The translations under genes were made by a program, and so were the position numbers. The notes below the pieces were generated by a model that saw only the letters and a program-made list of their open reading frames with translations, did no database searches and was not told where the DNA came from. Of a stretch of 64,000 nucleotides of DNA, positions 1-64,000 are shown one piece after another. Source of the DNA: Candidatus Poribacteria bacterium (GTDB lineage Bacteria > Poribacteria > WGA-4E > PCPOR2b); assembly GCA_965116925.1 (NCBI GenBank), contig OZ220744.1, forward strand, positions 6,302,589-6,366,588, written 5' to 3'. The stretch's first letter is position 1; each line of letters begins with the position of its first letter.

Positions 1-5
1 TTTGT

Positions 6-464
6 GTGATCGCGTTGCCCGCTTTCGGTGAGCTAACGGATGCGGATCTTGACAAGATTCGGTTGATTGTTAAGGAGGAAGTCAAAGCGGAAATCGCCGG
101 AGTCCGGCAGGAAATCGCCGGAGTCAGAAAGGAACTGAAAGCGGAAATCGCCGGAGTCCGGCAGGAAATCGCCGGAGTCGAACAGGAACTGAAAGCGGAG
201 ATTGCTGGCTCCGAGAAGCGGATAAAAGATTATATCGACGCTAGAATAGAGAGCGTCACAGTCGAAATAGGCAGTGTAGACAAACGTTTCTCAACATACA
301 ATTGGGTGATTTCCATCCTCATGCCGCTGATTGTCGCTGCGGTAGGTATTCCTACAGTCGTCATCGCGTGGCGGAGCGGAAGGGATCGATCGCTCGAAAG
401 GCAAGTTGAAACGCTCGCAAAGGAGATCGAAACGCTGAAGGAACAACGGATTGTAAATCCCTAA
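6..464 (+). CDS. Small coiled-coil membrane protein, family A copy 1 (5' end probably lies before the window start)
   Basis: Begins in the tail of a signal peptide (ALPAFG|ELT), then IRLIVKEEV, AEIAG heptad repeats, SEKRIKDYID, one TM helix and a C-terminal coil; clearly paralogous to 1099, 3319, 4852 and 5919. Confidence 0.8.
   Translation: MIALPAFGELTDADLDKIRLIVKEEVKAEIAGVRQEIAGVRKELKAEIAGVRQEIAGVEQELKAEIAGSEKRIKDYIDARIESVTVEIGSVDKRFSTYNWVISILMPLIVAAVGIPTVVIAWRSGRDRSLERQVETLAKEIETLKEQRIVNP
84..207 (+). repeat. In-frame tandem repeat (54-bp unit made of 21- and 33-bp subunits) encoding KAEIAGVRQEIAGV(R/E)(K/Q)EL
   Basis: aaagcggaaatcgccggagtccggcaggaaatcgccggagtc at 84 and 138, partial third copy at 192. 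Confidence 0.9.
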
Positions 465-475
465 CAGATGTCACC

Positions 476-1030
476 GGTAGGGTTGAGGGGTTGCTCCTAA
501 AAAGTGAACCACAATTCGGGTTGGGGGACCACAATTCGGGTTGGGTGACCCAACCCCTACGGATTGAATTTCCCTCGCTTCCCCGCTTCCTCCCGTCTTC
601 CTGTCCCACATGTCGCCGTTCTATAAACATATCGCCCCGCAGGGGCTAAATCCTCGCCTCCTTGCTTTGTCGTTTTCCCGCGAATCTTATCTGCGTAATC
701 CTTTAATCCGTGTTAATCGGCGATTCAGACATATTGGCAGATGGTGCTCCGCTGGAGCACGGAGATTTGGTCCTATCGCCCTCTATAGACATTATGCTCC
801 GCTGGAGCGTGGGCAATTCCTATCCTCGCGCAACGGGTTGGGGGACCCAACCCCTACGGATTCAATCTCCTCGCTCCCTCCCGTCTTCCTGTTCCACATG
901 TCGCCGTTCTATAAACATATCGCCCCGCAGGGGCTAAATCCTCGCCTCCTCCCCCCCCTCGCTCCCTCGTCCCCTCTGCGTCCTCAGCGTCTCTGCGGTG
1001 TGCTTCTCTCGTTCCACGTTTCCCACAAAA
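476..1030. repeat. Mosaic of REP-like palindromes (intergenic repeat block 1)
   Basis: Hairpins gggttgggtgacccaaccc-ctac (538-560, again near 835), ctataaacatatcgccccgcaggggct and gtgctccgctggagcac; the same modules recur throughout 1.6-7.0 kb. Confidence 0.85.
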
Positions 1031-1035
1031 ATGTC

Positions 1036-1064
1036 TTGCCAACCCGACCCAACCGTGATACTAT
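1036..1064 (+). promoter_or_regulatory. sigma70-type promoter of cassette gene 1099
   Basis: TTGCCA-17 bp-TACTAT with TG extended -10; RBS agaggt upstream of ATG 1099. Confidence 0.7.
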
Positions 1065-1098
1065 ATCAGACCATTCTCCTCAAAAGAGGTGATCCACC

Positions 1099-1578
1099 AT
1101 GAAAGTCGTAATCAGCCTATTCCTACTTCTACTGATAACCCCTGCGTTTGGCCAACTGACGAAGGAGGATATGCGCGCCATCATCAAAGAAGAGGTCCCC
1201 CCTATTGTCAAAGCGGAGATTGCCGCGTCGGAAAAACGGCTGAAGGAGTATATCGATCTCAAAATTGAGACGGTAAACGCCAGAATTGATGCTGTAGAGA
1301 AAAGTCTGAATGCCAGAATTGAGACGGTAAACACTAGAATTGATGTGTTAGAGAAAAGCATAGATGGTAAATTTGATGTCTTAGATACGAGGATGGATGA
1401 TGTGGATAGCAGATTTAATCGTATTTGGCTTGCCATCATCGCGCTGATAACCGCCGCCATTGCACTCCCCCAATTGATTATCATTTATGCGGAAAGGAAA
1501 CGTGGGCGGGAGATCCAGATGCTACTTGAACAATTGCGTGAAAAGACCGAAGGTCCGGAAACCGGGGCGAACCAATGA
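1099..1578 (+). CDS. Small coiled-coil membrane protein, family A copy 2
   Basis: Signal peptide MKVVISLFLLLLITPAFG|QLT, SEKRLKEYID, NARID-type heptads, TM helix IWLAIIALITAAIALPQLIII; good RBS. Confidence 0.85.
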   Translation: MKVVISLFLLLLITPAFGQLTKEDMRAIIKEEVPPIVKAEIAASEKRLKEYIDLKIETVNARIDAVEKSLNARIETVNTRIDVLEKSIDGKFDVLDTRMDDVDSRFNRIWLAIIALITAAIALPQLIIIYAERKRGREIQMLLEQLREKTEGPETGANQ

Positions 1579-1584
1579 ACCGCC

Positions 1585-2170
1585 CCCCTACGGACATCAT
1601 TGGTGTTGGGTTTCGCTGTGGCTCAACCCAACCTACGAAAATACCCCGTTTTCTCGCCTCCCCGCTGCCTCCCGTTTCGCTCCCCAGATGTCGCCCCGCT
1701 GGGGCTTGGGAGGATGGGGTATGTCGCCGTTCTATAAACATATCGCCCCGCAGGGGCTAAATCCTCGCCTCCTTGCTTCGTCGTTTTCCCGCGAATCTTA
1801 TCTGCGTAATCCTTTAATCCGTGTTAATCGGCGATTCAGACATATTGGCAGATGGTGCTCCGCTGGAGCACGGAGATTTGGTCCTATCGCCCTCTATAGA
1901 CATTACGCTCCGCTGGAGCGGGGTCAATTCCCGTCCTCGCGCAAGGGGTTGGGTGACCCAACCCCTACGGATTGAATCTCCTCGCTTCCTCGCTTCCTCC
2001 CGTTTTCCCGTCCCACATGTCGCCCCGCAGGGGCTTGGGAGGATGGGGTATGTCGCCCATCTATAAACATACCGCCCCGCTGGGGCTAAAAGCGTCCCCT
2101 TCCCCCGCTTCTTCCCGTTTTCCCGTCTTCCCGTCTTCCCCTCCCCGCCTTCCCGTTTTCCCCGCCCGTC
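1585..2170. repeat. Mosaic of REP-like palindromes (block 2), including a near-exact copy of about 610-860
   Basis: About 1721-1970 repeats about 610-860 almost base for base; gttgggtttcgctgtggctcaacccaac-ctac hairpin at about 1605-1636; (c/t)ttcccgt pyrimidine octamer runs. Confidence 0.85.
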
Positions 2171-2183
2171 GCCTGATTCAAAC

Positions 2184-2594
2184 TAGGGTCATTTAATTCT
2201 CCCCTATTATTGTCTGAATTATGGATAGACGCGGATTAACCGATTAGAAAGATAAAAGATGCTATCGACAGTTGGCGTAAGAACGCGCAATGAATTGCGC
2301 TACTACAAACGGTGGGGAGACCAGATGCCTCGCCTACGGGTTTGGGTCAGCCCGAACGGTCAAAAAATGGAAAACTAAATAGCCCTACCGTAGGGTCATT
2401 TAATTCTCCCCTATTATTGTCTGAATTATGGATAGACGCGGATTAACAGATTAGAAAGATAAAAGATGCTATCGACAGTTGGCGTAAGAACGCGCAATGA
2501 ATTGCGCTACTACAAACGGTGGGGAGACCAGATGCCTCGCCTACGGGTTTGGGTCAGCCCGAACGGTCAAAAAATGGAAAACTAAATAGCCCTA
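2184..2594. mobile_element. Head-to-tail tandem dimer of a 204-bp MITE (TAGGGTCATTTA...TAAATAGCCCTA)
   Basis: Units 2184-2387 and 2391-2594 are nearly identical and joined by a 3-bp spacer CCG; the dimer is flanked by the 9-bp direct repeat GATTCAAAC (2175-2183 and 2595-2603). Confidence 0.85.
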
Positions 2595-2612
2595 GATTCA
2601 AACAAAAAAGCC

Positions 2613-2641
2613 TTGCGAAATCACTGCAACCGTGATAACCT
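2613..2641 (+). promoter_or_regulatory. sigma70-type promoter of gene 2671
   Basis: TTGCGA-17 bp-TAACCT, with the same CCGTGA before the -10 as in the neighbouring cassettes. Confidence 0.55.
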
Positions 2642-2670
2642 ATAGAACCAAGAAAGGTAGGTGGGCCAAA

Positions 2671-3057
2671 ATGGATTTCGGTTCATGGTCTCCGTCACAT
2701 ACGATATTGGCGCTATTCATCGTCGCCGGTTTCATTGGGCAGGTGGCGGTCTTGTTCTATCGCGTGGGACAAACTGAGAAACGCTTGGCACGTAGTGAAG
2801 AGCGTGCCGAAAAGCGGGATGCGGAATTGCTCGCGCTGATCGATAAGCGAATTGGTGAAGTCAATCAGCGATTCGGTGAAGTCAATCAGCGAATTGACGG
2901 TTTGCGGTCTGAGATGAATCAGCGAATTGACGGCTTACGTACCGAGATGAATCAACGGTTATCCGATATGAACGCTGAAATCGCTGAAGTGCGCACGGAA
3001 ATGCGGCAACTCAACCAGAACCATATCGATCATCTTAACAGGCATGATCAAGCGTGA
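2671..3057 (+). CDS. Small single-TM coiled-coil protein, family B (WSPSH type)
   Basis: MDFGSWSPSH N-terminus, TM helix, NQRIDGLRSEM repeats, LNQNHIDHLN C-terminus; paralog at 26906; start placed at ATG 2671 after aggtaggtgg. Confidence 0.8.
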   Translation: MDFGSWSPSHTILALFIVAGFIGQVAVLFYRVGQTEKRLARSEERAEKRDAELLALIDKRIGEVNQRFGEVNQRIDGLRSEMNQRIDGLRTEMNQRLSDMNAEIAEVRTEMRQLNQNHIDHLNRHDQA

Positions 3058-3255
3058 AAGTCTATAAACATCTCGCTATCTATAGACATGTTGCTCCGCT
3101 GGAGCGGGGTCAATTCCGATCCTCTCGCAAAACGGGTTGGGGGACCCAACCCCTACGGATTGAATCTCCTCGCCTCCGCGCCTCCCTCGTCCCCTCTGCG
3201 TCCTCAGCGTCTCTGCGGTGTGCTTCTCTCGTTCCACGTTTCTCGCAAAAATGTC

Positions 3256-3284
3256 TTGCCAACCCGACCCAACCGTAATACTAT
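3256..3284 (+). promoter_or_regulatory. sigma70-type promoter of gene 3319
   Basis: TTGCCA-17 bp-TACTAT, near-identical to 1036-1064. Confidence 0.7.
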
Positions 3285-3318
3285 ATTAGACCATTCCCCT
3301 CAAAGGAGCCGGTCCGCC

Positions 3319-3732
3319 ATGAAAACCGTAACAACGCTATGCTTACTCCTCTTCCTAACTACCCCCGCATTTGCCCAACTGACGAAGGAGGATATACGCA
3401 CCATCGTCAAAGAAGAGGTCACCGCGTCCGAAAAACGTACGCGGGAATATATCGATCTCAAAATTGATGGTGTGGAGAAAAGCCTGAATACCAGAATTAA
3501 CGAATTAGATAAGAGCCTGAATGCGAGAATTAACGATATACGAATCATAATGATTGCGCTGATTGGACTCATCACCGCCGCCATTGCCATCCCTCAAATC
3601 GTTGCCGCCTACAGAGACAGGGGTCAGAAAGAGATGGAAAGAGGTCAGAAGGCGATGCAATCCCAAATTGACCAGCTGCGCGAGCAAATTGAAGCAATGA
3701 ACCAATCAATCAATGAGCTAATGCATCAATGA
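3319..3732 (+). CDS. Small coiled-coil membrane protein, family A copy 3
   Basis: True start MKTVTTLCLLLFLTTPAFA|QLT after RBS aaggag; SEKRTREYIDLKID, TM helix, QSQIDQLR tail. Confidence 0.85.
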   Translation: MKTVTTLCLLLFLTTPAFAQLTKEDIRTIVKEEVTASEKRTREYIDLKIDGVEKSLNTRINELDKSLNARINDIRIIMIALIGLITAAIAIPQIVAAYRDRGQKEMERGQKAMQSQIDQLREQIEAMNQSINELMHQ

Positions 3733-3734
3733 AT

Positions 3735-4780
3735 CTTCACACATCACGTATTACGTCGCACCTGTCGCCCCGCTGGAGCGGGGTCAATTCCGATCCTCCG
3801 GCAAAACGGGTTGGGGGACCCAACCCCTACGGATTGAATCCCTCTCGTTTTCTGTTTTTCTCACGCCTCACGTATCACTCCGGCACATGGTGCTCCGCTG
3901 GAGCACAATGCTCTGCCCCTCGCCTTCTATAGATATGTCGCTCCGCTGGAGCGGGGTCAATTCCTATCCTCGCGCAAGGGGTTGGGTGACCCAACCCCTA
4001 CGGATTCATTCTCTACCCGCTTGGCAGTCGGGGCAAGATGCCCCTCCCACAGATGATGTGGCTGTCTTTCACGCATCACGTTTCACGCTGCCTTATCCGT
4101 GTTAATCTGTGATTCAGACAATTAACACATGGTGCTCCGCTGGAGCACAATGTTCTGCCCCTTGCCTTCTATAGACATTACGCTCCGCTGGAGCGAAAAG
4201 CAATTCCTCCGGCAAAACGGGTTGGGTGACCCAACCCCTACGGATTGAATCTCTACCCGCTTGGCAGTCGGGGCAAGATGCCCCTCCCACAGATGATGTG
4301 GCTGTCTTTCACGTATCACGTTTCACGCTGCCTTATCCGTGTAATCCTTTAATCCGTGTAAATCCGCGATTCAGACAATTAACACATGGTGCTCCGCTGG
4401 AGCACAATGCTCTGCCCTTCGCCTTCTATAGACATTACGCTCCTCTGGAGCGAAAAGCAATTCCTCCGGCAAAACGGGTTGGGTGACCCAACCCCTACGG
4501 ATTGAATTTCCTCGCTTCCTCCCGTTTTCCCGTCCCACATGTCGCCCCGCTGGGGCTTTGGTTGGTAAGGTATGTCGCCCATCTATAAACATACCGCCCC
4601 GCTGGGGCTAAAAGTGTCCCGCTTCCCCCGCTAGCACATGGCACTCCGCTGGAGTGCGGTATTTTGCCTTATCGCCCGGCTATAGACATTACGCCCTTCT
4701 ATAAACATTGCGCCCCTCTGGGGCTAAACGCCTCCTCGCCTCCTTGCCCCCTCGCTTCCTCGCTCCCTCGTTTTCCCGCA
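3735..4780. repeat. Mosaic of REP-like palindromes (block 3) with internal duplications of about 240-260 bp
   Basis: Repeated modules acacatggtgctccgctggagcacaatg...ctatagacattacgctccgctggagcg...gggttgggtgacccaacccctacgg (near 3885, 4126, 4384) and ggggcaagatgcccctcccacag (near 4030, 4270). Confidence 0.85.
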
Positions 4781-4788
4781 AAAATGGC

Positions 4789-4817
4789 TTGCCAAACCGA
4801 CCCAATCGTGATACCAT
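4789..4817 (+). promoter_or_regulatory. sigma70-type promoter of gene 4852
   Basis: TTGCCA-17 bp-TACCAT with TG extended -10. Confidence 0.65.
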
Positions 4818-4851
4818 ATCAGACCATTCCCCTCAAAGGAGCCGGTCCACC

Positions 4852-5250
4852 ATGAAAACCGTAACAACGCTATGCTTACTCCTCTTTCTAACTCCCCCCG
4901 CATTTGCCCAACTGACGAAGGAGGATATACGCACCATCTTCAAAGAAGAGAACGCCGCGTCCGAAAAACGGCTGAAGGAGTATATCGATCTGAAAGTTGA
5001 AGCAATAAATGCCAGATTTGATGCGACAAATGGCAGAATTGATTCCCTAGACAAAAACCTGAATGGCAGAATGGACGATATACTGACCATAATGATCGCC
5101 CTGATTGCGTTGGTAACCGCTGCGATTGCCGTACCTCAAATCATCATTGCTTTCAAGGAAAAAGGTCAGAAAGAGATGGAAAGAAGTCAAAAGGAGATGC
5201 AATCCCAAATTGACCAGCTCCGCAAAGCGCTTGAAGCGATGCAGCAATGA
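4852..5250 (+). CDS. Small coiled-coil membrane protein, family A copy 4
   Basis: MKTVTTLCLLLFLTPPAFA|QLTKEDIRT, SEKRLKEYIDLK, TM helix, QKEMQSQIDQLR; RBS aaggag. Confidence 0.85.
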   Translation: MKTVTTLCLLLFLTPPAFAQLTKEDIRTIFKEENAASEKRLKEYIDLKVEAINARFDATNGRIDSLDKNLNGRMDDILTIMIALIALVTAAIAVPQIIIAFKEKGQKEMERSQKEMQSQIDQLRKALEAMQQ

Positions 5251-5373
5251 GATACCTCTACAACTCACAATCTAACAGATCGGGGTACAAAAGCCTCCTT
5301 TTATTGAAGCGGTGATTGAAACGGATTTACTGTAGTTGCCCGATTCATCGGGCGTCTGTTCCGAGACTAGGGT

Positions 5374-5670
5374 TAGGATTTGACCTGACAGTGCCCTGCC
5401 AAATCCCTGCCATTTGGCACGGTTATGGTGCCATTTCAGTCAAAAACGGTTCATAAACAGGGCGTATATGTCAGGTCAAAACGCCGTTTGGGCGCACCTT
5501 TTCTTACGTGGTAAAAATCTACAAACGCTCTGAAGCTAGGGCCCATCGGGGTTCAGAGAGACATCGGCTAATGATGCCCCCCCGATGTGAGGTTAAATTT
5601 TTTTTTGGACCTGCCAGTGCCCTGCCAAATTGCCGAATCGTGCCGGTGAATCATTGAAACGGAGGTGTAG
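5374..5670. repeat. About 300-bp dispersed non-coding element; inverted copy at 60601-60895
   Basis: Aligns by eye to the reverse complement of 60601-60895, ending cattgaaacggaggtgtag; internal direct repeat gacctg(a/c)cagtgccctgccaaat near 5382 and 5608. Confidence 0.8.
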
Positions 5671-5677
5671 CAAATTG

Positions 5678-5773
5678 TAGGTCGAGATTCACATCTTGAC
5701 AAACCGCTAAAACCCCTGTAGGTCGAGATTCACATCTCGACGGAAGATCGTCGATTTTGGAAAATCGCCCTAC
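5678..5773. repeat. GTAG-REP cluster (gtaggtcgagattcacatctcgac family with inverted partner gtcgattttggaaaatcg(a/c)cctac)
   Basis: Same doublet recurs at about 13899-13953 and 63335-63389. Confidence 0.8.
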
Positions 5774-5856
5774 AATCCCTTAATCCTCTTAATCCGCGAT
5801 TCAGACAATTAACGCATCCCGCTCCCCGGAGCCAAATGCACCCAATCAAAAAGATC

Positions 5857-5885
5857 TTGATAAATCAACCACACCGTGATAACAT
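5857..5885 (+). promoter_or_regulatory. sigma70-type promoter of gene 5919
   Basis: TTGATA-17 bp-TAACAT preceded by CCGTGA. Confidence 0.6.
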
Positions 5886-5918
5886 ATACCATCATTCCTC
5901 CAAAGGAGTCAGTCAACC

Positions 5919-6269
5919 ATGAGAATCATAGCAATCCTATCCCTACTCCTCTTGGCATCTCCTGCATTTGGCGAACTGACCAAAGAAGATATACGAATCA
6001 TTGTCAGAGAAGAAATCGCCGCGTCCGAGAAGCGCACAAGGGAATATATGGACCTCAAAATTGATGCGACAAATGCCAGAATTGATGCGTTGAATAAAAG
6101 TTTTGATCGCGCATGGGTCTTGATACTTGCGCTGATTGGACTAATAACAGCCGCAATTGCAATCCCTCAAATCATCATTGCGTTCAAAGAACGGGGTCAG
6201 AAGGAGATGCAACTCCAAATTGACCAACTCCGCGAACAAATCGAAGCCATGCAAACGCCTCCATCATAA
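5919..6269 (+). CDS. Small coiled-coil membrane protein, family A copy 5 (shortest)
   Basis: MRIIAILSLLLLASPAFG|ELTKEDIR, SEKRTREYMDLKID, TM helix, QIDQLREQIEAM; RBS aaggag. Confidence 0.85.
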   Translation: MRIIAILSLLLLASPAFGELTKEDIRIIVREEIAASEKRTREYMDLKIDATNARIDALNKSFDRAWVLILALIGLITAAIAIPQIIIAFKERGQKEMQLQIDQLREQIEAMQTPPS

Positions 6270-6279
6270 TTGCAACTGC

Positions 6280-7040
6280 ACTCCCATCGGGTTGGGAGAG
6301 TCACCCTCTACGGACGTTGGTGTTGGGTTTCGCTGTGGCTCTACCCCACCTACGAAACCGCTCCCGTTTTCTGTTTTTTTTGCGTCCTTGCGTTAAATAC
6401 TGTATCACGCATCACGTTTCACGCTGCCTTATCCGTGTTAATCCGCGATTCAGACAATTAACACATGGTGCTCCGCTGGAGCACAATGCTCTGCCCTTCG
6501 CCTTCTATAGATATGTCGCTCCGCTGGAGCGGGGTCAATTCCGATCCTCCGGCAAAACGGGTTGGGGGACCCAACCCCTACGGATTGAATCTCCTCGCTT
6601 CCTCCCGTTTTCCCGTCCTACATGTCGCCCCGCTGGGGCTTGGGTTGTTAGGGTATGTCGCCCATCTATAAACATATCGCCCCGCTGGGGCTAAAAGCGT
6701 CCCGTTTTCCAGTTTCCTATCCTATAAATCCTTGAATCCTGAAAATCCTGATTCAGACAATTATCCGCGTAATCCTTTAATCCGTGTAAATCCGCGATTC
6801 AGACAGATTGGCACATGGTGCTCCGCTGGAGCACAATGCTTTGCCCCTCGCCCTCTATAGACATTGCGCTCCGCTGGAGCGAAAAGCAATTCCTCGCGCA
6901 ACGGGTTGGGGGACCCACCCCCTACGGACATCCTCTCGCAACGGGTTGGGGGACCCAACCCCTACGGATTGAATCTCCTCGCCTCCCCGTCTTCCCGTTT
7001 TCCCGTCTTCCCGTCCTCCCGTCTTCCCGCCCCCTCGCCT
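6280..7040. repeat. Mosaic of REP-like palindromes (block 4)
   Basis: Same modules as blocks 1-3 (gtgctccgctggagcac, gccccgctggggc, gggttgggggacccaacccctac, aatccgcgattcagacaa). Confidence 0.85.
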
Positions 7041-7164
7041 ATTACTTTATTGAAAAAAACCTGAAACCGACCCGCCGTCCGCATCGTAGTATCTTCAGCA
7101 TAATCGCTAGAGATCTATCCGTAGCTTCCGTTTTTTTATGTGCAAATCCCAAATCCGGCGATTC

Positions 7165-7182
7165 GTGTGAATTTTTTCACAA
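7165..7182. promoter_or_regulatory. Palindromic CRP/FNR-family or Rex-like operator
   Basis: gTGTGAattttttTCACAa read as TGTGA-N6-TCACA (7166-7181), ending 8 bp upstream of the -35 box. Confidence 0.6.
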
Positions 7183-7189
7183 AAAAGGC

Positions 7190-7218
7190 TTGACAGATAT
7201 TTGGATCTGTTGTATTAT
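7190..7218 (+). promoter_or_regulatory. Near-consensus sigma70 promoter of the giant surface-protein gene
   Basis: TTGACA-17 bp-TATTAT; implies a 5' leader of about 220 nt before ATG 7446. Confidence 0.75.
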
Positions 7219-7445
7219 AGGGCGTCTTTAACTGATATGAGGGGAAATTACGTCAACAGTTTCGTGGTTCGCCGGGCGGCGAACCCCCTACCGACCGACC
7301 CAATTTCCACAGCTCCACTCCCAACGAAAGGATTCTTACTTTTATGATAGAACAAACAGACGCATCGAAAAGTGACGAGCGTCATGTTAAATATAGATGT
7401 AACACAAACCTTTTAACCCAAAAAAAGACAGGAGGAAAACATATA

Positions 7446-10400
7446 ATGGGTAACCAAGGTATGACAAATTGGAAATTAACCGCGCTTTTTGCCATTGCTT
7501 TAATGGTGATTGCGGGGATGTTCAGTAACGCGGCTATGGCACAAGCCGGTGCCGGAACGATTACGGTGACTGATGTTGCAGCGGATGGCACCGGCTCCAT
7601 TCCTGGTGGCGCGAAGAACCACCAAATTAGTTTCACCTATACGCTCCCTGCAGCTAGTAGAGTCAGTCTGTCCGAGGGGGCGGTTCAAATTGAACTCCCG
7701 TCTGGGTGGTCGGTGGTAGGTGCTGCGGGTCTCTCTCTTCCCGAAGTTAGCGTAGGTACTGCCCGGTTCGTCGGCACTAGGAAGGTGGTGGTCACACTCC
7801 CTACATACACTGCTGATGATACTGATGCGACTACTGATGTGGAGGTGACAATCAGCTTTGGGGTAAACGCGCCTGCGACGCGTGGTTCTCACGACTTCAA
7901 AATTTCGTCCAAAAGGAGAACCGGCAGCTACAAACTATTAACAGCATTAGATCCGGATGGAATCATCAAAGTTAGGGTCGGTGCTAGGGATACAATTACT
8001 GTGGAAAGTGATGAGACTGGTACTACTGGAAAGGCTTTCGCGGATGATGAGGTTGCGCTGACATTTACTTATACCGCTGATTCAGCGGCGGCAACAACCG
8101 TTAAAATTACGTTCCCATCGAGTTGGACCATTCCTTCTGATTTTTCACAGACGGACGTAACACGGAGTGGTCAGGTATTGGAATTTGCTTCCACTGTTAC
8201 TCTCAGCGCGATAACGGTAACGTCCCCGAAGGTTGCTGGCAAATATGAGTTCACAACGATGTCTAAGGCGGCGGGCGGAGAGTTTACCAAGTTGGAAGTT
8301 CAACCATCTATCGTGGTTGGCAATGTTGCGTCTGGCAAAGGAACGGTTGAGATCACGCCGGCGAATCCGGTCATAGGGGATACGGATGTAGTATTTACAG
8401 TTACCTATACCGCCGCAGGTCGGATGGTCACAGACGATGAAGGCCAAGCGGGTCTTCGGATTACATTTCCTTTTAACCTAGCCAACGATCAGATCGCCTC
8501 GGTGTCCGGCGGGGGCGCGAAGTTAGTTGCGGACGACGCTACCAATGCGACTGTCGACATCACGATTGCGCGTCTCAACAGTGGGGGGAAGGTCGTTCTT
8601 AAGACAAAGATGATTGACATTCCTAGTACTGCTGCCGCTATTGCTTTGGAACCTACTAGTGCTGCCGAGACTGACAGGAAAAGTGGTTTTGGGGCGGTAG
8701 CGCAGACTTCTCTTACTCCAATCCCTGATGATGGTAGTGATCGCACTGCTCTAGACTACAGTGCTGGTGCTCTGTCTAATGCGGACTTGGGCGACGCGAA
8801 AGCGCAGATAACGGGCGGATTGCTTCAGCCTGCAGAGGGTTCAGGAACGCTAAAAGCGGAGCCTGCGGTTTTGGAGAAGGGTCGGACGGGGCAGTCAATC
8901 AAGCTGACTTATACCGCAACGAGAAACGATCCCGGGGACTCAATAACGATTACGCTTCCTACGGGAGTTGCAAACATAAAGAAGGCTACGTCTGGGACTT
9001 CGGGTGTTACGCCTACCCATGCTGATGGCGGCGCGACGATTGTTTGGCCGGTGAGTAATCTTGTCAGAGGGAAGACGTTGATAGCTAATGTAAAGATGGA
9101 TATACCGGACTCAACTGACGATTTGGTATTTTCATTTTCAACCACCAGGGGCGGAACTCCTACGGACGCCCCCGATTCATCTCAAGCTAAAATCACAATT
9201 GTGGGCAAAGCTGAGGATTTTGAGTTCGCAATAGTAGATTTAAGTACCGGTAACCCGATTGATGGCATGTTTCATGCCGCAAGTAAGCAGGAGATTGGGT
9301 TCAGGATTACTGCTGCGAATAGTACCATCCAGGAGGATGGCTTCATTAGAATTACAGTCCCTTCCCTCTGGTCTGGAGCTAGCACCGGGAATCGGGTGGC
9401 TCAGGTGAAAATCTCTGATTTGACCGAGAAGGCTATCCGTGATGCCCTGCCAGCGAGGGCGCTCAGCGCATCTGGACGCACAATCACCGTTAAGATCGAC
9501 GATGGCACGACGAAATATAGTTTGGCAAAAGGTAGTTCTATCACGGTTCAATACGGTGTGAAGGTTGACGATGCAAAAGATTATAGAGCTCTGATGCCAA
9601 ATCAAGCCGGCAAGATGGTGGTTACGGCGAAAGTTAAAGCGTATAAGAGCTACAGCGAACACACTCTGGATTCAATAGAGGCAGAGATTACAAATGTTAT
9701 GGACGGTTCCGGTGAGGCGACGATAAGGCCGACTACCGTCAGGGCAGGCACAGATGATAACAGGATTGAGGTGAAGTTTACGGCACAGGGATCGATGGGC
9801 GGCGGTGCGGTGCGCCTGACAATCCCCAGCGGTTGGGGCGAAATGCAAAACAGTGATGCTGCAGCCCTTAACCACGTTGCGGTGCGCTCACCTGTTAGGG
9901 GCGTTGAGCTCAATGCTGATAGCTTCGTTGATGGTGTAGCCCTAATAAATCTGCCGGGTGGTCCGGACGATGACAATCCGAATCCGAATGCCTTTAGGAG
10001 AGGAAGCTACTTCACATTGATTTATGGCGGCGCGCCTGGAAACAAAGGTGCTGAAGCCCAAGACACTATCGGCGTTGCCGATTTCATAATTGAATCAATT
10101 GGTGATAGCAATGGTACTTTTACTAATCTCACGAGCGATGTCAAAAGGCCAAGCGGCGACACTAAAGGTCTAGGGCGAATTTACAAAGAGGCTGCCGGTA
10201 AACTTAGGATTGATGTGAAGAGTGGAGCGGACGGCAGCGGCACCGCGAAAGTTGAGATTGCTGGTACTTCAGCGGGTAAGATGCGATACGAAGGTGGTGA
10301 CGAAAAGTATCAGGTCCATGCCGCTGATGATGTCTATCTCAAGTTTACGTACACCGCAAGTCAGGCGATAAAAATGGGACAGTTGAGACTCACTATTCCT

Positions 10401-13400
10401 ACTGCTGATGGGTGGACTTCGCCGCAAGATCTCTCTACAGGCAGAATGGGTTATACCCGTATTGATGCGCCATCGGGTGCTACTGAACTGCCTGTAATGG
10501 CAAACAGCACTGTAACGGTGGATATTGTTGATCTCGCTCCCGATGAAGAGATTGTGATTCATTACGGATCGATGGGTAGCGGTATGGTCATGGCACCTCG
10601 TGATACCGGTCCGAGCCAATTCCATATTGCGATTAAGGGAACTGAGGAAGGAAGTCTCATAACCCTTGATGACCCGTTAGTAATAAACGTCAGGTCTCAA
10701 GCAAGTGGCGCAGGCACCGCTGCAATCCATGTTACGGGCGGTGACCTACATGCCGGTGATACGGATCGCGAGCTCCGAATCGTTTACACCGCTGCCGGTC
10801 AAATGCGGGGTGGTGAGGTTAAACTGACTATCCCCAAAGCATGGTCGGATCCAGAGGGTACGGTTGATACAGGGCATAACCTTGAGGTCACTCCAGCGGG
10901 AGCCCACGAGGAGGTCGTGTTTGATGCGGACACCGATGGCAACCACACTGTCGTTGCTAAAGATGTCGATTTGGCAGCCGGTGGTTCACTCACCTTCGTT
11001 TATAGTAATGTGGTGGTGCCGTCAGCAGAGTCAACTGTTGTACAGTACCAGTTTGAAGTTGCCGTCTTTGGTGGAGAACAGCCCTTTGATGGTGAGGATG
11101 GCACGATGGAAATCGCTGATATGACCGATCTAGTCGTTGAGGTCGGACAGGCGAAAGCCGGTAGTGGTATGGTTATGGTATCTCCAACCGCCGTTGATGC
11201 GGATGGTGACGAAGTAACGCTGACCTTTACCTATACTGCGGCTGGAGATATTTTCTATCCTAGGGGACTCATGGTCGAAGTGCCTACAAGTTGGGAAGAA
11301 CCCACAAGTGGATCAGGTGCCTCTGACGAGGGTCGTTACGAAGTTAAACACATGCGCGGCACCACCGATGAGGGCGGTGTGATAGAACGTCCACCGGAGG
11401 GTCGGAAAATGGTCGCTCGCGTTACACAGGGTAAGTCGGTGAAGGCGGGCGATAAGATTATGTTCGTCTATCATGCTGACCCGCCCGTGAGCCCTGAAGT
11501 TTCCATGTTCAAGGTCTACTTTGATGGCGCAATGGTTGGAGATCCCGTTGAGGTGCTTGTCCAACCCGCTGGAGGAGCAACCCAGATAGCACTTAAAGAC
11601 GTAGCCAACCTTTCAGCAGATGAGGACCCGCAGATGCCTGTTATGGTCACTGTGGAACTTCAAGCTACTGACGGTAATCCGGCTACAGCTGAGACTGCTG
11701 TTGAAGTGATGCTGGACGACGGTGCCAGTACGGGTATGTTCTCCATGACCGCCGATGGTGAGTATAGTGACACTGCGACGATAAACATCGCCGTCGGTAT
11801 GTGGTCAGGGATGGCGTACTACAAGAATTCAACGCTTGGTCCCCACACCATCACAGCGAGTGCGACTGGCTATGACAGTAAGATGACAACCGTTATGGTT
11901 TCCACCGATGAGCCAGGACTTACTCGTGTCACCTTTACGGTTGCCGATAGTGACGGTGTCGTAAAGACTGGTGACGCAAGCAATGCCGCGATGGAGAACG
12001 ATATGGTAACCGTCACCGCAATGGCTAACCGCGATCAAACGGCGACCGTTATGATAGGGTCTCTCATGGCTCAGCGTGGGAATATGGAGGAGTCAACCCC
12101 CGGCACCTACACCCGTGAGCATCCAGTGGCTGCAGGCAGTGCGGAAGGTTCGCATACGATCACCGTCTATATCGGAGGCGAAATGATGAGCGCGACCGAT
12201 ATGCTAATCGTTGATGATACCGATCCAACTGTAACCGTATCAGATATTGAGGGTCCTGTCGCAAATGGGGCTGAAGTGATGATCTCTGCTACGGTTAGTG
12301 ACGCAAAAATGGATTCATCAGGTGATCCCATAACAGTTTCAGGTGTCTCCTCTTCCTCTGTTATGGCAAATGTCTCCATGCTGGATAATCAAGCCACAGA
12401 GATGGTTAGATTGACCGATGATGATGGCGATGGTACATATATGGGTGCGCATACCATCAGCATGGAAAATACAGTGGCAAACGGAATGCATACAATCACC
12501 GTTACCGCGATGGACAACGCTGGCAACAGCGGAGAGGGTTCTACAACCGTTGAGTTGGAGAACGCTACGTCCTTCACATCGACGATATCGTCAGGCGTCA
12601 GTCTGTTCCACGTACCGTTAAATGATCCGAGGTTCGACACTATCGGTCAGCTTCGTGCGGAGATTGGAGACGCCAAGGTTAATTCCATTGTCGCCTATGA
12701 TGCAGCAGGTAGATTGGAACCCTCTAGCGATAATATAGCGATCGAGGGCGGTCGTGGTATCATCGTTTCACTAAACACCGAAGCTACAGTCACCTTTGAG
12801 GGTGAGGCGTGGGGCACTGATGGCACCGCCACGGTTTCCCTTGAGGCAGGAGATTCGAACCTCATCGGTTTGCCTCTCATGAATGACGACGTGAGCATGG
12901 TCAGCGATATCCTCGGTCTACACGCTGCTATTGAAGGGGTCTATCCTAACCTGACAGACTTCGTTGCAGCAGCCGGTGATACAGGCGATGGTCCTGTCGC
13001 AGGCGATGCCGCATATTATGTGGTAGCAAGTAGGGATGCTGATGTTACCGTCACAGGTAGTGGTTGGAGCAACGACCCAGGGGCGGGCACAGCACCAATC
13101 GCGCTCTCTGGATATACGGTGGAAAGCCAGACACCAGTGCTGTCTGTCTTCGGTTCCGTCGTTGACGAGACCACCGGCGTTGCAAAGGAAGGTTTCCGTG
13201 TCAAGGTCAAGAACCTGACAACGAAGGCTTCCGTCAGCGAGGTTACTTCCGTTGAAACAGAAGACGGATACAGTGTGACCCTGCTTGACCTAGCGAACGC
13301 CAACGCAGCACGCGTCGGTGATGTGCTTGAGATTTCCGCTGATTCGCCGAATCCGATGATTGGTGTCGAGGCGGTACGTCATATCGTCACAGTGGATGAT

Positions 13401-13745
13401 GTGAAGAACAGCACTATCCAGTTGGAAGACCTCGTTGCGTATGAGATTCCCGCTGAGACGGCGCTGCTTCGCAACTATCCGAACCCGTTCAATCCAGAAA
13501 CTTGGATTCCGTATCATCTCTCAGAAGATGCCGATGTTACATTGCGCATCTACAGTATCAATGGCGAGCTGGTCCGTAGCATTGATGTGGGACATCAAAC
13601 CGCAGCGAAGTACGACACCAGATCCAAGGCCATCTACTGGGATGGTCGGAACCGTTTCGGTGAACAGGTTGCAAGCGGTATCTACTTCTACAGCCTAAGT
13701 GCAGGTGACTTCTCAGCGACCCGTAAAATGGTCATTCTGAAGTAA
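7446..13745 (+). CDS. Giant secreted Ig-like repeat surface protein (about 2,100 aa) with a C-terminal FlgD-Ig/T9SS-like sorting domain
   Basis: RBS AGGAGG at 7430-7435; signal peptide ending AAMA|Q; many GSG..FTYTA..GG.V.L.IP..W beta-sandwich repeats; tail ALLRNYPNPFNPETWIPY...WDGRN..GEQVASGIYFY...RKMVILK. Confidence 0.85.
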   Translation: MGNQGMTNWKLTALFAIALMVIAGMFSNAAMAQAGAGTITVTDVAADGTGSIPGGAKNHQISFTYTLPAASRVSLSEGAVQIELPSGWSVVGAAGLSLPEVSVGTARFVGTRKVVVTLPTYTADDTDATTDVEVTISFGVNAPATRGSHDFKISSKRRTGSYKLLTALDPDGIIKVRVGARDTITVESDETGTTGKAFADDEVALTFTYTADSAAATTVKITFPSSWTIPSDFSQTDVTRSGQVLEFASTVTLSAITVTSPKVAGKYEFTTMSKAAGGEFTKLEVQPSIVVGNVASGKGTVEITPANPVIGDTDVVFTVTYTAAGRMVTDDEGQAGLRITFPFNLANDQIASVSGGGAKLVADDATNATVDITIARLNSGGKVVLKTKMIDIPSTAAAIALEPTSAAETDRKSGFGAVAQTSLTPIPDDGSDRTALDYSAGALSNADLGDAKAQITGGLLQPAEGSGTLKAEPAVLEKGRTGQSIKLTYTATRNDPGDSITITLPTGVANIKKATSGTSGVTPTHADGGATIVWPVSNLVRGKTLIANVKMDIPDSTDDLVFSFSTTRGGTPTDAPDSSQAKITIVGKAEDFEFAIVDLSTGNPIDGMFHAASKQEIGFRITAANSTIQEDGFIRITVPSLWSGASTGNRVAQVKISDLTEKAIRDALPARALSASGRTITVKIDDGTTKYSLAKGSSITVQYGVKVDDAKDYRALMPNQAGKMVVTAKVKAYKSYSEHTLDSIEAEITNVMDGSGEATIRPTTVRAGTDDNRIEVKFTAQGSMGGGAVRLTIPSGWGEMQNSDAAALNHVAVRSPVRGVELNADSFVDGVALINLPGGPDDDNPNPNAFRRGSYFTLIYGGAPGNKGAEAQDTIGVADFIIESIGDSNGTFTNLTSDVKRPSGDTKGLGRIYKEAAGKLRIDVKSGADGSGTAKVEIAGTSAGKMRYEGGDEKYQVHAADDVYLKFTYTASQAIKMGQLRLTIPTADGWTSPQDLSTGRMGYTRIDAPSGATELPVMANSTVTVDIVDLAPDEEIVIHYGSMGSGMVMAPRDTGPSQFHIAIKGTEEGSLITLDDPLVINVRSQASGAGTAAIHVTGGDLHAGDTDRELRIVYTAAGQMRGGEVKLTIPKAWSDPEGTVDTGHNLEVTPAGAHEEVVFDADTDGNHTVVAKDVDLAAGGSLTFVYSNVVVPSAESTVVQYQFEVAVFGGEQPFDGEDGTMEIADMTDLVVEVGQAKAGSGMVMVSPTAVDADGDEVTLTFTYTAAGDIFYPRGLMVEVPTSWEEPTSGSGASDEGRYEVKHMRGTTDEGGVIERPPEGRKMVARVTQGKSVKAGDKIMFVYHADPPVSPEVSMFKVYFDGAMVGDPVEVLVQPAGGATQIALKDVANLSADEDPQMPVMVTVELQATDGNPATAETAVEVMLDDGASTGMFSMTADGEYSDTATINIAVGMWSGMAYYKNSTLGPHTITASATGYDSKMTTVMVSTDEPGLTRVTFTVADSDGVVKTGDASNAAMENDMVTVTAMANRDQTATVMIGSLMAQRGNMEESTPGTYTREHPVAAGSAEGSHTITVYIGGEMMSATDMLIVDDTDPTVTVSDIEGPVANGAEVMISATVSDAKMDSSGDPITVSGVSSSSVMANVSMLDNQATEMVRLTDDDGDGTYMGAHTISMENTVANGMHTITVTAMDNAGNSGEGSTTVELENATSFTSTISSGVSLFHVPLNDPRFDTIGQLRAEIGDAKVNSIVAYDAAGRLEPSSDNIAIEGGRGIIVSLNTEATVTFEGEAWGTDGTATVSLEAGDSNLIGLPLMNDDVSMVSDILGLHAAIEGVYPNLTDFVAAAGDTGDGPVAGDAAYYVVASRDADVTVTGSGWSNDPGAGTAPIALSGYTVESQTPVLSVFGSVVDETTGVAKEGFRVKVKNLTTKASVSEVTSVETEDGYSVTLLDLANANAARVGDVLEISADSPNPMIGVEAVRHIVTVDDVKNSTIQLEDLVAYEIPAETALLRNYPNPFNPETWIPYHLSEDADVTLRIYSINGELVRSIDVGHQTAAKYDTRSKAIYWDGRNRFGEQVASGIYFYSLSAGDFSATRKMVILK

Positions 13746-13898
13746 CCTAACAGTATTGCGTCAAGGCAGGATGCCGCTTCTACGGAATAATCTGTAGGAG
13801 AAGCATCTTGCCCGATCGCTAGATATAGCTGTTGGGTGTCTCACACGACCGGGGCATCTAACAGCTATTTTTTGTGTAAAGTAACAAAGCAATCCCTT

Positions 13899-14131
13899 GT
13901 AGGTCGAGATTCACATCTCGACACAAACCCGTCGATTTTGGAAAATCGACCTACAATCTGTAGGGAGCACTTTCGTAGGGAACGCAGATCTGCGTTCCCT
14001 ACGACCATAAACCCCTCGTGGATAAATGTAACGCAAACTGTTAGTTTGCGGTTCGAGATCACAATCTAACAGATCGTGGTACAGACATTACCATGAACGT
14101 CCCGATCACAATCTAACAGATCGTGGTACAG
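13899..14131. repeat. REP-like cluster between the two giant genes
   Basis: gtaggtcgagattcacatctcgac doublet, gtagggaacgcagatctgcgttccctac, gtaacgcaaactgttagtttgcg and two copies of gatcacaatctaacagatcgtggtac. Confidence 0.8.
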
Positions 14132-14422
14132 ACGGTAGAGAGCGCATCTTCCGAATCACGTTTCATTCCTCAATTCAACGGGAAAAATGGGAATTTTACC
14201 AATTACGCCTTACGGATTATTCTTTATTAAATGGTTTCATATATTAATGTATCTTGGCACCTTGAAAGAAAAAAAACAGGGGGCGTCCCGCCGCAACCCG
14301 GGTCCACACCCACGTACCCCAAAACGGACAGAAACCGAGTAGGGGTAGGTCTTGTGCCCACCCAATCAATACTCGGTTTATCTAATTAAATCATATTGAT
14401 GGGAACCTTCAGGAGGACAAAT

Positions 14423-17400
14423 ATGAGTAGCAAGAAGTTAGCTTATTTACTTACAGTATTGATTGTCTGCGGATTCATTGCAACCGGCACCGCCCACGGG
14501 CAGGCTTTCGGTACAGTGATTATTAAGGGAACGGTCACAAATCCGGATGGTACGGCTGCTGCTGGGCTTCGTATAGATGCAGAGCCTCAGGGCATCTTTC
14601 AGTCTTCTGTTTCGCGTGACAATGGTACCTTTACGGTTTCCACTCCGAGGGGTGCCGCCCAGGGGAAGTTAAGTATTGGGGACACAATCACACTCACTGT
14701 GAGGAATGTCGATAACAATATTGTCGCGACAGAGCGGATTACGATAGCGGCTGCTGATCTTGCAGGAAACACAGTTATCATAGATGTCGCTATTCAGTTG
14801 CGCGACTCAGGTATTGATATTAGCCTCGATCCCGCTACACCCTACGGCAGTGGCACCAATGAAACAACCGTAACAGTAACAGTTATTGACGAGGGGACCG
14901 GTGTCACCGGGGATACGGTTACAATTGACTCAGCAGGTACAGGAACTGTGGGCGCGGTAACAGAGGTAGGGAATGGCGTTTACACCGCAACCTATACTAC
15001 GCCCATCATCCTTGGGGAAATCCCTGCTTCTCTCACGATCACCGCGCGTTCATCGACAACCAGTCTAGAAGGAAGCTTCAACACCGTAGTTCTACCGCCG
15101 CCAACAACGGTTATGGTTGAAGTGGCTCCGAGTAGCTTCATGGCGGATACACCCGGCACCACAGGAATCGTCACCGTCACCGTCCGAAAAGCGGTTGCCG
15201 TGACAGATGAGACCGTTGAACTCACGCTCTCCCCTCAGGTCGGAGAGCTCAGTACGGTAACAAATAACCTTGACGGCACCTACACCGCGATTTATACCTC
15301 CGGCGCAATCGCTGCACCGGCAGTCACCCTCAGGGCGACAGCGACCCGGTCGGGCGCATTCGACGAAGCGACCATCGTTATCAACGCCGGTCCACCCGCT
15401 GCAATCGCACTCAGCGCGAGCCCGATGACAGTCAGCAGCCTCGGCAGTTCCACGGTTACCGCGATGGTCACCGATGCCAGTGGCAACCCTGTGGGTGCCT
15501 TGACCTTGACCGCTACCACAACGGGCGGCGGAACCGTTGGTGATTTCACCCCAGCAGCTTTTGGAACCTACACCGCAACCTACTCCGCACCGATAGTTGA
15601 TGCCGAAGGAACCGAAATGATAACGGTCAGCACCGCTGGCATCTCCGAGACCTTGATGCTGGACCTGACGCCTGAACCGCCGATAGATGTGAGTTCAATC
15701 ATCATCGAAGGTACCGTCTACAAAGAGGATGGCGAGGTCCCTGCCGACGGTGTCGCGGTTACGGTTACAATCGGTTCAAACCCCTCCGATACGGACACAA
15801 CTGATATGAACGGGGGTTACTCGTCCGGAGCCGTTGTTCCCGGCGGAGTTGCTGCAACCACCGGCAATATCGTCGCCATTACTGTTGCAAATGCCAACGT
15901 GGTTAGCTTGGAGGTCAACGGTATAACACATAGCGGATCACAGTTTCCATTGGGCAACGACATCCTTGAGAGGGTGCAAGCCGGAGAATTAGTCACGGTG
16001 AACGTGACAACCGATATTTTTATTCCGCCTCGATCAGTGAGTCTCTTGACCGTGCAGGGAACGGTTTTCAAAGAGAGTAGTACAGCCCCTGCCGGAGGCG
16101 GCCTTGAGGTTACTGTCACAGTCGGTTCACACCCACCCGAGATGGACACAACCGATCCAAGCGGATTTTACTCGGTCGGATTCGTTACTCCCGGCACACC
16201 TGTTGCGGAAACCGGCGATGCTATCTTAGTTGAAGTGAGGGATGGCTCCGGTGTACGTAGTAAACCGCTACCGCCGAAGGAAGCGACCCTAAGCAATACA
16301 GACCTTGAGACATACCTCACCGGTGCTGCGATAGTCACACGGAATGTGGACACAAATATAAAAGTCTCCTCAAACCTTCTCGTCGTGGAAGGGACAGTCT
16401 ACCTCAAAAATGGGGACACTCCTGTGGCGGCAATGAGCGGTTTGAGAGAGACCGACCTGACCGTCGTTGTGACCAATACCACCCGTGGTAACCTGGAAGA
16501 GAGTGTTCCCGTTAGGGACGATGGTACATACGGTGTTGTCTTCCAAGCCTTAGGCGGTGCCGCCGTCGCTGAAACGGGCGATGAACTCACGGTTGAGGTG
16601 CAGAACGAGGCAGGTAGAGCCGTCGGAAGTGAACCCCACACCCTTACCGGAGCAGAGGTTCAGGCAGCTAAGGCGGAGGTGGATGTTCAGACAGCCGCCC
16701 GCGCCGTAGTCAATACACTTCATGTCATTGGAGATGTCGTCAACGCTGGTGGCAGCCCCGCTGCCGGCGTTCAAGTCACTATCTCGGTTATAATGGATGG
16801 CAATGTTGTGGATCAGAGGACCCCCACCACAGATGATTTCGGCGATTATGAGGAATTCTTCCTCAAGTTGGGACCCCCACTGGCAGCCACCGGCGATAGC
16901 TTGCTAATTCAGGCTTTAGATGCCAACCAGTTCCGTGGACAACACGAGGTAATATTGAGCTCCCACCAACTCCTCGATCAGCGGGTAGAGGTTCCGTCAA
17001 TTGAACTGAGTGCGCCGTTTTTGAAACTAGGTGGTCTTTCAATCAATCCGCACTATACAGGTATCCAAGATCCGATTATCCAGCAACTGCTCGGTATCGA
17101 TCTGCCAGGACTCGCCACCGCTGCGGGTGAACTTGCAGGTGAGACGATAGGGATAAATCCATTGGTAGCACTCCCACCGAGCGCGCTGCTGCTTATCTCA
17201 CCAATCTTGGCGGCTATCGGTACGTTCCAGCTTGAGCTGCCACCAGAATTTGACCCAGATAGTGATAAGATCGCTCAGGAGAGTTTCGGTAATTCGATAA
17301 CCACCAGACCAACAGCGTGGGCAGCCCTCCCCGCAGCTGCACGGACCCCCGGTCGATGGGTGAACGGCGATCAGCTGAATCTGTATATCTCAGGTGCGTC

Positions 17401-20400
17401 GACCATCGACGAGGTGACCTTCACACTCAACAACGGTACACAATCTGAACAAGGGCATCGTGTTCTCCCCGGTGAGACTTTTAACTATACCTTCCAACTG
17501 GAGGAGGAGTTGATTGCACTCTTTGATGGACATGTGGGTGGCTTGGGAGCGGTGCAACTGATGATTGACGGACATCTATCAGCGTACGATATGGTGCGAA
17601 GTGACACAGGGGTATGGTCAGCCGAAGCACCATTGAGCCCCGGTGAGCATGTCTCGTACTACTACATGATTAAGCTTGCCAGACCGTATGTCGATCCACT
17701 GGGCGGCTTAACCATTACCGAGTTCCCGCTGATCGATCCACGGAACCGACAGGTGAGAACGGATGGACTCAGTCAACTCTTAGAGGCGCTCCTCAGATCA
17801 GAGCTCAGTGAGTTGGCTGGTGTGAGGTCGGTGTTTAAGGTGCCGGAGGTTACTCCCCAACAATCGCTCTGGGTGGCTAGGTTTAATCTTGCTACCAATA
17901 CCGATGGACCGTACACCTTGGATGTTGATGTGGACTATCGCGGTGGATACAGCGAATCAATCACCGCCGATTTCATATTGGATCAGACAGCGCCGACCGC
18001 CGATGTTGCGCTGAATCTCAGCGAACCGGGTATGAACGCCGGTATGTATATGCGGCCAGATGGAACGTACGTTGCAACCGGTCCAGAGCCGGGAGAGGCG
18101 AGTCTAACCGTCTCCATCCCAAGTGCCACCTCAAACGAGCTAGATGGTATGGCAGGTTATCTGTTCCAGTTGGCTAGGTTGGATGCCGCAGGCAATCCCG
18201 GAACGTGGAATCCAGTCGTCACTGCGGATCTACTGCCGTTAGACTTAGACAAACTTCTCAACGATCCCGCCAGCGTGCTACCGTTGACGGGCGGTAGTCC
18301 GATCGACATGCTTATCCGCAACTCGGAGGGCGGTGCGCTGTACGGTAGATATGGACTCCGCGCTGTCGGTATTGATACGCTCCTTAATATGGACTCAGGT
18401 AAAGGTCACGATGTCACAGTGGAACTCGTGCGACCGGATCCCGATATCCTGGAGGTGACCTCCGTCCACGCAGACTTTAATGGCGATGGTGCCATCGGGG
18501 CAGATGAAATGCAGTCCGCAGCCGGTGATGTCGCCGTCTTTTCAGGCACATCGGCAACGCTCATCGTTGATGTAATAAAGCAGACGCACGGAGTGAAATC
18601 AGTCGCCTTTGAGGTTGAGATACCGGGCGTTGGTTCGCAACAGGTTGACATGTTCAGTGGCGATCAGCTTGCCGCGATGGGCAATCACTTCCCAGTCACG
18701 CTGCCTGTACCTGATATCCCCGCCTTGCCGGATAGGGGCGTTCAAATGATGTTGCGTACCGTTACAACTAATAGACTAAACGTTGTCAACACGCAGGAAG
18801 TCTCGCTCATATACCAACGGCGGACACCACCAGAGGTGTCAGCGGTTCACACAACCGTGAAGGATCGTCACCCCGTCAGCGATGCTGCGCAGGGGCTGAT
18901 CGCCGTCAGTGCTTTCACACAGGCGATGACCTCGCCGGATGCAGGCGTGGTTCAGTTTGAGTATCGTCGTACCGCAGATGCGGATTGGATACCGCTCCCA
19001 GGTGGTATCGTACAGATGGCAGATACACAGGTTATCTCTCACGTTCAGATCGCTATCATTGAGGATCTGGTCGATGCAATTATCGATGGCGCACCGACCG
19101 CACCGATCTCTCCGCTCTACCGAGAGTGGTCACACACCTTCGATAGTGCGATGCTTGAGGATACCATCGCGGACGATGGTCCCGATGCGAGTCAAGATGA
19201 TAATCCTTATGTGGTCCGAGCCATCGTCCTCGACAAGGATAACGCAAAATATGAATCGGGAGCGACCGATGGCTTCTCTCTTGACAACTACTCTCCCACG
19301 GAGATTACCCAAGTTGCCAATGAGGTTGATATGGTCGCTCCAGGCGAAGACGGCAGCTACCACGTCAGCGGCTTAATCGCTGAAGGTGTACCGGATCCGA
19401 TGCTAAAGTTGACCGCATGGACAGGCGCGCATCCCAACGCCTTTACGGGTGGGATAAAGCTTGCCATCAACGACGCTGCGGGAGAGGCAGTGGCAATTGA
19501 TGAGACCGCCTTCAGCCCCGCGGGTAACCATAACTATATGGCAAACTTCAATCTGGGGTCAATCCCGAACGGGATGTACACCTTCATGGCAGTGGGACAC
19601 ACCGCCGATGGTGCAGTAGAGGAGCGAATTGTCGCTATGGCGATTAACGTTGAGGTGGGCAACTTCACACCACCTGAGAACTTTGCAGATCCGACGGTTG
19701 ATATCCTCAGTGTTGTCAACACCCGCGGTGATGCACATAGCCCAAGCGAAATTGATGCTCAGTATGTGACCGGATTCCCGGCGATTGGCGATGAGGTGTG
19801 CGTGACGTTAATCGTGCCAAATGTCATTGCTGATGATGTCGATGTTCTCATCGGAGATGATGGCATGTCCGCAATGATGATGGGTGCGCTCACGGTCATG
19901 GCTCCCGATGCAAACAACAATATTTCAGTTTGCCTCGATACCTCTGGTCTTGACGAGGGTATGTACGGTCTCGTGGGAATGGTGAACAAGCCAAACGGCT
20001 CTGCTGCATTCGGCTTGCCATCAATCCAAGTTGATAGGTCTGCACCAGTTATTGAGATTGTATCGCCGTTGGAAGGGCATCAGGTGAGTAGCTTGCCAAC
20101 CGTTCAGGTGGCATACAGCGATGCGACCGGTTTCGATCCAGAAAAGCGGGATCCGAGAGCGATTGAGATTACCTTGACCCGTTTGGGAAGCCATAAAGAG
20201 GTTGCAACCAATCCAGAGATGATTCGTGCGGTTACAGCTACTGGTGAAGTGCTGACCCAGAGTGGTAGCATCAGCTACACACACGACGACCCACTCTCCG
20301 GTGGTGCATACCGCATTGATGTCAGTGTAACCGATACACTCGGTCATACCGGCACCGCAGAATCGGTAGAGTTTACCTCATCGGGTGTGGAAGCAGGCGT

Positions 20401-21955
20401 GTCAATCCTAACACCCGCCCCTGGGCAGGTGGTTGACCCCGATCAACCGTTGACCATCTCCGCCGCCCTTTCGGGTAACGGTGAAATCACTATCTCCGAG
20501 TTCTCACTTAAGCGTCCAGGGGCAGCCCAGCTAATCCATATGATCGTTCCTAACGAGAATAACGTGCTGACCCCTAAGCGCGTGCGCGCTTCTGACGCGA
20601 ATAACATGCTGACCTATACGCTCGCTTCTGACGCGAATAACATGCTGACCTATACGCTCGCTTCTGACGATCTTGATAGTATGTTCGACCGTGGTGCGGG
20701 TAACACCGTAACCATCAAGATTGTTGATGAGGAGGGGAACACCGCCGAAGCGACATCAACCTTTACACTCGCTTTGGATATCACCCCACCGGTGGTTGCC
20801 ACCTACTCACCGCTCGGTATCATTCGGACCGATAGGCCCATAGCTGCCGCAACGGTGACCGATGAATCGGGCATTGATACAAGCAGCCTGACAATTATCA
20901 TCGCAGGAGTGCCAGGTAACCAAGGCACTGGAAGGCGTTCCAGCCCGACCTCTACGACTGTTACATTTACGCCGAGCATCTCCGTAGACCCAGGTCCCTA
21001 CACAGCACGGGTTACGGTTCTAGATGTGCACGGCAACCGAACTGAGGTGGAGTGGCAGTTCACAGTCGAACTGGATGTAACGCCACCGGCGATAACGACC
21101 AGTTCACCGCAAGGCATCATTCGTTCGGATAAGCCGGTTATTGCGGTCTCCGCTAGCGATGATATGTCCGGCGTCGATACCATCGAAATCGGCGTGAAAG
21201 GCGAAGGGAATCAAGCGGTCGAAGGCGTCACCTCTGTCCGTTCTGATAAGACCGCAGCGACCTTTACACCGACCGCGGCATTGACAAGTGGAATATACAC
21301 CGTTAATGTGACAGTGGCGGATGTGGCGGGTAACGAGGCGTCAGCGCAATGGCAATTTACCGTTGAGCTTGACACGATAGCACCGAGTATTTTCGACACG
21401 CGCCCGTCGCAGGAACATACCGAAAATCGGAGGCCCACCATCTCGGCGACCTACACCGATAATATGTCGGGTGTTGACGCTGGATCGGTGAAGCTCACGC
21501 TTGATGGTAGCCCTGTTGAACCGGACGCACTGTCAGATACTCAGGTGGTGTTCACACCCAAGCAGGACCTGACCTTTGATCAGCATACGCTCAGACTCCA
21601 AGTTTCCGACAACGCAGGGAACATGGCGGAACAGGAGTGGGTCTTCTACGTTGAGCGGATGGGAATTGCCGACGCACGGAACTATCCGAACCCATTTGAT
21701 CATGAGACCACGATTGCCTTTAGGGTTTCGAGGCAGGCGAGCATCTCCGTCCGGATTTATGACTTCACCGGCAGGCTTGTCGCACAACCTATCACAAATA
21801 GCGTCTACGAGGCGGGTCTAGTCGAGATCGATTGGCACGGTGAAACCGATGCGGGGGATCACCTCGCACGAGGGGTGTACTTCTGCCATATCCTCATGGA
21901 AAGCGAGCTAGAACCTCAATCTGCTATTCTCAAGATGGCAATTATCAGCGAATAG
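14423..21955 (+). CDS. Giant secreted adhesin-like protein (about 2,510 aa) with invasin/Big-type and carboxypeptidase-regulatory-like domains and a C-terminal FlgD-Ig/T9SS-like domain
   Basis: RBS aggagg, signal peptide ending TAHG|Q; invasin-like GxVGxV..GxYTATY motifs; three D.TPP...P Ig repeats near the C-terminus; tail ARNYPNPF...RIYDFTGRLV...WHGETDAGDHLARGVYF...LKMAII. Confidence 0.85.
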   Translation: MSSKKLAYLLTVLIVCGFIATGTAHGQAFGTVIIKGTVTNPDGTAAAGLRIDAEPQGIFQSSVSRDNGTFTVSTPRGAAQGKLSIGDTITLTVRNVDNNIVATERITIAAADLAGNTVIIDVAIQLRDSGIDISLDPATPYGSGTNETTVTVTVIDEGTGVTGDTVTIDSAGTGTVGAVTEVGNGVYTATYTTPIILGEIPASLTITARSSTTSLEGSFNTVVLPPPTTVMVEVAPSSFMADTPGTTGIVTVTVRKAVAVTDETVELTLSPQVGELSTVTNNLDGTYTAIYTSGAIAAPAVTLRATATRSGAFDEATIVINAGPPAAIALSASPMTVSSLGSSTVTAMVTDASGNPVGALTLTATTTGGGTVGDFTPAAFGTYTATYSAPIVDAEGTEMITVSTAGISETLMLDLTPEPPIDVSSIIIEGTVYKEDGEVPADGVAVTVTIGSNPSDTDTTDMNGGYSSGAVVPGGVAATTGNIVAITVANANVVSLEVNGITHSGSQFPLGNDILERVQAGELVTVNVTTDIFIPPRSVSLLTVQGTVFKESSTAPAGGGLEVTVTVGSHPPEMDTTDPSGFYSVGFVTPGTPVAETGDAILVEVRDGSGVRSKPLPPKEATLSNTDLETYLTGAAIVTRNVDTNIKVSSNLLVVEGTVYLKNGDTPVAAMSGLRETDLTVVVTNTTRGNLEESVPVRDDGTYGVVFQALGGAAVAETGDELTVEVQNEAGRAVGSEPHTLTGAEVQAAKAEVDVQTAARAVVNTLHVIGDVVNAGGSPAAGVQVTISVIMDGNVVDQRTPTTDDFGDYEEFFLKLGPPLAATGDSLLIQALDANQFRGQHEVILSSHQLLDQRVEVPSIELSAPFLKLGGLSINPHYTGIQDPIIQQLLGIDLPGLATAAGELAGETIGINPLVALPPSALLLISPILAAIGTFQLELPPEFDPDSDKIAQESFGNSITTRPTAWAALPAAARTPGRWVNGDQLNLYISGASTIDEVTFTLNNGTQSEQGHRVLPGETFNYTFQLEEELIALFDGHVGGLGAVQLMIDGHLSAYDMVRSDTGVWSAEAPLSPGEHVSYYYMIKLARPYVDPLGGLTITEFPLIDPRNRQVRTDGLSQLLEALLRSELSELAGVRSVFKVPEVTPQQSLWVARFNLATNTDGPYTLDVDVDYRGGYSESITADFILDQTAPTADVALNLSEPGMNAGMYMRPDGTYVATGPEPGEASLTVSIPSATSNELDGMAGYLFQLARLDAAGNPGTWNPVVTADLLPLDLDKLLNDPASVLPLTGGSPIDMLIRNSEGGALYGRYGLRAVGIDTLLNMDSGKGHDVTVELVRPDPDILEVTSVHADFNGDGAIGADEMQSAAGDVAVFSGTSATLIVDVIKQTHGVKSVAFEVEIPGVGSQQVDMFSGDQLAAMGNHFPVTLPVPDIPALPDRGVQMMLRTVTTNRLNVVNTQEVSLIYQRRTPPEVSAVHTTVKDRHPVSDAAQGLIAVSAFTQAMTSPDAGVVQFEYRRTADADWIPLPGGIVQMADTQVISHVQIAIIEDLVDAIIDGAPTAPISPLYREWSHTFDSAMLEDTIADDGPDASQDDNPYVVRAIVLDKDNAKYESGATDGFSLDNYSPTEITQVANEVDMVAPGEDGSYHVSGLIAEGVPDPMLKLTAWTGAHPNAFTGGIKLAINDAAGEAVAIDETAFSPAGNHNYMANFNLGSIPNGMYTFMAVGHTADGAVEERIVAMAINVEVGNFTPPENFADPTVDILSVVNTRGDAHSPSEIDAQYVTGFPAIGDEVCVTLIVPNVIADDVDVLIGDDGMSAMMMGALTVMAPDANNNISVCLDTSGLDEGMYGLVGMVNKPNGSAAFGLPSIQVDRSAPVIEIVSPLEGHQVSSLPTVQVAYSDATGFDPEKRDPRAIEITLTRLGSHKEVATNPEMIRAVTATGEVLTQSGSISYTHDDPLSGGAYRIDVSVTDTLGHTGTAESVEFTSSGVEAGVSILTPAPGQVVDPDQPLTISAALSGNGEITISEFSLKRPGAAQLIHMIVPNENNVLTPKRVRASDANNMLTYTLASDANNMLTYTLASDDLDSMFDRGAGNTVTIKIVDEEGNTAEATSTFTLALDITPPVVATYSPLGIIRTDRPIAAATVTDESGIDTSSLTIIIAGVPGNQGTGRRSSPTSTTVTFTPSISVDPGPYTARVTVLDVHGNRTEVEWQFTVELDVTPPAITTSSPQGIIRSDKPVIAVSASDDMSGVDTIEIGVKGEGNQAVEGVTSVRSDKTAATFTPTAALTSGIYTVNVTVADVAGNEASAQWQFTVELDTIAPSIFDTRPSQEHTENRRPTISATYTDNMSGVDAGSVKLTLDGSPVEPDALSDTQVVFTPKQDLTFDQHTLRLQVSDNAGNMAEQEWVFYVERMGIADARNYPNPFDHETTIAFRVSRQASISVRIYDFTGRLVAQPITNSVYEAGLVEIDWHGETDAGDHLARGVYFCHILMESELEPQSAILKMAIISE
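20587..20669 (+). repeat. Perfect in-frame 36-bp tandem duplication (ASDANNMLTYTL x2.3)
   Basis: cgcttctgacgcgaataacatgctgacctatacgct at 20587 and 20623, partial copy at 20659. Confidence 0.9.
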
Positions 21956-22033
21956 CAACATTCACTATCTCCTCTGACTCGGAATCCAGCCGATTCCGGG
22001 TCGGAGGATTTGCCTTCATAAAGGAGGGAGACA

Positions 22034-22957
22034 ATGTTTCAAATTAAGCATAAAGTACTATTCAGTTCAATTGGGCTTTTTGCCCTGGCAGTTTTGCTTG
22101 CACCTGTCTGCTTCGCCGGCGTGAATGCTGCACCCCATCTTGGGATGGGTAGCGGTGCACGGGCCCTCGGCTTGGGTGGTGCGTTTACCGCTGTCGCTGA
22201 CGATGCAACTTCAACAATATGGAATCCCGCCGGGTTACCGGCTGTGGATGACTTAACAGTAACCCTAGCTTCTGCGCCAATGTCGCTTGATAGAAGGCAC
22301 AGCTTTATCGGCTTGATAAAAAGAGTTGGCAAAGGCGGGCTGGGACTATCGGCAATCAATGCGGGTGTCGATGATATAGCTGGCTATGACAGTAATGGTC
22401 GATCGACCGGTTCATTTGGCTATAATTCTAATGCCTTTGCCCTATCCTACGGTCATCACCTAGGTGTCGTAGCTCTCGGCGCAAGCGCACGCATGTATAT
22501 GGATACGATTGATGATTCGAGTACAAGCGGTTTCGCCGGTGCCGATATCGGGGTTCTCGGAGGTAACAGCGCCCGGACCTTCAGCTACGGCATCGCGGCT
22601 AGGAATCTTGGCGGTGCAATCGGTGACAACGAGTTGCCCATCATAGTCGCAGGCGGGCTTTCCTATCGTGTGCTGGACAAAAACGTCGCAACCTTCTCTG
22701 TCGATGTGCAACACCAGGTCGTTGACCTGCCAGAATCCGCAACCAGTCTTCATCTTGGGACCGAGTACCTGATCGCAAACACCTTTGCAATTCGGGGCGG
22801 CAGCAGGCTGACCGTCGATCGCACGCAGCTGTTCCTCGGATTTGGTGCTAGCGTCGGCGGACTGCAATTCGATTACGCTTTGAAAGCCGTTGAGAGTGCT
22901 GTCTATGATGACATTGCTGGCGGTACGCACTTTGTATCAATCTCTTATAGCTACTAA
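22034..22957 (+). CDS. PorV/PorQ (UPF0164)-like outer-membrane beta-barrel
   Basis: Signal peptide, family motif GARALGLGGAFTAVADDATSTIWNPAGL, amphipathic strands, terminal aromatic beta-signal (SISYSY). Confidence 0.75.
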   Translation: MFQIKHKVLFSSIGLFALAVLLAPVCFAGVNAAPHLGMGSGARALGLGGAFTAVADDATSTIWNPAGLPAVDDLTVTLASAPMSLDRRHSFIGLIKRVGKGGLGLSAINAGVDDIAGYDSNGRSTGSFGYNSNAFALSYGHHLGVVALGASARMYMDTIDDSSTSGFAGADIGVLGGNSARTFSYGIAARNLGGAIGDNELPIIVAGGLSYRVLDKNVATFSVDVQHQVVDLPESATSLHLGTEYLIANTFAIRGGSRLTVDRTQLFLGFGASVGGLQFDYALKAVESAVYDDIAGGTHFVSISYSY

Positions 22958-22967
22958 TTCTAACGAC

Positions 22968-23040
22968 ACGACCAACCCGGTAGGTGCGGTTTCCAACCGC
23001 ACCGGTTTGGAATGTGTCATTAGTTCTAATATCCACTATA
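22968..23040. mobile_element. Partial TATAGT...ACTATA-family MITE carrying a GTAG-REP
   Basis: gtaggtgcggtttccaaccgcacc followed by the ...atccactata end; flanked by the direct repeat taattctaacgac (22955 and 23039). Confidence 0.6.
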
Positions 23041-23077
23041 ATTCTAACGACCCGATTATACTAAAGGAGCATACCCT

Positions 23078-23935
23078 ATGAAGACGATGAAATCAATCCT
23101 GCGCTTCTCGCTTATCCTCTATCTCTGTGTGCTTTTGACAGGGGCATCCTATATCCTCACCGCCTCTGCCAAAATTACCCCCCATCCGGACATGGAGGGT
23201 ACAGACCTTATCACCATTGTTAAGGGTGATACCCTCTGGGATCTCGCCGCAAAGCATTTAGAAAACTCACGTGCATGGCCAGAATTCAGACAGTACAACA
23301 CCTTTAGCGATCCTGACCGAATCTACCCCGGCGAGATGATGCGAATCCCAGTCGAGATGGTGATGGAGATGGTTGACGATGCCGTCAAGGAAGACATGGT
23401 CACCCTAGCAGAGCTTGAGGCGATTAAGACGGAGCTCGCTGCCATGGAAGCCAGAGCGATGGCCGCGGAAGAGGCTACCGGTGTCACCGCCGCTGATGTC
23501 ACTGCGATTAAAAAGATGGTTGATGACCTGATCGCCCAGCAGAAGAAGGTTAAAAGCGGACTCATGGAACTGAAAACTGAGGTCGCGGAGAGCCAAGCAA
23601 ACGCCATTAGCGAAATCAATGGTGCCCTGATGGAACACGCTGAAGCTAGCAAAATGGCAATCTCGAAGGTTCAGGAAGAGGTCGAAGGGGCACGTGGAGA
23701 CATTAAAGCACTCCGCCAGACGGTGAAAGACAAACATAAAGCCGGTATGGAAGCGCACAAAGCGTCCGAAGAGAAGCTCGCAGCAGGGATTCAGGCGAAT
23801 GCAGATAGCCTTGACAAACTCCACACGATGCACAGAGGTGCCACAGAGGAGCCGAACAAATCGAAACGTACGCTCGCATTCCTGACCGCATTGGCGGGCA
23901 CAGCCGCTTGGTTTGCTATTAGTGCTATGGAGTAA
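23078..23935 (+). CDS. LysM peptidoglycan-binding protein with coiled coil and hydrophobic C-terminus
   Basis: Signal peptide, LysM motif IVKGDTLWDLA...DPDRIYPGEMMRIP, long helical region, hydrophobic C-terminal segment. Confidence 0.8.
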   Translation: MKTMKSILRFSLILYLCVLLTGASYILTASAKITPHPDMEGTDLITIVKGDTLWDLAAKHLENSRAWPEFRQYNTFSDPDRIYPGEMMRIPVEMVMEMVDDAVKEDMVTLAELEAIKTELAAMEARAMAAEEATGVTAADVTAIKKMVDDLIAQQKKVKSGLMELKTEVAESQANAISEINGALMEHAEASKMAISKVQEEVEGARGDIKALRQTVKDKHKAGMEAHKASEEKLAAGIQANADSLDKLHTMHRGATEEPNKSKRTLAFLTALAGTAAWFAISAME

Positions 23936-23966
23936 TTCTTCTAAAACAACACGCTTTAATATTCGA

Positions 23967-24000
23967 GCAGGGATGGTGCATGCACTATCCCTGCTTTTTT
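23967..24000 (+). terminator. Rho-independent terminator after the LysM gene
   Basis: gcagggatggtgca-tgcactatccctgc stem followed by a T run. Confidence 0.75.
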
Positions 24001-24049
24001 GTTTCAAGAGTTCATTAGTAATGAGGTTTCAGAATTCTCCCCAGGCCCG

Positions 24050-24073
24050 GTAGGTGCGGTTTTCAACCGCACC
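24050..24073 (+). repeat. GTAG-REP upstream of the RAYT remnant
   Basis: GTAGgtgcggttttcaaccgcacc; inverted partners at 24439-24462 and about 24533-24556. Confidence 0.8.
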
Positions 24074-24104
24074 GGATTCGTTCGACGAGGGAGAAAAACC
24101 AAAC

Positions 24105-24260
24105 ATGAACACCGCTGCCAAACATCGAAGCCACAACCTCCGCAAAGGCAGGGCTTCAATACAAGGCACATATTACCACATCATCATCTGTACATACCAG
24201 CGACAGAAGATTCTAATGGACCCCACAATTGCATCGATTATTTTCAAAGCGGTTGGATGA
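24105..24260 (+). pseudogene. N-terminal fragment of a REP-associated tyrosine transposase (RAYT/TnpA-REP)
   Basis: HNLRKGRASIQGTYYHIIICTYQRQKIL resembles the RAYT N-terminus (LRxGR...GxxYxxTxxTxxR); stops after 51 aa, HUH motif and catalytic Tyr absent; flanked by inverted REPs. Confidence 0.65.
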
Positions 24261-24273
24261 AAATTAAAAAAAT

Positions 24274-24405
24274 GGCTCATGTAAAAAGAAGGTGCAAAAC
24301 ACGAAGCGAAATCGTAGGGGCGGGGTCTCCCCGCCCGCCGTAAGGGTTGGGGGACCCAACCCCTACGAATATTCGGTTTCTTTGCACTAACTCTTAACAT
24401 GAGCG
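24274..24405. mobile_element. About 131-bp MITE (GGCTCATGT...ACATGAGCG) carrying an inverted REP doublet
   Basis: Reverse complement of 60416-60546; flanks AAAAAAAT/AAAAAAAC match at 7 of 8 bases, consistent with an 8-bp TSD. Confidence 0.8.
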
Positions 24406-24495
24406 AAAAAAACAGTTCGGTAATTTGCTAGCGACGCCGGCGCGGTTGAAAACCGCGCCTACCGTATGTTTCGAGGAAAATAGGGATTACCGATT

Positions 24496-24580
24496 TATAG
24501 TGGACCTTAGAATTAATGAGACACGCCAAACCGGTGCGGTTGAAAACCGCCCCTACCCGGGCCCGGGGAAAATATAGAAT
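24496..24580. mobile_element. TATAGT-family MITE copy with REP cargo (right end degenerate)
   Basis: tatagtggaccttagaattaatgagacacgccaaaccggtgcggttgaaaaccgcccctac. Confidence 0.6.
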
Positions 24581-24616
24581 TATTGATTGCACCAATGAAC
24601 CGACAAACCAACAGAT

Positions 24617-25216
24617 ATGATCGAATCCAAACAATTCCAAAACACAATCTGTCGCTTTATCGAACTCTATGGGGACCGAACCGAAGGGGTCGGAGATGAG
24701 ATCCACGCCGGGCTAGCATGGATTGATAAAACTAAATTTGTCCTGATAGGAGGTGCCGATACAGCCACACTCTACCCGCCCAGTTGGCGGCGTGTCTCGC
24801 GGTTGTTCGACCTTGCCGAGCAACTTCATCGACCTGTGCTATTGTGGGATGTCCCATTCCAGGCGGACACGGCCAATCCAACCGGCACCCTCCTACACCG
24901 GAGCGCAGCGCAAAATAGTCAGTTACATCTGTTGAAGTTGCCTGTCCCCATTATCGGCGTCTTTGACAGCTTACCGCTCCAACCTGAATTCGCCTCGGTT
25001 GATGCCGCGATCCTCGTACAACAGGGGGAGGCAGCCTCACAGCCAAAGCCTTCACAGGATCCCCCCTCCCCGATTTTGGTTAAGGTCATAGACGATCCGT
25101 CCCGCCTCAAATCAGATATTCTGGAACTACTCAACCACCTGTCAACCCTTCCGATCGAGAGGTTGGTGGATCAACGATTAAATAGTGTCCGCCAAGCCGT
25201 TGGAGGCGTTCCCTAA
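24617..25216 (+). CDS. Divergent, shortened homolog of acetyl-CoA carboxylase carboxyltransferase alpha
   Basis: FIELYGDR...IHAGLAWID..KFVLIG and LAEQLHRPVLLWD resemble AccA; the DTPGA and GGSGGAL motifs are missing. Confidence 0.55.
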   Translation: MIESKQFQNTICRFIELYGDRTEGVGDEIHAGLAWIDKTKFVLIGGADTATLYPPSWRRVSRLFDLAEQLHRPVLLWDVPFQADTANPTGTLLHRSAAQNSQLHLLKLPVPIIGVFDSLPLQPEFASVDAAILVQQGEAASQPKPSQDPPSPILVKVIDDPSRLKSDILELLNHLSTLPIERLVDQRLNSVRQAVGGVP

Positions 25217-25242
25217 TCTCGAAATGACCCGATAGAGCGGAT

Positions 25243-25365
25243 TAGGGTCATTTAATTCTTCCGCAGCTCGATGTCTTGGTTAACGCAACGGCGGGGCAAG
25301 ATGCCCCGCCTACGGGTTCGGGTCGTTCCAAAATCGGTCAAAAAACCAAAAACTAAATGACCCGA
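25243..25365. mobile_element. TAGGGTCATTT-family MITE (123 bp) with REP cargo
   Basis: TAGGGTCATTTA...TAAATGACCCGA ends; flanking direct repeat TAGAGCGGAT; internal ggggcaagatgccccgcctac. Confidence 0.75.
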
Positions 25366-25384
25366 TAGAGCGGATAACTACTTA

Positions 25385-25413
25385 TTGCGTGAAATATCCT
25401 TATCTGTTATAAT
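25385..25413 (+). promoter_or_regulatory. sigma70 promoter
   Basis: TTGCGT-17 bp-TATAAT with TG extended -10; RBS ggagg before ATG 25450. Confidence 0.7.
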
Positions 25414-25449
25414 ACTGATTGATTGTAATCATAAATGGAGGTGGTATGA

Positions 25450-25800
25450 ATGCAAATTAAGGACATACTACAGATAGCATTTTATTCTGTAGCAATCCTG
25501 AGTGCAATTACGGCAGTTATTGCTTATATCAATGGTCTTGGCTCTTCAATCAGAGGACTCGGAGATAGAGTTGATAACCTTGAATCAAAGTTTGAGAGTA
25601 AGTTTGATAACCTTGAATTAAAGTTTGAGAGTAAGTTTGATAACCTTGAATCAAAGTTTGATGACCTTATATCAGAGTTTAAGACCTTTCGGTTGGAAGC
25701 CAAAAATGACCTTAGAGAAGTAAACCAGAGAATTGATGAATCTAACAAGCGAATCGATACACTATTACACCATCTTATTGGAAAGAATCTTGATGACTAA
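25450..25800 (+). CDS. AT-rich small single-TM coiled-coil protein (Bdr/DUF1640-like architecture)
   Basis: N-terminal TM helix, 33-bp FDNLESKFESK repeats, NQRIDESNKRID. Confidence 0.75.
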   Translation: MQIKDILQIAFYSVAILSAITAVIAYINGLGSSIRGLGDRVDNLESKFESKFDNLELKFESKFDNLESKFDDLISEFKTFRLEAKNDLREVNQRIDESNKRIDTLLHHLIGKNLDD

Positions 25801-25808
25801 ACACACTC

Positions 25809-25837
25809 GGCTGGCAGAACAATGCCAGCCTTTTTCA
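25809..25837 (+). terminator. Rho-independent terminator
   Basis: ggctggca-gaacaa-tgccagcc followed by a T run. Confidence 0.7.
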
Positions 25838-25888
25838 CGTCCAAAATTAACGACTCTATACCTAGCAGAGAGATTCGCAAAAAATAAC

Positions 25889-25917
25889 TTGACATCTATA
25901 GTACAATAGCGTAAAAT
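25889..25917 (+). promoter_or_regulatory. sigma70 promoter
   Basis: TTGACA-17 bp-TAAAAT. Confidence 0.7.
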
Positions 25918-25980
25918 TAATCGAGATTTGGCGATTTTGAGAGTGTTATAGCCCCAACTTCAAAAAAGGAGAGACATATC

Positions 25981-26733
25981 ATGAAAATCCAATCACTTTT
26001 CGCCCTGTTGGTGGTGTGTGCATTCGCGTTTCTGACCGTGTATCCTGCCGATGCTATCATCTACGGCAAGCGCGGGGACGATGAAGCCACAATTCCTTGG
26101 GCAGAAGGCATCAAGCATTGGGAGCCGGGCCCCGGCGCACAGTTTGAGATCAAGGGAGATGAACTTGAGCTCCATTCTCAAGGTAACACAGGCCTCTTTT
26201 TCAATCACCCGGATACCAACCCCGCTGAATTGACCGACTATGAGTTAGAAGTGTCTGCGCGAAAAATCGGCGACGATAGCAAATACTTCCATCTCTTCAC
26301 CCGGACCGTTATACCGACCAAAGACTTCTATTTTGTTGAGGTCAGCTACAACTCCAACACCATCTCGATGTATGAATTTAGAGACGGTGGAGCCCATGAG
26401 ATTACCCCCGGCGGTAACGCTGGACGCCCCAAACGACCCGATTCAAAGGATACGAAGGGCGGCGAGCATTACGTCCTTACATTTTCGGCTGAAGGGAATA
26501 TCCTCAAGTACTCGGTTGATGGTAGATTGTCGATCGTAGTACAAAACGATAAGTGGAAAAAAGGTCCTCCGGGAATCGGTGGACGTGGTGGTCAAGTGAA
26601 TTACTACTGGGTCCGTGTTGATTCGTTGCCCGAGCAGGGATTGCAGAATATCCCCTCAACGGACAAACAGTTGTCAGTCGATAGCAAAGGCAAGCTGACC
26701 ACAACATGGGGTAAGCTGAAACGCGGTTTCTAA
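25981..26733 (+). CDS. Secreted DUF1080/concanavalin-like beta-sandwich protein with C-terminal KLTTTWG motif
   Basis: Signal peptide, LTDYELEVSAR...KGPPGIGG pattern, tail LSVDSKGKLTTTWGKLKRGF. Confidence 0.65.
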   Translation: MKIQSLFALLVVCAFAFLTVYPADAIIYGKRGDDEATIPWAEGIKHWEPGPGAQFEIKGDELELHSQGNTGLFFNHPDTNPAELTDYELEVSARKIGDDSKYFHLFTRTVIPTKDFYFVEVSYNSNTISMYEFRDGGAHEITPGGNAGRPKRPDSKDTKGGEHYVLTFSAEGNILKYSVDGRLSIVVQNDKWKKGPPGIGGRGGQVNYYWVRVDSLPEQGLQNIPSTDKQLSVDSKGKLTTTWGKLKRGF

Positions 26734-26758
26734 GAATAAAAACAACACTTGGTACAGC

Positions 26759-26796
26759 AAGGGCGAAGCATCAATAGATGTTCCGCCCTTTTTTTA
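26759..26796 (+). terminator. Rho-independent terminator
   Basis: aagggcgaagcatc...gatgttccgccctt stem followed by a T run. Confidence 0.65.
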
Positions 26797-26905
26797 TAAG
26801 GTTTGTGCCTAAGAGCTCCAGTGCGGTTGGAAACCGCACCTACCGGGGCGAAGCTGCACAACAAAACGCTATCATCTGATTCAGAGAAGGGAGGAGGTAA
26901 TAACT

Positions 26906-27316
26906 ATGGGTGAATGGTCTCCATCGCATTTGATTGTGGCTGCAATCGCAGTGGCGACAATCATCGGTCAACTGATCGTGATACTGACACGCCTGAAAAC
27001 GACAACGGAACGGTTGGAAAAGCAAATCGACAAACAATCGGAGAATATGCGACAGATGGGTGAGACGTTCTTTCACGCGTTAGAACGCCTCGAGGAGCGG
27101 ATGGATAAGCGGTTCGAGGAAGTCAATCGGCGAATTGATGAAACCAATCAGCGAATTGATGAAACCAATCAGCGAATTGACGGTTTGCGGTCAGAAATGA
27201 ATCAACGGTTTTCTGATATGACAACAGAAATGAGCAAACTCAATCAGAATCATATTGATCACTTGAATCAGCATCATGTCCCGCGAAGGGAGGATCCCGA
27301 TGGGATCGGGAGTTGA
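26906..27316 (+). CDS. Small single-TM coiled-coil protein, family B (WSPSH type) copy 2
   Basis: MGEWSPSH, TM helix, 21-bp RIDETNQ repeats, LNQNHIDHLN; RBS ggaggagg; REP gtgcggttggaaaccgcacctac just upstream. Confidence 0.8.
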   Translation: MGEWSPSHLIVAAIAVATIIGQLIVILTRLKTTTERLEKQIDKQSENMRQMGETFFHALERLEERMDKRFEEVNRRIDETNQRIDETNQRIDGLRSEMNQRFSDMTTEMSKLNQNHIDHLNQHHVPRREDPDGIGS

Positions 27317-27379
27317 CATGTTGCGGGGGCTGCCGTTTCCCCCTGTCTCTGCGTCTTTGCGTTAAATCGTGTTCCAGGG

Positions 27380-29302
27380 CTAACGGTAGAACGAATACAC
27401 CTCAATCCCCCAAAAGACACGAATCAGCACCCAACCGCCACCGACGATATACTCCCCGAACAACAGTCCCAAGAAAAAGGGCAACGTCTTCCGATAGAGC
27501 CGAATCCCACCGACCTTCAACACAGTCGCTTTGACCGCCCAACTGATAAATACAGAAAACCATACCCAGCCGAAGGTCCACGGACTGCTAGCAATCGCGT
27601 AACCAGCGGGGTGGAAGGGCCAAAGTGGAAATCGCATACGAATCGCCCAGAGGAATCCCGTAAAGAGGAATCCCACCCCCATAAAAAGCACCGCGGGCAC
27701 ATTGGTCTCCGTTGGATTATAGAGCCAGCTTTTCATGTTGGCATACGCCCCATGTCCGAGACCTACGTTGATATTATCACCACCGCTTCCGTAAGCGAGC
27801 GTCAGGTACGCCCAGAACGTGGTCAGGATACCCGCAACCACCGCCAGAACCATCACGCCAATTAAGCGACGGGGTGCCATCTGCGTCGCATCCGCCACCT
27901 TGAACCCTTCCAGTATGTGCGGCATTGGGTGGGCGCGATAGCCGCGATTGAACGTATAATAGAACCCCATCATGACCAAGCTTGGCGGTGGAATCCGACG
28001 CGTCCCAATTGCATCCGTGATGAAAAGGCGGGGGTTGACAAGGAACATCTCATTCGTTGGTGGACCCACCTCTGCGCGGATGCGTCCCACAGCAATTGCC
28101 AAAAGGTAATAGGTCAAAAAGTAAAGCCCCGCCATCCAGAGTGCCATCCCGCCGTGGTACGAAAATACCAGTAGGAAGATTACCCCACCCGTCAATCCCA
28201 ATACCGCCCACCGATACTTCATCGGTTCGTTCTCCTCGCCCGGCTGGTCACGTAAAAGGTTCTTGAAAACTGAAATAAAGTAACGGCGGCCGCCATAGAG
28301 CGCGAAACAGGCGATGGCGAAAAAAGCGCCGATGCTTTGGGGACCCTCATACGGGAAGCCCGGAAAACTGGCAAGCCCCAACGCACGTCCCAGGACGCGC
28401 TCCGCTTTCCAAAAGAGAAAGAAGAACCATAGCGAAAAGGACATCTCCAGCGGCATCAGAAACCCCAGTCCTAGTCCGAAGGGCAGTATGTAGAGCGGTG
28501 TCCACCCCATCGCATTCCACGGCTTCTCGGTAAAGAACTGGCCTATCTCCGCTTGACGCACAGGGATCTCCGGGAACGCAGGGAACAGGACGTGCAAGCC
28601 GTTCATCAGATCAATGCCACCTGCGACGGCAAATCCGAGCCACATCATCTTGGATCTGAAGAGCGAGCCATCGGCACGGGTCATCTCCAACGGCAACTGA
28701 ACGATCGGATACGCCAACCGCTCGCGGGTGATCCACTGCCGCCGCAGGATAGCGTCCATGCAGATCATCACCCAGATCAGGACGGCTAAAAGCACCGTCC
28801 ACCATAGGATCGGTTGTAACCACGGTCGGAGATGCGCTTCTGTGTAGGGCGTACTTTGACCCTCATAGAAATCGAGCAGGCTCAACGGATCTCTCACCGT
28901 CAACCAAGCGGGCAGGTATCTCCAAAACAGCGTCTTCCACTCATTTTCGGGGGTAGCGAACCAGAAACCGTGCGAAAGGGTTGGAACGACGGTTTGCATG
29001 ACATCATGCCCCGCAATTGCCGAAGAGAGTGAGAGCATCATGTAGATCGTCATCAACTCCCCCTGTTGCAGCACAAAACGTGGCAGGAAACGCTTTAGCA
29101 GCGCGTTTACGATGATTAACACGGTGAGGCTGATAACCACGTTGTAGATTAGCGACATCGTCGTCGCCAGTGTGCCGATATACTTGACCTCGTTTGTGAT
29201 AATAAAATAGGTATTCACCGGCATCAGTGCCAACGCAAGTATCACAGCGCGAAACGTTAATCCAGTGTGTGGGGGTTGATTGCCAATCGGTTGTTCAGTC
29301 AT
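27380..29302 (-). CDS. Polytopic membrane protein, DUF6785/DUF6784-like (possible oligopeptide-transporter superfamily)
   Basis: 640 aa, many TM helices, motifs LRRQW..RERLAYPIVQLP, WPFHPAGY and GGIRLYRK..PFFLGL. Confidence 0.65.
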   Translation of the reverse strand: MTEQPIGNQPPHTGLTFRAVILALALMPVNTYFIITNEVKYIGTLATTMSLIYNVVISLTVLIIVNALLKRFLPRFVLQQGELMTIYMMLSLSSAIAGHDVMQTVVPTLSHGFWFATPENEWKTLFWRYLPAWLTVRDPLSLLDFYEGQSTPYTEAHLRPWLQPILWWTVLLAVLIWVMICMDAILRRQWITRERLAYPIVQLPLEMTRADGSLFRSKMMWLGFAVAGGIDLMNGLHVLFPAFPEIPVRQAEIGQFFTEKPWNAMGWTPLYILPFGLGLGFLMPLEMSFSLWFFFLFWKAERVLGRALGLASFPGFPYEGPQSIGAFFAIACFALYGGRRYFISVFKNLLRDQPGEENEPMKYRWAVLGLTGGVIFLLVFSYHGGMALWMAGLYFLTYYLLAIAVGRIRAEVGPPTNEMFLVNPRLFITDAIGTRRIPPPSLVMMGFYYTFNRGYRAHPMPHILEGFKVADATQMAPRRLIGVMVLAVVAGILTTFWAYLTLAYGSGGDNINVGLGHGAYANMKSWLYNPTETNVPAVLFMGVGFLFTGFLWAIRMRFPLWPFHPAGYAIASSPWTFGWVWFSVFISWAVKATVLKVGGIRLYRKTLPFFLGLLFGEYIVGGGWVLIRVFWGIEVYSFYR

Positions 29303-29569
29303 AGCGAAAGCTCATTCTCTTTTTGTATTTCGGTCATCCGTCTTGCCTCATCTTACGCATAATGCGCTGTGGTTTGTAGCGTGCTACATAGTTTCCCCTA
29401 GTAAAGAACGTAGATCTGCATTCCCTAAAGTTATCGTTCCAAAGGGATTCTAATGGGCACGTGTCGTCTTTCAACGTCTCCGAGTTGGGAATTGGGGAGG
29501 GTAGGGGAGGATTGCGTTCACGGGAAGTGATACGTGAGGGGAGATTCGACAGGATTAGCACAGCGATGA

Positions 29570-30355
29570 TTATGCCAATGCCTTCAAGCAGTTGTCGCCA
29601 AGCGGTTGTAACGGCGTGAAATCCCGGTTGTTGTGATACCAATCACGCTCTGTACCGGTGCAAGCATTGCTAACAGCATTATAGTTCAAATACATGATCG
29701 CCCGCCGCCAAGGGGAGACGTTGTTGGATGAGCCGTGCACGACATTGCAATGGCAAAAGCAGATCGATCCTGCGGGTCCTATTAACGCTTCGATACCACG
29801 CTCGTCAGCCAATCGCTCTAGGGTGGTGCGATCAATATGGTGCAAAGCATAGCCCTTCGCGTCCTTGTGGGGTTTTGAATCGAGAAGACCATGCGTATGT
29901 GAACCTGGCACGACCAGTAACGGCGACGTGACCGCTGTGCAATCGTCTATAAACACGGATGCCATAATACACTTCGGTTCCGTCATCCCGTCGATGCGAT
30001 GCCACGGTGGAAAATCCTGATGCCAATCCCACGACGCACCGCCCCCAAAGCCCTGTTTGGGGTTGAGGCGACTCTGATGGAGATATACATCGTCATCCAA
30101 CAGTTGACGCACTGGGTTCAACAAGCGTGGAAGCAGCGGAAGATACCGGAACGGTTCGGAATAGACATGCGCCCCAAATGCCAGTCTGACGGAGTCCGGA
30201 TTATCTTTCTCAGGTATCACCTCCGGACCCCGACGGTTGAGGATCCCCGGCATCGCCCGCTGCAGGACTGCCACCTCAGCTTCCTCCAGTAGACGTGGGA
30301 AAAATAGGTAGCCTTGTTGGTTAAAGCGTGCGATTTGGGTGTCACTGAGTGTCAT
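29570..30355 (-). CDS. Phytanoyl-CoA dioxygenase (PhyH) family Fe(II)/2-oxoglutarate dioxygenase, ectoine/proline hydroxylase-like
   Basis: WDWHQD, LLVVPGSH, VVHGSSNNVSPWRR. Confidence 0.85.
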   Translation of the reverse strand: MTLSDTQIARFNQQGYLFFPRLLEEAEVAVLQRAMPGILNRRGPEVIPEKDNPDSVRLAFGAHVYSEPFRYLPLLPRLLNPVRQLLDDDVYLHQSRLNPKQGFGGGASWDWHQDFPPWHRIDGMTEPKCIMASVFIDDCTAVTSPLLVVPGSHTHGLLDSKPHKDAKGYALHHIDRTTLERLADERGIEALIGPAGSICFCHCNVVHGSSNNVSPWRRAIMYLNYNAVSNACTGTERDWYHNNRDFTPLQPLGDNCLKALA

Positions 30356-30442
30356 GGTATCTATTCCGTATACCGAGAATTACTAGTATCCCCACCTTAC
30401 AAAGGGAGAGACAGAGGAAGTTCAATCCTCTGTCTCCTGTTT

Positions 30443-31519
30443 TCATCGTTGGCTTTTTAGCGTGCCCCATATCGTCGCTAACTTTCCCCGTGGATCGACC
30501 GAGAACTTCTCAGGGAAGGGCCAACCGGGCGGTTGGTAGGCCTCATTTTCCCTCTCATTTCCACCGGCACCGCCGTTCCAACCGCCAATCGCATAAATCT
30601 TCCCATCTGCCACAGCGATTCCAAAACTTCCCCTTGGGGTAGGCATAGCGTCCATACGGCGGTATTTATTCTCTTCTGGCGAGTATTCCCAGACATCTTC
30701 GTAAAATACAAGATCCGGATCATTTGGTCCGCCCTTAAGTCCGCCTTTGCCCTTAAATTTCTCACCGCCCATGACATAAATTTTCCCGCTATTGACGAAG
30801 GCGGCGCCAAAATTATGGACGGGTCTCTGTATCTTAGCTTTGGGAGTCCATGTCTCTGTTTTGGTATCGTATTCGTCCACGTCTGTGGTGGACTCCTTAT
30901 GGGTGAAATCGGTCGCGCCACCAAAGATGTAAATCTTTCCGGGCGGCACAGCGGCACCGGCTGCCCCCCATCTCGGATTCGGCATGTCCTTTTTCTGTTC
31001 CCAAGTATCGGTCACGGGGTTGTATACCTCAATCGCTGGAGACGGAAAAAAGACATCGGTTGCGCCCCCAATAGTATAAATCTTGCCACTCAATACAACA
31101 GTAACGGGCGCGATTCTCGGCGTTGGCATATCCGCTTTCCTAGACCATGTGTCAGTCTTCGGGTCATACATTTCCACTTCCGCCAGAGGCGCGATTCCGT
31201 CACGGGTTCCGCCGATGACATAGACCTTCCCGTTGACAGAGACAGCAGCGTGTCGTACCCGACCTGTTGGTATCGGTTTCTTTTCGACCCAGCTATCCTT
31301 CTCTGTGTCGTATTCTTCGTTTTTGTGTATCTGGGGGGTATCATCTTGTCCGCCGATGGCATAAACCTTGGTGCCGACGGCGGCGATTTCGAGTCCCCAT
31401 CTATGCGTTGGCAACGGCTTCAATTTCTTCCAGCCCGCAACGCTGTCTGGAGCGACGCAAAGGCTCAACAGCCCACACAGGGTCAGCCCTGCTAACAGTT
31501 GATAGCTTATCCGCTTCAT
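30443..31519 (-). CDS. Secreted Kelch-repeat beta-propeller, copy 5
   Basis: Signal peptide, six KIYxIGG...EYDP..DTW...MPTPR repeats, tail FSVDPRGKLATIWGTLK. Confidence 0.9.
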   Translation of the reverse strand: MKRISYQLLAGLTLCGLLSLCVAPDSVAGWKKLKPLPTHRWGLEIAAVGTKVYAIGGQDDTPQIHKNEEYDTEKDSWVEKKPIPTGRVRHAAVSVNGKVYVIGGTRDGIAPLAEVEMYDPKTDTWSRKADMPTPRIAPVTVVLSGKIYTIGGATDVFFPSPAIEVYNPVTDTWEQKKDMPNPRWGAAGAAVPPGKIYIFGGATDFTHKESTTDVDEYDTKTETWTPKAKIQRPVHNFGAAFVNSGKIYVMGGEKFKGKGGLKGGPNDPDLVFYEDVWEYSPEENKYRRMDAMPTPRGSFGIAVADGKIYAIGGWNGGAGGNERENEAYQPPGWPFPEKFSVDPRGKLATIWGTLKSQR

Positions 31520-31630
31520 CGTGTATGCCTCCTTTATCAGTTTTAGTTAGGTTGCTTTCAAACAGCCTTCCACCTTCTTTTGGTGCAGTTTTCCCGGTTA
31601 AATGGTGTTGTATATTACAAAACAGATTCA

Positions 31631-32704
31631 CTATTGACGACTTTTGAGCTCTCCCCATATCGTCGCTAGCTTATCTTGAGGTTCGACCGAAAACTTATCA
31701 GGGAAGGGCCAACCGGGTGGCTGATAGACATGCGTGCCATTTTCGTCACCCGCACCGCCCGACCAACCGGCAGCGACATAAATCTTGCCCTCCGCAACCG
31801 CATGTCCATAACTGGACTTCGCCTTCGGCATACGTGCCCCCATACGGTTCCAGTCGTCTTTCTCTGGCGAATATTCCCAGACATCGTCATAGAAGGTCCA
31901 ATCCGGGTCGTTAACGCCTCCATCAACGCCCCCTTTGCCCTTCCATTTCTGACCGCCCATGACATAAATTTTACCGCTATTGACAAAGCCAGCGGAGAAA
32001 TTATGCAACGGTCGCTGTAGTTTTTTCTTGGGCGTCCATGTCTCCGTTCTGGTGTCATATTCATCCACGTCTATGGTTGATTCCTCGTGGGTGAAATCGG
32101 TCGCGCCACCAAAGATATAAATTTTCCCCTTGGCTGCAATGCCGGCAGCGGCTGCCCCCCATCTCGGATTCGGCATATCCGCCTTCTTCTCCCAAGTGTC
32201 CGTCGTGGGGTTATATACCTCGATCGCCGGGGACGGGAAGAAGAGGTCACTCGCACCACCGATGACGTAAATATTCGAACTCATTGCGACCACCATCGGC
32301 GCAATTCTTGGGGTCGGCATATCCGCCTTGTTGTTCCAAACGTCATTTTTGGGGTCGTATTCTTGGACGCTACCCAAAGCGGCTATCCCATCGAAGGTTC
32401 CCCCAAAGACATAAATCTTCCCCCTGAAAGTGACCGCAGCGTGCCGAACCCGACCTTGCGGTATCTCCTTTCTCTCTTCCCATTTACCCTTTGCTATGTC
32501 GAATCCTTCTACTTTTGAAATCTTGGGGCTATCATCCTGCCCAGCGATGGCGTAAACCGTGTCACCCACCGCGGCAGCGGCTAAACCCCATCGACCCGTT
32601 GGGATAGGTTCCAACTCTCTCCAAGCTCCAAAGCCTGCCGCCGAAAAGCCGAACAAGCCACATAACAGCAATCCCACTAACATCTGATATCTTGCCCGTT
32701 TCAT
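31631..32704 (-). CDS. Secreted Kelch-repeat beta-propeller, copy 4
   Basis: Same architecture; tail FSVEPQDKLATIWGELK. Confidence 0.9.
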   Translation of the reverse strand: MKRARYQMLVGLLLCGLFGFSAAGFGAWRELEPIPTGRWGLAAAAVGDTVYAIAGQDDSPKISKVEGFDIAKGKWEERKEIPQGRVRHAAVTFRGKIYVFGGTFDGIAALGSVQEYDPKNDVWNNKADMPTPRIAPMVVAMSSNIYVIGGASDLFFPSPAIEVYNPTTDTWEKKADMPNPRWGAAAAGIAAKGKIYIFGGATDFTHEESTIDVDEYDTRTETWTPKKKLQRPLHNFSAGFVNSGKIYVMGGQKWKGKGGVDGGVNDPDWTFYDDVWEYSPEKDDWNRMGARMPKAKSSYGHAVAEGKIYVAAGWSGGAGDENGTHVYQPPGWPFPDKFSVEPQDKLATIWGELKSRQ

Positions 32705-32796
32705 GGTACAGACCTCCTGTCAAAGATTTAGTGTAGTTCCCCTCCAGAGAACTCTCCGCTTTCCGAGCTGAGTGCTAGTTGGCTCCAAAATATTCA

Positions 32797-33885
32797 CTAC
32801 CGACGGCGTTTAATATCGCCCCATTTCGTCGCTATCTTGTCTTTGGGTGTGACCGAAAACGCTTTCGGGAAGGGCCAGCCATCCGGCGTGTAGACTTCTG
32901 TCTCTCTCCGGGGCCCACCGCCTCCGTGCCCGCCGACCGCATAAATCTTCCCATCAAGCACAGCAGTTGCCAATGTTGCCCGTCCGGTTGGCATCTGATC
33001 CTTTAGCCTCGACCACCTGTTCTTCTCTAAATCGTATTCAAAGACGGTCCAATGCAGGATCCACCCTTCAATCGGCTGACCATCTCTTTCATTGCCGTTA
33101 AAGGTCCTTCCTCCAATAGCGTAAGCCTTTCCACTGTTAACAAAACTCACCGACATATCGTAATAGTCGAGTGGCATCTTGGCTTTAGGGGTCCAAGTGT
33201 CCGTCTTCGGATCGTATTCCTCGGTCAGGTCGGTATACTTCTGATGGGTGTTATCCACGGCACCGCCACAGATGTAAATCTTCCCCTTCGCAGCAAAAAC
33301 CCCCGCCCCCCATCTCGGATTCGGCATATCCGCTTTCTTCTCCCATGAGTCGTTTACAGGGTCGTAAACCTCAACCGCAGCAGACGGGAAAAAGAAAGAG
33401 TCCGCACCGCCGATGACATAAATCTTACCCCCTACCACCGCAGCAAGCGTCGACATCCTCGGGGTGGGCATATCGGTTTTTGCTGTCCACGTGTCAGTCT
33501 TGGGATCATATTCATCGGTCAGCCCAACCGCTTGGAAATTATCCTCCGTCCCCCCAAACGCGTAAATCTTCCCCCTGACGATGGCACTACTTACCCGAAA
33601 TCTGCCTCGCTGCCATTTCTGTTTTACGTCCCATACGTCCTTTACGGGATCATATTCGCCCACAAATCTGCCCGGCGGTTTCAGGTCATCCTGTCCACCA
33701 AAGCCGTAAAGTTTCCCATTAAACGGTTGGACACCTAGCCCCCAGATACCTACAGCCCGGTCACCGAGTTGTGGTAGATTGACTTTCTTCTCCCATTCTC
33801 CTGCGAAACTGACCGCTGAAAAGCCGAGCAGCCCGCACACTATCAAGCCTGTTAAAATGCTATATTTGATACGGTATTTCATCAT
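32797..33885 (-). CDS. Secreted Kelch-repeat beta-propeller, copy 3
   Basis: Same architecture; tail FSVTPKDKIATKWGDIK; start placed at MMKY after gggag. Confidence 0.9.
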   Translation of the reverse strand: MMKYRIKYSILTGLIVCGLLGFSAVSFAGEWEKKVNLPQLGDRAVGIWGLGVQPFNGKLYGFGGQDDLKPPGRFVGEYDPVKDVWDVKQKWQRGRFRVSSAIVRGKIYAFGGTEDNFQAVGLTDEYDPKTDTWTAKTDMPTPRMSTLAAVVGGKIYVIGGADSFFFPSAAVEVYDPVNDSWEKKADMPNPRWGAGVFAAKGKIYICGGAVDNTHQKYTDLTEEYDPKTDTWTPKAKMPLDYYDMSVSFVNSGKAYAIGGRTFNGNERDGQPIEGWILHWTVFEYDLEKNRWSRLKDQMPTGRATLATAVLDGKIYAVGGHGGGGPRRETEVYTPDGWPFPKAFSVTPKDKIATKWGDIKRRR

Positions 33886-33902
33886 AAACAACTCCCAGCT
33901 TT

Positions 33903-34982
33903 TTATTGACTGTGCTTAATTTTTCCCCATTGCGTTGCTAGTTTATCTTGAGGGGAGACCGAGAAGGCTTTTGGAAAGGGCCAACCGTCCGCGGTATAGA
34001 CCTGTGTTATCCCAGCGATACCAACGTGCCCGGCGATGGCATAAATCTTCCCGTTCAGAACGGTTGATGCTAAACTCGCCCGCCCGGTTGGCATCTGATC
34101 CTTTAACCTTGACCATTTGTTCTTTTCTACATCGTATTCAAAAACCGTCCAATGATAGCGCCACCCGTCAGATAGGCGTCCATCTCTGTCGTTCCCGCCA
34201 AATGTTCTACCCCCGATGGCATAAGCCTTGCCACTGTTGACGAAGCTGACCGCCATATCGTAATAGGCGACTGGCATGTCTGCTTTCTTCGTCCAAGTGT
34301 CTGTCTTCGTATCATATTCCTCGGTCAGGTCGGTATACTTTTGATGGGTCTGATCCACGGCACCGCCACAAATGTAAATCTTACCCCTCGCAGCAAAAGC
34401 ACCTGACCCCCACCTCGGGTTTGGCATATCCGCCTTCTTTTCCCAAGTATCGGTTATGGGATCATAGACCTCGACAGCGGCTGACGGAAAGTAGAAGGAT
34501 TCCGCCCCGCCGATGACATAAATCTTTCCGCCCACCACAGCGGTTGCTGCCATCATCCTGGGGGTCGGCATATCGGCTTTAGGAGTCCATGTGTCGGTCT
34601 TGGGATCGTACTCGTCCAAGAACGGGACCGCCTGAAAATTATCCTCCGTTCCACCAACGGCATAGATTTTCCCCCTTATCAAGGCACTGCCTAGCCGAAA
34701 TCTGCCCCTTTGCCATTTCTTGATTCGGGTCCATACGTCTTTCTCTGGGTCGTAGACATGCACCAGTTTGCCCGCAGGCTGCAGATCATCTTGTCCACCA
34801 AAGGCATAAATCTTCCCATTGACCGCCTCTGCGCCCAACCACCAAGCACCGCCTGAAATGGCGCCCATTTTTGGTATCGCAGCTTTCTCTTCCCATTTTC
34901 CCGCAAAGCCTACTGTTGAAAAACCGAGCAGCCCACACATTACTAATCCCGTTAAGAGATAACGTGGTATCCGATACTTCAT
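33903..34982 (-). CDS. Secreted Kelch-repeat beta-propeller, copy 2
   Basis: Same architecture; tail FSVSPQDKLATQWGKIK; start MKYRIP after RBS ggagg. Confidence 0.9.
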   Translation of the reverse strand: MKYRIPRYLLTGLVMCGLLGFSTVGFAGKWEEKAAIPKMGAISGGAWWLGAEAVNGKIYAFGGQDDLQPAGKLVHVYDPEKDVWTRIKKWQRGRFRLGSALIRGKIYAVGGTEDNFQAVPFLDEYDPKTDTWTPKADMPTPRMMAATAVVGGKIYVIGGAESFYFPSAAVEVYDPITDTWEKKADMPNPRWGSGAFAARGKIYICGGAVDQTHQKYTDLTEEYDTKTDTWTKKADMPVAYYDMAVSFVNSGKAYAIGGRTFGGNDRDGRLSDGWRYHWTVFEYDVEKNKWSRLKDQMPTGRASLASTVLNGKIYAIAGHVGIAGITQVYTADGWPFPKAFSVSPQDKLATQWGKIKHSQ

Positions 34983-35002
34983 AATGCACACCTCCATCTT
35001 TT

Positions 35003-36085
35003 TTATGGTTTCTGCTTAATCTCGCCCCACTGCGTCGCCAGCTTGCCCTGAGGATCAACCGAAAAGACATTAGGAAAGGGCCAGCCATCGGGGGTGTATA
35101 CCTCTACCTCCCTGCGCGGTCCGTTGTGATGCCCGCCAATGGCATAAATCTTTCCGTCCACAACAGCTGTCGCTAAGGTGCCCCTACCGGTTGGCATCTG
35201 ATCGTTCAATCGTTGCCACCTGTTCTTTTCGACATCATATTCTAAGACTGTCCAGTGAAGGACCCAGCCTTGAAATTTAGGACCATCTTTTTCTCTCCCA
35301 TCGAAGGTCTTCCCGCCAATGATATACGTCTTCCCACTGTTGACAAAACTAGCTGCCATGTCGAAAAACGCAATTGGCATATCGGCTTTCTTCGTCCAAG
35401 TATCTGTCTTTGGATCGTACTCCTCGGTCAGGTCGGTATACTTCTGATGGGTGTTATCCACGGCACCGCCAAAGATGTAGATCTTACTCTTGATTGTCAC
35501 CGCCGGCATTCCCCATCTCGGATTTGGCATGTCCGCTTTCTTTTCCCATGAATCTGATACGGGGTCATAGACTTCAACTGCAGCGGAAGGAAAAAAGAAA
35601 GATTCCGCACCGCCAATGGTATAAATCTTCCCGCCTACCACAGCGATGGCGAATCCCATTCTTGGGGTCGGCATCGGTGCTTTAGCGGTCCATGTGTCCG
35701 TTTTGGGATCATACTCATCGACGTTGGGAAGGGTTTCAAAGTTATTCGCTGTTCCACCAAAGGCATAAATCTTACCCCGTACTGTGGCGGTGCCGAGCCG
35801 AAATCTCCCCTGTGGCAATTTCTTCTTTTCTATCCAGTCCTCCTTTAGGGGATCATATTCCTTCACAACTTTACCCGGATCTTCCAAGTCATCTTGGCCC
35901 CCAATGGTATAAATTTTGCCATTCACCACTTCGGTGCCTAACCCCCATAACCCGCCAGAGAGGGCACCGATTTTCGGCATATCCGCTCTCTCTTCCCACT
36001 CTCCCGCAAAGCTGATTGTCGAGAAACCGAACATCCCACACGCTATCAAGCCCGCTAGGAGGTAACCTAGTTGCCAATGTTTCAT
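35003..36085 (-). CDS. Secreted Kelch-repeat beta-propeller, copy 1
   Basis: Same architecture; tail FSVDPQGKLATQWGEIK; start MKHW after ggag. Confidence 0.9.
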   Translation of the reverse strand: MKHWQLGYLLAGLIACGMFGFSTISFAGEWEERADMPKIGALSGGLWGLGTEVVNGKIYTIGGQDDLEDPGKVVKEYDPLKEDWIEKKKLPQGRFRLGTATVRGKIYAFGGTANNFETLPNVDEYDPKTDTWTAKAPMPTPRMGFAIAVVGGKIYTIGGAESFFFPSAAVEVYDPVSDSWEKKADMPNPRWGMPAVTIKSKIYIFGGAVDNTHQKYTDLTEEYDPKTDTWTKKADMPIAFFDMAASFVNSGKTYIIGGKTFDGREKDGPKFQGWVLHWTVLEYDVEKNRWQRLNDQMPTGRGTLATAVVDGKIYAIGGHHNGPRREVEVYTPDGWPFPNVFSVDPQGKLATQWGEIKQKP

Positions 36086-36277
36086 GATGTATATCTCCAT
36101 CCGCTTTTGCTGTTTCCGTTAACTTCTCCCCACCTCGTCGCAAGCTTGCCTTGGGAAGATATAGCAAATTTCTCAGGAACTCGTCAACACGTTACCACCA
36201 CTGCGTGGAGCGGAGCAACCGCCTATCTAACCCTCGATCGCAGTATTCCTCCGTGTTTTGCCAAAAAGAACAGAATC

Positions 36278-36306
36278 ATTCTATCAAACATTACTGCCTT
36301 TGTCAA
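36278..36306 (-). promoter_or_regulatory. sigma70 promoter for the Kelch cluster
   Basis: Minus strand TTGACA-17 bp-TAGAAT with TG extended -10; leader of about 185 nt. Confidence 0.7.
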
Positions 36307-36457
36307 GTTAAAATCTCCCTTGAGAAGGTTCGTCTAGATTGCTGAATTTCTTTGGATTTCAACCGTTCAAAGAGATTGATTTATTACGCAATTTATGCTA
36401 AACTAAGTTCACAATCGGGCAATATCCACATCACAAGATAGAGGATGGATCTTATCC

Positions 36458-37084
36458 ATGTTTGAAGCAAAGTTGAGATCAAAGATCAGTACAATACTCT
36501 CGCCCCTTGCGAAGGTAATCGTATCGCTCGGCATCACTGCGAATATGGTCACGATGTTCGGTTTGCTGGTTAATTTGGTGGCTGCCTTCTGCCTGGCGAC
36601 TGATCGGTTAGTAGCAGCGGGGTTGTTGATTTTATTCGGGGCGAGTTTCGATATGATAGATGGTGCCGTTGCGCGTGCGAGAACATCGACCAACTCTTCG
36701 GGAGCACTGCTAGACTCTGTGATTGACCGGTATTCAGAAGCAGTGATATTCCTTGGTGCCCTTATCTATTTTCATCATCTACAGAATTTTTTTGGAGTGG
36801 TATTGGTTTTCGCAGCGGTGATTGGGTCGATACTTGTCAGCTATGTGCGTGCCAAAGCGGAGGGACTTCAAATTGAATGCAAGGTTGGACTGATGCAACG
36901 GCCCGAAAGGATTATATTACTGGCGTTAGGCGTTCTGGTGCAAGGTCTTATTCCAGATCAGTATGCATTTTTGCAGTCAAAGGGGATTATTCTCTTCGGT
37001 GTGTTCGCGATTCTTGCTGTGACCGCGCATATCACCGCTATCCACCGACTCATCTTCTCTTTTTCCAAACTGAGCAATCATTGA
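36458..37084 (+). CDS. CDP-alcohol phosphatidyltransferase (phosphatidylinositol-phosphate synthase-like)
   Basis: DMIDGAVAR...GALLDSVIDRYSE and SYVRAKAE. Confidence 0.9.
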   Translation: MFEAKLRSKISTILSPLAKVIVSLGITANMVTMFGLLVNLVAAFCLATDRLVAAGLLILFGASFDMIDGAVARARTSTNSSGALLDSVIDRYSEAVIFLGALIYFHHLQNFFGVVLVFAAVIGSILVSYVRAKAEGLQIECKVGLMQRPERIILLALGVLVQGLIPDQYAFLQSKGIILFGVFAILAVTAHITAIHRLIFSFSKLSNH

Positions 37085-37126
37085 GTTAATAGGAATCACC
37101 TGCGATTGTTGTTAAACTTACACTAC

Positions 37127-37804
37127 TCACATTGCCTCCGGCTCTCGCTTCCGAATTAGGTTCGGAATCAACGACACCAGAACGATGAAAATACCTGCAC
37201 CAGCGAGGTAGATTAACGTTTTCTTGATATTCCCTTCGCCAACGTTCACTGCAGCACCCAACTGGACGTAGGCAGCGGTGCCGGGTAGCATACATATCCA
37301 TGAGACGAAAAAGTAAGTGGCAAACCGTATCTTCGTGAGTCCATAAGCGTAGTTCTGTAGGTTAAATGGAAAGAGCGGGACGAGCCGGGTAATCATCAAC
37401 ATCCGCCAGCCCTGCCGTTGCACTCCCTCATCAATTCGTCGAAATTGTGTATTACCTTGGACCCAGCCCTCCACCATGCCGCGAGCAACGTAACGCGCGA
37501 TCAGAAAGGCGCATGAGACACCGATTACCGCCCCGATGGAGGCGTAGACAACCCCCCAGATGGGCCCAAAGGCGAGGCCAGAGAGCATTGTAACAGGCAA
37601 ACCGGGCAGAAAGAAAACGGTCGCAAGGATGTAAAAGCCGATGTATACTAGCGGAGCGATTACGCCGAAACTGTTGATTTTCTCTTTGATTTTGGGGATA
37701 TTATCGCGCTTGAGATAATCTGTTACACCGTAGTGGCTTAATAGGCTATACACACCAACAATAATAATAACAGCGATGATAATCTTCACAAGGTTCCGTT
37801 TCAT
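37127..37804 (-). CDS. TVP38/TMEM64 (DedA/VTT) family membrane protein
   Basis: FFLPG...FGPIWG...RLVPLFPFNLQNYAYGLT. Confidence 0.9.
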   Translation of the reverse strand: MKRNLVKIIIAVIIIVGVYSLLSHYGVTDYLKRDNIPKIKEKINSFGVIAPLVYIGFYILATVFFLPGLPVTMLSGLAFGPIWGVVYASIGAVIGVSCAFLIARYVARGMVEGWVQGNTQFRRIDEGVQRQGWRMLMITRLVPLFPFNLQNYAYGLTKIRFATYFFVSWICMLPGTAAYVQLGAAVNVGEGNIKKTLIYLAGAGIFIVLVSLIPNLIRKREPEAM

Positions 37805-37879
37805 GGCGTTTTGATTCCTTCTTAGCGGTTGTTAAATCTAATGTAAGTTGATAGTTGTTGAAGTCCTAGGAGATATAAC

Positions 37880-39007
37880 ATGTCCAAAACCTACAGCGCA
37901 GCCGTCATCGGATCGACCGGCAAAGGCGGCTACGGACATCGCCTAGATACCGCATTCGATATCGATGGCGTCGAACTGGTTGCCATTGCTGACCATGATC
38001 CTGAAGGACTTTCGGATGCTGGTGAGCGGTTGGGAGTTTCCCGACTCTACCGTGACTACCGGCAGATGCTTGAAACGGAAAAACCCGCCTTCGTCAGCAT
38101 CGCTCCGAGCTGGGTCACAGAACGTGTCCCAATGATTGAAGCCGCTGCGGCGGCGGGGTGCCACATCTATTGTGAGAAACCTGTTGCGGGCAGCCTTGCC
38201 GAAGTCGATGCGATAGTTGCCGCCTGCCAAAACGCAAAAGTGAAGATGGCGGTCGCCCATCAGTGGCGTGCGATGCTCCCGGTTCAAAGGATAATCAAAG
38301 ATGTCAAAGCCGGTAAGTTTGGAAAGCTGCTTCGTGTCCGCACCCGTCCGAAGGACGACAGCCGAGGTGGCGGCGAAGAATTGCTCCTACACGGGACACA
38401 TCTGTTCGACCTGATGATGGCTTTCGCCGGTGAACCACGCTGGGCGAGCGGACATGTCAGCGTTGATGACCGAGACGCCACAACGGACGATACAGGTCAG
38501 GGTAATGCCCCCGTCGGTCCCATCATCGGTGATTCCATTTCCGCAGTATTCGGCTTCGACAACGGTGTTCGAGGGTTCTTCGACTCTACCGCCGGTTTGG
38601 CTATCCCTGGCGAATCAAATTTTGATAACCTGTACGGGCTGTCCCTTGAATGTGAGCGAGCGTCGCTGGAGCTCCGTGAACCGGGCGATGTCTACATCTA
38701 TCCTGTGCCACGGGTATTGCCCGACCTTCAAGATCTCGCTTGGAAACGGGTCTGGCTGCCGGAATGGCATGGGCGGCCTGAACACGCACCGTCCCTGCTT
38801 CGAAAGAACTGGCTTAGCATAGGCAACAAAACCCTTGCTCGGGATCTGATCGATGCCGCTGAGGCTGACCGCGAACCGCTCTCTAGTATTCAGATGGTGT
38901 GTTTCGTAAATGAGATGGTTCAGGGTGTCTATAGTTCGCACCTGCACTCTGGTCGTCGAATCACCATTCCTCTAGCCGAACGCGCTCATCCGCTCGACGG
39001 ATCGTAA
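37880..39007 (+). CDS. Gfo/Idh/MocA family NAD(P)-dependent oxidoreductase
   Basis: N-terminal Rossmann fold, HIYCEKP, LHGTHLFD. Confidence 0.9.
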   Translation: MSKTYSAAVIGSTGKGGYGHRLDTAFDIDGVELVAIADHDPEGLSDAGERLGVSRLYRDYRQMLETEKPAFVSIAPSWVTERVPMIEAAAAAGCHIYCEKPVAGSLAEVDAIVAACQNAKVKMAVAHQWRAMLPVQRIIKDVKAGKFGKLLRVRTRPKDDSRGGGEELLLHGTHLFDLMMAFAGEPRWASGHVSVDDRDATTDDTGQGNAPVGPIIGDSISAVFGFDNGVRGFFDSTAGLAIPGESNFDNLYGLSLECERASLELREPGDVYIYPVPRVLPDLQDLAWKRVWLPEWHGRPEHAPSLLRKNWLSIGNKTLARDLIDAAEADREPLSSIQMVCFVNEMVQGVYSSHLHSGRRITIPLAERAHPLDGS

Positions 39008-39012
39008 AAGAC

Positions 39013-40107
39013 CTACGACTCTCTGTTTTTACTAACCCCCTCAGCACAGACTAGCAGTAAAATAAGTGCGCCTTGGGTAATCAGAAATAGCTCCCTCGGT
39101 ACGTTCGTTAAGATCTCGATGTCCAGTGCGCCTTTGTTTAGCGCGCCGAATAGAAGGGCGGCAAAAAGAATACCGTAAGGGTGGTTCCTGCCAAGCAGGG
39201 CAACCGCAATACCGGTAAATCCGAAACCGGGGGAGAAGTTATCAAGGAAACGGTAGCGATAACCCATCACCTCCCACACTCCAGCAAAACCCGCGACCGC
39301 TCCACTCAACGCCATTGTCCAGGCCGTCACGCGACGCACATTAATACCTGCGTAAGTGGCAACCTCTGTGGCATTGCCGACGAAACGAATCTCATATCCC
39401 CACTTGGTATGCGTCAGCAAGAATTGCGTCAGCCCAATTAGCCCAAACGCAAAAAACAGCGTGATGTTTACGGGGTTACTTGGCAGAAACACCGATGAAA
39501 AAGCAGCCAATCGTGGCAGCTGCGCCGCTTCATGAATCAGGGGTGTGTGCGGTGTCATCTGATCCGGTGCCTTATAGACCTCGGTAACAAGATAATTTGT
39601 CAACGCGATTGCGATAAAGTTCAGCATGATGGTGTTGATGACTTCATGCACACCGTAACGCGCTTTGAGTACCCCCGGTATAGCACCCCACAGCCCCCCT
39701 GCGAGAGTTGCAGAAGCCAAGCAAGTAGGTATGATAATCCAGCCGCCTCCCCAGTTCAGGTGAAACCCGACCCATGCCGCGGCGAATCCTGCGAGATAGA
39801 GTTGCCCTTCGCAGCCGATGTTGAAAAGCCCGCCCTTAAATCCGAGCATGACCGCAAGCCCGGTAAAGATTAAGGGGGTTGCGTTAAATAAAACGTAACC
39901 AAAGTCGTCGAGACTACCGAAGACACTCTGCCATAGGAGTCCGTAAACTTCAAATGGACTGTTACCAAAGAACAAAATTAAGGCGCCGCCGAGCAGAAAT
40001 GCGGCACAGAGAGCGAAAATAGTGGGTAGCAAGCGAGGTGAGACATCGCCTGTAAGATGCGAGAGATGAGACGTTATGCGCGATGTGTAGTCTGCGAGTT
40101 TGCCCAT
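39013..40107 (-). CDS. ABC transporter permease (nucleoside/simple-sugar, BMP-associated type)
   Basis: TPLIFTGLA, GLFNIGCEGQ, HEVINTIMLN, GFTGIAVALLGRNHP; start placed at ATG 40107. Confidence 0.85.
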   Translation of the reverse strand: MGKLADYTSRITSHLSHLTGDVSPRLLPTIFALCAAFLLGGALILFFGNSPFEVYGLLWQSVFGSLDDFGYVLFNATPLIFTGLAVMLGFKGGLFNIGCEGQLYLAGFAAAWVGFHLNWGGGWIIIPTCLASATLAGGLWGAIPGVLKARYGVHEVINTIMLNFIAIALTNYLVTEVYKAPDQMTPHTPLIHEAAQLPRLAAFSSVFLPSNPVNITLFFAFGLIGLTQFLLTHTKWGYEIRFVGNATEVATYAGINVRRVTAWTMALSGAVAGFAGVWEVMGYRYRFLDNFSPGFGFTGIAVALLGRNHPYGILFAALLFGALNKGALDIEILTNVPRELFLITQGALILLLVCAEGVSKNRES

Positions 40108-40133
40108 TCTCCGTTCCGAGAGTCTCCGCCCTG

Positions 40134-41279
40134 TTATTCTGATAATGCTGCTAACAAGCGCATCACATCTGCGCTCCCATTGTAGAGATGGGTTGAAATC
40201 CGCATCCGACCGAATTCGCCCCAACATAGCACACCCATCTTAGCTAACCGTGCCTGCATCGTGTGTGCATTTTCAACTAAAAAGCAGGTGTTCCCGGATC
40301 GCGCCGATCGATCCTGTGGACTGATGACTGTAAACCCTAGATTTTCCACCCCAGCACTAACCAACTCGGACAGTGTCCGGGCATGGTCAGAGATTCGCTC
40401 GATTCCAATCGAGAGCAGTACCTCCAACGCTCGGTCTAGGTGCATCACCACCAGCATTGATGGGTTGCCCGGTTCCAGGCGTTCAGGCATCGGCTGCTCC
40501 TCGACTTCCGGGGCGCGTTCCGCCTCTTGGGGAGGCCATACCACTAAGTTGTGCCAGCCGAAACAGGTTGATGCGATCTGCCCCTCTGCACCCTCGCTCA
40601 GATACATGGGGGCGACACCGTGGGTGGCAAGCAACCACTTGTAGCTGCTGCTCACAGTCAAATCGGTCAATCCTGCAGGAACATCCACAACCCCCGCAGC
40701 ATGGGTCGCATCCACTGCGAAAAGCGTATTCCTCTGTTGAAGTCCGTCAGAAAGCTGCGCTATGTTCAAGCACTGTCCTGTATAAAAGCTAACTTGACTC
40801 ACCGCTAAGACCCGCGTTCGTTCATCCACCGCATCTAGCAGATCGGTCTCGTGCACCAGCCAATCCCGATGTGGCACCAATCGCACCTCTACCCCACGAG
40901 CGCGGAGGTCCCGCCAAGCGTAGGCGACCGATGGAAACTCCAAATTGGTTGTTACTACATTGTCTCCCTCCTGCCAGTCCAGACCGCGCGCGAGCCAATT
41001 CATCCCCTCCGCTGCCGATGGCATAAACGCAATCCGCTCGGAGGGTACACGCCAAAGTTCGCCCATCCGGCTTCTACAGCGCTCTCCTCGGGCGTAAATT
41101 TCTTCACGCCCATCGTGTCCAGCACTCTTCAAACGGGCAAATTCCATGTACACCGCTTCCTGCGCTTTCAGCCAAGGTGCTTCTCCCCCCGTGCAGAGAT
41201 GCGTCACGCCCTCTAGTCCTACAAATTGATCGGGAGAGATAAGTGGTTTGATGTGTGTGTCGGAGCGGTTCATGTGCAC
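40134..41279 (-). CDS. Class V PLP-dependent aminotransferase (cysteine desulfurase/selenocysteine lyase-like)
   Basis: EFPSV, VDATHAAG, SSYKWLL (PLP lysine), RISTHLYN. Confidence 0.85.
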   Translation of the reverse strand: MHMNRSDTHIKPLISPDQFVGLEGVTHLCTGGEAPWLKAQEAVYMEFARLKSAGHDGREEIYARGERCRSRMGELWRVPSERIAFMPSAAEGMNWLARGLDWQEGDNVVTTNLEFPSVAYAWRDLRARGVEVRLVPHRDWLVHETDLLDAVDERTRVLAVSQVSFYTGQCLNIAQLSDGLQQRNTLFAVDATHAAGVVDVPAGLTDLTVSSSYKWLLATHGVAPMYLSEGAEGQIASTCFGWHNLVVWPPQEAERAPEVEEQPMPERLEPGNPSMLVVMHLDRALEVLLSIGIERISDHARTLSELVSAGVENLGFTVISPQDRSARSGNTCFLVENAHTMQARLAKMGVLCWGEFGRMRISTHLYNGSADVMRLLAALSE

Positions 41280-41496
41280 CTCATTTGCGTATCACAGCGT
41301 TCGCTGGTATAGATATATCGACGTTGGGATTATAGCAATAGTTCACTAGGAATACAACGCAAAAGTTCAACGGGGTAACTCTCTTTCGTTTGAAATCCTT
41401 CGCTTTAGTATTGAGAGAATGTTTGGGTTCTGCTAAAATAACAGATGCTTCATGTTAAGAGATTGTACATGAGAGAAACATGAAAGGGCACCTAAT

Positions 41497-42420
41497 ATGC
41501 AATCCTTTTCCATTGACAGTGATGCAATTTCGCTTCCACGAGGGGCGTGGGCAAAAGCACATCGCCTGAATGTGAGTTGGCGTGGGAGCCCCATTACTGC
41601 CCTGAGTCAAGGCGAATATCGCGCCTACCTGTTCCCCGTATATACCCCGGCGGGGTTCGCCGTGACCTCCGAGAGTCCGATAGATCACCCACACCACAAC
41701 TCGCTTTGGATCGGTGCTGATCATTTCCATTGTCATTTGCCCTTCTCGACAGACGCCTATGAAGAAGCGACCTATAACTTCTACGTCAACGATACCTTTC
41801 AGGGACGGGCACCGGGACACATCGTCAGTGTTTCAGTGGAGGAGACGGAGGTATCAGAAAACCATCTCCGGCTCATACAGACGCTCAACTGGCAAGGACC
41901 GTCCGAATGGGGTGCACCTCAAGGACGGATCCTCGCAGTCGAAACCCGTACCATCGATATCTACCCCGGCGAAACCGCAAACCTGATCGACATTCGTTCA
42001 CAGCTAAGTCCAACCGATTGGGATATCAAAATCGGACCGACGCGCCACGCCTATTTCGGTGTTCGCATGGTCGAATCCCTACGCGCTACAGCGGGCGCGA
42101 CCCTTATTGATGCTGATGGTCGCTCTGGAGGTACGGCGATAAGTGGCGGGAACGCAGATTGGGTGGACTGTTCAGGACAAATTGCTGCGGATAGGTACGT
42201 GGGTGTGACGTTGTTTCGATACCCTTCTACGGCTAGTGCGTCGTGGTATATCGCTGATTGGGGAACACTAGCAGTGAATCCATTTGCGCGAGAGGGGCGA
42301 ATGATAAGAGATGGTGAGGTACTCGACTTGGCAGTTCGGGTCGTTGTTCACGATGGAGACGCAGAAGCAGCGGGGCTCGAGGGGCTGTATCAGCGTTTTA
42401 TCCAAGAGGTGGGGGACTAG
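41497..42420 (+). CDS. DUF6807 / so-called PmoA-family protein (not a true methane monooxygenase)
   Basis: YLFPVYTPAG..VT..P.DHPHHNSLW, FGVRM, ADWVD motifs. Confidence 0.7.
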   Translation: MQSFSIDSDAISLPRGAWAKAHRLNVSWRGSPITALSQGEYRAYLFPVYTPAGFAVTSESPIDHPHHNSLWIGADHFHCHLPFSTDAYEEATYNFYVNDTFQGRAPGHIVSVSVEETEVSENHLRLIQTLNWQGPSEWGAPQGRILAVETRTIDIYPGETANLIDIRSQLSPTDWDIKIGPTRHAYFGVRMVESLRATAGATLIDADGRSGGTAISGGNADWVDCSGQIAADRYVGVTLFRYPSTASASWYIADWGTLAVNPFAREGRMIRDGEVLDLAVRVVVHDGDAEAAGLEGLYQRFIQEVGD

Positions 42421-42438
42421 CGAAAAAGGAAGTAAAGC

Positions 42439-42744
42439 CTAACGCTGCTGGGCTTCCATATACGCCCGCAAGACTGCGTTCATACGTGTCTGGTAACCGC
42501 TTCCATGAGATTTGAACCACTCTAAAACATCGCTATCCACGCGCAAGGATATGGCACGCTTCGGTTGTGGCATCACGACTTGAGCATTTGCCCAAAACGT
42601 CTCATCCGTTGGTTGGGCATCCGCATCTGATGCAGCTGCTACTTCAATCTCGGACTCAGTCATATTTTTGACATGCTCCCAATCTGTCTGTGAATCCTTT
42701 GGGAGGTTATTTAGAGAATATCTCAAAGTATTTTTTCCTTTCAC
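42439..42744 (-). CDS. brnA: BrnA family antitoxin
   Basis: ISLRVDSDVLEWFKSHGSGYQTRMNAVLRAY. Confidence 0.9.
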   Translation of the reverse strand: MKGKNTLRYSLNNLPKDSQTDWEHVKNMTESEIEVAAASDADAQPTDETFWANAQVVMPQPKRAISLRVDSDVLEWFKSHGSGYQTRMNAVLRAYMEAQQR

Positions 42745-42982
42745 GGCGATTTGCTCTCCTTGCTGAGATTATACGCCAAATGCCGTCTCGAATGGTGTAG
42801 ACAACATACAAGATGACATCCTCGACGGTGCCCATCGCGGCGATTCGTTTTTCACCATAGTTATGGCGATTATCAACTACTGTGAGTGTTGGACGCTCAA
42901 AGATACGCACTGCATCCACAAAATCAATGCCGTGCTTTTCAATATTACGCTGGTTTTTGATCGAATCCCATTCAAATTCCAT
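42707..42982 (-). CDS. brnT: BrnT family ribonuclease toxin
   Basis: FEWD..KN..N..KHGIDF...YGEKR...RIISARRAN..ERK.Y. Confidence 0.9.
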   Translation of the reverse strand: MEFEWDSIKNQRNIEKHGIDFVDAVRIFERPTLTVVDNRHNYGEKRIAAMGTVEDVILYVVYTIRDGIWRIISARRANRRERKKYFEIFSK

Positions 42983-42992
42983 GACATGCTAT

Positions 42993-43021
42993 AGTATACA
43001 TTCTGTATATACAAATGTCAA
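42993..43021 (-). promoter_or_regulatory. brnTA promoter with overlapping palindromic operator
   Basis: Minus strand TTGACA-17 bp-TATACT; imperfect palindrome gtataca-ttc-tgtatatac overlaps the spacer and -10; the start codon is only a few nt from the predicted TSS. Confidence 0.65.
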
Positions 43022-43189
43022 TATGCAAAAACGCACACAGTTAGGCAGGTGCTTTTTTGTTGACGCATCGGCATATTTTTGACTACAATCTTTGAGACAA
43101 TTCTTTTTTTATTCTTTCAGTTATCATCTAATTCCTTACGTCGAACTAACGTTACCTAAGCGTTTATCACCCCTAGGAGGACATTAATT

Positions 43190-43921
43190 ATGGCAGTAAA
43201 TGGAGCAGTACCGAAAGCCCGTTCTGAAGGTCGGGGACCGACGATTTGGCTCGCTGGTACTCCCGACGAGTTGGAGCCGTTAATGCCGCTGGGCATTGCT
43301 GGAATTGTTACCAATACCGTAGTGCTTAATCAATACGCTAAGGAGTACGGTTCAGTCATCGACCTGATCAAAGCATATCTTGACATAACCGACAAGCCTG
43401 TGGTCATGGAAATTGATGGTCACACAGTCGAGGAACTGCTTGCGGTTGGGAAAGTATTTACTGACCTGTCGGATCAAATTATCCTGAAAATTCCCTGCAC
43501 GTTTAATGGGCTCAAAGCCTTCAGCGTCCTCAAGGCAGAGGGGGTCGAGACCTTTTGCACAACGGTTTTTTCCTTGACCCAAGCCGCTGCGGTGGCTCAA
43601 GCCGGGGTCGATCACATCCTGCCGTTCTGTGATCCTGTCAAAGCGGTGGGTGGTGATCCAACTCAACTGATACGTGAATGCGCACAGATGTTCAGTGGCT
43701 GGGAACAGCGGCCCTTTATCATGGCGGCACTTGTCCGCTCGGTGGAGACAGCCCACGCCGCCTTCCGTGACGGTGCTGATGAGCTCGTCACCATGTGCAC
43801 GGTCTATCGTGAGATGATGGACCACCCGCTCACTGACGAATGGAACAAAACCTTCTTGGACGAGTGGGTTGATATGCACGAGAATGGGTTGCTCAAAGGC
43901 GTGCCGGTCACGCTTCATTGA
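43190..43921 (+). CDS. Transaldolase/fructose-6-phosphate aldolase family protein (divergent)
   Basis: GIVTNT, IILKIPCT (Schiff-base Lys), TTVFSLTQA, DHPLTD; RBS aggagg. Confidence 0.8.
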   Translation: MAVNGAVPKARSEGRGPTIWLAGTPDELEPLMPLGIAGIVTNTVVLNQYAKEYGSVIDLIKAYLDITDKPVVMEIDGHTVEELLAVGKVFTDLSDQIILKIPCTFNGLKAFSVLKAEGVETFCTTVFSLTQAAAVAQAGVDHILPFCDPVKAVGGDPTQLIRECAQMFSGWEQRPFIMAALVRSVETAHAAFRDGADELVTMCTVYREMMDHPLTDEWNKTFLDEWVDMHENGLLKGVPVTLH

Positions 43922-44006
43922 AGTTGAGTTTCAATTCTGTATGTAGTCCTTCACTACTATCAATGATGATAAAAATGTTTGAGGGGTTTCCTTGCCCCGA
44001 TACATG

Positions 44007-44073
44007 AGGCGAATGGTTCAACCCATTCGCCTTTTTTATTAATTATCCCGGAAAGACTGGTAAGAGATAACCC
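44007..44073 (+). repeat. About 66-bp direct repeat (terminator-like hairpin plus tail); second copy at 45962-46027
   Basis: aggcgaatgg-loop-ccattcgcc-T run...gaaaga(c/t)tggtaag(ag)ataaccc in both copies. Confidence 0.8.
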
Positions 44074-44228
44074 GATTTTTTTTCAGACAAGCTACTCTGA
44101 ATCCTGATCGCAGCATCTGGGAAACATGGTTTAAGGAAAAATTCAATTAATTTTCCCAAAATCATAAAAAAGTGCTAGAAAAAATCACAGAACTGTGTTT
44201 TATAAAGTGTAAGGGAGGAATCAGAATA

Positions 44229-45698
44229 GTGGCTAACGACAAGGCACTCATTTCCCGCGCCCAATCTGGAGATGAACAGGCATTTGCTGACCTGATGCGG
44301 GCGAATTATGCCTTCGTTTATGCGATCGTCATCGGAATTATGGACAATCCCCACGATGCCGAGGAAGTTGTCCAAGACACCTTTCTGAACGCCTATCATG
44401 GTTTGGCACAGTATGAAGAGCAGACCAAATTCAAAAGTTGGTTGGCAACAATTGCGCGAAATCGTGCGCTAAACTGGTTGCGAGAACAAAGAATGGATAC
44501 CGTGTCCATCAACGAAGTGGAGGAGCACACACTTCAGGCTCCGAATACGCTCGACGACCAGTTGATACGCGACGAACAGAGAGAGCTGATTCGCCGTGCA
44601 ACAGAAATGCTTTCGCAAAAAGATAAAGAGATTGCTCGCTCTTACTATCTTGATGGTGCAAGCTACGACGAATTGACGAAGACGCACGGATTGTCATACA
44701 AGGCGATTGCGTTCCGGCTGTCACGTGCGAAGCGGAGACTCGCCAAACGATTGCAATACCTGCTTACTGGTTTATCTGTTCCTCCTGCAACGACACTCAA
44801 ACAGATCTACTCAGGAGGATTCACCGCCATGAAAATCGGAACAGCTCTTGCCAACAGAGGCAAAGTCCGAGATCTCTATGACCTCGGTGAGGAATTATTA
44901 ATTATCTCAACAGATCGGATTTCGGCGTTTGATGTTGTGCTGCCGAATGGGATTCCGTACAAAGGGCAAATCCTGACCGGACTCTCTGAGTTCTGGTTTG
45001 ATTACACAAAACCGATTGTCGATAATCATATCATCACGACCGATGTTTCGCAGTATCCTGACGTGCTGCAAGCGGACGCGGAAGTGCTTAAAGGGCGATC
45101 AATGCTTGTGCGGAAAGCCAATCGAATCGATATCGAATGCGTCGTGCGAGGGTACATCGCGGGCTCCGCGTGGTCGGAGTATAAGCAGGATGGAACGGTA
45201 TGCGGCGAAAAGCTGCCGGCAGGGCTAACCGAATCAGAGCGGTTGCCAGAACCCATCTTCACTCCTTCTACGAAGGCGGAGCATGGTGAACATGATGAGA
45301 ACATCTCAATTGCAGAGATGGAGGCGGAGATTGGAAAGGAGTTGTCAGAAAAGATTATCCAAACCAGTTTCGCGCTGTTTGAAGCCGCGAGCGAACATGC
45401 CGAAAAGTCCGGAATCATCCTCTGCGACACCAAGTTTGAGTTCGGGGAGATTGACGGTCAACTGATTCTCATTGATGAGGTCTTCACCCCCGATTCATCA
45501 CGCTTTTGGCCCAAGGACGAATATAAGCCCGGTAGCTCCCCACCCAGCTTTGACAAACAGTATGTTCGTGATTACTTGAGTGATATTGGATGGAACAAAG
45601 AGCCCCCGGCACCTGAGTTGCCAGCAGAGGTCATCCGCCAAACCAGCGAAAAATATCTGGAGGCGTATCGCCTGATTGTTGGGCGGGAATTATTGTGA
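44229..45698 (+). CDS. purC: ECF sigma-70 factor fused in frame to SAICAR synthase (PurC)
   Basis: N-terminal DAEEVVQDTFLNAY...FKSWLATIARN...SYDEL...RLSRAK; C-terminal RGKVRDLY, TDRISAFD, ECVVRGY, DTKFEFG, TPDSSRFW, SFDKQYVRD; internal RBS and ATG at 44829. Confidence 0.85.
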   Translation: MANDKALISRAQSGDEQAFADLMRANYAFVYAIVIGIMDNPHDAEEVVQDTFLNAYHGLAQYEEQTKFKSWLATIARNRALNWLREQRMDTVSINEVEEHTLQAPNTLDDQLIRDEQRELIRRATEMLSQKDKEIARSYYLDGASYDELTKTHGLSYKAIAFRLSRAKRRLAKRLQYLLTGLSVPPATTLKQIYSGGFTAMKIGTALANRGKVRDLYDLGEELLIISTDRISAFDVVLPNGIPYKGQILTGLSEFWFDYTKPIVDNHIITTDVSQYPDVLQADAEVLKGRSMLVRKANRIDIECVVRGYIAGSAWSEYKQDGTVCGEKLPAGLTESERLPEPIFTPSTKAEHGEHDENISIAEMEAEIGKELSEKIIQTSFALFEAASEHAEKSGIILCDTKFEFGEIDGQLILIDEVFTPDSSRFWPKDEYKPGSSPPSFDKQYVRDYLSDIGWNKEPPAPELPAEVIRQTSEKYLEAYRLIVGRELL

Positions 45699-45774
45699 AG
45701 GTTGGGCTGTGATGCTAGACATCTGTTGACGTACTCCCAAACCTAAAGGATTGAGATTCGCACCCATTTCAATT

Positions 45775-45913
45775 TATGGTAGATTTTAGAATTAATAAGA
45801 CACTCCAAAATGCACAACCAACCCCCTAAATCCCCCTTATCAGGGGGACTTTGGAAACTTCGCGAAGGTCGAAGTTATTGGTAAATGTCCACTTATTTTT
45901 AGAATTCACTATA
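45775..45913. mobile_element. TATAGT-family MITE carrying a cccctaaatccccct-tatc-agggggactt palindrome
   Basis: Ends tatggtagattttagaattaat...atttttagaattcactata. Confidence 0.7.
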
Positions 45914-45961
45914 GAATGAGAAGCTAAATTAACCAAAAACTCTATTCCGCAAGACTTCACA

Positions 45962-46027
45962 AGGCGAATGGTTTAATCCATTCGCCTTTTTTATTGATTG
46001 TCGCCGAAAAGATTGGTAAGATAACCC
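45962..46027 (+). repeat. Second copy of the 66-bp terminator-like direct repeat
   Basis: Matches 44007-44073. Confidence 0.8.
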
Positions 46028-46148
46028 AAGTTGCCACCTGTGAAGATGTTCCTGTTATCAGCAGATGGCTTTGTCTATCTGTGGTGAATACCCTCTTATT
46101 CAACTGGTTTTTTGCTAAGTTTTATGACTAATGAAGGAGACATACAAA

Positions 46149-47012
46149 ATGGCTGAACCCTTGAGGATACTCTCAATTGGCGCACACCCGGCGGATATTT
46201 TCGATCAATCCGGTGGTACAATGGCGCATCACACAAGTCGAGGAGATTACGTCGGTTGTGTGGTGTTGACCCACGGTGCCCGTGTGCATGACGCTGTGAT
46301 CAGTGACTCAATGTTTCATCGCGAGGAGGTTCCAGATGAATCTGATCTACTGGCGTTGATGGAAGAACGCTCAGATGTCAAAGCGGAAGAAGTTCGTAAG
46401 GGGTGCAAGATTTTGGGCGTCGAAGATATCTACTTCTTTGGTGCAGACGACGCTGTACTGCTTGTTACGGAGGAGACGGTGAAACGGCTAGCGCGGTTGT
46501 TGCGCGAGGTGCGTCCCGACATTATCCTGACCCACTTTCCCAAGGAGGGCGATGGATTAACTAACGCACACGCTGTCGCGGGACAGATTACGCTCCACGC
46601 CATTTCACATGCGGGTAGCGTTGATCCGGGCGATCGAAATACACCCCACAAGGTAGCACAGGTTTTCTTCTTTGGGGCCGGTGCGGCGGCTATACCACGA
46701 AGCGTATGGCAATCCGAGGGCGGCTATTACAACGATGTATTTGTTGACATCACGGATGTGGCAGATAAGAAACTAGCGGCACTGGATTGCTTGGTAAGTC
46801 AGGGATATGGTGGAGCGTATGCCCGCAAACGGATTGAAACCAGCGATGGTGCGTTTGGCAGCGCAGGCGGTTGTGCCTATGCGGAGGGATTTATCTCATC
46901 AAGTGCGGAAACCCATTACTACTTACCCGTCACGGAACACGCGCTCAAAAACGCTCGTGCCTCCGACCATGAACGGATAGCGGCGAACTCTTATCGGGTT
47001 TCGGTTGACTGA
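46149..47012 (+). CDS. PIG-L/LmbE family deacetylase
   Basis: IGAHPAD, RPDIILTH, FVDITDVADKKLAAL; start after RBS aggag. Confidence 0.8.
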   Translation: MAEPLRILSIGAHPADIFDQSGGTMAHHTSRGDYVGCVVLTHGARVHDAVISDSMFHREEVPDESDLLALMEERSDVKAEEVRKGCKILGVEDIYFFGADDAVLLVTEETVKRLARLLREVRPDIILTHFPKEGDGLTNAHAVAGQITLHAISHAGSVDPGDRNTPHKVAQVFFFGAGAAAIPRSVWQSEGGYYNDVFVDITDVADKKLAALDCLVSQGYGGAYARKRIETSDGAFGSAGGCAYAEGFISSSAETHYYLPVTEHALKNARASDHERIAANSYRVSVD

Positions 47013-47075
47013 AAGACGTGGGGGCGGGTTTGCAACTTCCCGCCCCTATTGTGTGATTGAGGATTTAGAAATCTC

Positions 47076-48434
47076 TCAATAACCGCTTTCTCGTGAGGTT
47101 GATGCACACCATCGTGATTTCATCAGGAAGTGCATCAGGATATCGCGCGCTTCGGTGGTTCCAATCTGATGCAGTGTATGCGCGGCGTTGGCGCGGACGT
47201 ACCGGTTCTCATCCTTGAGTGCGGCTTTCAATGCAGGAAGTGCTTCCTCGGCTTTTGAACCAATTCGCGCTAACGCAAGCGAGGAGTTTCGGCGTACCCA
47301 TTCATCCGTATCGGATAATCCCTCCATCAACGCAGGAACCGCTGTCGAACATGATTGTGTAACAATGCCCAACCCCTCTGCGGCAACCTTCCGAACCTCC
47401 GCCGATTTGTCTTTTGTCCCTTTGATTAGCGTGGGTATGGCTTCCTGAGCGGCTGATCCCATGTCTCCCAACGCGTCAACTGCAATCACACGTACCCCTT
47501 CGTTTGGGTCGTTCGCGGCGTCTGTCAGGGCTGACACGGCGGGGGCACCAATTACGCTCAACGCATAGCTAGCATTTCGGCGTACTATCTCAGATTCATC
47601 GTGCAAGGTTTCAATCAACGCTGAAACAGCGGACCCGCCCACTGCCCCCAACGCATAAGCGGCGTTGAGACATGCCGATTCCGACTCGCTTCGCAGTGAA
47701 TCGATTAGTTCAGGGATAGAGCCGTTTTCTGAGGCACCCGCCCCGTTGCCCGTTCCCAAATGCCACGCCCATAGGTGTTTCCACATCAACTTTTGTCCAT
47801 CGTCGCTGGGTGTCCACTCTGTTTCCTCATTATTCCAAGAGGGACTCTGAGGCTCCTCCATACGCGTAAAGAGGAACTTCATCATATACCGATTCGTGTC
47901 GGTGCGGTTCGGCATGGCGCGATGCCAGAGGTCGTAATGGACGATGGTCATTGACCCCGCCTCCCCGGCAAGCGGTAACTCTTCCTGTCCATTATCCGGT
48001 CGGTCGTTGTAACACTGGCTCTGCGGAAGCACCCCCGTCGGTCCTCGCACTTCAGGGGTATCTTGCGGATAATAGAATGCCATCACCCAACGGGTCGGAT
48101 GCCGTCGTCGCGTCCAACTGTCCTTGTGCAGTCTCTGTCCGGTACTGCCCGGTGGGTTGTAATGGCAGTGGCGGTGCGGATGCGTGTAATAGTTTGGACC
48201 TACAAGACCCGTCAATGCGCCATCGACAACGGGATGATCAAAGATTTCCTGAATATCAGGGATTCTGGGTATCAGGTTGTTCCCTGGGTTGCCTTCGTGC
48301 TCAAACACCGCTTCAGTCTGCTGGAAGATCGCCTCGTGAAAATCGGCAGGAAGGTCGGTCTTGATGTTGATATACCCGTTAATAATAAAATGCTGTATCT
48401 GCTCGTCGGTGAGCGAATGTTTGCTGTCAGCCAT
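47076..48434 (-). CDS. PhyH-family dioxygenase domain fused to HEAT (PBS-lyase-like) repeats
   Basis: LHKD...YPQD...GPT...LWHRA in the N-terminal half; repeated L.D....VR..AA.ALG in the C-terminal half. Confidence 0.85.
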   Translation of the reverse strand: MADSKHSLTDEQIQHFIINGYINIKTDLPADFHEAIFQQTEAVFEHEGNPGNNLIPRIPDIQEIFDHPVVDGALTGLVGPNYYTHPHRHCHYNPPGSTGQRLHKDSWTRRRHPTRWVMAFYYPQDTPEVRGPTGVLPQSQCYNDRPDNGQEELPLAGEAGSMTIVHYDLWHRAMPNRTDTNRYMMKFLFTRMEEPQSPSWNNEETEWTPSDDGQKLMWKHLWAWHLGTGNGAGASENGSIPELIDSLRSESESACLNAAYALGAVGGSAVSALIETLHDESEIVRRNASYALSVIGAPAVSALTDAANDPNEGVRVIAVDALGDMGSAAQEAIPTLIKGTKDKSAEVRKVAAEGLGIVTQSCSTAVPALMEGLSDTDEWVRRNSSLALARIGSKAEEALPALKAALKDENRYVRANAAHTLHQIGTTEARDILMHFLMKSRWCASTSRESGY

Positions 48435-48451
48435 TTTGAAAAACTCCTTTC

Positions 48452-48683
48452 TATAGTAGATTTCAGAATTAACTAGACACTGTAGCGCAAACTATTAGTT
48501 TGCAGGTTAAGATCACAATCTAACAGATTGTGGTACAAAAAACTATCTGCTTTTATAGTAGACCTTAGAATTAATGAGACACGCCAAACCAGGGCGGTTG
48601 AAAACCGCACCTACCGGGGGCGAAAGTGTTCATTTATTTTTAGAATTCACTATAATGTCTACTTATTTTTAGAATTTACCATA
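48452..48683. mobile_element. Nested TATAGT-family MITEs (inner copy 48554-48654)
   Basis: Two left ends (48452, 48554) and two right ends (48654, 48683); outer and inner copies carry different REP cargo. Confidence 0.7.
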
Positions 48684-48699
48684 ATTATATTGGAAAACT

Positions 48700-49701
48700 C
48701 TACCACCGAAATAGGTGAGGACCAAAGTCTGCCCTGTAGTATTGTCTGATTGCCTCACCGGGAGTAGCAACTTCATCGATTCGCCCCCGGTCTTCATCCG
48801 TTACCTCTACGTCTATTGCCCCCAGATTGTCCTCCATCTGTTCCATTGTGCGGACGCCGACGATTGGGCTGGTGATCCCCGGCTGCTGGGCGCACCATGC
48901 CAACGAAAACTGGCTCGGTGTACATCCTTTCTCTGCTGCAATTGCCAAGACAACGTCCAAGACATTGAACGCCGCATCTGAGAACAGATCCGCGTTTTGG
49001 CTCTCATCTTGGTAGCGTGCGTCCGCCGGGCGTGCCTCGCCGCGTCGATACTTCCCGGTGAGAAATCCACCCGCCATCGGCGACCACGGGATCAGTGCCG
49101 TTCCATACGTCTGTGCCATCGGGACTAACTCCCGCTCAATGCTCCGATCCAACAGGTGATAGGGCGGCTGTTCGCAAATGAAGCGGTTGAGTCCCAACTC
49201 TTTTGAAGCCCACAAGGACTCAACTACCTGCCACGCAGCGAAGGTACTGCTACCGATGTAGCGCACTTTACCCGCCCGAATCAAATCGTCCAACGCCCGG
49301 AGCGTTTCGTCGATCGGTATGTCTGAACAGGGACGATGGATCTGGTAGAGGTCAATATAGTCGGTTTGCAAACGTTGGAGCGATGCCTCGCACTGCTCGA
49401 TGATGTGTCGGCGACTGTTGCCTTGTGCGTTTGGGTCTTCATCGTCCATGCGGAAGTGGACTTTGGTTGCCAACACGATTTGCCCACGTTTCCCATTTCG
49501 CTTGAATGCCTTCCCGACCATCTCCTCACTCTTGCCACGGACGTACATATTCGCTGTGTCAAAGAAGTTGATGCCCCCATCAATCGCTCGGTCGATGATG
49601 TCCATGGAGTCGGACTCGTTCGTTCGACCGCCGAACATCAAGCAACCCAGACAGAGCGTGCTTACTTTTGTGCCTGTCCTACCGAGACTGCGATATTCCA
49701 T
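48700..49701 (-). CDS. Aldo/keto reductase
   Basis: FFDTANMY, LATKV, SLQRLQTDYIDLYQIH, GKVRYIGSS. Confidence 0.95.
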   Translation of the reverse strand: MEYRSLGRTGTKVSTLCLGCLMFGGRTNESDSMDIIDRAIDGGINFFDTANMYVRGKSEEMVGKAFKRNGKRGQIVLATKVHFRMDDEDPNAQGNSRRHIIEQCEASLQRLQTDYIDLYQIHRPCSDIPIDETLRALDDLIRAGKVRYIGSSTFAAWQVVESLWASKELGLNRFICEQPPYHLLDRSIERELVPMAQTYGTALIPWSPMAGGFLTGKYRRGEARPADARYQDESQNADLFSDAAFNVLDVVLAIAAEKGCTPSQFSLAWCAQQPGITSPIVGVRTMEQMEDNLGAIDVEVTDEDRGRIDEVATPGEAIRQYYRADFGPHLFRW

Positions 49702-49770
49702 CTGTACCTCCTCTTTTTTGCGTTCCCTAGTTGTGTTGCTATTAGGGCAACCACAAGGGTTGCCCCTACT

Positions 49771-50544
49771 TTATTTCTCTGCGACCACGGGGTTACGCAG
49801 GACACCGACACCTTCGACCTCGATTTCAACGGTGTCGCCAGGGGCGATGGGGCCCACGCCGGAGGGTGTGCCGGTCATGATTACATCGCCGGGTAGGAGG
49901 GTCATCACTGCGCTGATGTAGGAAACCAAGTGAGCGACAGAAAACACCAGATCAGAGGTGTTGGAATCCTGCACCACTTTGCCGTTCAGCCGCGTTTTGA
50001 TATCGAGGTTGTTTGGATCTAAGTCGGTGGCGATCACCGGACCGAGCGGACAGAAGGTGTCGAACCCCTTGCCGAGCAGCATACATCCCATCTCCATCTC
50101 AGCGAATTGGATAACCCGCTCGCTGATGTCATTGCCACAGGTGTAGCCGAGCACATGATCGAGGGCATCCGCTTCCGAGACGCGTCGCGTCTCTTTGCCT
50201 ATAATGACCGCCAATTCACACTCGTAATGCACCTCTTTGCCTTGGTGGGGATAGATGATAGACTCTTCCGGACCGATAGCTGTCAGAGTTGGTTTCATGA
50301 AAAGCATCGGATTGGTGGGAAGCTCTTTCCCCGCTTCACGGGCGTGTAGGACGTAGTTCAGACCGACGCCGATAATTCTAGGGGATTCGACCGGCGCAAG
50401 GACCGTCACCTGATCTATATGGGTGACAGCACCGCTCGTATCTAGGCTCTCGAAAGGGCAGCCGGCTAGTTCGCGGATGCTCCCATCATCGTCCAGAATA
50501 CCGTAACTCGCTTCTCCATTGCTGCGATAACGTAGGATCTTCAT
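49771..50544 (-). CDS. Fumarylacetoacetate hydrolase family protein
   Basis: GLNY..H, HYECELAVIIG, GNDIS, GKGFDTFCPLGP, GTPSGVG. Confidence 0.95.
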   Translation of the reverse strand: MKILRYRSNGEASYGILDDDGSIRELAGCPFESLDTSGAVTHIDQVTVLAPVESPRIIGVGLNYVLHAREAGKELPTNPMLFMKPTLTAIGPEESIIYPHQGKEVHYECELAVIIGKETRRVSEADALDHVLGYTCGNDISERVIQFAEMEMGCMLLGKGFDTFCPLGPVIATDLDPNNLDIKTRLNGKVVQDSNTSDLVFSVAHLVSYISAVMTLLPGDVIMTGTPSGVGPIAPGDTVEIEVEGVGVLRNPVVAEK

Positions 50545-50575
50545 GTTTCATATCTCCTTATAGTGTTTAGAATTG

Positions 50576-51700
50576 TCATAATTGTCCGCGTGGAATATCC
50601 ACGCCCGCTGCATACTTTTCTACAGCTTCAGGATCCAACTCTAGCCCCAAGCCCGGCTTGTTCGGATCGGGTGACCACATGCCATCTTTGGGTTCTGACC
50701 ACTCTTTGTAGACAGTTTTGTCCGATTCCTCAGATATCCCTAGGTATTCCACTACCTTCAGGTTCGGCGTGGCACAGGCGAGGTGTAGGTGGATGAGTTG
50801 GTAGGCGTGCGGCGCGACCGGGAGGTTGAACGCGTGTGCAAGATGTGCCACCTTCATCCACTCTGTTATGCCTCCCACTCGTCCGACATCTGGTTGAACG
50901 ATGTCCGCTCCGCCACGAGCGATGAGTTCTTTGAAGCCGAACTTGGTGTATTCGTGCTCGCCTGTGGCGACGGGGATGTTGATCGCTTTGGCGATGGCTG
51001 CCAATCCGTCGATGTCGTCAGCCAACACCGGCTCCTCAAACCAGCCGACGCGATACTCTTCAAAGGCTTTGCCCATATAGATTGCCTGCTTGGCGTAATA
51101 GCCGTTGTTGGCATCGATGTAGATCTCAATGTCGTCCCCAACCGCCTCGCGGACGGCGGCGAGTCGTTGGATATCTTCTCGCTCACTTTTGCCGAAGTCC
51201 TTGCCGACCTTCATCTTGACCGCTTTGAAACCGCGGTCAACATAACCGGTCTGCTCTGCCACCAACTCCTCTAGGTTAAAGTTTGTCCAACCGCCGCTGC
51301 CGTAGACCGGGACAGAATCGGTGTAGGGACCCAACAGTTGATAGAGCGGGACGTCAAAGTGTTTCGCTTTCAAATCCCATAGGGCGACATCAACAGCGGA
51401 GAGGGCACAGAACGCCAATCCCTTGCGACCCACTCCCCGGACGCACCAGAAGAGATCATCCCAAATCTTTTCGATATTTAGTGGGTCTTGACCTACTAGC
51501 AGTTCCTTGAAGGTGCCCTCTATGAGCGTCTGTCCTGCGCGCCCTCCACCTGATGGGCTCAGTCCTTCGAGACCGGAATCGGTGATAATGTGCACGAAGC
51601 ACGCGTTGCGCCCTCTTGCCACATGGCGGATGGTGGCATCTTGAATCGCGCTGAGATGTGGCAGCGACAGCAATGTCGTCTTGACGTCTGTTATTTTCAT
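50576..51700 (-). CDS. Mandelate racemase/acid-sugar dehydratase subgroup enzyme (enolase superfamily)
   Basis: SAVDVALWDL, KMKVG, IDAN, WFEEP, ATGEH, QPDVGRVGGITE. Confidence 0.9.
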   Translation of the reverse strand: MKITDVKTTLLSLPHLSAIQDATIRHVARGRNACFVHIITDSGLEGLSPSGGGRAGQTLIEGTFKELLVGQDPLNIEKIWDDLFWCVRGVGRKGLAFCALSAVDVALWDLKAKHFDVPLYQLLGPYTDSVPVYGSGGWTNFNLEELVAEQTGYVDRGFKAVKMKVGKDFGKSEREDIQRLAAVREAVGDDIEIYIDANNGYYAKQAIYMGKAFEEYRVGWFEEPVLADDIDGLAAIAKAINIPVATGEHEYTKFGFKELIARGGADIVQPDVGRVGGITEWMKVAHLAHAFNLPVAPHAYQLIHLHLACATPNLKVVEYLGISEESDKTVYKEWSEPKDGMWSPDPNKPGLGLELDPEAVEKYAAGVDIPRGQL

Positions 51701-51828
51701 AAAGCATTTCCTCTATAATTTGGGGCATCGTCTAAAATTGACACCCACGGGTTGGTTTATAGGTTTAATCTGCTTCATCGAATCGTATAACACTGGTTTT
51801 ATTATATTGTGCCTGTTTTCAAATATCA

Positions 51829-53513
51829 TCAGAAACCTGCTACCCCCGTCTCATACAGGGGATCTGCCCCCGCATGGAGTTTCCCGTCCTTGTTGATGCT
51901 TACTCCTGTGGGACGCCCAAAACCGCCACTGGCTGCGGCGTTCATACTCACAACGCGGTGTCCCATATTCGCCAATGCGCGCTGTACATCTTCAGGGATC
52001 CGTGATTCGAGGAATGATTCCTCGTACAGGGCTTCCGCCCACACGCGAGGCGCCTCCATCGCGGTCTGAATATCCATATCGAAGTCGATGCAGTGGATGA
52101 GCGCGTGAACTACGCCGCTCATGCTGCGTCGGGCACCCGGCGCGTCCACTGCCAAAAACGGCCTGCGGTCACGGAAGAAGATGGGGACATGTGCACCGCG
52201 CGGAGGACGCCGAGTCGATCCGAGGGAGAGCGGGCGGCCCGGCACTGGATCGAAATTGCACATGTGGTCATTCATGACGATTCCCGTGCCGGGTATCACG
52301 ACATACGATCCAAACGCGTTGCCCAAGCTAGTGAGCATGTTAAATATATTCCCTGCACGATCAGCAACAGCGAGTGTTGTTGTATCGTGACCGCCAACCG
52401 ATTTTGTGTTCCCTTGCACCGGCTTCGGGGATTCACCGTCTTGTAAGGCGTGGGCGACACCGGTTCTACATCATATCGCGCTTTGTCGAGCCGGATACGG
52501 TTGGCGACTTCAGCAGCGTAATCCTTACTCAGTAAGCCCTGTTCGCGCGGAAATGCGAAGTAATTCACCCATGCCCGCCGCATGGTTTCGAGGATCAGGT
52601 GGCGATAGGTCGGACTGTCGGGACCGAAGCGCGCAAGGTCAAAATTCTCCAAGATGTTCAGCGTCTGCGTGAGGAAATTGGAATCCCCTGGGGTATAACG
52701 CAGCCCACGATATTCACCAAAGTGCTCCTCATGCAACTCGCGGGTATCAGACTCATAATTTGCCAAGTCGTCGTCAGTCAGGATGCCACCACCCCGTTCT
52801 ATCTCAGCGATAATTGCTTCAGCGATCCTGCCTTTGTAAAAAGCGTCTGCTCCGCCCTCTGCAATTGCGCGATAAGTGTCGGCAAGTTCAGAATACGTCA
52901 GTTTGTCGCCCGGTGCCCAGAAGGTTCCCGGTGCTGGTGGCAATCCATCTACCAAGTAGAGTTGACCTAAAAGCAGGAATTGATGGAAGTGCTTCATGAC
53001 TCTTGCAATCGTTACGGTGGTTCGTGTATCCACCTCTATCCCGTTCTCCGCTAATTCGATGGCTGGGGCGAGGACATCTTTGATCTCCATTGTCCCGTAA
53101 CGCTCCAATACAGCGCATAGTCCCGCTACAGTCCCCGGTATCGCTACAGACTTATGTCCGATGATATTGGCATCGTCGCGCACATTTTCCCAACCGTAGA
53201 AGCCACCCTGTCCCGGCAAGAGTTCAAACATATCCGGTGTCGCTGCTGCCGGTGGCACGGTGGTGTCATCGAAAATAGTCGTTTTGCTTTGATCAGCAGA
53301 GTGGACGCAAATGATACCGTTGCCACCAACGCCACACATGCCCGGCTCCGCGAGTTGCGCGACGAATGCAGCGGCTACGCCTGCGTCTACTGCGTTGCCA
53401 CCTTGCTGCATAATCTTCACGCCGGTCTGGGCGACGAGGTCATGACCACCTGCGACCACGCCGTTCTCTGCAACGATTTCTTTCCTTGTAGACTCGATGC
53501 TGCTCTGTATCAT
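51829..53513 (-). pseudogene. ggt: Gamma-glutamyltransferase family gene split by a single-base frameshift near 52444
   Basis: Large-subunit motifs (GGNAVDA, PGTVAGL, FYKG.IA) in ORF 53513-52296; small-subunit motifs (HDTTTLAV, FGS, NDHM) in ORF 52419-51829; one added base restores PY(Q)DGESPKPVQGN. Confidence 0.75.
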
Positions 53514-53514
53514 C

Positions 53515-54753
53515 TCAGCCTCTTTCGAGCACAATGCCTTCCCGCTCGATCCGTGCGAACATCTCTTGATATGCCGGTGTGCCATCGTTGTCCCAATATT
53601 CTGTGGAGATCGGTGAGTCGTAGCTCATTGGGATGAGGCGGCTCCGATCCGGCCGCACCATGAAGATGGAGTTTTTCGGATCCGCGATGTTGTACATCTT
53701 CGTCCCGTTCTTGAACTGCGACTTAATAATCCACTTTTCCTTTTCTGGTAGTTTCAGGTTCTCCAGTCGTTCTAGCGCGTTTCGGTCGAGCGTGAGACCC
53801 AGTCCCGGCTTTTCTGGTACGCGCAGAAAGCCGTTGATTGGCTCCAGCCGTTCCTTCACAACATCGTCCTTCCAGGTTTCGGTGTCAGCGAAAAAGTGGA
53901 AGGTCGCTGTCGGAAACGCAGCCATCATGTGCGTCGTCATCGTCCGCGTGATAGTGCCGCCTACGTTTTGGAGCATAAACGGACTGTTGTCCGCTGCAAA
54001 GAGTCCAGCGCGACGGATAGCGTCTCCGATCCTGGAATGCCCTAGCATATATGCATCGGCGGGTTTCATCAACACCTCGTAGGTCGCACCCATCGGGAAA
54101 TGGTGGAGGACGATGGGCAACCGTGATCGCTTACGCAGTTCGATATACCCCTCAATATCCTCTCCCGGCAGGGGATCTTCAAAACATCCGGCGATTGGGT
54201 ATTGTTCTAGTTTGGCGAGTAGCTCCGGCATGTGGTCGTCTGTACCGTGCATGGTGAAGTCGTAATGGATCTTGAACCCCTCCGGCGCAACCGCTTGCAT
54301 CGCCTCGGTTTGGTCCATGACGTTCTCAAAGGGTGAGAGATGGTATTTCAGCCATGTGTACCCTTGTGCGGCGTACTGCTCTACTGTTTCCGCCATGAGA
54401 TGGGGATGTGTGGACACCGTCCAACTTCCCACCGGCACCCAAGAGCGGTATTTCTGCCCAAATAGTTTGTAGACGGGTACACCCGCGTACTGCCCCATCA
54501 GGTCGTACATCGCTGTTCCCAATCCGAGGGAGATCTCGTCCCCTATCCAGTCAAAGGGATTGGTTCCGATGTACCCGTCGATCACTTCCTCTGATTCTGC
54601 ACTTCCGCTCTCTCCCAGCCCTATTAGTCCGTTGTTCGTGTGCACGACGTACACGGTGCGCGTGATGGGACCGTAGAAGTGGTTGAGTTGATATGCGATC
54701 CAGTCCACATATTCGAGGGTAATTGGGTGGACTTCGATTTCAGTAACTTTCAT
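53515..54753 (-). CDS. Divergent enolase-superfamily (mandelate racemase-like) enzyme
   Basis: AMYDLMGQ..GVPVYKLFG, WLKYH, HYD, FEDP, VPEKPGLG. Confidence 0.75.
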   Translation of the reverse strand: MKVTEIEVHPITLEYVDWIAYQLNHFYGPITRTVYVVHTNNGLIGLGESGSAESEEVIDGYIGTNPFDWIGDEISLGLGTAMYDLMGQYAGVPVYKLFGQKYRSWVPVGSWTVSTHPHLMAETVEQYAAQGYTWLKYHLSPFENVMDQTEAMQAVAPEGFKIHYDFTMHGTDDHMPELLAKLEQYPIAGCFEDPLPGEDIEGYIELRKRSRLPIVLHHFPMGATYEVLMKPADAYMLGHSRIGDAIRRAGLFAADNSPFMLQNVGGTITRTMTTHMMAAFPTATFHFFADTETWKDDVVKERLEPINGFLRVPEKPGLGLTLDRNALERLENLKLPEKEKWIIKSQFKNGTKMYNIADPKNSIFMVRPDRSRLIPMSYDSPISTEYWDNDGTPAYQEMFARIEREGIVLERG

Positions 54754-56158
54754 GTTGGTCTCCGTCTGATGTTGCTCGCTTAAGTTCCGATTGAAGAATC
54801 TGCCGATTACCCTCCGAGGCTAACCGCTTGACTGCATCCCACTCCTCTAATCTGTGGTCTCCTATGGTAAGTGGGAAGACGCAGTTGTTGTGCAGCAGCG
54901 GATCTGCGTCCGGATCAAATCCGTAGATCTCACCCGCTCGTTCCCATTCGACGGTGCCGGGGATAGGTGTGAATTCTGCGGGTTTCACCTGAACCCCCTG
55001 AGCGTGTACAAACTTGATACTTTCAATCACCTCTTCCAATGGTTGTCCGGGCAGTCCCATCAACAGATAGACGCCGATATCCTTTGCCGTGAATCCAGCG
55101 GCTTTCAATCGTTCGACTGCACGGGTGAAGCCGTTGTTGGTGACCTTAGGACCGGTCAACTTTTGCCGTGCCACATCGCTGGTTTCCAAACTAATTCGGA
55201 CTGTTTTGAATCCGGCGGCGTACATTTTATGTGCAAGTTCCTTGTCAATCACTTGGGCGTGCATTGAATTAGGCGTGTGGAAGTAGAGCTTCAGTCGGCG
55301 TTCAAGGACTTGGTCTAGGATTTTGTGGATGTGTTTCCTCGCGTTGAGTAGCAGCGCGTCATCGTAGAATGCAAAGTTTTGTGCCCCAAATTCGTCGTAG
55401 CACCACTGGAGTTCATCAACAACCTGCTTGGGATCGCGTTGTCGGAAGCCGGGACTGACCGAACGCACGGCGCAGTAGGAGCAGGTCATCGGACAGCCGC
55501 GCGCTGTCAGAACCGCTGCAAAATCGAGTTTACGGATAAGGTCATGGGCGGGAAAAGGGTAGTCGTTGATGTGGAGTGGGAGTTGGGAGTAGTCCGATTG
55601 GTTTCCTGTCAACTGATCGACCAGTCTCAGGGCGGAGAGTTCCCCTTCGCCTTTGACCACGAAATCCGCTCCCGATTTTTCCACTGCATGTTTGTAACAG
55701 AGCGTCGCATACGTCCCACCGAGCACCACGGGCACATCGGGATAGCGGTGCTTGACGCGGCGGATTACCTCATGGGGGCCCGGATACCAGTAGGTCATCT
55801 TTGATGTCACTAGTACCACATCCGGCTTTGGGCGTTTATCCAGTTCCGACTCAAAAATCTCCGGTGTGATGCCGTACCGGCAGAAATGGCGCGGTACATC
55901 TTTGACAACCTCCGGGCGTTCAACCGGTTCTCGGTGATATTTCCCGGTGCCGTAGGCGTTGCCCTTGGGGGCGGTCAGTCCTTGCAGCTTGAGGAGGTCG
56001 GGATTGTAGCGGTCGAGACAGTCGATAAAATCGAGTTGATACCCGTGCTGCCGGAAGATGCTACCGATAGAGAGCAAGCCGATCGGTTCCACCCAGAGAT
56101 TGAAGGCTGCGAAATCGTAGATCCACGGGTTGATGAGCAGCAAACGACGTTTTGACAT
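54740..56158 (-). CDS. Cobalamin-binding radical SAM enzyme
   Basis: N-terminal B12-binding-like domain (PVVLGGTYA), CPMTCSYC cluster motif, FYDD. Confidence 0.9.
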   Translation of the reverse strand: MSKRRLLLINPWIYDFAAFNLWVEPIGLLSIGSIFRQHGYQLDFIDCLDRYNPDLLKLQGLTAPKGNAYGTGKYHREPVERPEVVKDVPRHFCRYGITPEIFESELDKRPKPDVVLVTSKMTYWYPGPHEVIRRVKHRYPDVPVVLGGTYATLCYKHAVEKSGADFVVKGEGELSALRLVDQLTGNQSDYSQLPLHINDYPFPAHDLIRKLDFAAVLTARGCPMTCSYCAVRSVSPGFRQRDPKQVVDELQWCYDEFGAQNFAFYDDALLLNARKHIHKILDQVLERRLKLYFHTPNSMHAQVIDKELAHKMYAAGFKTVRISLETSDVARQKLTGPKVTNNGFTRAVERLKAAGFTAKDIGVYLLMGLPGQPLEEVIESIKFVHAQGVQVKPAEFTPIPGTVEWERAGEIYGFDPDADPLLHNNCVFPLTIGDHRLEEWDAVKRLASEGNRQILQSELKRATSDGDQHESY

Positions 56159-56178
56159 GACAGCGTTTCCTTTTGTTT

Positions 56179-57069
56179 TTAACTCGATGTTCCGTCTTGG
56201 TCGTTGATGAGTTCCATGAGTTTTTCGAGGGTTTCTGCATCCAAGTTGAGTCCCCGCAATCGTTCCTCAAGACTCAATCCGCGTAATCGTTCCTCAAGAC
56301 TCAATCCGCGCAGTCGTGCTTCGGGGGACATCTGCTCTACCATATCGTTTTCGTTTAAAAAAGCAATCAGATCTGGTCCGAACACTTTCGCCATACGCTC
56401 AAGTTGTTTGTCGTATAGACTTTGCTTTCCAGCCATTGTTAAGACCTCCTTTGTCAGGTCAGGGTTTGTACGAGAGGCGTAGTCAATGTATGTTGCGTTT
56501 TCTTCTTCAATCAACCGAAGTATGAACCGCCGAAATTTCTCCTTTGAAGCTGAAAATATCAGCAGCGGATAATATTTCGGTTCAAGCGGAAGCTCGTTAC
56601 ACACAAGCAGGTGAACAGGTAGGAGATCTGTGCTGACATAATGTCCAACGCCGATTTCTTCCCATTTCACATCATTTTGGCTCTGGTGCAAGACCTTAAT
56701 TGGTTTGCGAGCAGAGACAATAGTAACAGTCATTTCGGAGCTAGAGATTTTTCTTTCACCCAGATAAAGATGAGTGCGACCGAGAATCAGGTGATAGTCG
56801 AAGATTGTCAGCGGATCGCTTTTGCCTTTGAACTCGATTGAGTTATGAGCGCGAAAGAAATCGAAAGCGGTTCCGTGCCGGATCTTTTCCAAATTGCCAG
56901 TTTGCTCGGCAACAACCAATACATCCATTGTGCGAGGAAGGCGGCTAACCTCAACCTGCGTCTGAATCGGGATGCCTAATTCTCCGAAGCTAAATGTCAA
57001 TACTTCCTTGAGAATTGGATCAATTTCATGTCGTTCAATAATAGATCCGGTGTTGTCATCGGTGGACAT
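56179..57069 (-). CDS. Conserved hypothetical protein, PD-(D/E)XK-like, with C-terminal EERLRGLS repeats
   Basis: PRTMDVLV...IEFK motif; 24-bp repeat encoding (E)RLRGL(S/N) three times. Confidence 0.6.
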   Translation of the reverse strand: MSTDDNTGSIIERHEIDPILKEVLTFSFGELGIPIQTQVEVSRLPRTMDVLVVAEQTGNLEKIRHGTAFDFFRAHNSIEFKGKSDPLTIFDYHLILGRTHLYLGERKISSSEMTVTIVSARKPIKVLHQSQNDVKWEEIGVGHYVSTDLLPVHLLVCNELPLEPKYYPLLIFSASKEKFRRFILRLIEEENATYIDYASRTNPDLTKEVLTMAGKQSLYDKQLERMAKVFGPDLIAFLNENDMVEQMSPEARLRGLSLEERLRGLSLEERLRGLNLDAETLEKLMELINDQDGTSS

Positions 57070-57128
57070 TATACTTTTTTGCCTTCACTCCCTGCTAGTG
57101 CGAAAGTAATGTTTTCGGCTTCAAATTT

Positions 57129-59183
57129 CTAAGCGGCCCCGACATCTTCTAGCGGCACGGTCATCTGCATCGCACCGAAGCGAACCACCGCTTTCTGGGT
57201 CTGTGGGTCCACTTCACTGAGTATCCCAACGCTGTCTAGACTGTGCACGCGGACTTCATCGCCCGTTTTCAATTCGTGGATGAACCCCTGCCGTTCCTGT
57301 TCTTCTGGAAATTCGCTGAGTTCATCAGCCATGTAGGTACTGATTTCAGATAGTGATTCGAGCAGCGATCGCCGGGACGCTTCCGACTGATACAAACGGT
57401 CAATCTGTCCTTTGATTTGGTGGATTAGGGCGTAGGTATCCCCACTGAGTTGTGCCTGCATCTCCTTTTCGTGTGTGGAGATTTCGTCCAATTTTTGACG
57501 ATATTCGCTTTCTATACGCGCTGCCTTCGCACCCGCTTCTGTCGCGGCGCGCTTATTTTTCTCCATTACCACCTTGGCAGCCTGTAGCTGATTTATCAAT
57601 TCGGCTGCCCCGTCATCTTGCCCCGCTGAACTTTTTTCTGCGTCTGCAATTACTTCGTCTGGCAGACCCAAGCGTTTGGCGATCGCTAGCGCATTGCTGC
57701 TGCCGGGGGTGCCGATCAATAGTTTGTAGGTTGGTCGCAAGGTCGTTACATCAAATTCCACAGACGCATTTTCGACCCTTGGCACAGTGTAGCCGAGATT
57801 TTTGAGCGGACTGATGTGCGTTGAGACAACTGTGCGTGCGTTGTGCGTGTGTAGATATTCGAGAATAGATTTGCCCAACGCTGCGCCCTCCGCTGGATCG
57901 GTGCCGCCGCCCAATTCATCAAGCAGCACCAAGCTGTTCTCATCGGCGGACGAAAGGATCTCTGCGATGTTACGGAGATGGCTGGAGAATGTGCTCAAGC
58001 TTTGCTCAATGCTCTGTTCGTCGCCGATGTCTGCTGATATGTGTGAGAATACAGCCAGTTCAGAACCTTCTCCTATTGAGATGTGCATTCCCGATTGCGC
58101 CATCAGCGTCAGTAGACCGACCGTTTTCAGCGTGATGGTCTTGCCGCCGGTGTTGGGACCCGTGATAATCAGGGTGTTAAAATCGTCGCCTAGACGGAAG
58201 TCGATGGGGACCACCGCTTTGATATCCGAATCTTCCTCCCGCTGCAGGGTTAAGAGCAATGGGTGACGTCCCGCCTTGAGGTTGAGCCTTCCGTTTGCAT
58301 TCAAGGTAGGCGGATTCATCTCATAATCGCGGCTGAAACGCACTTTTGCATACGTCAGATCCAGATGGGCGAGGATTTTCAGTGTCTCTCCCATCGGTTC
58401 GGTTACCGCTGCAATCTTGGCGGTGATTTCGCGGAGCAGCCGCACAATCTCTGCCCCTTCGGCGTCTATTGCAGCTTGTAACTCATCCCCCAGTTCGCGT
58501 ACCACCTCCGGCTCGATAAATACGGTATTGCCACGGTCGGATCTGTCTCGCACTGCGCCGGGTACACGGGACGCGTCGCGCTCTTTCACGGCAATCACAG
58601 GGCGTCCCTTCCGCTCGCGTATAATCGGATCTTGTAAGTGTGGACTGATACTTTTTGAGCGGAGGGTTGATTGCAGCCTGCCCTGAATGCGTCCTTTCAG
58701 CGTCTGAATCGTTTTGCGGATTGATTTCAATTTAGGACTGGCACTGTTCTTGACTGCACCGTTTTCATTCAGCGTATTCTCAATCTTCGCCTCAATATCG
58801 GGATACAGCCGAATTTTCTCTGCTAGTCGGCTGAGATGGGGATAGTCTCCCTTTGCATCTTCTAGGTATGCTTTGACAATCCTGAAGGCGCGGAGGGTAT
58901 CCTTGATGCTCATAATCTCCTCAATAATGAGGAGATCCGCTCCTTTGTCCAGCTTCTCTAGAATTGGAGAGAGATCGTGCAAGCCCCCCAATGGCAGATA
59001 GCGATCCGGCGACAATAGCCTTTTCAACTCGGTCGTTTCTGCGATAAGTCGCTCAATCTGATGTAGGTCGGTCAGCGGTTGGATTTCCTGTGCTAGCCTT
59101 GCCCCCAGCCCTGACGCTGCATAGCCGACCAACAGCTCTTTGATTTTGTCATATTCCAGAACGTCGAGCGTGTGTTGGTTCAC
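57129..59183 (-). CDS. mutS2: MutS2 family ATPase lacking the C-terminal Smr domain
   Basis: LEYDKIK, GPNTGGKT, IGDEQSIEQSLSTFSSH, LLDELGGGTDP, GSSNALAIA; ends right after a KOW-like segment. Confidence 0.85.
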   Translation of the reverse strand: MNQHTLDVLEYDKIKELLVGYAASGLGARLAQEIQPLTDLHQIERLIAETTELKRLLSPDRYLPLGGLHDLSPILEKLDKGADLLIIEEIMSIKDTLRAFRIVKAYLEDAKGDYPHLSRLAEKIRLYPDIEAKIENTLNENGAVKNSASPKLKSIRKTIQTLKGRIQGRLQSTLRSKSISPHLQDPIIRERKGRPVIAVKERDASRVPGAVRDRSDRGNTVFIEPEVVRELGDELQAAIDAEGAEIVRLLREITAKIAAVTEPMGETLKILAHLDLTYAKVRFSRDYEMNPPTLNANGRLNLKAGRHPLLLTLQREEDSDIKAVVPIDFRLGDDFNTLIITGPNTGGKTITLKTVGLLTLMAQSGMHISIGEGSELAVFSHISADIGDEQSIEQSLSTFSSHLRNIAEILSSADENSLVLLDELGGGTDPAEGAALGKSILEYLHTHNARTVVSTHISPLKNLGYTVPRVENASVEFDVTTLRPTYKLLIGTPGSSNALAIAKRLGLPDEVIADAEKSSAGQDDGAAELINQLQAAKVVMEKNKRAATEAGAKAARIESEYRQKLDEISTHEKEMQAQLSGDTYALIHQIKGQIDRLYQSEASRRSLLESLSEISTYMADELSEFPEEQERQGFIHELKTGDEVRVHSLDSVGILSEVDPQTQKAVVRFGAMQMTVPLEDVGAA

Positions 59184-59210
59184 GGTGATTCGTTCCCTTG
59201 AATCTCAGTG

Positions 59211-60299
59211 TTATTTGTCTCCTAGAACCGCTTTCAATCCCTTTACAAATCGTTCATTTTCTTCAGGTGTGCCAATTGTCACACGGATGGAGTTGGGGAA
59301 GCCGTATCCAGCCACAGGACGCACGATCACACCTTTTTGCATCAGCGCGTCGGAGATTTCACTGCCGGAACGGTCAAAATGCACTAGAATGAAGTTCCCC
59401 TCGGATTCGACATACGCCAATCCTATCTGATCCAACGCTTCATATAGATACGTTTTGCCGATGGCATTGACCTCTTGGCTACGACGTACATGCTCGGCAT
59501 CTTTCAACGCAGCCCGCGCTGCCGCCTGCGCGACGAGGTTGCAGTTGAACGGTTGACGCACCCGATTCATTGTTTCGATAATATCGGGTTTGGCGAGTCC
59601 GTATCCGATTCGCATCCCCGCAAGCCCGTAGATCTTGGAGAACGTCCGCGTGATGATGACGTTACGTCCTTCGTGGATATAGGGCAGTGTCTGCGGATAG
59701 TCGGGTCGATCGACATATTCGTAGTAGGCTTCGTCGAAGACAACGAGGACATTGTCCGGCACACGCGCCATCAATTTCTCGGTTTCCGTTTTCGTAACCA
59801 TTGTCCCGGTCGGGTTGTTTGGGTTGGCGATGAAGATGACGCGGGTCTGATCGGTGATTGCATCTGCCATTGCCGCCAAGTCCTGCGTGTAACCGTCCAT
59901 CGGCGTGATGATTGACTTCGCACCGAACACCTTGGCGACCAGCATGTAGACGACAAAGGCACTCTCCGAATAGATCACCTCGTCGCCCGGCGATACGTAG
60001 GTCTCCCCGACTAGTTGTAGCACTTCGTTGGAGCCGTTTCCTAGGATCAGGTTTTCGGGGGGAACGCCGATGTGCGCTGCTAGATCCTGTTTTAGGTAGT
60101 AGGCGTTTCCGTCGGGGTAGAGGTGCACCTGTGTTGCTGCATCTTGAATTGCTTGCATTGCCAAGGGCGAAGGACCCAGCGGGTTTTCGTTCGATGCTAG
60201 CTTGATAATATCCGAGATGCCTAACTCGCGCTGGACCTCTTCAATCGGTTTGCCCCCTTGATAGGGTTGGATGGTTTCAATTCCGGGTTTCGGTTTCAT
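59211..60299 (-). CDS. hisC: Histidinol-phosphate aminotransferase
   Basis: KLASNENPLG, NPNNPTG, DEAY, RTFSKIYGLAGMRIGY. Confidence 0.95.
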   Translation of the reverse strand: MKPKPGIETIQPYQGGKPIEEVQRELGISDIIKLASNENPLGPSPLAMQAIQDAATQVHLYPDGNAYYLKQDLAAHIGVPPENLILGNGSNEVLQLVGETYVSPGDEVIYSESAFVVYMLVAKVFGAKSIITPMDGYTQDLAAMADAITDQTRVIFIANPNNPTGTMVTKTETEKLMARVPDNVLVVFDEAYYEYVDRPDYPQTLPYIHEGRNVIITRTFSKIYGLAGMRIGYGLAKPDIIETMNRVRQPFNCNLVAQAAARAALKDAEHVRRSQEVNAIGKTYLYEALDQIGLAYVESEGNFILVHFDRSGSEISDALMQKGVIVRPVAGYGFPNSIRVTIGTPEENERFVKGLKAVLGDK

Positions 60300-60415
60300 T
60301 GATTACCTCATGGTTCGGCTATCAGTTTTTTATGCCTAACAAGTTATTGTAGGGAACAGTGATTTTTACCGCAGAGACGCAGAGAGCGCAGAGGAAAAAA
60401 TCTATATAATAGGAA

Positions 60416-60546
60416 CGCTCATGTTAAGATTTAGTCCAAAGAAACCGAATATTCGTAGGGGTTGGGCCCCCCAACCCTTACGGCGGGCGGGGGACCCCGC
60501 CCCTACGATTTCGATTCGTGTTTTGCACTTTCTTTTTACATGAGCC
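60416..60546. mobile_element. 131-bp MITE with perfect 8-bp TSD, carrying an inverted REP doublet
   Basis: CGCTCATGT...ACATGAGCC ends; TSD AATAGGAA at 60408-60415 and 60547-60554; inverted copy at 24274-24405. Confidence 0.85.
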
Positions 60547-60600
60547 AATAGGAATTACATAGTTGAACGGTGAAATCCAATCCCTTCCGCTACGCGGAAT

Positions 60601-60895
60601 CTACACCTCCGTTTCAATGGCCCACCAGCACGATTCGGCAATTTGGCAGGGCCCTGGCAGGTCCAAAAAAAAATCAATCACGCATCGGGGTGCTATCATT
60701 AGCTGATGTCTCTCTGAACTCTGATGGGGCCTAGCTTCCGAGCGTTTGTAGATTTTTACCCCGTAAGAGAAGGTGCGTCCAAACGGCTTTTTGACCTGCC
60801 AAATACGCCCTATTTATGAACCGTTTTTGACTGAAATGGCACCATAACCGTGCCAAATGTCAGGGATTTGGCAGGTCTCTGACAGGTCACAACTC
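60601..60895. repeat. Inverted copy of the 300-bp element at 5374-5670
   Basis: Starts ctacacctccgtttcaatg and aligns to the reverse complement of 5374-5670. Confidence 0.8.
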
Positions 60896-61168
60896 TAAAG
60901 TGCGTAAGTCCTGAGTAATATAAAGTTGGAAGATTGGGGGTGGCTTCCTGCCATTCGTCCCGTGCTTGGTTCACTATATTATACCCTATTTTTTGACCGT
61001 ATGCGTAAATCCTGTTTTATCTTTATGGTGATCCAATTTCTTTAACAGAGGAAATAACAGATGAGAGATGCCCTATCCCATATAATTGTTCTCTCTTTCT
61101 GTGGTCGCCTTGCTTGACTAAAAAGTATCACGAACTTCAGGTTGTGTCAAGGGTAAACAGTGGAGCGT

Positions 61169-61281
61169 TAGGGTCATTTGATTCTCCCGTAGCCTCGATC
61201 TCCCGGTCGAGGCTACGGCGGGGCAAGATGCCCCGCCTACGAATTTGGGTCATTCCGAAAACGGAAAACCAAATAACTCTA
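61169..61281. mobile_element. TAGGGTCATTT-family MITE (113 bp) with REP doublet cargo
   Basis: TAGGGTCATTTG...CAAATAACTCTA ends; internal gtagcctcgatctcccggtcgaggctac and ggggcaagatgccccgcctac. Confidence 0.7.
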
Positions 61282-61379
61282 GAGAGGCGTTTTGAGATTG
61301 ACAGTATTGTTCTGCTTGGGGTAGAATGGAAATTGATTTCTACGTGGTGGGAGGACAGCTCGTTGATAGGAGGAGAGGG

Positions 61380-62186
61380 ATGATTATCGAATGGAATACC
61401 CACATTTTTAGTCCAGATTTGCAACGGTATCCGTTTCATGAGAGGGCATCTTACACGCCCGATGCCTCTAGCCAACCGGCGGATCCGCTGGGGGCATATC
61501 TGGCGCAGATGGATCAACACGGCATTGACCGTGCGGTGTTGGTGCATCCGGAGCCTTATGGGGATGATCACCGGCTTGTTCTGGACTGCTTGGAACAGGA
61601 ACGGGAACGTGTCAAGGGCACATGCCTGTTCTACCCAAGGGATCCGGACGCGCCTCGCAAGATGGAGGAGTTGGTGGCGCGGCAGCCCCGGATTATCGCA
61701 ACGCGATTCCACGCCCATCGCGGCAAGGAGACGTATCTGGATAGCCTGACTAGTCCCGAAGTGCGGCGGATCTGGGAGAAGGCGTTGGACTTGGATCTAA
61801 TCATCGAGCTGCATATCGGACCGGACCATGCACAGGGGGCGGCGGAGATGTTGCGTGATTACCCGGAATCCACAGTGTTGATTGACCATTTGGCGGAGCC
61901 GCACATGGGGGATGCGGTGGAGTTTGCACATGTTCTGGATTTGGCGGATTTCGATGCCGTGTATATGAAGCTTTCGGGTCTCAATCATTTTGCTACGGAT
62001 GCGCCGCTCTACTTGAGCGCTCGCTCGTTTACCCGTCGTGTCATCGAAGCGTTTGGGCCGGATCAGATGGTCTGGGGCAGCGGCACACCCGATATAGTGG
62101 ATGCACATCTAGCGGAATATACAGAGGCGGACCGGCAGAAGGTGAAAGGGGAAAATCTGGCGAGACTGTTGGGCTGGGAAGCGTGA
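61380..62186 (+). CDS. Amidohydrolase_2 family protein (lactonase-like)
   Basis: WNTH, LIDHLA, YMKLSG, FGPDQMVWGS; start after aggagaggga. Confidence 0.8.
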   Translation: MIIEWNTHIFSPDLQRYPFHERASYTPDASSQPADPLGAYLAQMDQHGIDRAVLVHPEPYGDDHRLVLDCLEQERERVKGTCLFYPRDPDAPRKMEELVARQPRIIATRFHAHRGKETYLDSLTSPEVRRIWEKALDLDLIIELHIGPDHAQGAAEMLRDYPESTVLIDHLAEPHMGDAVEFAHVLDLADFDAVYMKLSGLNHFATDAPLYLSARSFTRRVIEAFGPDQMVWGSGTPDIVDAHLAEYTEADRQKVKGENLARLLGWEA

Positions 62187-62536
62187 AACGTAAAACGTGA
62201 AACGTGAAGAATAATGCGTAATACGTGATGTGTAAGAAAAACACCGCGTAGGCGCAGCGGGCACAGAGAAGGAGAAAACGGGAAGATAGGAAGGTGGGAG
62301 AACGAGAAGGGGAGAACAGGGGAAAGCGGGAAGGGTTCATTGGTTCATTAGTTCAGTTCATAGGTTATGGAACCCTGATTACATTGAGGACAGTTTCTAC
62401 GTCCCGATCACAGATTAGGAAATCTGTGGCTACGAAGGGGTATTTCCGGCATAGGGATCCCCGATAGGATCGGAATTCAAAGCAATATGCCTACTACTAG
62501 CAACCTAGGTTAGAATAAGGAGAGAGAGGATTTCTG

Positions 62537-63295
62537 ATGGAACGTTTTCCTATTTTTGAATCATACGAATTTGGTGAGGAGCAGAAGGCAGAGATGGACA
62601 AGGTCGGGCATTTCGTTCTCCCCGGTATCTTGACGTCGAGGGCGTGTGAACGATTGACCGAATCGCTGTCGTACATTCAATCGCTTGTTCCGAATGCGAC
62701 TGAAGGACATGAGCCGAATCGGTTTGCTGCGGAATACGACGTATTCTTGGAGAGCTTGATTGGTCACCCGCAGATGGTCACGCTCGCCCGACAAGTACTT
62801 GGGGCTGACATCCGCTACGATCACTGTGTTACGCTCAACCGACCGGGTGGCAATCAAGGGACTCGTTGGCATAGTCACGAGTACTCGGACGACGATCCGA
62901 GTCTAGGCTTCATACGCATCTTCTTTTACGTCAATGGTTTTGATGTTGATGACGGTGGGTTGAAGGCTGTTCCGGGGAGTCATCTGTATCGGGATCCGAA
63001 GATCCATTTCCAGACGGATGAGGAGCTGCTATCAGGATGGATGGCGGGCAAAGAACACCCGCTTACCGGTGGATCGTTAGAGATAGAAGACCTATCTGTT
63101 CCTGATGGCACGGTGGCGTTGATGTGGACACACGCGGCACACGCCGTCAGTCCGAGGCAACCCAATAGTAAGACGCGATGGACGGTGGTCTATGCCTACC
63201 GTAACCCCGGCAGACCCTCTGCTGCGCGTTGGATTAGTGAGGAGTTTGAGCGTAAGGCTATTGATGGGGCGGAAGGATTGATGGGTCTTTATTAA
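62537..63295 (+). CDS. PhyH-family Fe(II)/2-oxoglutarate dioxygenase
   Basis: WHSH (HxH instead of HxD), GGLKAVPGSH, THAAHAV...R. Confidence 0.8.
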   Translation: MERFPIFESYEFGEEQKAEMDKVGHFVLPGILTSRACERLTESLSYIQSLVPNATEGHEPNRFAAEYDVFLESLIGHPQMVTLARQVLGADIRYDHCVTLNRPGGNQGTRWHSHEYSDDDPSLGFIRIFFYVNGFDVDDGGLKAVPGSHLYRDPKIHFQTDEELLSGWMAGKEHPLTGGSLEIEDLSVPDGTVALMWTHAAHAVSPRQPNSKTRWTVVYAYRNPGRPSAARWISEEFERKAIDGAEGLMGLY

Positions 63296-63422
63296 TGAGG
63301 AATAGGGAACGCAGATCTGCGTTCCCTACGAAACGGTGTTGAGATTCACATCTTGACATAAGAATGTCGATTTTGGAAAATCGACCTACAGAAGTCCGAA
63401 ATTGTTTTGAGTGTATCAAGAT

Positions 63423-63525
63423 TATAGTAGATTTTAGAATTAATGGGACACGCCAAACCGGTGCGGTTACAAACCGCACCTACCGGGGGGGCGCAAGTAT
63501 TTCTTTATTTTTTTAATTCACTATA
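63423..63525. mobile_element. TATAGT-family MITE with REP cargo
   Basis: tatagtagattttagaattaat...ggtgcggttacaaaccgcacctac...aattcactata. Confidence 0.75.
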
Positions 63526-63534
63526 GTTAAAGCA

Positions 63535-63915
63535 TCAAATCTCGGCATAGACTTCGAGCATATTTCCTTCAGGATCAGCAAAGTAGACCGTTCGGTGCCC
63601 CCTCGGCTGGTCGGTAGGTGGCTCAAGGATTTTCACGCCTTTGGCGACGAGTTGGTTGTAGCACAGATCTACTTCGGACGGTGATACTAGAAAGGCGAGC
63701 TGCACGCCGGGTAGATCTGGACGAACACCGTTCCCGTCGTAATATCGGGTGCGTTTGCGCAGCGAAAGCAGCACATCGCCTGCACGGAATGTCAAGCCTG
63801 TCTCAGACTCAGAGGCCACCGGAAAGGGGAACAGATCGCGGTAGAACGCTTTCATTGTTGCTAAGTCGTCACAGAGAATGATTGCGTAGTTGAGTTGTTT
63901 AACGGGGGTAAGCAC
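63535..63915 (-). CDS. VOC/glyoxalase family protein
   Basis: MKAFYRDLF, GHRTVYFADPEGNMLEV. Confidence 0.9.
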   Translation of the reverse strand: MLTPVKQLNYAIILCDDLATMKAFYRDLFPFPVASESETGLTFRAGDVLLSLRKRTRYYDGNGVRPDLPGVQLAFLVSPSEVDLCYNQLVAKGVKILEPPTDQPRGHRTVYFADPEGNMLEVYAEI

Positions 63916-63931
63916 GGTTGAATCCTCGATT

Positions 63932-64000
63932 TATAGTAGATCTCAGAATTAATGAAACACTCCAAATCGGCGCAGTTGGAAACAGCGCCTACCAAACATG
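63932..64000. mobile_element. TATAGT-family MITE left end, running off the window
   Basis: tatagtagatctcagaattaatgaaacactccaaatcggcgcagttggaaacagcgcctac. Confidence 0.6.

What the first reader, a model, noticed from the sequence alone, without database searches (positions are those of the whole stretch)
1..7040. Array of self-contained promoter-plus-gene cassettes for variable coiled-coil membrane proteins in a REP mosaic
Seen: six co-oriented small genes (five family A: signal peptide, variable-length coiled coil, TM helix, short coil; one family B). The five whose upstream region is visible each have their own homologous promoter (TTG(C/A)nA-17-TAnnnT, with CCGTGA or a one-base variant before the -10, at 1036, 2613, 3256, 4789, 5857). 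They are separated only by shuffled copies of the same palindromic modules, for example 610-860 repeated at about 1721-1970 on either side of gene 1099. Family A paralogs look chimeric: 3319 and 4852 share the signal peptide, while 3319 and 5919 share SEKRTREY and LIGLITAAIAIPQI. Inference: an expanding and contracting cassette system that diversifies an envelope protein family by recombination through REP mosaics, possibly aided by a RAYT. It is not an integron (no intI or attC seen, and each cassette has its own promoter).
Basis: partly seen in the sequence, partly recalled or inferred. Interest (0 to 1): 0.8.

Follow-up and report, generated by a model that had tools for sequence, protein, structure and literature searches.

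The report
Poribacterial coiled-coil membrane gene array
A sponge-symbiont (Poribacteria) chromosome carries a row of small, related membrane-protein genes, each with its own copy of one promoter, that gains, loses and reshuffles members between species by ordinary recombination, while the palindromic repeats between the genes look like passengers and not the engine.

Summary
Six co-oriented monocistronic genes lie in 1-6269: five family A and one family B. Each has a homologous extended -10 sigma-70-type promoter, and repeat mosaics fill the spacers. The first gene and its promoter start just upstream of the window.

Family A is uncharacterised and was found in 128 of 151 genomes of the phylum searched. 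The name Candidatus Poribacteria comes from one named homologue. In 7 species of the genus the array sits at the same place, between a PD40/TPR gene and giant genes with type IX secretion tails, with 1 to 10 copies. Paralogs are demonstrably mosaic, and the coil length varies through in-frame repeats. So "expanding, contracting, recombining family" is supported.

"Driven by REP mosaics and a RAYT" is not supported:
- The relative with 8 copies, including 98-100% identical duplicates, has almost no REPs.
- The exchange blocks I could map (upstream -144..-37, coding +7..+58 and +165..+173) lie in the promoter-proximal upstream sequence and in the genes.
- The adjacent RAYT-like gene is broken, and a homologue appeared in the stretches fetched from only one of 11 relatives.
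- No integrase lies nearby and the genome has no reverse transcriptase.

The closest analogue is the Borrelia Bdr family. This is a new member of a known kind, of moderate interest. In passing: a 204-nt MITE whose ends sit 17-19 nt upstream of promoters.

The parts
1..464 (+). Family A gene A0 (alpha subtype, 164 aa). The ATG lies 30 nt upstream of the window (L001 17971) and its promoter at L001 17911-17939.
   Evidence: orthologues in 6 other genomes form a clade with SH-aLRT 100
465..1035 (+). Spacer 1: GTAG-type REP hairpins, hairpin doublets and C/T-rich octamers. Holds the 610-893 block.
1036..1064 (+). Promoter of A1 (TTGCCA-17-TACTAT with TG before the -10)
1099..1578 (+). Family A gene A1 (159 aa; longest coil; C2-type TM module)
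1579..2183 (+). Spacer 2: REP mosaic. 1721-2004 is a 95% copy of 610-893, so the two copies flank A1 as direct repeats.
2184..2594 (-). Two tandem copies of a dispersed 204-nt TIR-MITE, with a 9-bp target duplication GATTCAAAC. The right end lies 18 nt upstream of the family B -35.
2613..2641 (+). Promoter of B (TTGCGA-17-TAACCT), homologous to the family A promoters
2671..3057 (+). Family B gene (128 aa; N-terminal TM helix, 7/11-residue repeats, conserved C-terminus LNQNHIDHL)
3058..3255 (+). Spacer 3: one REP composite block
3256..3284 (+). Promoter of A2
3319..3732 (+). Family A gene A2 (137 aa)
3733..4788 (+). Spacer 4: REP composite blocks, including a 257-nt unit repeated 2.5 times (3884-4507)
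4789..4817 (+). Promoter of A3
4852..5250 (+). Family A gene A3 (132 aa). Its 5' part, from -69 to about +54, is 90-97% identical to A2.
5251..5856 (+). Spacer 5: terminator-like hairpin at 5282-5297, then a dispersed element of about 290 nt (about 5380-5670, with 88-90% copies elsewhere)
5857..5885 (+). Promoter of A4 (TTGATA-17-TAACAT)
5919..6269 (+). Family A gene A4 (116 aa; shortest coil)
6270..7040 (+). Spacer 6: REP mosaic ending in C/T-rich octamer repeats
7190..13745 (+). Context: promoter (TTGACA-17-TATTAT) and a 2133-aa protein with a type IX secretion C-terminal sorting domain. This is the conserved right-hand neighbour of the array.

Best explanation
This is a tandem array of a lineage-specific multigene family of Candidatus Poribacteria.

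The unit. Each unit is a monocistronic cassette made of:
- an A-tract;
- a -35 (TTGCCA or TTGATA), a 17-nt spacer and a TGn-extended -10;
- a leader of about 30 nt with AAGGAG;
- an ORF for a small bitopic protein.
Family A reads as a Sec signal peptide, a conserved N-terminal motif, a periplasmic alpha-helical stalk built of 11- and 18-residue repeats of variable number, one TM helix and a short cytoplasmic coil. Family B has an N-terminal TM helix followed by a repeat coil.

The locus. The array occupies a conserved, fast-evolving envelope locus between a PD40/TPR gene and giant surface-protein genes with type IX secretion tails.

How it changes (inferred). It evolves by general homologous recombination:
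- unequal crossing-over between the near-identical promoter/5' and TM/3' modules, and sometimes between spacer blocks, adds or removes whole units;
- short-tract gene conversion reshuffles modules between paralogs, and has put the array promoter in front of a family B gene;
- slippage or unequal exchange in the 21-54-nt in-frame repeats changes stalk length.

The repeats. The REP and MITE sequences are genome-wide selfish elements. They colonised the dispensable spacers and were then co-amplified locally as composite blocks. They are passengers and possible extra recombination substrates, not a dedicated mechanism.

Shown: the anatomy, conserved synteny, copy-number differences, mosaicism, local amplification of the spacers and a REP-free array in a relative.
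Inferred: membrane topology, oligomeric stalk, promoter activity and the recombination pathway.
For: ANATOMY AND PROMOTERS. The same promoter signature lies upstream of 59 of 68 family A genes from 12 genomes. In 4 of the 9 misses the ORF start was simply called too far upstream.

DISTRIBUTION
- In this genome family A occurs only in this array.
- It was found in 32 of 41 relatives and in 128 of 151 genomes of the phylum.
- 2549 proteins reached E<=0.001 among 7999 scored, and none had a functional name.

SYNTENY AND COPY NUMBER
- The PD40/TPR neighbour is 84-93% identical in 6 relatives.
- Family A gene counts are 1-10.

MOSAICISM
- The 51 quartet-informative sites fall in blocks: -144..-37 support A1+A2, +7..+58 support A2+A3, and +165..+173 support A1+A3.
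- Neighbouring sites agree 27 times against 16.5 expected, permutation p=0.0009.
- N-terminal and TM module types recombine across species; for example 3 alpha N-termini sit on C3 or C4 bodies.

BIRTH AND DEATH
- The tree mixes cross-species groups with species-specific pairs.
- The nearest neighbour lies in the same genome for 34 of 68 5' ends and 32 of 68 3' ends, against 6.4 expected.
- G005 carries 98-100% identical duplicates.

REPEATS AS PASSENGERS
- The spacer modules have 15-50 copies elsewhere in the genome, on both strands.
- For 11 of 13 composite blocks tested, the best non-self matches (at least five) all lie inside the array.
- Orientation is uniform only in the array.
- The G005 array has 8 genes and 0.6 hairpins per kb, in a genome with the fewest such REPs: 28, against 84-136 in the others.

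PROTEIN
- The AF2 model has one continuous helix over residues 35-151, mean pLDDT 78.
- Hydrophobic periodicity peaks at 3.6 or 3.67 in 50 of 50 parsed proteins and never at 3.5. Coil length is 31-73 residues.
Against: - No transcript data: no RNA run holds the stretch, so promoter use and monocistronic transcription are untested.
- Topology and the signal peptide are read by eye; no predictor was available.
- The spacer sequence of the promoter is conserved beyond what a plain sigma-70 consensus needs, so a specific regulator may exist that this account ignores.
- Long direct repeats at 93-95% identity do flank genes here (610-893/1721-2004; 4462-4627/6545-6710), so REP blocks may contribute to gain and loss in this genome.
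- The genomes compared are different species. No within-population variation was seen, so nothing is known about rates.
- The mosaic test used one MAFFT alignment of four sequences. Selection on motifs could add to the clustering inside the coding part.
Confidence: 0.7

Rival explanations
1. One reading: a dedicated diversification system. REP mosaics, cut or paired by a REP-associated tyrosine transposase (RAYT), are the substrate that moves, duplicates and deletes cassettes.
For: - A RAYT-like gene lies 370-870 nt upstream of the window. Its two halves match NF047646 collinearly (22.6 and 38.4 bits), and GTAG-REPs flank it in opposite orientations.
- The genome has 3 RAYT genes over the curated cut-off elsewhere.
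- Direct repeats of 93-95% identity flank A1 and the A3-A4 pair.
- REP hairpins are also frequent and co-oriented in the arrays of several relatives.
Against: - The adjacent RAYT-like gene has an in-frame stop and a frame change. Both halves score under the 80-bit cut-off.
- A homologue turned up in the stretches fetched from only 1 of 11 relatives.
- G005 has the second largest syntenic array, with fresh duplicates and almost no REPs.
- The mapped exchange blocks lie in the promoter-proximal upstream sequence and the coding sequence.
- Composite blocks spread by local duplication, not by independent insertion.
Confidence: 0.1
2. Portable-promoter model. The promoter, together with its upstream AATCCGYG-repeat and GATTCAGACA motif, is itself a mobile cis-regulatory module related to MITE ends. 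It has been grafted onto unrelated genes (A and B), so the 'cassettes' are created by the module rather than by gene duplication.
For: - The in-array family B gene, and its counterparts in 4 of 5 relatives, carry the array promoter. The six dispersed B paralogs of this genome do not.
- The upstream motif has 114 sites in the genome (up to 2 mismatches) and is sub-terminal in several MITE families.
- In relatives it directly abuts the A-tract and the -35.
- A related 204-nt MITE sits at a fixed 17-19 nt from -35 boxes.
Against: - In this genome the promoter core occurs only in the array. Of 10 loose pattern matches, 5 are in the array and the others show no wider similarity.
- Family A genes share homology across promoter, leader and coding sequence, as expected from whole-unit duplication.
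- One A-to-B promoter transfer by recombination is enough to explain family B.
Confidence: 0.1
3. Remnant of a prophage, defence or lysis module: the small TM-plus-coil proteins would be spanin-, holin- or exclusion-type proteins.
For: Family B gives a weak match to an Rz-like spanin PHROG (E 1e-5, 26.7 bits). Families A and B give weak matches to PHROGs of unknown function and to coiled-coil parts of defence proteins.
Against: - All matches are low-scoring coiled-coil similarities, and none is shared by all paralogs.
- No phage genes flank the array.
- The array holds a fixed chromosomal position across 7 species, and the family is found across the phylum.
Confidence: 0.05
4. Assembly artefact: the array is a mis-joined or inflated repeat region.
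For: The region is repeat-rich, and no public contig bridges a whole spacer.
Against: - The unique parts of all five genes inside the window are found at 100% identity in runs of two studies.
- The genome is one 6.47-Mb contig.
- Arrays of the same build lie at the same place in independent single-contig genomes of other species.
Confidence: 0.02

Closest known systems
Borrelia Bdr (Borrelia direct repeat) paralogous family; Pfam KID repeat PF02524
   Same: - Many paralogs per genome of small proteins, with a central run of 11-residue repeats whose number varies, and one C-terminal membrane helix.
- 33 of 50 family A members match the KID repeat at E<=0.01.
- In Borrelia the repeat number differs between strains and the genes lie in variable, recombining regions (passages read in PMC3303823).
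   Different: - Bdr genes sit on plasmids and cp32 prophages, not in one chromosomal tandem array.
- Bdr has no signal peptide and its repeats face the cytoplasm. This point, inner-membrane anchoring, and the link between the KID model and Bdr are recalled; the primary papers were not held.
- The five proteins of this window score below the KID cut-off (13.5 and 13.0 bits against 20.8).
- No homology was shown beyond the repeat.
REP / BIME clusters with RAYT (E. coli REPtron type)
   Same: - Short GC-rich imperfect palindromes preceded by GTAG, extragenic, in hundreds of copies and several families.
- They are clustered in mosaics with other motifs, as in BIMEs.
- RAYT genes are present in the genome.
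   Different: - Here the mosaics are stacked in a 7-kb gene array, all in one orientation, and were amplified locally as composite blocks of 100-280 nt.
- The second hairpin class forms direct doublets about 51 nt apart, not the inverted doublets of REPINs.
- The neighbouring RAYT-like gene is broken.
Integron cassette arrays
   Same: A row of co-oriented small genes separated by structured repeats.
   Different: - Every unit has its own promoter.
- No tyrosine recombinase lies within about 600 kb.
- The spacers are hundreds of nt of genome-wide repeats, and no Rfam family matched.
Gene-conversion antigenic variation loci (pilE/pilS, vlsE) and diversity-generating retroelements
   Same: Mosaic paralogs that share conserved ends and have variable middles.
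   Different: - There are no promoter-less silent copies: all six units carry the promoter.
- No reverse transcriptase was found in the genome (0 matches).
Braun lipoprotein Lpp and other periplasmic coiled-coil spacers
   Same: A small exported alpha-helical protein whose length could set a distance in the periplasm (functional analogy only; recalled).
   Different: Family A is anchored by a TM helix and not by lipid, has hendecad-type periodicity, occurs in many paralogs, and shows no sequence relation to Lpp.

Membership tests
Integron | intI tyrosine recombinase next to the array | tested here: not met
   PF00589 gives 3 matches in the genome, at 1.66, 4.63 and 5.70 Mb. The nearest is about 600 kb from the array.
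Integron | Promoter-less cassettes, each ending in an attC site | tested here: not met
   Each gene has its own promoter. The spacers are 200-1050 nt of dispersed repeats. No Rfam match at E<=1. No dedicated attC model was run.
REP / BIME elements | Short imperfect palindromes with a conserved GTAG, extragenic, in high copy number | tested here: met
   The GTAGGGG-hairpin families have 110, 61, 52, 50 and 31 copies, and another family has 200. Of 349 copies classified outside the array, 14 lay inside crude gene calls.
REP / BIME elements | Cognate RAYT in the genome | tested here: met
   NF047646 gives 3 matches over the 80-bit cut-off, 1 below it, and the broken copy beside the array. Which RAYT serves which REP was not tested.
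REPIN | Two REPs in inverted orientation forming one long hairpin | tested here: not met
   The GCCCCGCWGGGGC hairpins occur as direct doublets 51-52 nt apart. GTAG-REP pairs were not examined genome-wide.
Bdr / KID repeat (PF02524) | Match to the KID repeat model over its cut-off | tested here: inconclusive
   33 of 50 family members match at E<=0.01, best 3.1e-16. The window's own proteins score 13.5 and 13.0 bits against a 20.8 cut-off, and three give no hit. The model is only 11 residues long.
Bdr / KID repeat (PF02524) | Bdr-specific conserved N- and C-terminal domains | not tested
   No Bdr sequence was fetched or compared.
Diversity-generating retroelement | Reverse transcriptase with template and variable repeats | tested here: not met
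   PF00078 gives 0 matches in the 99% complete genome.
Silent-cassette gene-conversion system | One expression site plus promoter-less donor copies | tested here: not met
   All six units carry the promoter. No promoter-less family A fragment was found by tblastn, and no orphan promoter either.
Rz-like i-spanin (family B only) | Significant match, a partner o-spanin and a lysis cassette | tested here: not met
   Only 26.7 bits to phrog_739. There are seven dispersed paralogs with no phage context.

The most novel reading that the evidence does not exclude
The locus is a selected hot spot for combinatorial variation and not a neutral gene family. A shared, portable promoter module, related to MITE ends that dock at a fixed distance from -35 boxes, keeps every copy expressed. 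Module exchange and repeat-number change then generate a species-specific set of periplasmic stalks of graded length (about 31-73 residues). These stalks co-assemble and work with the neighbouring giant type IX surface proteins in the contact between symbiont and sponge, or symbiont and phage.
Probability: 0.12. Interest if true: 0.65.

Novelty: new member of a known kind. Interest (0 to 1): 0.4.

Why it matters
Poribacteria are uncultured sponge symbionts, and most of their lineage-specific genes have no known role. This family is one of their widely kept multi-copy families: it was found in 128 of 151 genomes searched, with up to 17 matches per genome. It lies at a fast-changing envelope locus and has an unusually well conserved promoter, so it is a reasonable target for expression and localisation work on how these cells build or vary their envelope.

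For genome evolution, the locus is a clean natural example that separates two things often conflated. Tandem gene arrays expand and reshuffle through their own homologous parts, while REP and MITE elements accumulate in the spacers and are amplified along with them. The comparison with a REP-free array in a sister species makes that distinction testable.

Tried and rejected
- Expression: no RNA holder was listed for the stretch.
- Read support for gene order: the Logan contigs of 4 runs are too short to bridge any spacer, and their many 'joints' have 20-28-nt sides inside repeats, so they say nothing on order.
The oligomeric state is therefore untested.
- Pfam and NCBIfam: only sub-threshold coiled-coil matches.
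- PHROGs and PADLOC: weak coiled-coil matches only.
- PDB profile search: best E 0.0077, to trimeric viral coiled coils such as influenza HA2 and reovirus sigma-1. I treat this as composition, not homology.
- ESM Atlas: only unnamed poribacterial clusters.
- Rfam on 1-7400 at E<=1: nothing.
- Folding a 299-nt spacer unit as RNA: z-score -1.9, a string of short hairpins and nothing more.
- Replication-linked orientation bias of REPs: not seen (163 against 200, with no switch along the genome).
- Transcription-linked orientation outside the array: weak or opposite.
- The array as the most repeat-dense place in the genome: rejected. By unbiased 12-mer counts its 7-kb bin ranks 24th to 27th of 924.
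- ECF-sigma reading of the promoter: rejected by eye, because the AAC-to-CGT spacing does not fit. No call tested this.
- Fold search of the model: not run, because a single long helix gives no informative matches.
- Literature: two searches (Poribacteria with 'coiled-coil'; Poribacteria with 'repetitive extragenic palindromic') listed 3 and 1 papers, none on this family or locus judging by title and abstract start.
- Three Bdr primary papers were not held.
- The careful tree search did not finish; the quick tree was used.

Full report
WHAT IS THERE

The window is G000:C1:6302589-6366588 of a single-contig 6.47-Mb genome. One homologue bears the name Candidatus Poribacteria (P0026).

In 1-6269 there are six co-oriented ORFs. 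Five of them align as one family, family A: 3..464, 1099..1578, 3319..3732, 4852..5250 and 5919..6269. The alignment has 24 invariant columns. The shared build is:
- a hydrophobic start ending in PAFG/PAFA, followed by Q or E; I read this by eye as a Sec signal peptide, since no predictor was available;
- the motifs LTKEDIRxIVKEE and SEKRxxEYIDLKI;
- a repeat region of very different length;
- a TM helix;
- a short charged C-terminal coil.

The first gene really starts 30 nt upstream of the window (L001 17971).

Family B (2671..3057) has an N-terminal TM helix, 7/11-residue repeats and a conserved C-terminus. tblastn finds family A nowhere else in the genome. Family B has six further dispersed copies, one of them at about window 26906.

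No Pfam or NCBIfam model reaches its cut-off.

PROMOTERS

The scan reports TTGCCA/TTGATA-17-TAnnAT at 1036, 3256, 4789 and 5857. The family B site at 2613 is weaker but aligns with them, as does the site upstream of the first gene.

The shared sequence runs from an A-tract through the -35, a conserved spacer, CCGTGATA (which contains the TGn of an extended -10) and the -10. In family A it continues into the leader ACCATTCCCCTCAAAGGAG.

The 16-nt core, with up to 3 mismatches, occurs only at the five sites in the 64 kb window, against 0.66 expected. A looser genome-wide pattern gives 10 sites, 5 of them in the array.

Across 12 genomes, 59 of 68 family A genes have the signature within 110 nt of the called start. 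In 4 of the 9 misses the ORF start was called too far upstream, and 5 lack the signature.

The in-array family B genes of 4 of 5 relatives carry it too. The six dispersed B copies here do not.

SPACERS

Three palindromic motifs give 11, 16 and 11 matches in 1-7000, all on the + strand, with at most 0.09 expected. Read on the other strand, the first motif is GTAG followed by a hairpin. This is the layout I recall for E. coli REPs.

GTAG-hairpin families have 31 to 200 copies genome-wide. Blast of the array against the genome shows that the spacers consist almost wholly of sequences with 15-50 copies elsewhere, on both strands.

The composite blocks of 100-280 nt are array-specific, however. For 11 of 13 blocks tested, the best non-self matches (at least five) all lie in the array. 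Examples are 610-893 = 1721-2004 at 95%, 4095-4253 = 4352-4510 at 95%, and 4462-4627 = 6545-6710 at 94%.

Outside the array the same motifs show no uniform orientation relative to genes (123 same against 100 opposite; 24 against 50) or along the replichores. The simplest reading is that a few REP insertions were multiplied locally, together with or between the genes.

The two exceptions are true dispersed mobile elements. One is a 204-nt MITE present twice in tandem at 2184-2594. The other is an element of about 290 nt at about 5380-5670.

By an unbiased 12-mer count the array's 7-kb bin ranks 24th to 27th of 924. It is repeat-rich but not the extreme of this repeat-rich genome. No Rfam family matches.

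THE RAYT

A RAYT-like gene lies on the minus strand 370-870 nt upstream of the window. Its two halves match NF047646 collinearly (model positions 12-71 and 75-133; 22.6 and 38.4 bits against a cut-off of 80). Pfam Y1_Tnp gave no hit.

The gene has an in-frame stop near the start, and its two halves are in different frames. GTAG-REPs flank it in opposite orientations.

The genome holds three RAYT genes over the cut-off elsewhere.

A homologue of the broken copy appeared in the stretches fetched from only one of 11 relatives (G009).

COMPARISON WITH RELATIVES

Family A was found in 32 of 41 relatives (18 of 19 genomes of the genus) and in 128 of 151 genomes of the phylum. Three families of one order carry it in nearly all genomes, and none of 4 and 5 genomes in two other families do.

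The large protein search gave 2549 proteins at E<=0.001 among the 7999 candidates scored, all without a functional name.

I fetched 18 stretches from 11 genomes of the genus and found 68 family A ORFs, including the 5 here.

In 6 relatives the PD40/TPR gene, which lies upstream here on the opposite strand, is next to the array at 84-93% identity. A giant protein only 27-45% identical follows the array. That giant protein has a type IX secretion tail here.

Counts of family A genes between the two flanking genes:

| Genome | Family A genes |
|---|---|
| G008 | 1 |
| G002 | 2 |
| G003 | 2 |
| G011 | 4 |
| G000 (this genome) | 5 |
| G005 | 8 |
| G007 | 10 |

The best cross-species matches of the five proteins are 60-80% identical, lower than for the flanking genes.

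The quick tree (the careful search did not finish) mixes cross-species groups with species-specific pairs. For example, the alpha subtype forms a group of 11 rows from 7 genomes with SH-aLRT 100. Genome labels need 38 changes against 49.6 in shuffles, and 0 of 200 shuffles were as low.

The nearest neighbour lies in the same genome for 34 of 68 5' segments and 32 of 68 3' segments, against 6.4 expected.

MOSAICISM

Among A1-A4 there are 51 quartet-informative sites in 526 ungapped columns, and they fall in blocks:

| Positions relative to the ATG | Pairing supported |
|---|---|
| -144..-37 | A1 with A2 |
| +7..+58 | A2 with A3 |
| +165..+173 | A1 with A3 |

Neighbouring sites agree 27 times against 16.5 in permutations (p=0.0009).

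A1 and A2 are 93-97% identical upstream but 52-67% identical in the 3' half. A2 and A3 are 90-97% identical from -69 to +54, then 58-85%.

Across species, N-terminal types, an optional RPIIKEE insert and five TM-module types occur in many combinations. Three alpha-type N-termini sit on beta-type bodies.

In-frame tandem repeats of 21, 33 and 54 nt lie in the coil regions. The stretch from SEKR to the TM helix ranges from 31 to 73 residues.

ARE THE REPS THE ENGINE?

The evidence says no.
- The G005 array has 8 genes, including 98-100% identical duplicates at two different offsets, but only 0.6 GC-rich hairpins per kb, against 6.1 here.
- G005 also has the lowest genome-wide count of the hairpin motif: 28, against 84-136 in five other genomes.
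- REP content of the arrays therefore follows the REP load of the genome, not the number of genes.

The long direct repeats that flank A1 and the A3-A4 pair here could still mediate deletions or duplications in this genome. That was not tested.

THE PROTEINS

AlphaFold2 with a 50-sequence alignment gives a short helix followed by one continuous helix over residues 35-151, running through the TM segment (mean pLDDT 78).

Hydrophobic periodicity peaks at 3.6 or 3.67 residues in all 50 proteins that could be parsed out of 68, and never at 3.5. This fits 11- and 18-residue repeats.

33 of 50 members match the 11-residue KID repeat model at E<=0.01. I recall that model as built on Borrelia Bdr proteins. 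Passages of PMC3303823 confirm that bdr genes carry imperfect direct repeats whose number differs between strains and that they lie in variable, recombining regions. The topology of Bdr is recalled only.

Function is unknown. My best guess is an oligomeric periplasmic stalk anchored in the inner membrane. This is inference: the oligomer prediction never ran.

WHAT IT IS NOT

- Not an integron: every unit has its own promoter and the nearest tyrosine recombinase is about 600 kb away.
- Not a DGR: the genome has no reverse transcriptase.
- Not a silent-cassette conversion system: there are no promoter-less copies.
- No phage context.
- Not an artefact, as far as can be told. The unique parts of the five in-window genes occur at 100% identity in runs of two studies, and the same architecture recurs in independent complete genomes.

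VERDICT

This is a recombining, expanding and contracting family of self-promoted genes. The REP mosaic and the RAYT are bystanders on present evidence.

It is a new, uncharacterised member of a known kind: a tandem multigene family with repeat-length variation, closest in style to Bdr, embedded in BIME-like repeat clusters. Interest is moderate.

SEEN IN PASSING

The 204-nt MITE has TIRs (TAGGGCTATTTA ... TAAATGACCCTA) and 9-10-bp target duplications without a consensus.

An outward-facing promoter-like site scoring at least 10 of 12, with its -35 at 17-19 nt from the element end, follows 7 of 23 3' ends and 6 of 23 5' ends. The same is true of only 3 of 4000 random intergenic 80-mers.

In the window, the right-hand copy ends 18 nt before the family B -35. 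Relatives have the uninterrupted site there.

Noticed in passing
window 2184-2387 and 2391-2594 (minus orientation); other copies e.g. G000 genome 261358-261561, 465603-465806, 471797-472002, 4868684-4868869: A 204-nt TIR-MITE with 9-10-bp target duplications. Its two ends lie 17-19 nt from an outward-facing sigma-70-like -35 far more often than chance: 13 of 46 ends against 3 of 4000 random intergenic 80-mers. In the window it ends 18 nt before the family B -35. It either targets a fixed place upstream of promoters or is tolerated only there.
   Followed up: partly
L001 17132-17634 (minus strand) = 370-870 nt upstream of the window: A RAYT-like gene split by an in-frame stop and a frame change. 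REP-like sequence lies between the HUH half and the Tyr half, and GTAG-REPs flank the gene in opposite orientations. It is the only copy of its subtype in the genome.
   Followed up: partly
L001 11408-11987 (minus strand): An IS200-like Y1 transposase (Pfam Y1_Tnp, 68.5 bits), also split over two frames, about 6 kb upstream of the array.
   Followed up: no
G000 genome-wide; window 700-730, 1811-1841, 4095-4122, 4352-4379, 5785-5810, 6431-6458, 6781-6806: The motif AATCCGYG (repeated at about 9-10 nt) followed by ATCCGCGATTCAGACA has 114 sites (up to 2 mismatches) and is sub-terminal in several MITE and REP-composite families. In sister species it directly abuts the A-tract and -35 of the family A and B promoters.
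   Followed up: partly
window 5380-5670; also window about 60601-60889: A dispersed element of about 290 nt with copies 88-90% identical, about 17-29 copies in the genome. Not characterised.
   Followed up: no
window 7344-13745 and 14396-21955: Two giant proteins (2133 and 2519 aa) with Ig-like domains and type IX secretion C-terminal sorting domains, followed by UPF0164-like and LysM proteins. The first is only 27-45% identical to its counterparts in species where the upstream PD40/TPR gene is 84-93% identical.
   Followed up: partly
window 26906-27316 and five other G000 loci (genome 2912227, 3354450, 6056498, 5593637, 345787): Family B is itself a dispersed family of 7 paralogs. They share a conserved start (MDFxxWSPSH) and end (LNQNHIDHL) and carry 80-142 aa depending on the number of 7/11-residue repeats. 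In-array copies in relatives reach 180-192 aa.
   Followed up: partly
window 570-602, 2110-2167, 6986-7029; L016 12651-13041: Runs of a C/T-rich octamer (CCCGTCTT-like), up to about 50 units in G005, lie next to REP blocks and between family A genes.
   Followed up: no

Follow-up and report, generated by a model that had tools for sequence, protein, structure and literature searches.

Building a sensor domain into a sigma factor is a recognised signalling principle, and the sensor domains known to date are modules of the binding or repeat type. IutY of Pseudomonas putida and the groups ECF48, ECF52 and ECF53 are membrane-anchored sigma/anti-sigma hybrids that are released by regulated proteolysis. 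A truncated IutY without most of its extension is reported, in the available portion of the source, to be constitutively active (PMC8999054). Fused extensions are described as a known mode of ECF sigma factor regulation in the accessible parts of two articles (PMC7826278, PMC8999054), and according to the same parts the extension of ECF41 contacts the sigma core and gates the binding of RNA polymerase (PMC8999054, PMC7826278). The extension types named there for 19 ECF groups are SnoaL-like, TPR, Cys-rich and DUF1835 domains and transmembrane helices; no metabolic enzyme is found among those named in the accessible part (PMC7826278).

The gene described here lies in a stretch of 64,000 nt of Poribacteria DNA (the window) and is a real ORF for one soluble chain, in which an ECF-type sigma factor is joined by a short flexible linker to a complete SAICAR synthetase (PurC). 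It is similar to the extension-bearing ECF sigma factors in that a sigma2-sigma4 core and a cytoplasmic domain of > 50 residues share one chain, and it differs from them, as they are presented in the portions of the literature cited, in that the extension duplicates a housekeeping enzyme completely and almost identically, with sequence exchange still going on between it and the native gene. Like IutY and ECF48/52/53, the parent family of the fusion has a sigma factor, one membrane helix and an outer domain; unlike them, the fusion itself has no membrane helix, and its parents have no zinc-finger anti-sigma domain in Pfam. Because truncated IutY is, in the part of the source available, constitutively active, the untethered fusion would be expected to escape membrane control. 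The PurC half (283 residues) is similar over the whole fold to the stand-alone enzymes Ade1 of yeast (1A48/1OBG; E 1.3e-77 for 1A48, aligned from the first residue) and PurC of Mycobacterium abscessus (3R9R/6YVQ; E 3.6e-71), but has lost the native first 19 residues to the sigma factor and linker. Poribacterial sigma-DnaN and sigma-FtsZ (GTPase half) fusions, checked in genomes G141 and G083, belong to the same phylum, have the same or close sigma lineages and follow the same plan of sigma factor, linker and essential protein, whereas the partner in the window is a metabolic enzyme and not a replication or division protein. No sigma-SAICAR synthetase fusion, and no sigma-DnaN or sigma-FtsZ in Poribacteria, was found in the literature, in which the supplements on ECF groups could list some; on the basis of the literature found, the complete sigma-PurC combination has not been described before.

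Gene and domain organization

The longest formal ORF extends from 44172 to 45698 on the forward strand and has a length of 508 aa when counted from the first GTG. The true start is more likely GTG 44229, which yields a coding sequence (44229..45698, +) of 489 codons plus stop. The ECF sigma half (44229..44807, +; 193 codons, ending ...TTLKQI) contains regions 2 and 4 as assigned by Pfam. Sigma70_r2 (PF04542) matches residues 41-107 of the 508-aa ORF with 60.9 bits (cut-off 24), and Sigma70_r4_2 (PF08281) matches residues 138-190 with 25.7 bits, a borderline pass exactly at the cut-off of 25.7; the region 4 score in the orthologous unfused parent is 27.2. The two regions are separated by about 30 residues, and no further sigma domain (region 1.1 or region 3) was detected by Pfam in the fusion protein at E <= 0.001. 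The sigma half shares 70-76% nucleotide identity with 10 paralogues. The linker YSGGFTAMKIGTA (44808..44846, +) is the juxtamembrane stretch from the sigma-TM parent and contains GGAGGA and the in-frame ATG 44829. The PurC half (44847..45695, +) comprises 283 codons, equivalent to residues 20-302 of stand-alone PurC, and is recognised as SAICAR_synt (PF01259) at residues 228-477 with 250.6 bits over profile positions 3-229 of 233. After region 4 the chain continues for about 300 residues without a stop, where > 50 residues define an ECF extension. The initial annotation had described a single ORF with ECF regions 2 and 4 followed by a complete SAICAR synthase, which the Pfam assignments bear out; the linker text given there, LKQIYSGGFTAMKIGT, is likewise present in the translation, which reads ...GGFTAMKIGTALANR... 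over the sigma/PurC junction. The AF2 model of the whole protein (mean pLDDT 63, pTM 0.45) is too weak for domain packing; its pLDDT falls below 50 across residues 180-216 (linker region), and no fixed packing of PurC on the sigma half appears in it.

An internal restart had also been proposed, from which PurC could be made alone. The GGAGGA at 44814-44819 is indeed located 9 nt 5' of the in-frame ATG 44829, but this arrangement was not acquired for PurC. The same linker codons (Ser-Gly-Gly ... Met) are inherited from the parent family, with GGAGG in 6 and ATG in 8 of the 9 paralogues read, and in the G004 orthologue the internal ribosome-binding site and ATG are deleted while sigma and PurC are still in frame. 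PurC alone may also start from ATG 44829, without the gene depending on it.

Integrity of the junction

The window's genome is a single 6.47-Mb contig, in which the presence of 10 sigma paralogues and of two purC copies at 93% identity could cause a sigma gene to be joined to purC in error during assembly. An exact contig of 508 nt from a public run, which may be the source sample, covers positions 44435-44942 and thus bridges the junction; the same fusion occurs at the same site in the assemblies of 7 other species, several of them single-contig. Because of this exact bridging contig and the intact fusion in 15 of 176 Poribacteria genomes, an assembly chimera is rejected with near certainty. 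In the run of a second study (X2), exact pieces reach position 44822, with none bridging the junction among the matches listed. Two metatranscriptome runs yielded contigs over the sigma part with 1-2 mismatches; the contigs over the PurC part in the same two RNA libraries represent a relative's stand-alone purC. No junction-bridging RNA piece is among the matches listed in these two runs, and metatranscriptome libraries can hold DNA.

Origin of the fusion

The window's genome contains a second, stand-alone purC (G000:C1:5730793-5731700, minus strand), the copy that the initial annotation had recommended looking for. In a six-frame search with PF01259 the native copy scored 253.7 bits and the fused copy 252. 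The two proteins are identical in 276 of 283 residues (98%), and the genes share 93.2% nucleotide identity, which stops at the stop codon; the first 19 residues of native PurC are replaced by the 200-residue sigma factor and linker. Other sigma genes with a similar linker ending, suggested as a source of further fusion partners, were found as 10 paralogues, whose partner is a membrane helix and outer domain. In all 10, ...MKVGT is followed by a hydrophobic helix and some 250 more residues, so that the parent layout of sigma factor, one membrane helix and outer domain is present in 10 further copies in the window's genome.

In such a membrane-tethered one-component sigma factor, the first membrane helix received a duplicated copy of the cell's own purC by recombination, with the crossover at two Ala-Leu codons common to both genes. 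This is preserved in the junction DNA of G015, which follows the parent up to GTT, continues with GCG CTT and then enters purC. As purC entered the first membrane helix, PurC replaced the anchor and the outward-facing domain. The helix remnant was later trimmed by in-frame deletions; the seven other junction forms carry in-frame deletions, polar substitutions or a conversion tract. The usual Kyte-Doolittle threshold for a transmembrane helix is about 1.6. The strongest 19-residue window has a value of 2.52 in a parent and of 0.45-1.02 in the 8 fusions, and the window's own fusion protein, with a best value of 0.57, stays below the level of a transmembrane helix. The proposal that a portable sigma module had captured a housekeeping enzyme agrees with these results, and the same sigma lineages carry other C-terminal partners. 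Trees of the PurC part were rejected as a means of establishing a single origin, since conversion has made the copies mosaic; the informative evidence is the junction DNA. No order of events was drawn from the sigma tree, in which support is poor and fusions and parents are intermixed.

Distribution and recurrence

The fusion is found intact, without stops or frameshifts, in 15 of 176 Poribacteria genomes, and orthologues with 90-95% identity occupy the same TAL/PIG-L site in 7 other species of the genus. It is neither unique to this assembly nor, as had been considered, a recent rearrangement. The fusion is flanked by one gene of the transaldolase family and one of the PIG-L deacetylase family; no transporter genes adjoin the window's own locus, and Pfam, which often misses anti-sigma factors, recognised none next to the gene. 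Among 17 species of the genus, the TAL/PIG-L site is empty in 6, holds the parent only in 3, parent and fusion in 2, and the fusion only in 6. The gene is dispensable, since half of the genus lacks it. Elsewhere in the window's genome lies a 5' fragment of a sigma gene of the same type, which carries a frameshift.

Five sigma lineages, which share <= 39% identity, carry PurC, and two of these also carry DnaN or half an FtsZ. The sigma-PurC lineage of G141 is 71% identical to a sigma-DnaN fusion located 8 kb away, and the P0086/G134 lineage is 61-76% identical to a sigma-FtsZ(GTPase) fusion. At 2 of 3 loci examined in genus g13, sigma-PurC is the first gene of a group on one strand that also includes a second sigma fusion and two ABC-2 permeases; PhyH dioxygenases and ABC exporters are encoded nearby, and the g13 fusions retain the native purC start codon and the stretch preceding it. 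The fused copy is the sole PF01259 match found in G014 (88% complete) and G134 (84% complete). The long open frames in G089 and G097 are plain purC genes. In the window's genome, 24 of 42 Sigma70_r2 genes lie in frames of at least 400 aa, and the partners among the 12 of these 24 that were scanned are WD40, LRR, ankyrin, TPR, BNR propeller, CarboxypepD_reg and DUF4159. The type 1 sigma lineage, to which the window's own fusion belongs, is otherwise found only with a membrane anchor. Sigma-FtsZ was not found in the window's genome, which has one Tubulin match, and no second Tubulin match with a sigma domain was found in 29 genomes of the window's family. The N-terminal part of the second FtsZ-like genes of G002 and G014 is not recognised by Pfam.

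Selection and concerted evolution

Both halves of the protein are under purifying selection, and the sigma half is as constrained as that of the unfused parents. The dN/dS of the sigma half ranges from 0.09 to 0.18 among 8 orthologues, with medians of 0.131 (28 fusion pairs), 0.133 (15 pairs from fusion-only genomes) and 0.125 (10 parent pairs). The PurC half has a dN/dS of 0.03-0.10 among fusions and of 0.032 against the native copy. Fused PurC clusters with the native copy of the same genome at bootstrap values of 95-100 in G000, G008, G015 and G005, and dS within the PurC part is 0.13 in the centre and 0.55-0.63 at the ends, indicating conversion. As a result of this concerted evolution, part of the conservation of fused PurC may be borrowed from the native copy through gene conversion. 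Fused PurC shows no divergence towards a dedicated sensor. Of the 7 differences, 6 between fused and native PurC lie in columns that vary among 26 fusion proteins. P262 of fused PurC replaces a Ser that is conserved at >= 90%. The junction variants of the type-1 fusions are in frame in 8 of 8 cases, and the hydrophobic remnant has been removed or made polar several times.

Proposed function and alternatives

The best explanation of the whole, to which a probability of about 0.5 is assigned, is a real fused gene that originated by entry of purC into a sigma-TM gene and that acts as a cytoplasmic one-component sigma factor with PurC as its input. The sigma half is predicted to bind core RNA polymerase, which is indirectly supported by a dN/dS of ~0.13, equal to that of the unfused parents, and it would still steer the polymerase to the same promoters as its parent does. 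The PurC half, judged from its sequence probably still an active enzyme, would serve as a built-in input or regulatory extension. We infer an effect of PurC on the sigma half, whose availability might be set by PurC occupancy (ATP, CAIR, aspartate) or by a PurC-bound partner.

Three other readings were weighed against the one-component sigma factor. The gene could matter as a second source of PurC, driven by the sigma cassette's promoter and made from ATG 44829 or by processing, with the sigma half as a passenger. The GGAGGA 9 nt ahead of this ATG is compatible with it, as are a 44829 product that would lose only an unstructured N-terminal tail (the yeast Ade1 alignment begins at its residue 7), the complete native purC start retained in the g13 fusions, and the two genomes (G014 and G134) with the fused copy as the only PF01259 match found. 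It is nevertheless considered unlikely, as the sigma half is constrained like that of unfused parents even in fusion-only genomes, the Shine-Dalgarno sequence and ATG are inherited family codons without which the G004 orthologue is still fused in frame, no stop separates the halves in 15 of 15 genomes, and capture by five separate sigma lineages would not be needed for mere promoter capture. Alternatively, the gene could be a neutral chimera, a by-product of frequent recombination between sigma cassettes and purC that looks intact only through conversion from native purC. Conversion is evident in the mosaic trees and the low-dS centre of PurC, and the patchy presence within the genus and the frameshifted sigma fragment elsewhere in the genome would fit; purC conversion cannot, however, protect the sigma half at a dN/dS of ~0.13 in fusion-only genomes, and neither the consistently in-frame junction variants, with their repeated loss of hydrophobicity, nor the lack of stops and frameshifts in 15 genomes would be expected. 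This reading is regarded as quite improbable.

The PurC half could also be a bait, the sigma half being switched by a PurC inhibitor (a natural product or a protein of phage or competitor origin) or by co-assembly with the native enzyme, with the sibling DnaN and FtsZ fusions acting likewise. The close sigma kinship of the G141 and P0086/G134 lineages to these siblings, the permeases, exporters and dioxygenases at the g13 loci, and the gene conversion that holds fused PurC nearly identical to the real enzyme, as a faithful mimic would need, speak for it. On the other hand, no PurC inhibitor was found in the literature (alanosine and SAICAR synthetase searched), the window's own locus has no adjoining transporter genes, and concerted evolution would also follow from sequence identity alone. 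The reading is considered unlikely. A generalised form is similarly speculative: spare copies of essential proteins (PurC, DnaN, the GTPase half of FtsZ) would be sensor domains of sigma factors that raise an alarm when the essential protein is attacked or altered. Such an alarm might be triggered by an inhibitory natural product, by a protein from a phage or a competitor, or by assembly with the native machine. It might switch on defence genes, of which the ABC-2 exporters and dioxygenases that neighbour sigma-PurC and sigma-DnaN in genus g13 would be examples, and the bait would be kept faithful by gene conversion with the native gene.

As a partner of sigma factors, a complete, working-type enzyme that remains exchangeable with the cell's own copy is new in kind. 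The occurrence of PurC in five sigma lineages, together with the DnaN and FtsZ sister fusions, argues for a rule rather than an accident. Transcription in the uncultured, sponge-symbiotic Poribacteria appears to be wired directly to copies of essential proteins, and the sigma-PurC fusion may link gene control to the state of an essential enzyme. If transcription is wired in this way, the fusions would provide a testable model for the monitoring of core metabolism, replication and division by bacteria, what may be a natural class of drug-target-mimicking sensors, and compact parts for synthetic circuits in which a sigma factor takes the ligand state of an enzyme as input.

Leader and flanking sequences

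A conserved leader (44154..44228, +) with a ribosome-binding site, AAGGGAGGA, is located directly before GTG 44229. This GTG and roughly 75 nt upstream hardly vary across 13 upstream regions, 8 of them from fusion orthologues and 5 from unfused parents, and a related leader of ~65 nt precedes 9 paralogues in the window's genome. The stretch from 44040 to 44229 yielded no sigma-70-like promoter call. An autoregulated ECF promoter in the conserved leader was considered and rejected, as no convincing -35/-10 pair was recognised. TTGACG-N17-TATAAT occurs about 90 nt upstream in 3 paralogues and is absent from the fusion.

The 66-bp direct repeats reported to bracket the gene are real (48 nt at 88% identity in a repeat search, 60 nt at 88% by BLAST), but they are not the ends of a mobile cassette. 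Each copy is a hairpin with an 11-bp stem followed by a T run, and since the same hairpin is found 24-58 nt past the stop in 8 of 10 paralogous sigma genes, the repeats are identified as terminators of the family. The upstream copy (44006..44073, +) consists of the stem (44006-44033), the T run and a conserved spacer of ~40 nt; in other species, too, the hairpin is conserved ahead of both fusions and parents. The downstream copy (45961..46027, +; stem 45961-45988) is read by us as the 3' end remaining from the parent sigma-TM gene. A MITE-like hairpin repeat (about 45765..45915, no strand assigned) is inserted between the stop codon and this terminator. It has 25 genomic copies of at least 120 nt and 48 copies of at least 60 nt and folds as a single long hairpin (-47 kcal/mol); both the copy number and the fold fit the MITE that had been claimed to follow the gene.

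Gene structure and translation start

The longest open frame at the locus is a single frame at 44172-45698 (+) of the window, which is G000:C1:6302589-6366588 in a genome (G000) of one 6.47 Mb contig. The initial annotation placed an ECF sigma factor and PurC in one ORF, and this is borne out by three Pfam domains inside the frame: Sigma70_r2 (residues 41-107, 60.9 bits), Sigma70_r4_2 (residues 138-190, 25.7 bits, exactly at the cut-off) and SAICAR_synt (residues 228-477, profile positions 3-229 of 233, 250.6 bits). Translation more probably starts at GTG 44229, preceded by AAGGGAGGA, which would yield a protein of 489 residues, because this start and the ~75 nt upstream of it are near-invariant across eight orthologous fusions and five unfused, membrane-tethered parents from other species. 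A leader of ~65 nt with the consensus ..AAAGTGCTAGAAAAAATC.CAGAACTGTGT.TT..TAA.GTGTAAGGGAGG.. is found at window 44154-44228 and upstream of nine G000 paralogues. TTGACG-N17-TATAAT is located ~90 nt upstream in three G000 paralogues, which suggests that the conserved leader of the sigma cassettes is probably transcribed.

Origin of the fusion

Ten full-length paralogues of the sigma half (70-76% nt identity) are present in G000, and all ten run on in frame past ...YSGGLTVMKVGT into a hydrophobic helix and ~250 further residues. What had been described as a linker is thus the juxtamembrane region of a membrane-tethered sigma family, and PurC, judged from this comparison, occupies the former place of the membrane anchor and outer domain. 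The interval between the transaldolase-family and PIG-L-family genes was surveyed in 17 species of the window's genus. It is empty in six (G001, G003, G005, G006, G011, G013), contains the parent only, as the tethered sigma gene and a 311-aa gene, in three (G002, G012, G018), both parent and fusion in two (G004, G015), and the fusion only in six (G000, G007, G008, G009, G010, G014). The crossover is directly visible in G015: the parent reads ...ATC GTT GCA CTC ATT..., purC reads ...CTT GCG CTT GCC AAC..., and the fusion reads ...ATC GTT GCG CTT GCC AAC.... The exchange thus falls within two Ala-Leu codons common to parent and purC. By their sequence, the remaining junctions of this sigma lineage (type-1) descend from the G015 form, through an in-frame deletion of 12-13 codons (window and G008; G007; G009), a deletion taking out YSGGFTAMKIGT (G004), polar substitutions (G010), or a tract converted from native purC (G014). 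No membrane-helix-like window was detected in any of eight fusions, the best 19-residue hydropathy being 0.45-1.02 versus 2.52 in one parent. Outside the window, G000:C1:2619837-2620037 (-) carries a frameshifted 5' type-1 sigma fragment of ~65 codons with 88% nt identity to the fusion, above that of any full-length G000 paralogue; this fragment may be what remains of the parent copy, now lost.

Authenticity, sequence exchange and selection

The fusion is no artefact of assembly. A 508-nt contig from a public sequencing run matches positions 44435-44942 exactly across the junction. The run in question could be the same sample from which the genome was assembled; other assemblies provide independent support. 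The suggestion that the fusion could be unique to this assembly fails, since the intact frame occurs in 15 of 176 Poribacteria genomes. These comprise 10 of the 20 genomes of the window's genus, a single genome of a second genus (g3) and four of the 65 genomes of a third (g13). Two further candidates from this survey proved on inspection to be plain purC genes. Among the best 120 database clusters, 35 combine sigma and PurC Pfam domains, none of them with a source-given name. Stand-alone database PurC proteins with ~95% identity are listed under Candidatus Poribacteria, which places the organism among the sponge-associated poribacteria.

Conservation of the PurC half may be borrowed in part from a native copy. 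As the search for a second purC established, G000 has an additional stand-alone gene (302 aa). The fused part at 44847-45695 corresponds to residues 20-302 of native PurC (276 of 283 residues identical; 93.2% DNA identity), with homology running from the Leu codon of LANRGKVRD through to the stop codon. In trees, fused PurC branches with the native copy of its own genome (bootstrap 95-100 in G000, G008, G015 and G005), the signal along the PurC part is mosaic, and dS between the two G000 copies is 0.13 in the centre and 0.55-0.63 at the ends; fused and native purC therefore exchange sequence. The two copies are nearly identical in G021. Within the PurC half, dN/dS is 0.032-0.099 among fusions (28 pairs) and 0.032 between the window fusion and its native copy (one pair, dS 0.34). 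For the sigma half, median dN/dS is 0.131 (0.090-0.179) between fusions (28 pairs), 0.133 in fusion-only genomes (15 pairs) and 0.125 between parents (10 pairs), showing that fusion did not relax the constraint. Borrowing from native purC cannot explain this constraint, nor why every junction variant is in frame and why the hydrophobic remnant was lost repeatedly. The comparisons establish that the gene encodes one soluble polypeptide, in which a complete PurC follows the sigma factor and linker in place of the membrane sensor, and that selection maintains both halves.

In G004 a HAD-family hydrolase gene comes next after the fusion, and beyond it, 1.2 kb downstream of the fusion, is a third, stand-alone purC (L017 8666-9598) with an additional Thr-Asn-Leu repeat at its N-terminus (..TNLTNLTNL..). 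The same HAD-family gene is also found behind the fusions of G007 and G005; the G005 fusion is at a different site and of a different sigma lineage from the window's.

Flanking repeats and internal start

The 66-bp direct repeats noted on either side of the gene are not the ends of a mobile unit; each is a hairpin with an 11-bp stem and a T run. The same hairpin lies 24-58 nt past the stop codon in 8 of 10 G000 paralogues, and in other species it also precedes both fusions and parents. The repeats are the sigma cassette's terminators. Most simply, the downstream copy is the parent gene's own terminator, parted from the stop codon by the MITE-like insert that was correctly noted after the gene (25 genomic copies of at least 120 nt). 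The proposed internal restart stands in part: GGAGGA 44814-44819 and ATG 44829 are present and initiation is possible, but they were not acquired for PurC, being Ser-Gly-Gly and Met codons of the sigma family. GGAGG occurs in six and ATG in eight of the nine G000 paralogues caught by the linker pattern, which missed one of the ten. The G004 fusion has no internal RBS/ATG. The g13 fusions retain the whole native purC start, so free PurC may be made alongside the fusion there.

Proposed function

Fused extensions are an established means of ECF sigma factor regulation, and in the membrane-tethered hybrid IutY removal of the extension frees the sigma factor (PMC7826278, PMC8999054). On these grounds, the fusion would act in the cytoplasm as a sigma factor of the one-component type, its input domain being PurC. 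Candidates for what PurC would sense are substrates, a partner that binds it and, in a target-mimic reading, an inhibitor. An AF2 model gave no sigma/PurC interface. The extension types listed in the text of the same papers are SnoaL-like, TPR, Cys-rich, DUF1835, WD40-like and transmembrane, and unlike PurC none of those listed is a metabolic enzyme (PMC7826278, PMC8999054). No report of a sigma-PurC fusion was found in a literature search.

Other sigma fusions and neighbouring genes

PurC is joined to five sigma lineages of at most 39% mutual identity. Genome-wide, 24 of 42 Sigma70_r2 genes of G000 sit in frames of at least 400 aa, and this set of one-chain sigma factors is unusually large. 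A Pfam scan of 12 of these 24 found various C-terminal partners: WD40, LRR, ankyrin, TPR, BNR/sortilin propellers, CarboxypepD_reg (two fusions, one of which also carries redoxin), DUF4159, and domains that went unrecognised. PurC is the sole enzyme copy among the G000 partners scanned. Elsewhere, G083 encodes a 406-aa ORF with Sigma70_r2, r4_2 and a Tubulin/FtsZ GTPase domain, and the P0086/G134 sigma-PurC lineage shares 61-76% identity with the sigma of sigma-FtsZ. G141 encodes a 576-aa ORF that combines sigma domains with the full set of three clamp domains (sigma-DnaN), 8 kb from its sigma-PurC; between these two and a third fusion, the sigma parts together with the linker share 71-74% identity. 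In G141 and G119 sigma-PurC is the first gene of a cluster on one strand that also includes another sigma fusion and two ABC-2 permeases, an arrangement absent from G175 and from the window's locus.

The 20-kb same-strand locus of G141 (L078, G141:C7:119000-138900) has the order TnpB, sigma-DnaN, PhyH, ABC exporter, PhyH, two ABC-2 permeases, sigma-PurC, sigma-HTH_20 (sigma joined to a tail containing HTH_20) and two ABC-2 permeases; the part made up of sigma-PurC, sigma-HTH_20 and two ABC-2 permeases recurs in G119. In the database protein P0072 (445 aa), TIR_2 at the N-terminus is followed by a complete PurC, joined through a translated 5' leader and the native purC start (..SYKSHKEFQMSQNVITETNL..); the protein reflects either fusion by read-through or a gene call drawn too long. 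Second FtsZ-like genes with Tubulin and FtsZ_C domains in G002 (L075 978-2462) and G014 (L076 1125-2546) have N-terminal extensions of 170-190 residues without a Pfam match and are not sigma fusions. Within the window, overlapping BrnT/BrnA toxin-antitoxin genes (BrnT, 91 aa, PF04365, 94 bits; BrnA, 101 aa, PF14384, 68 bits) are located at 42439-42982 (-), between the DUF6807 and transaldolase-family genes.
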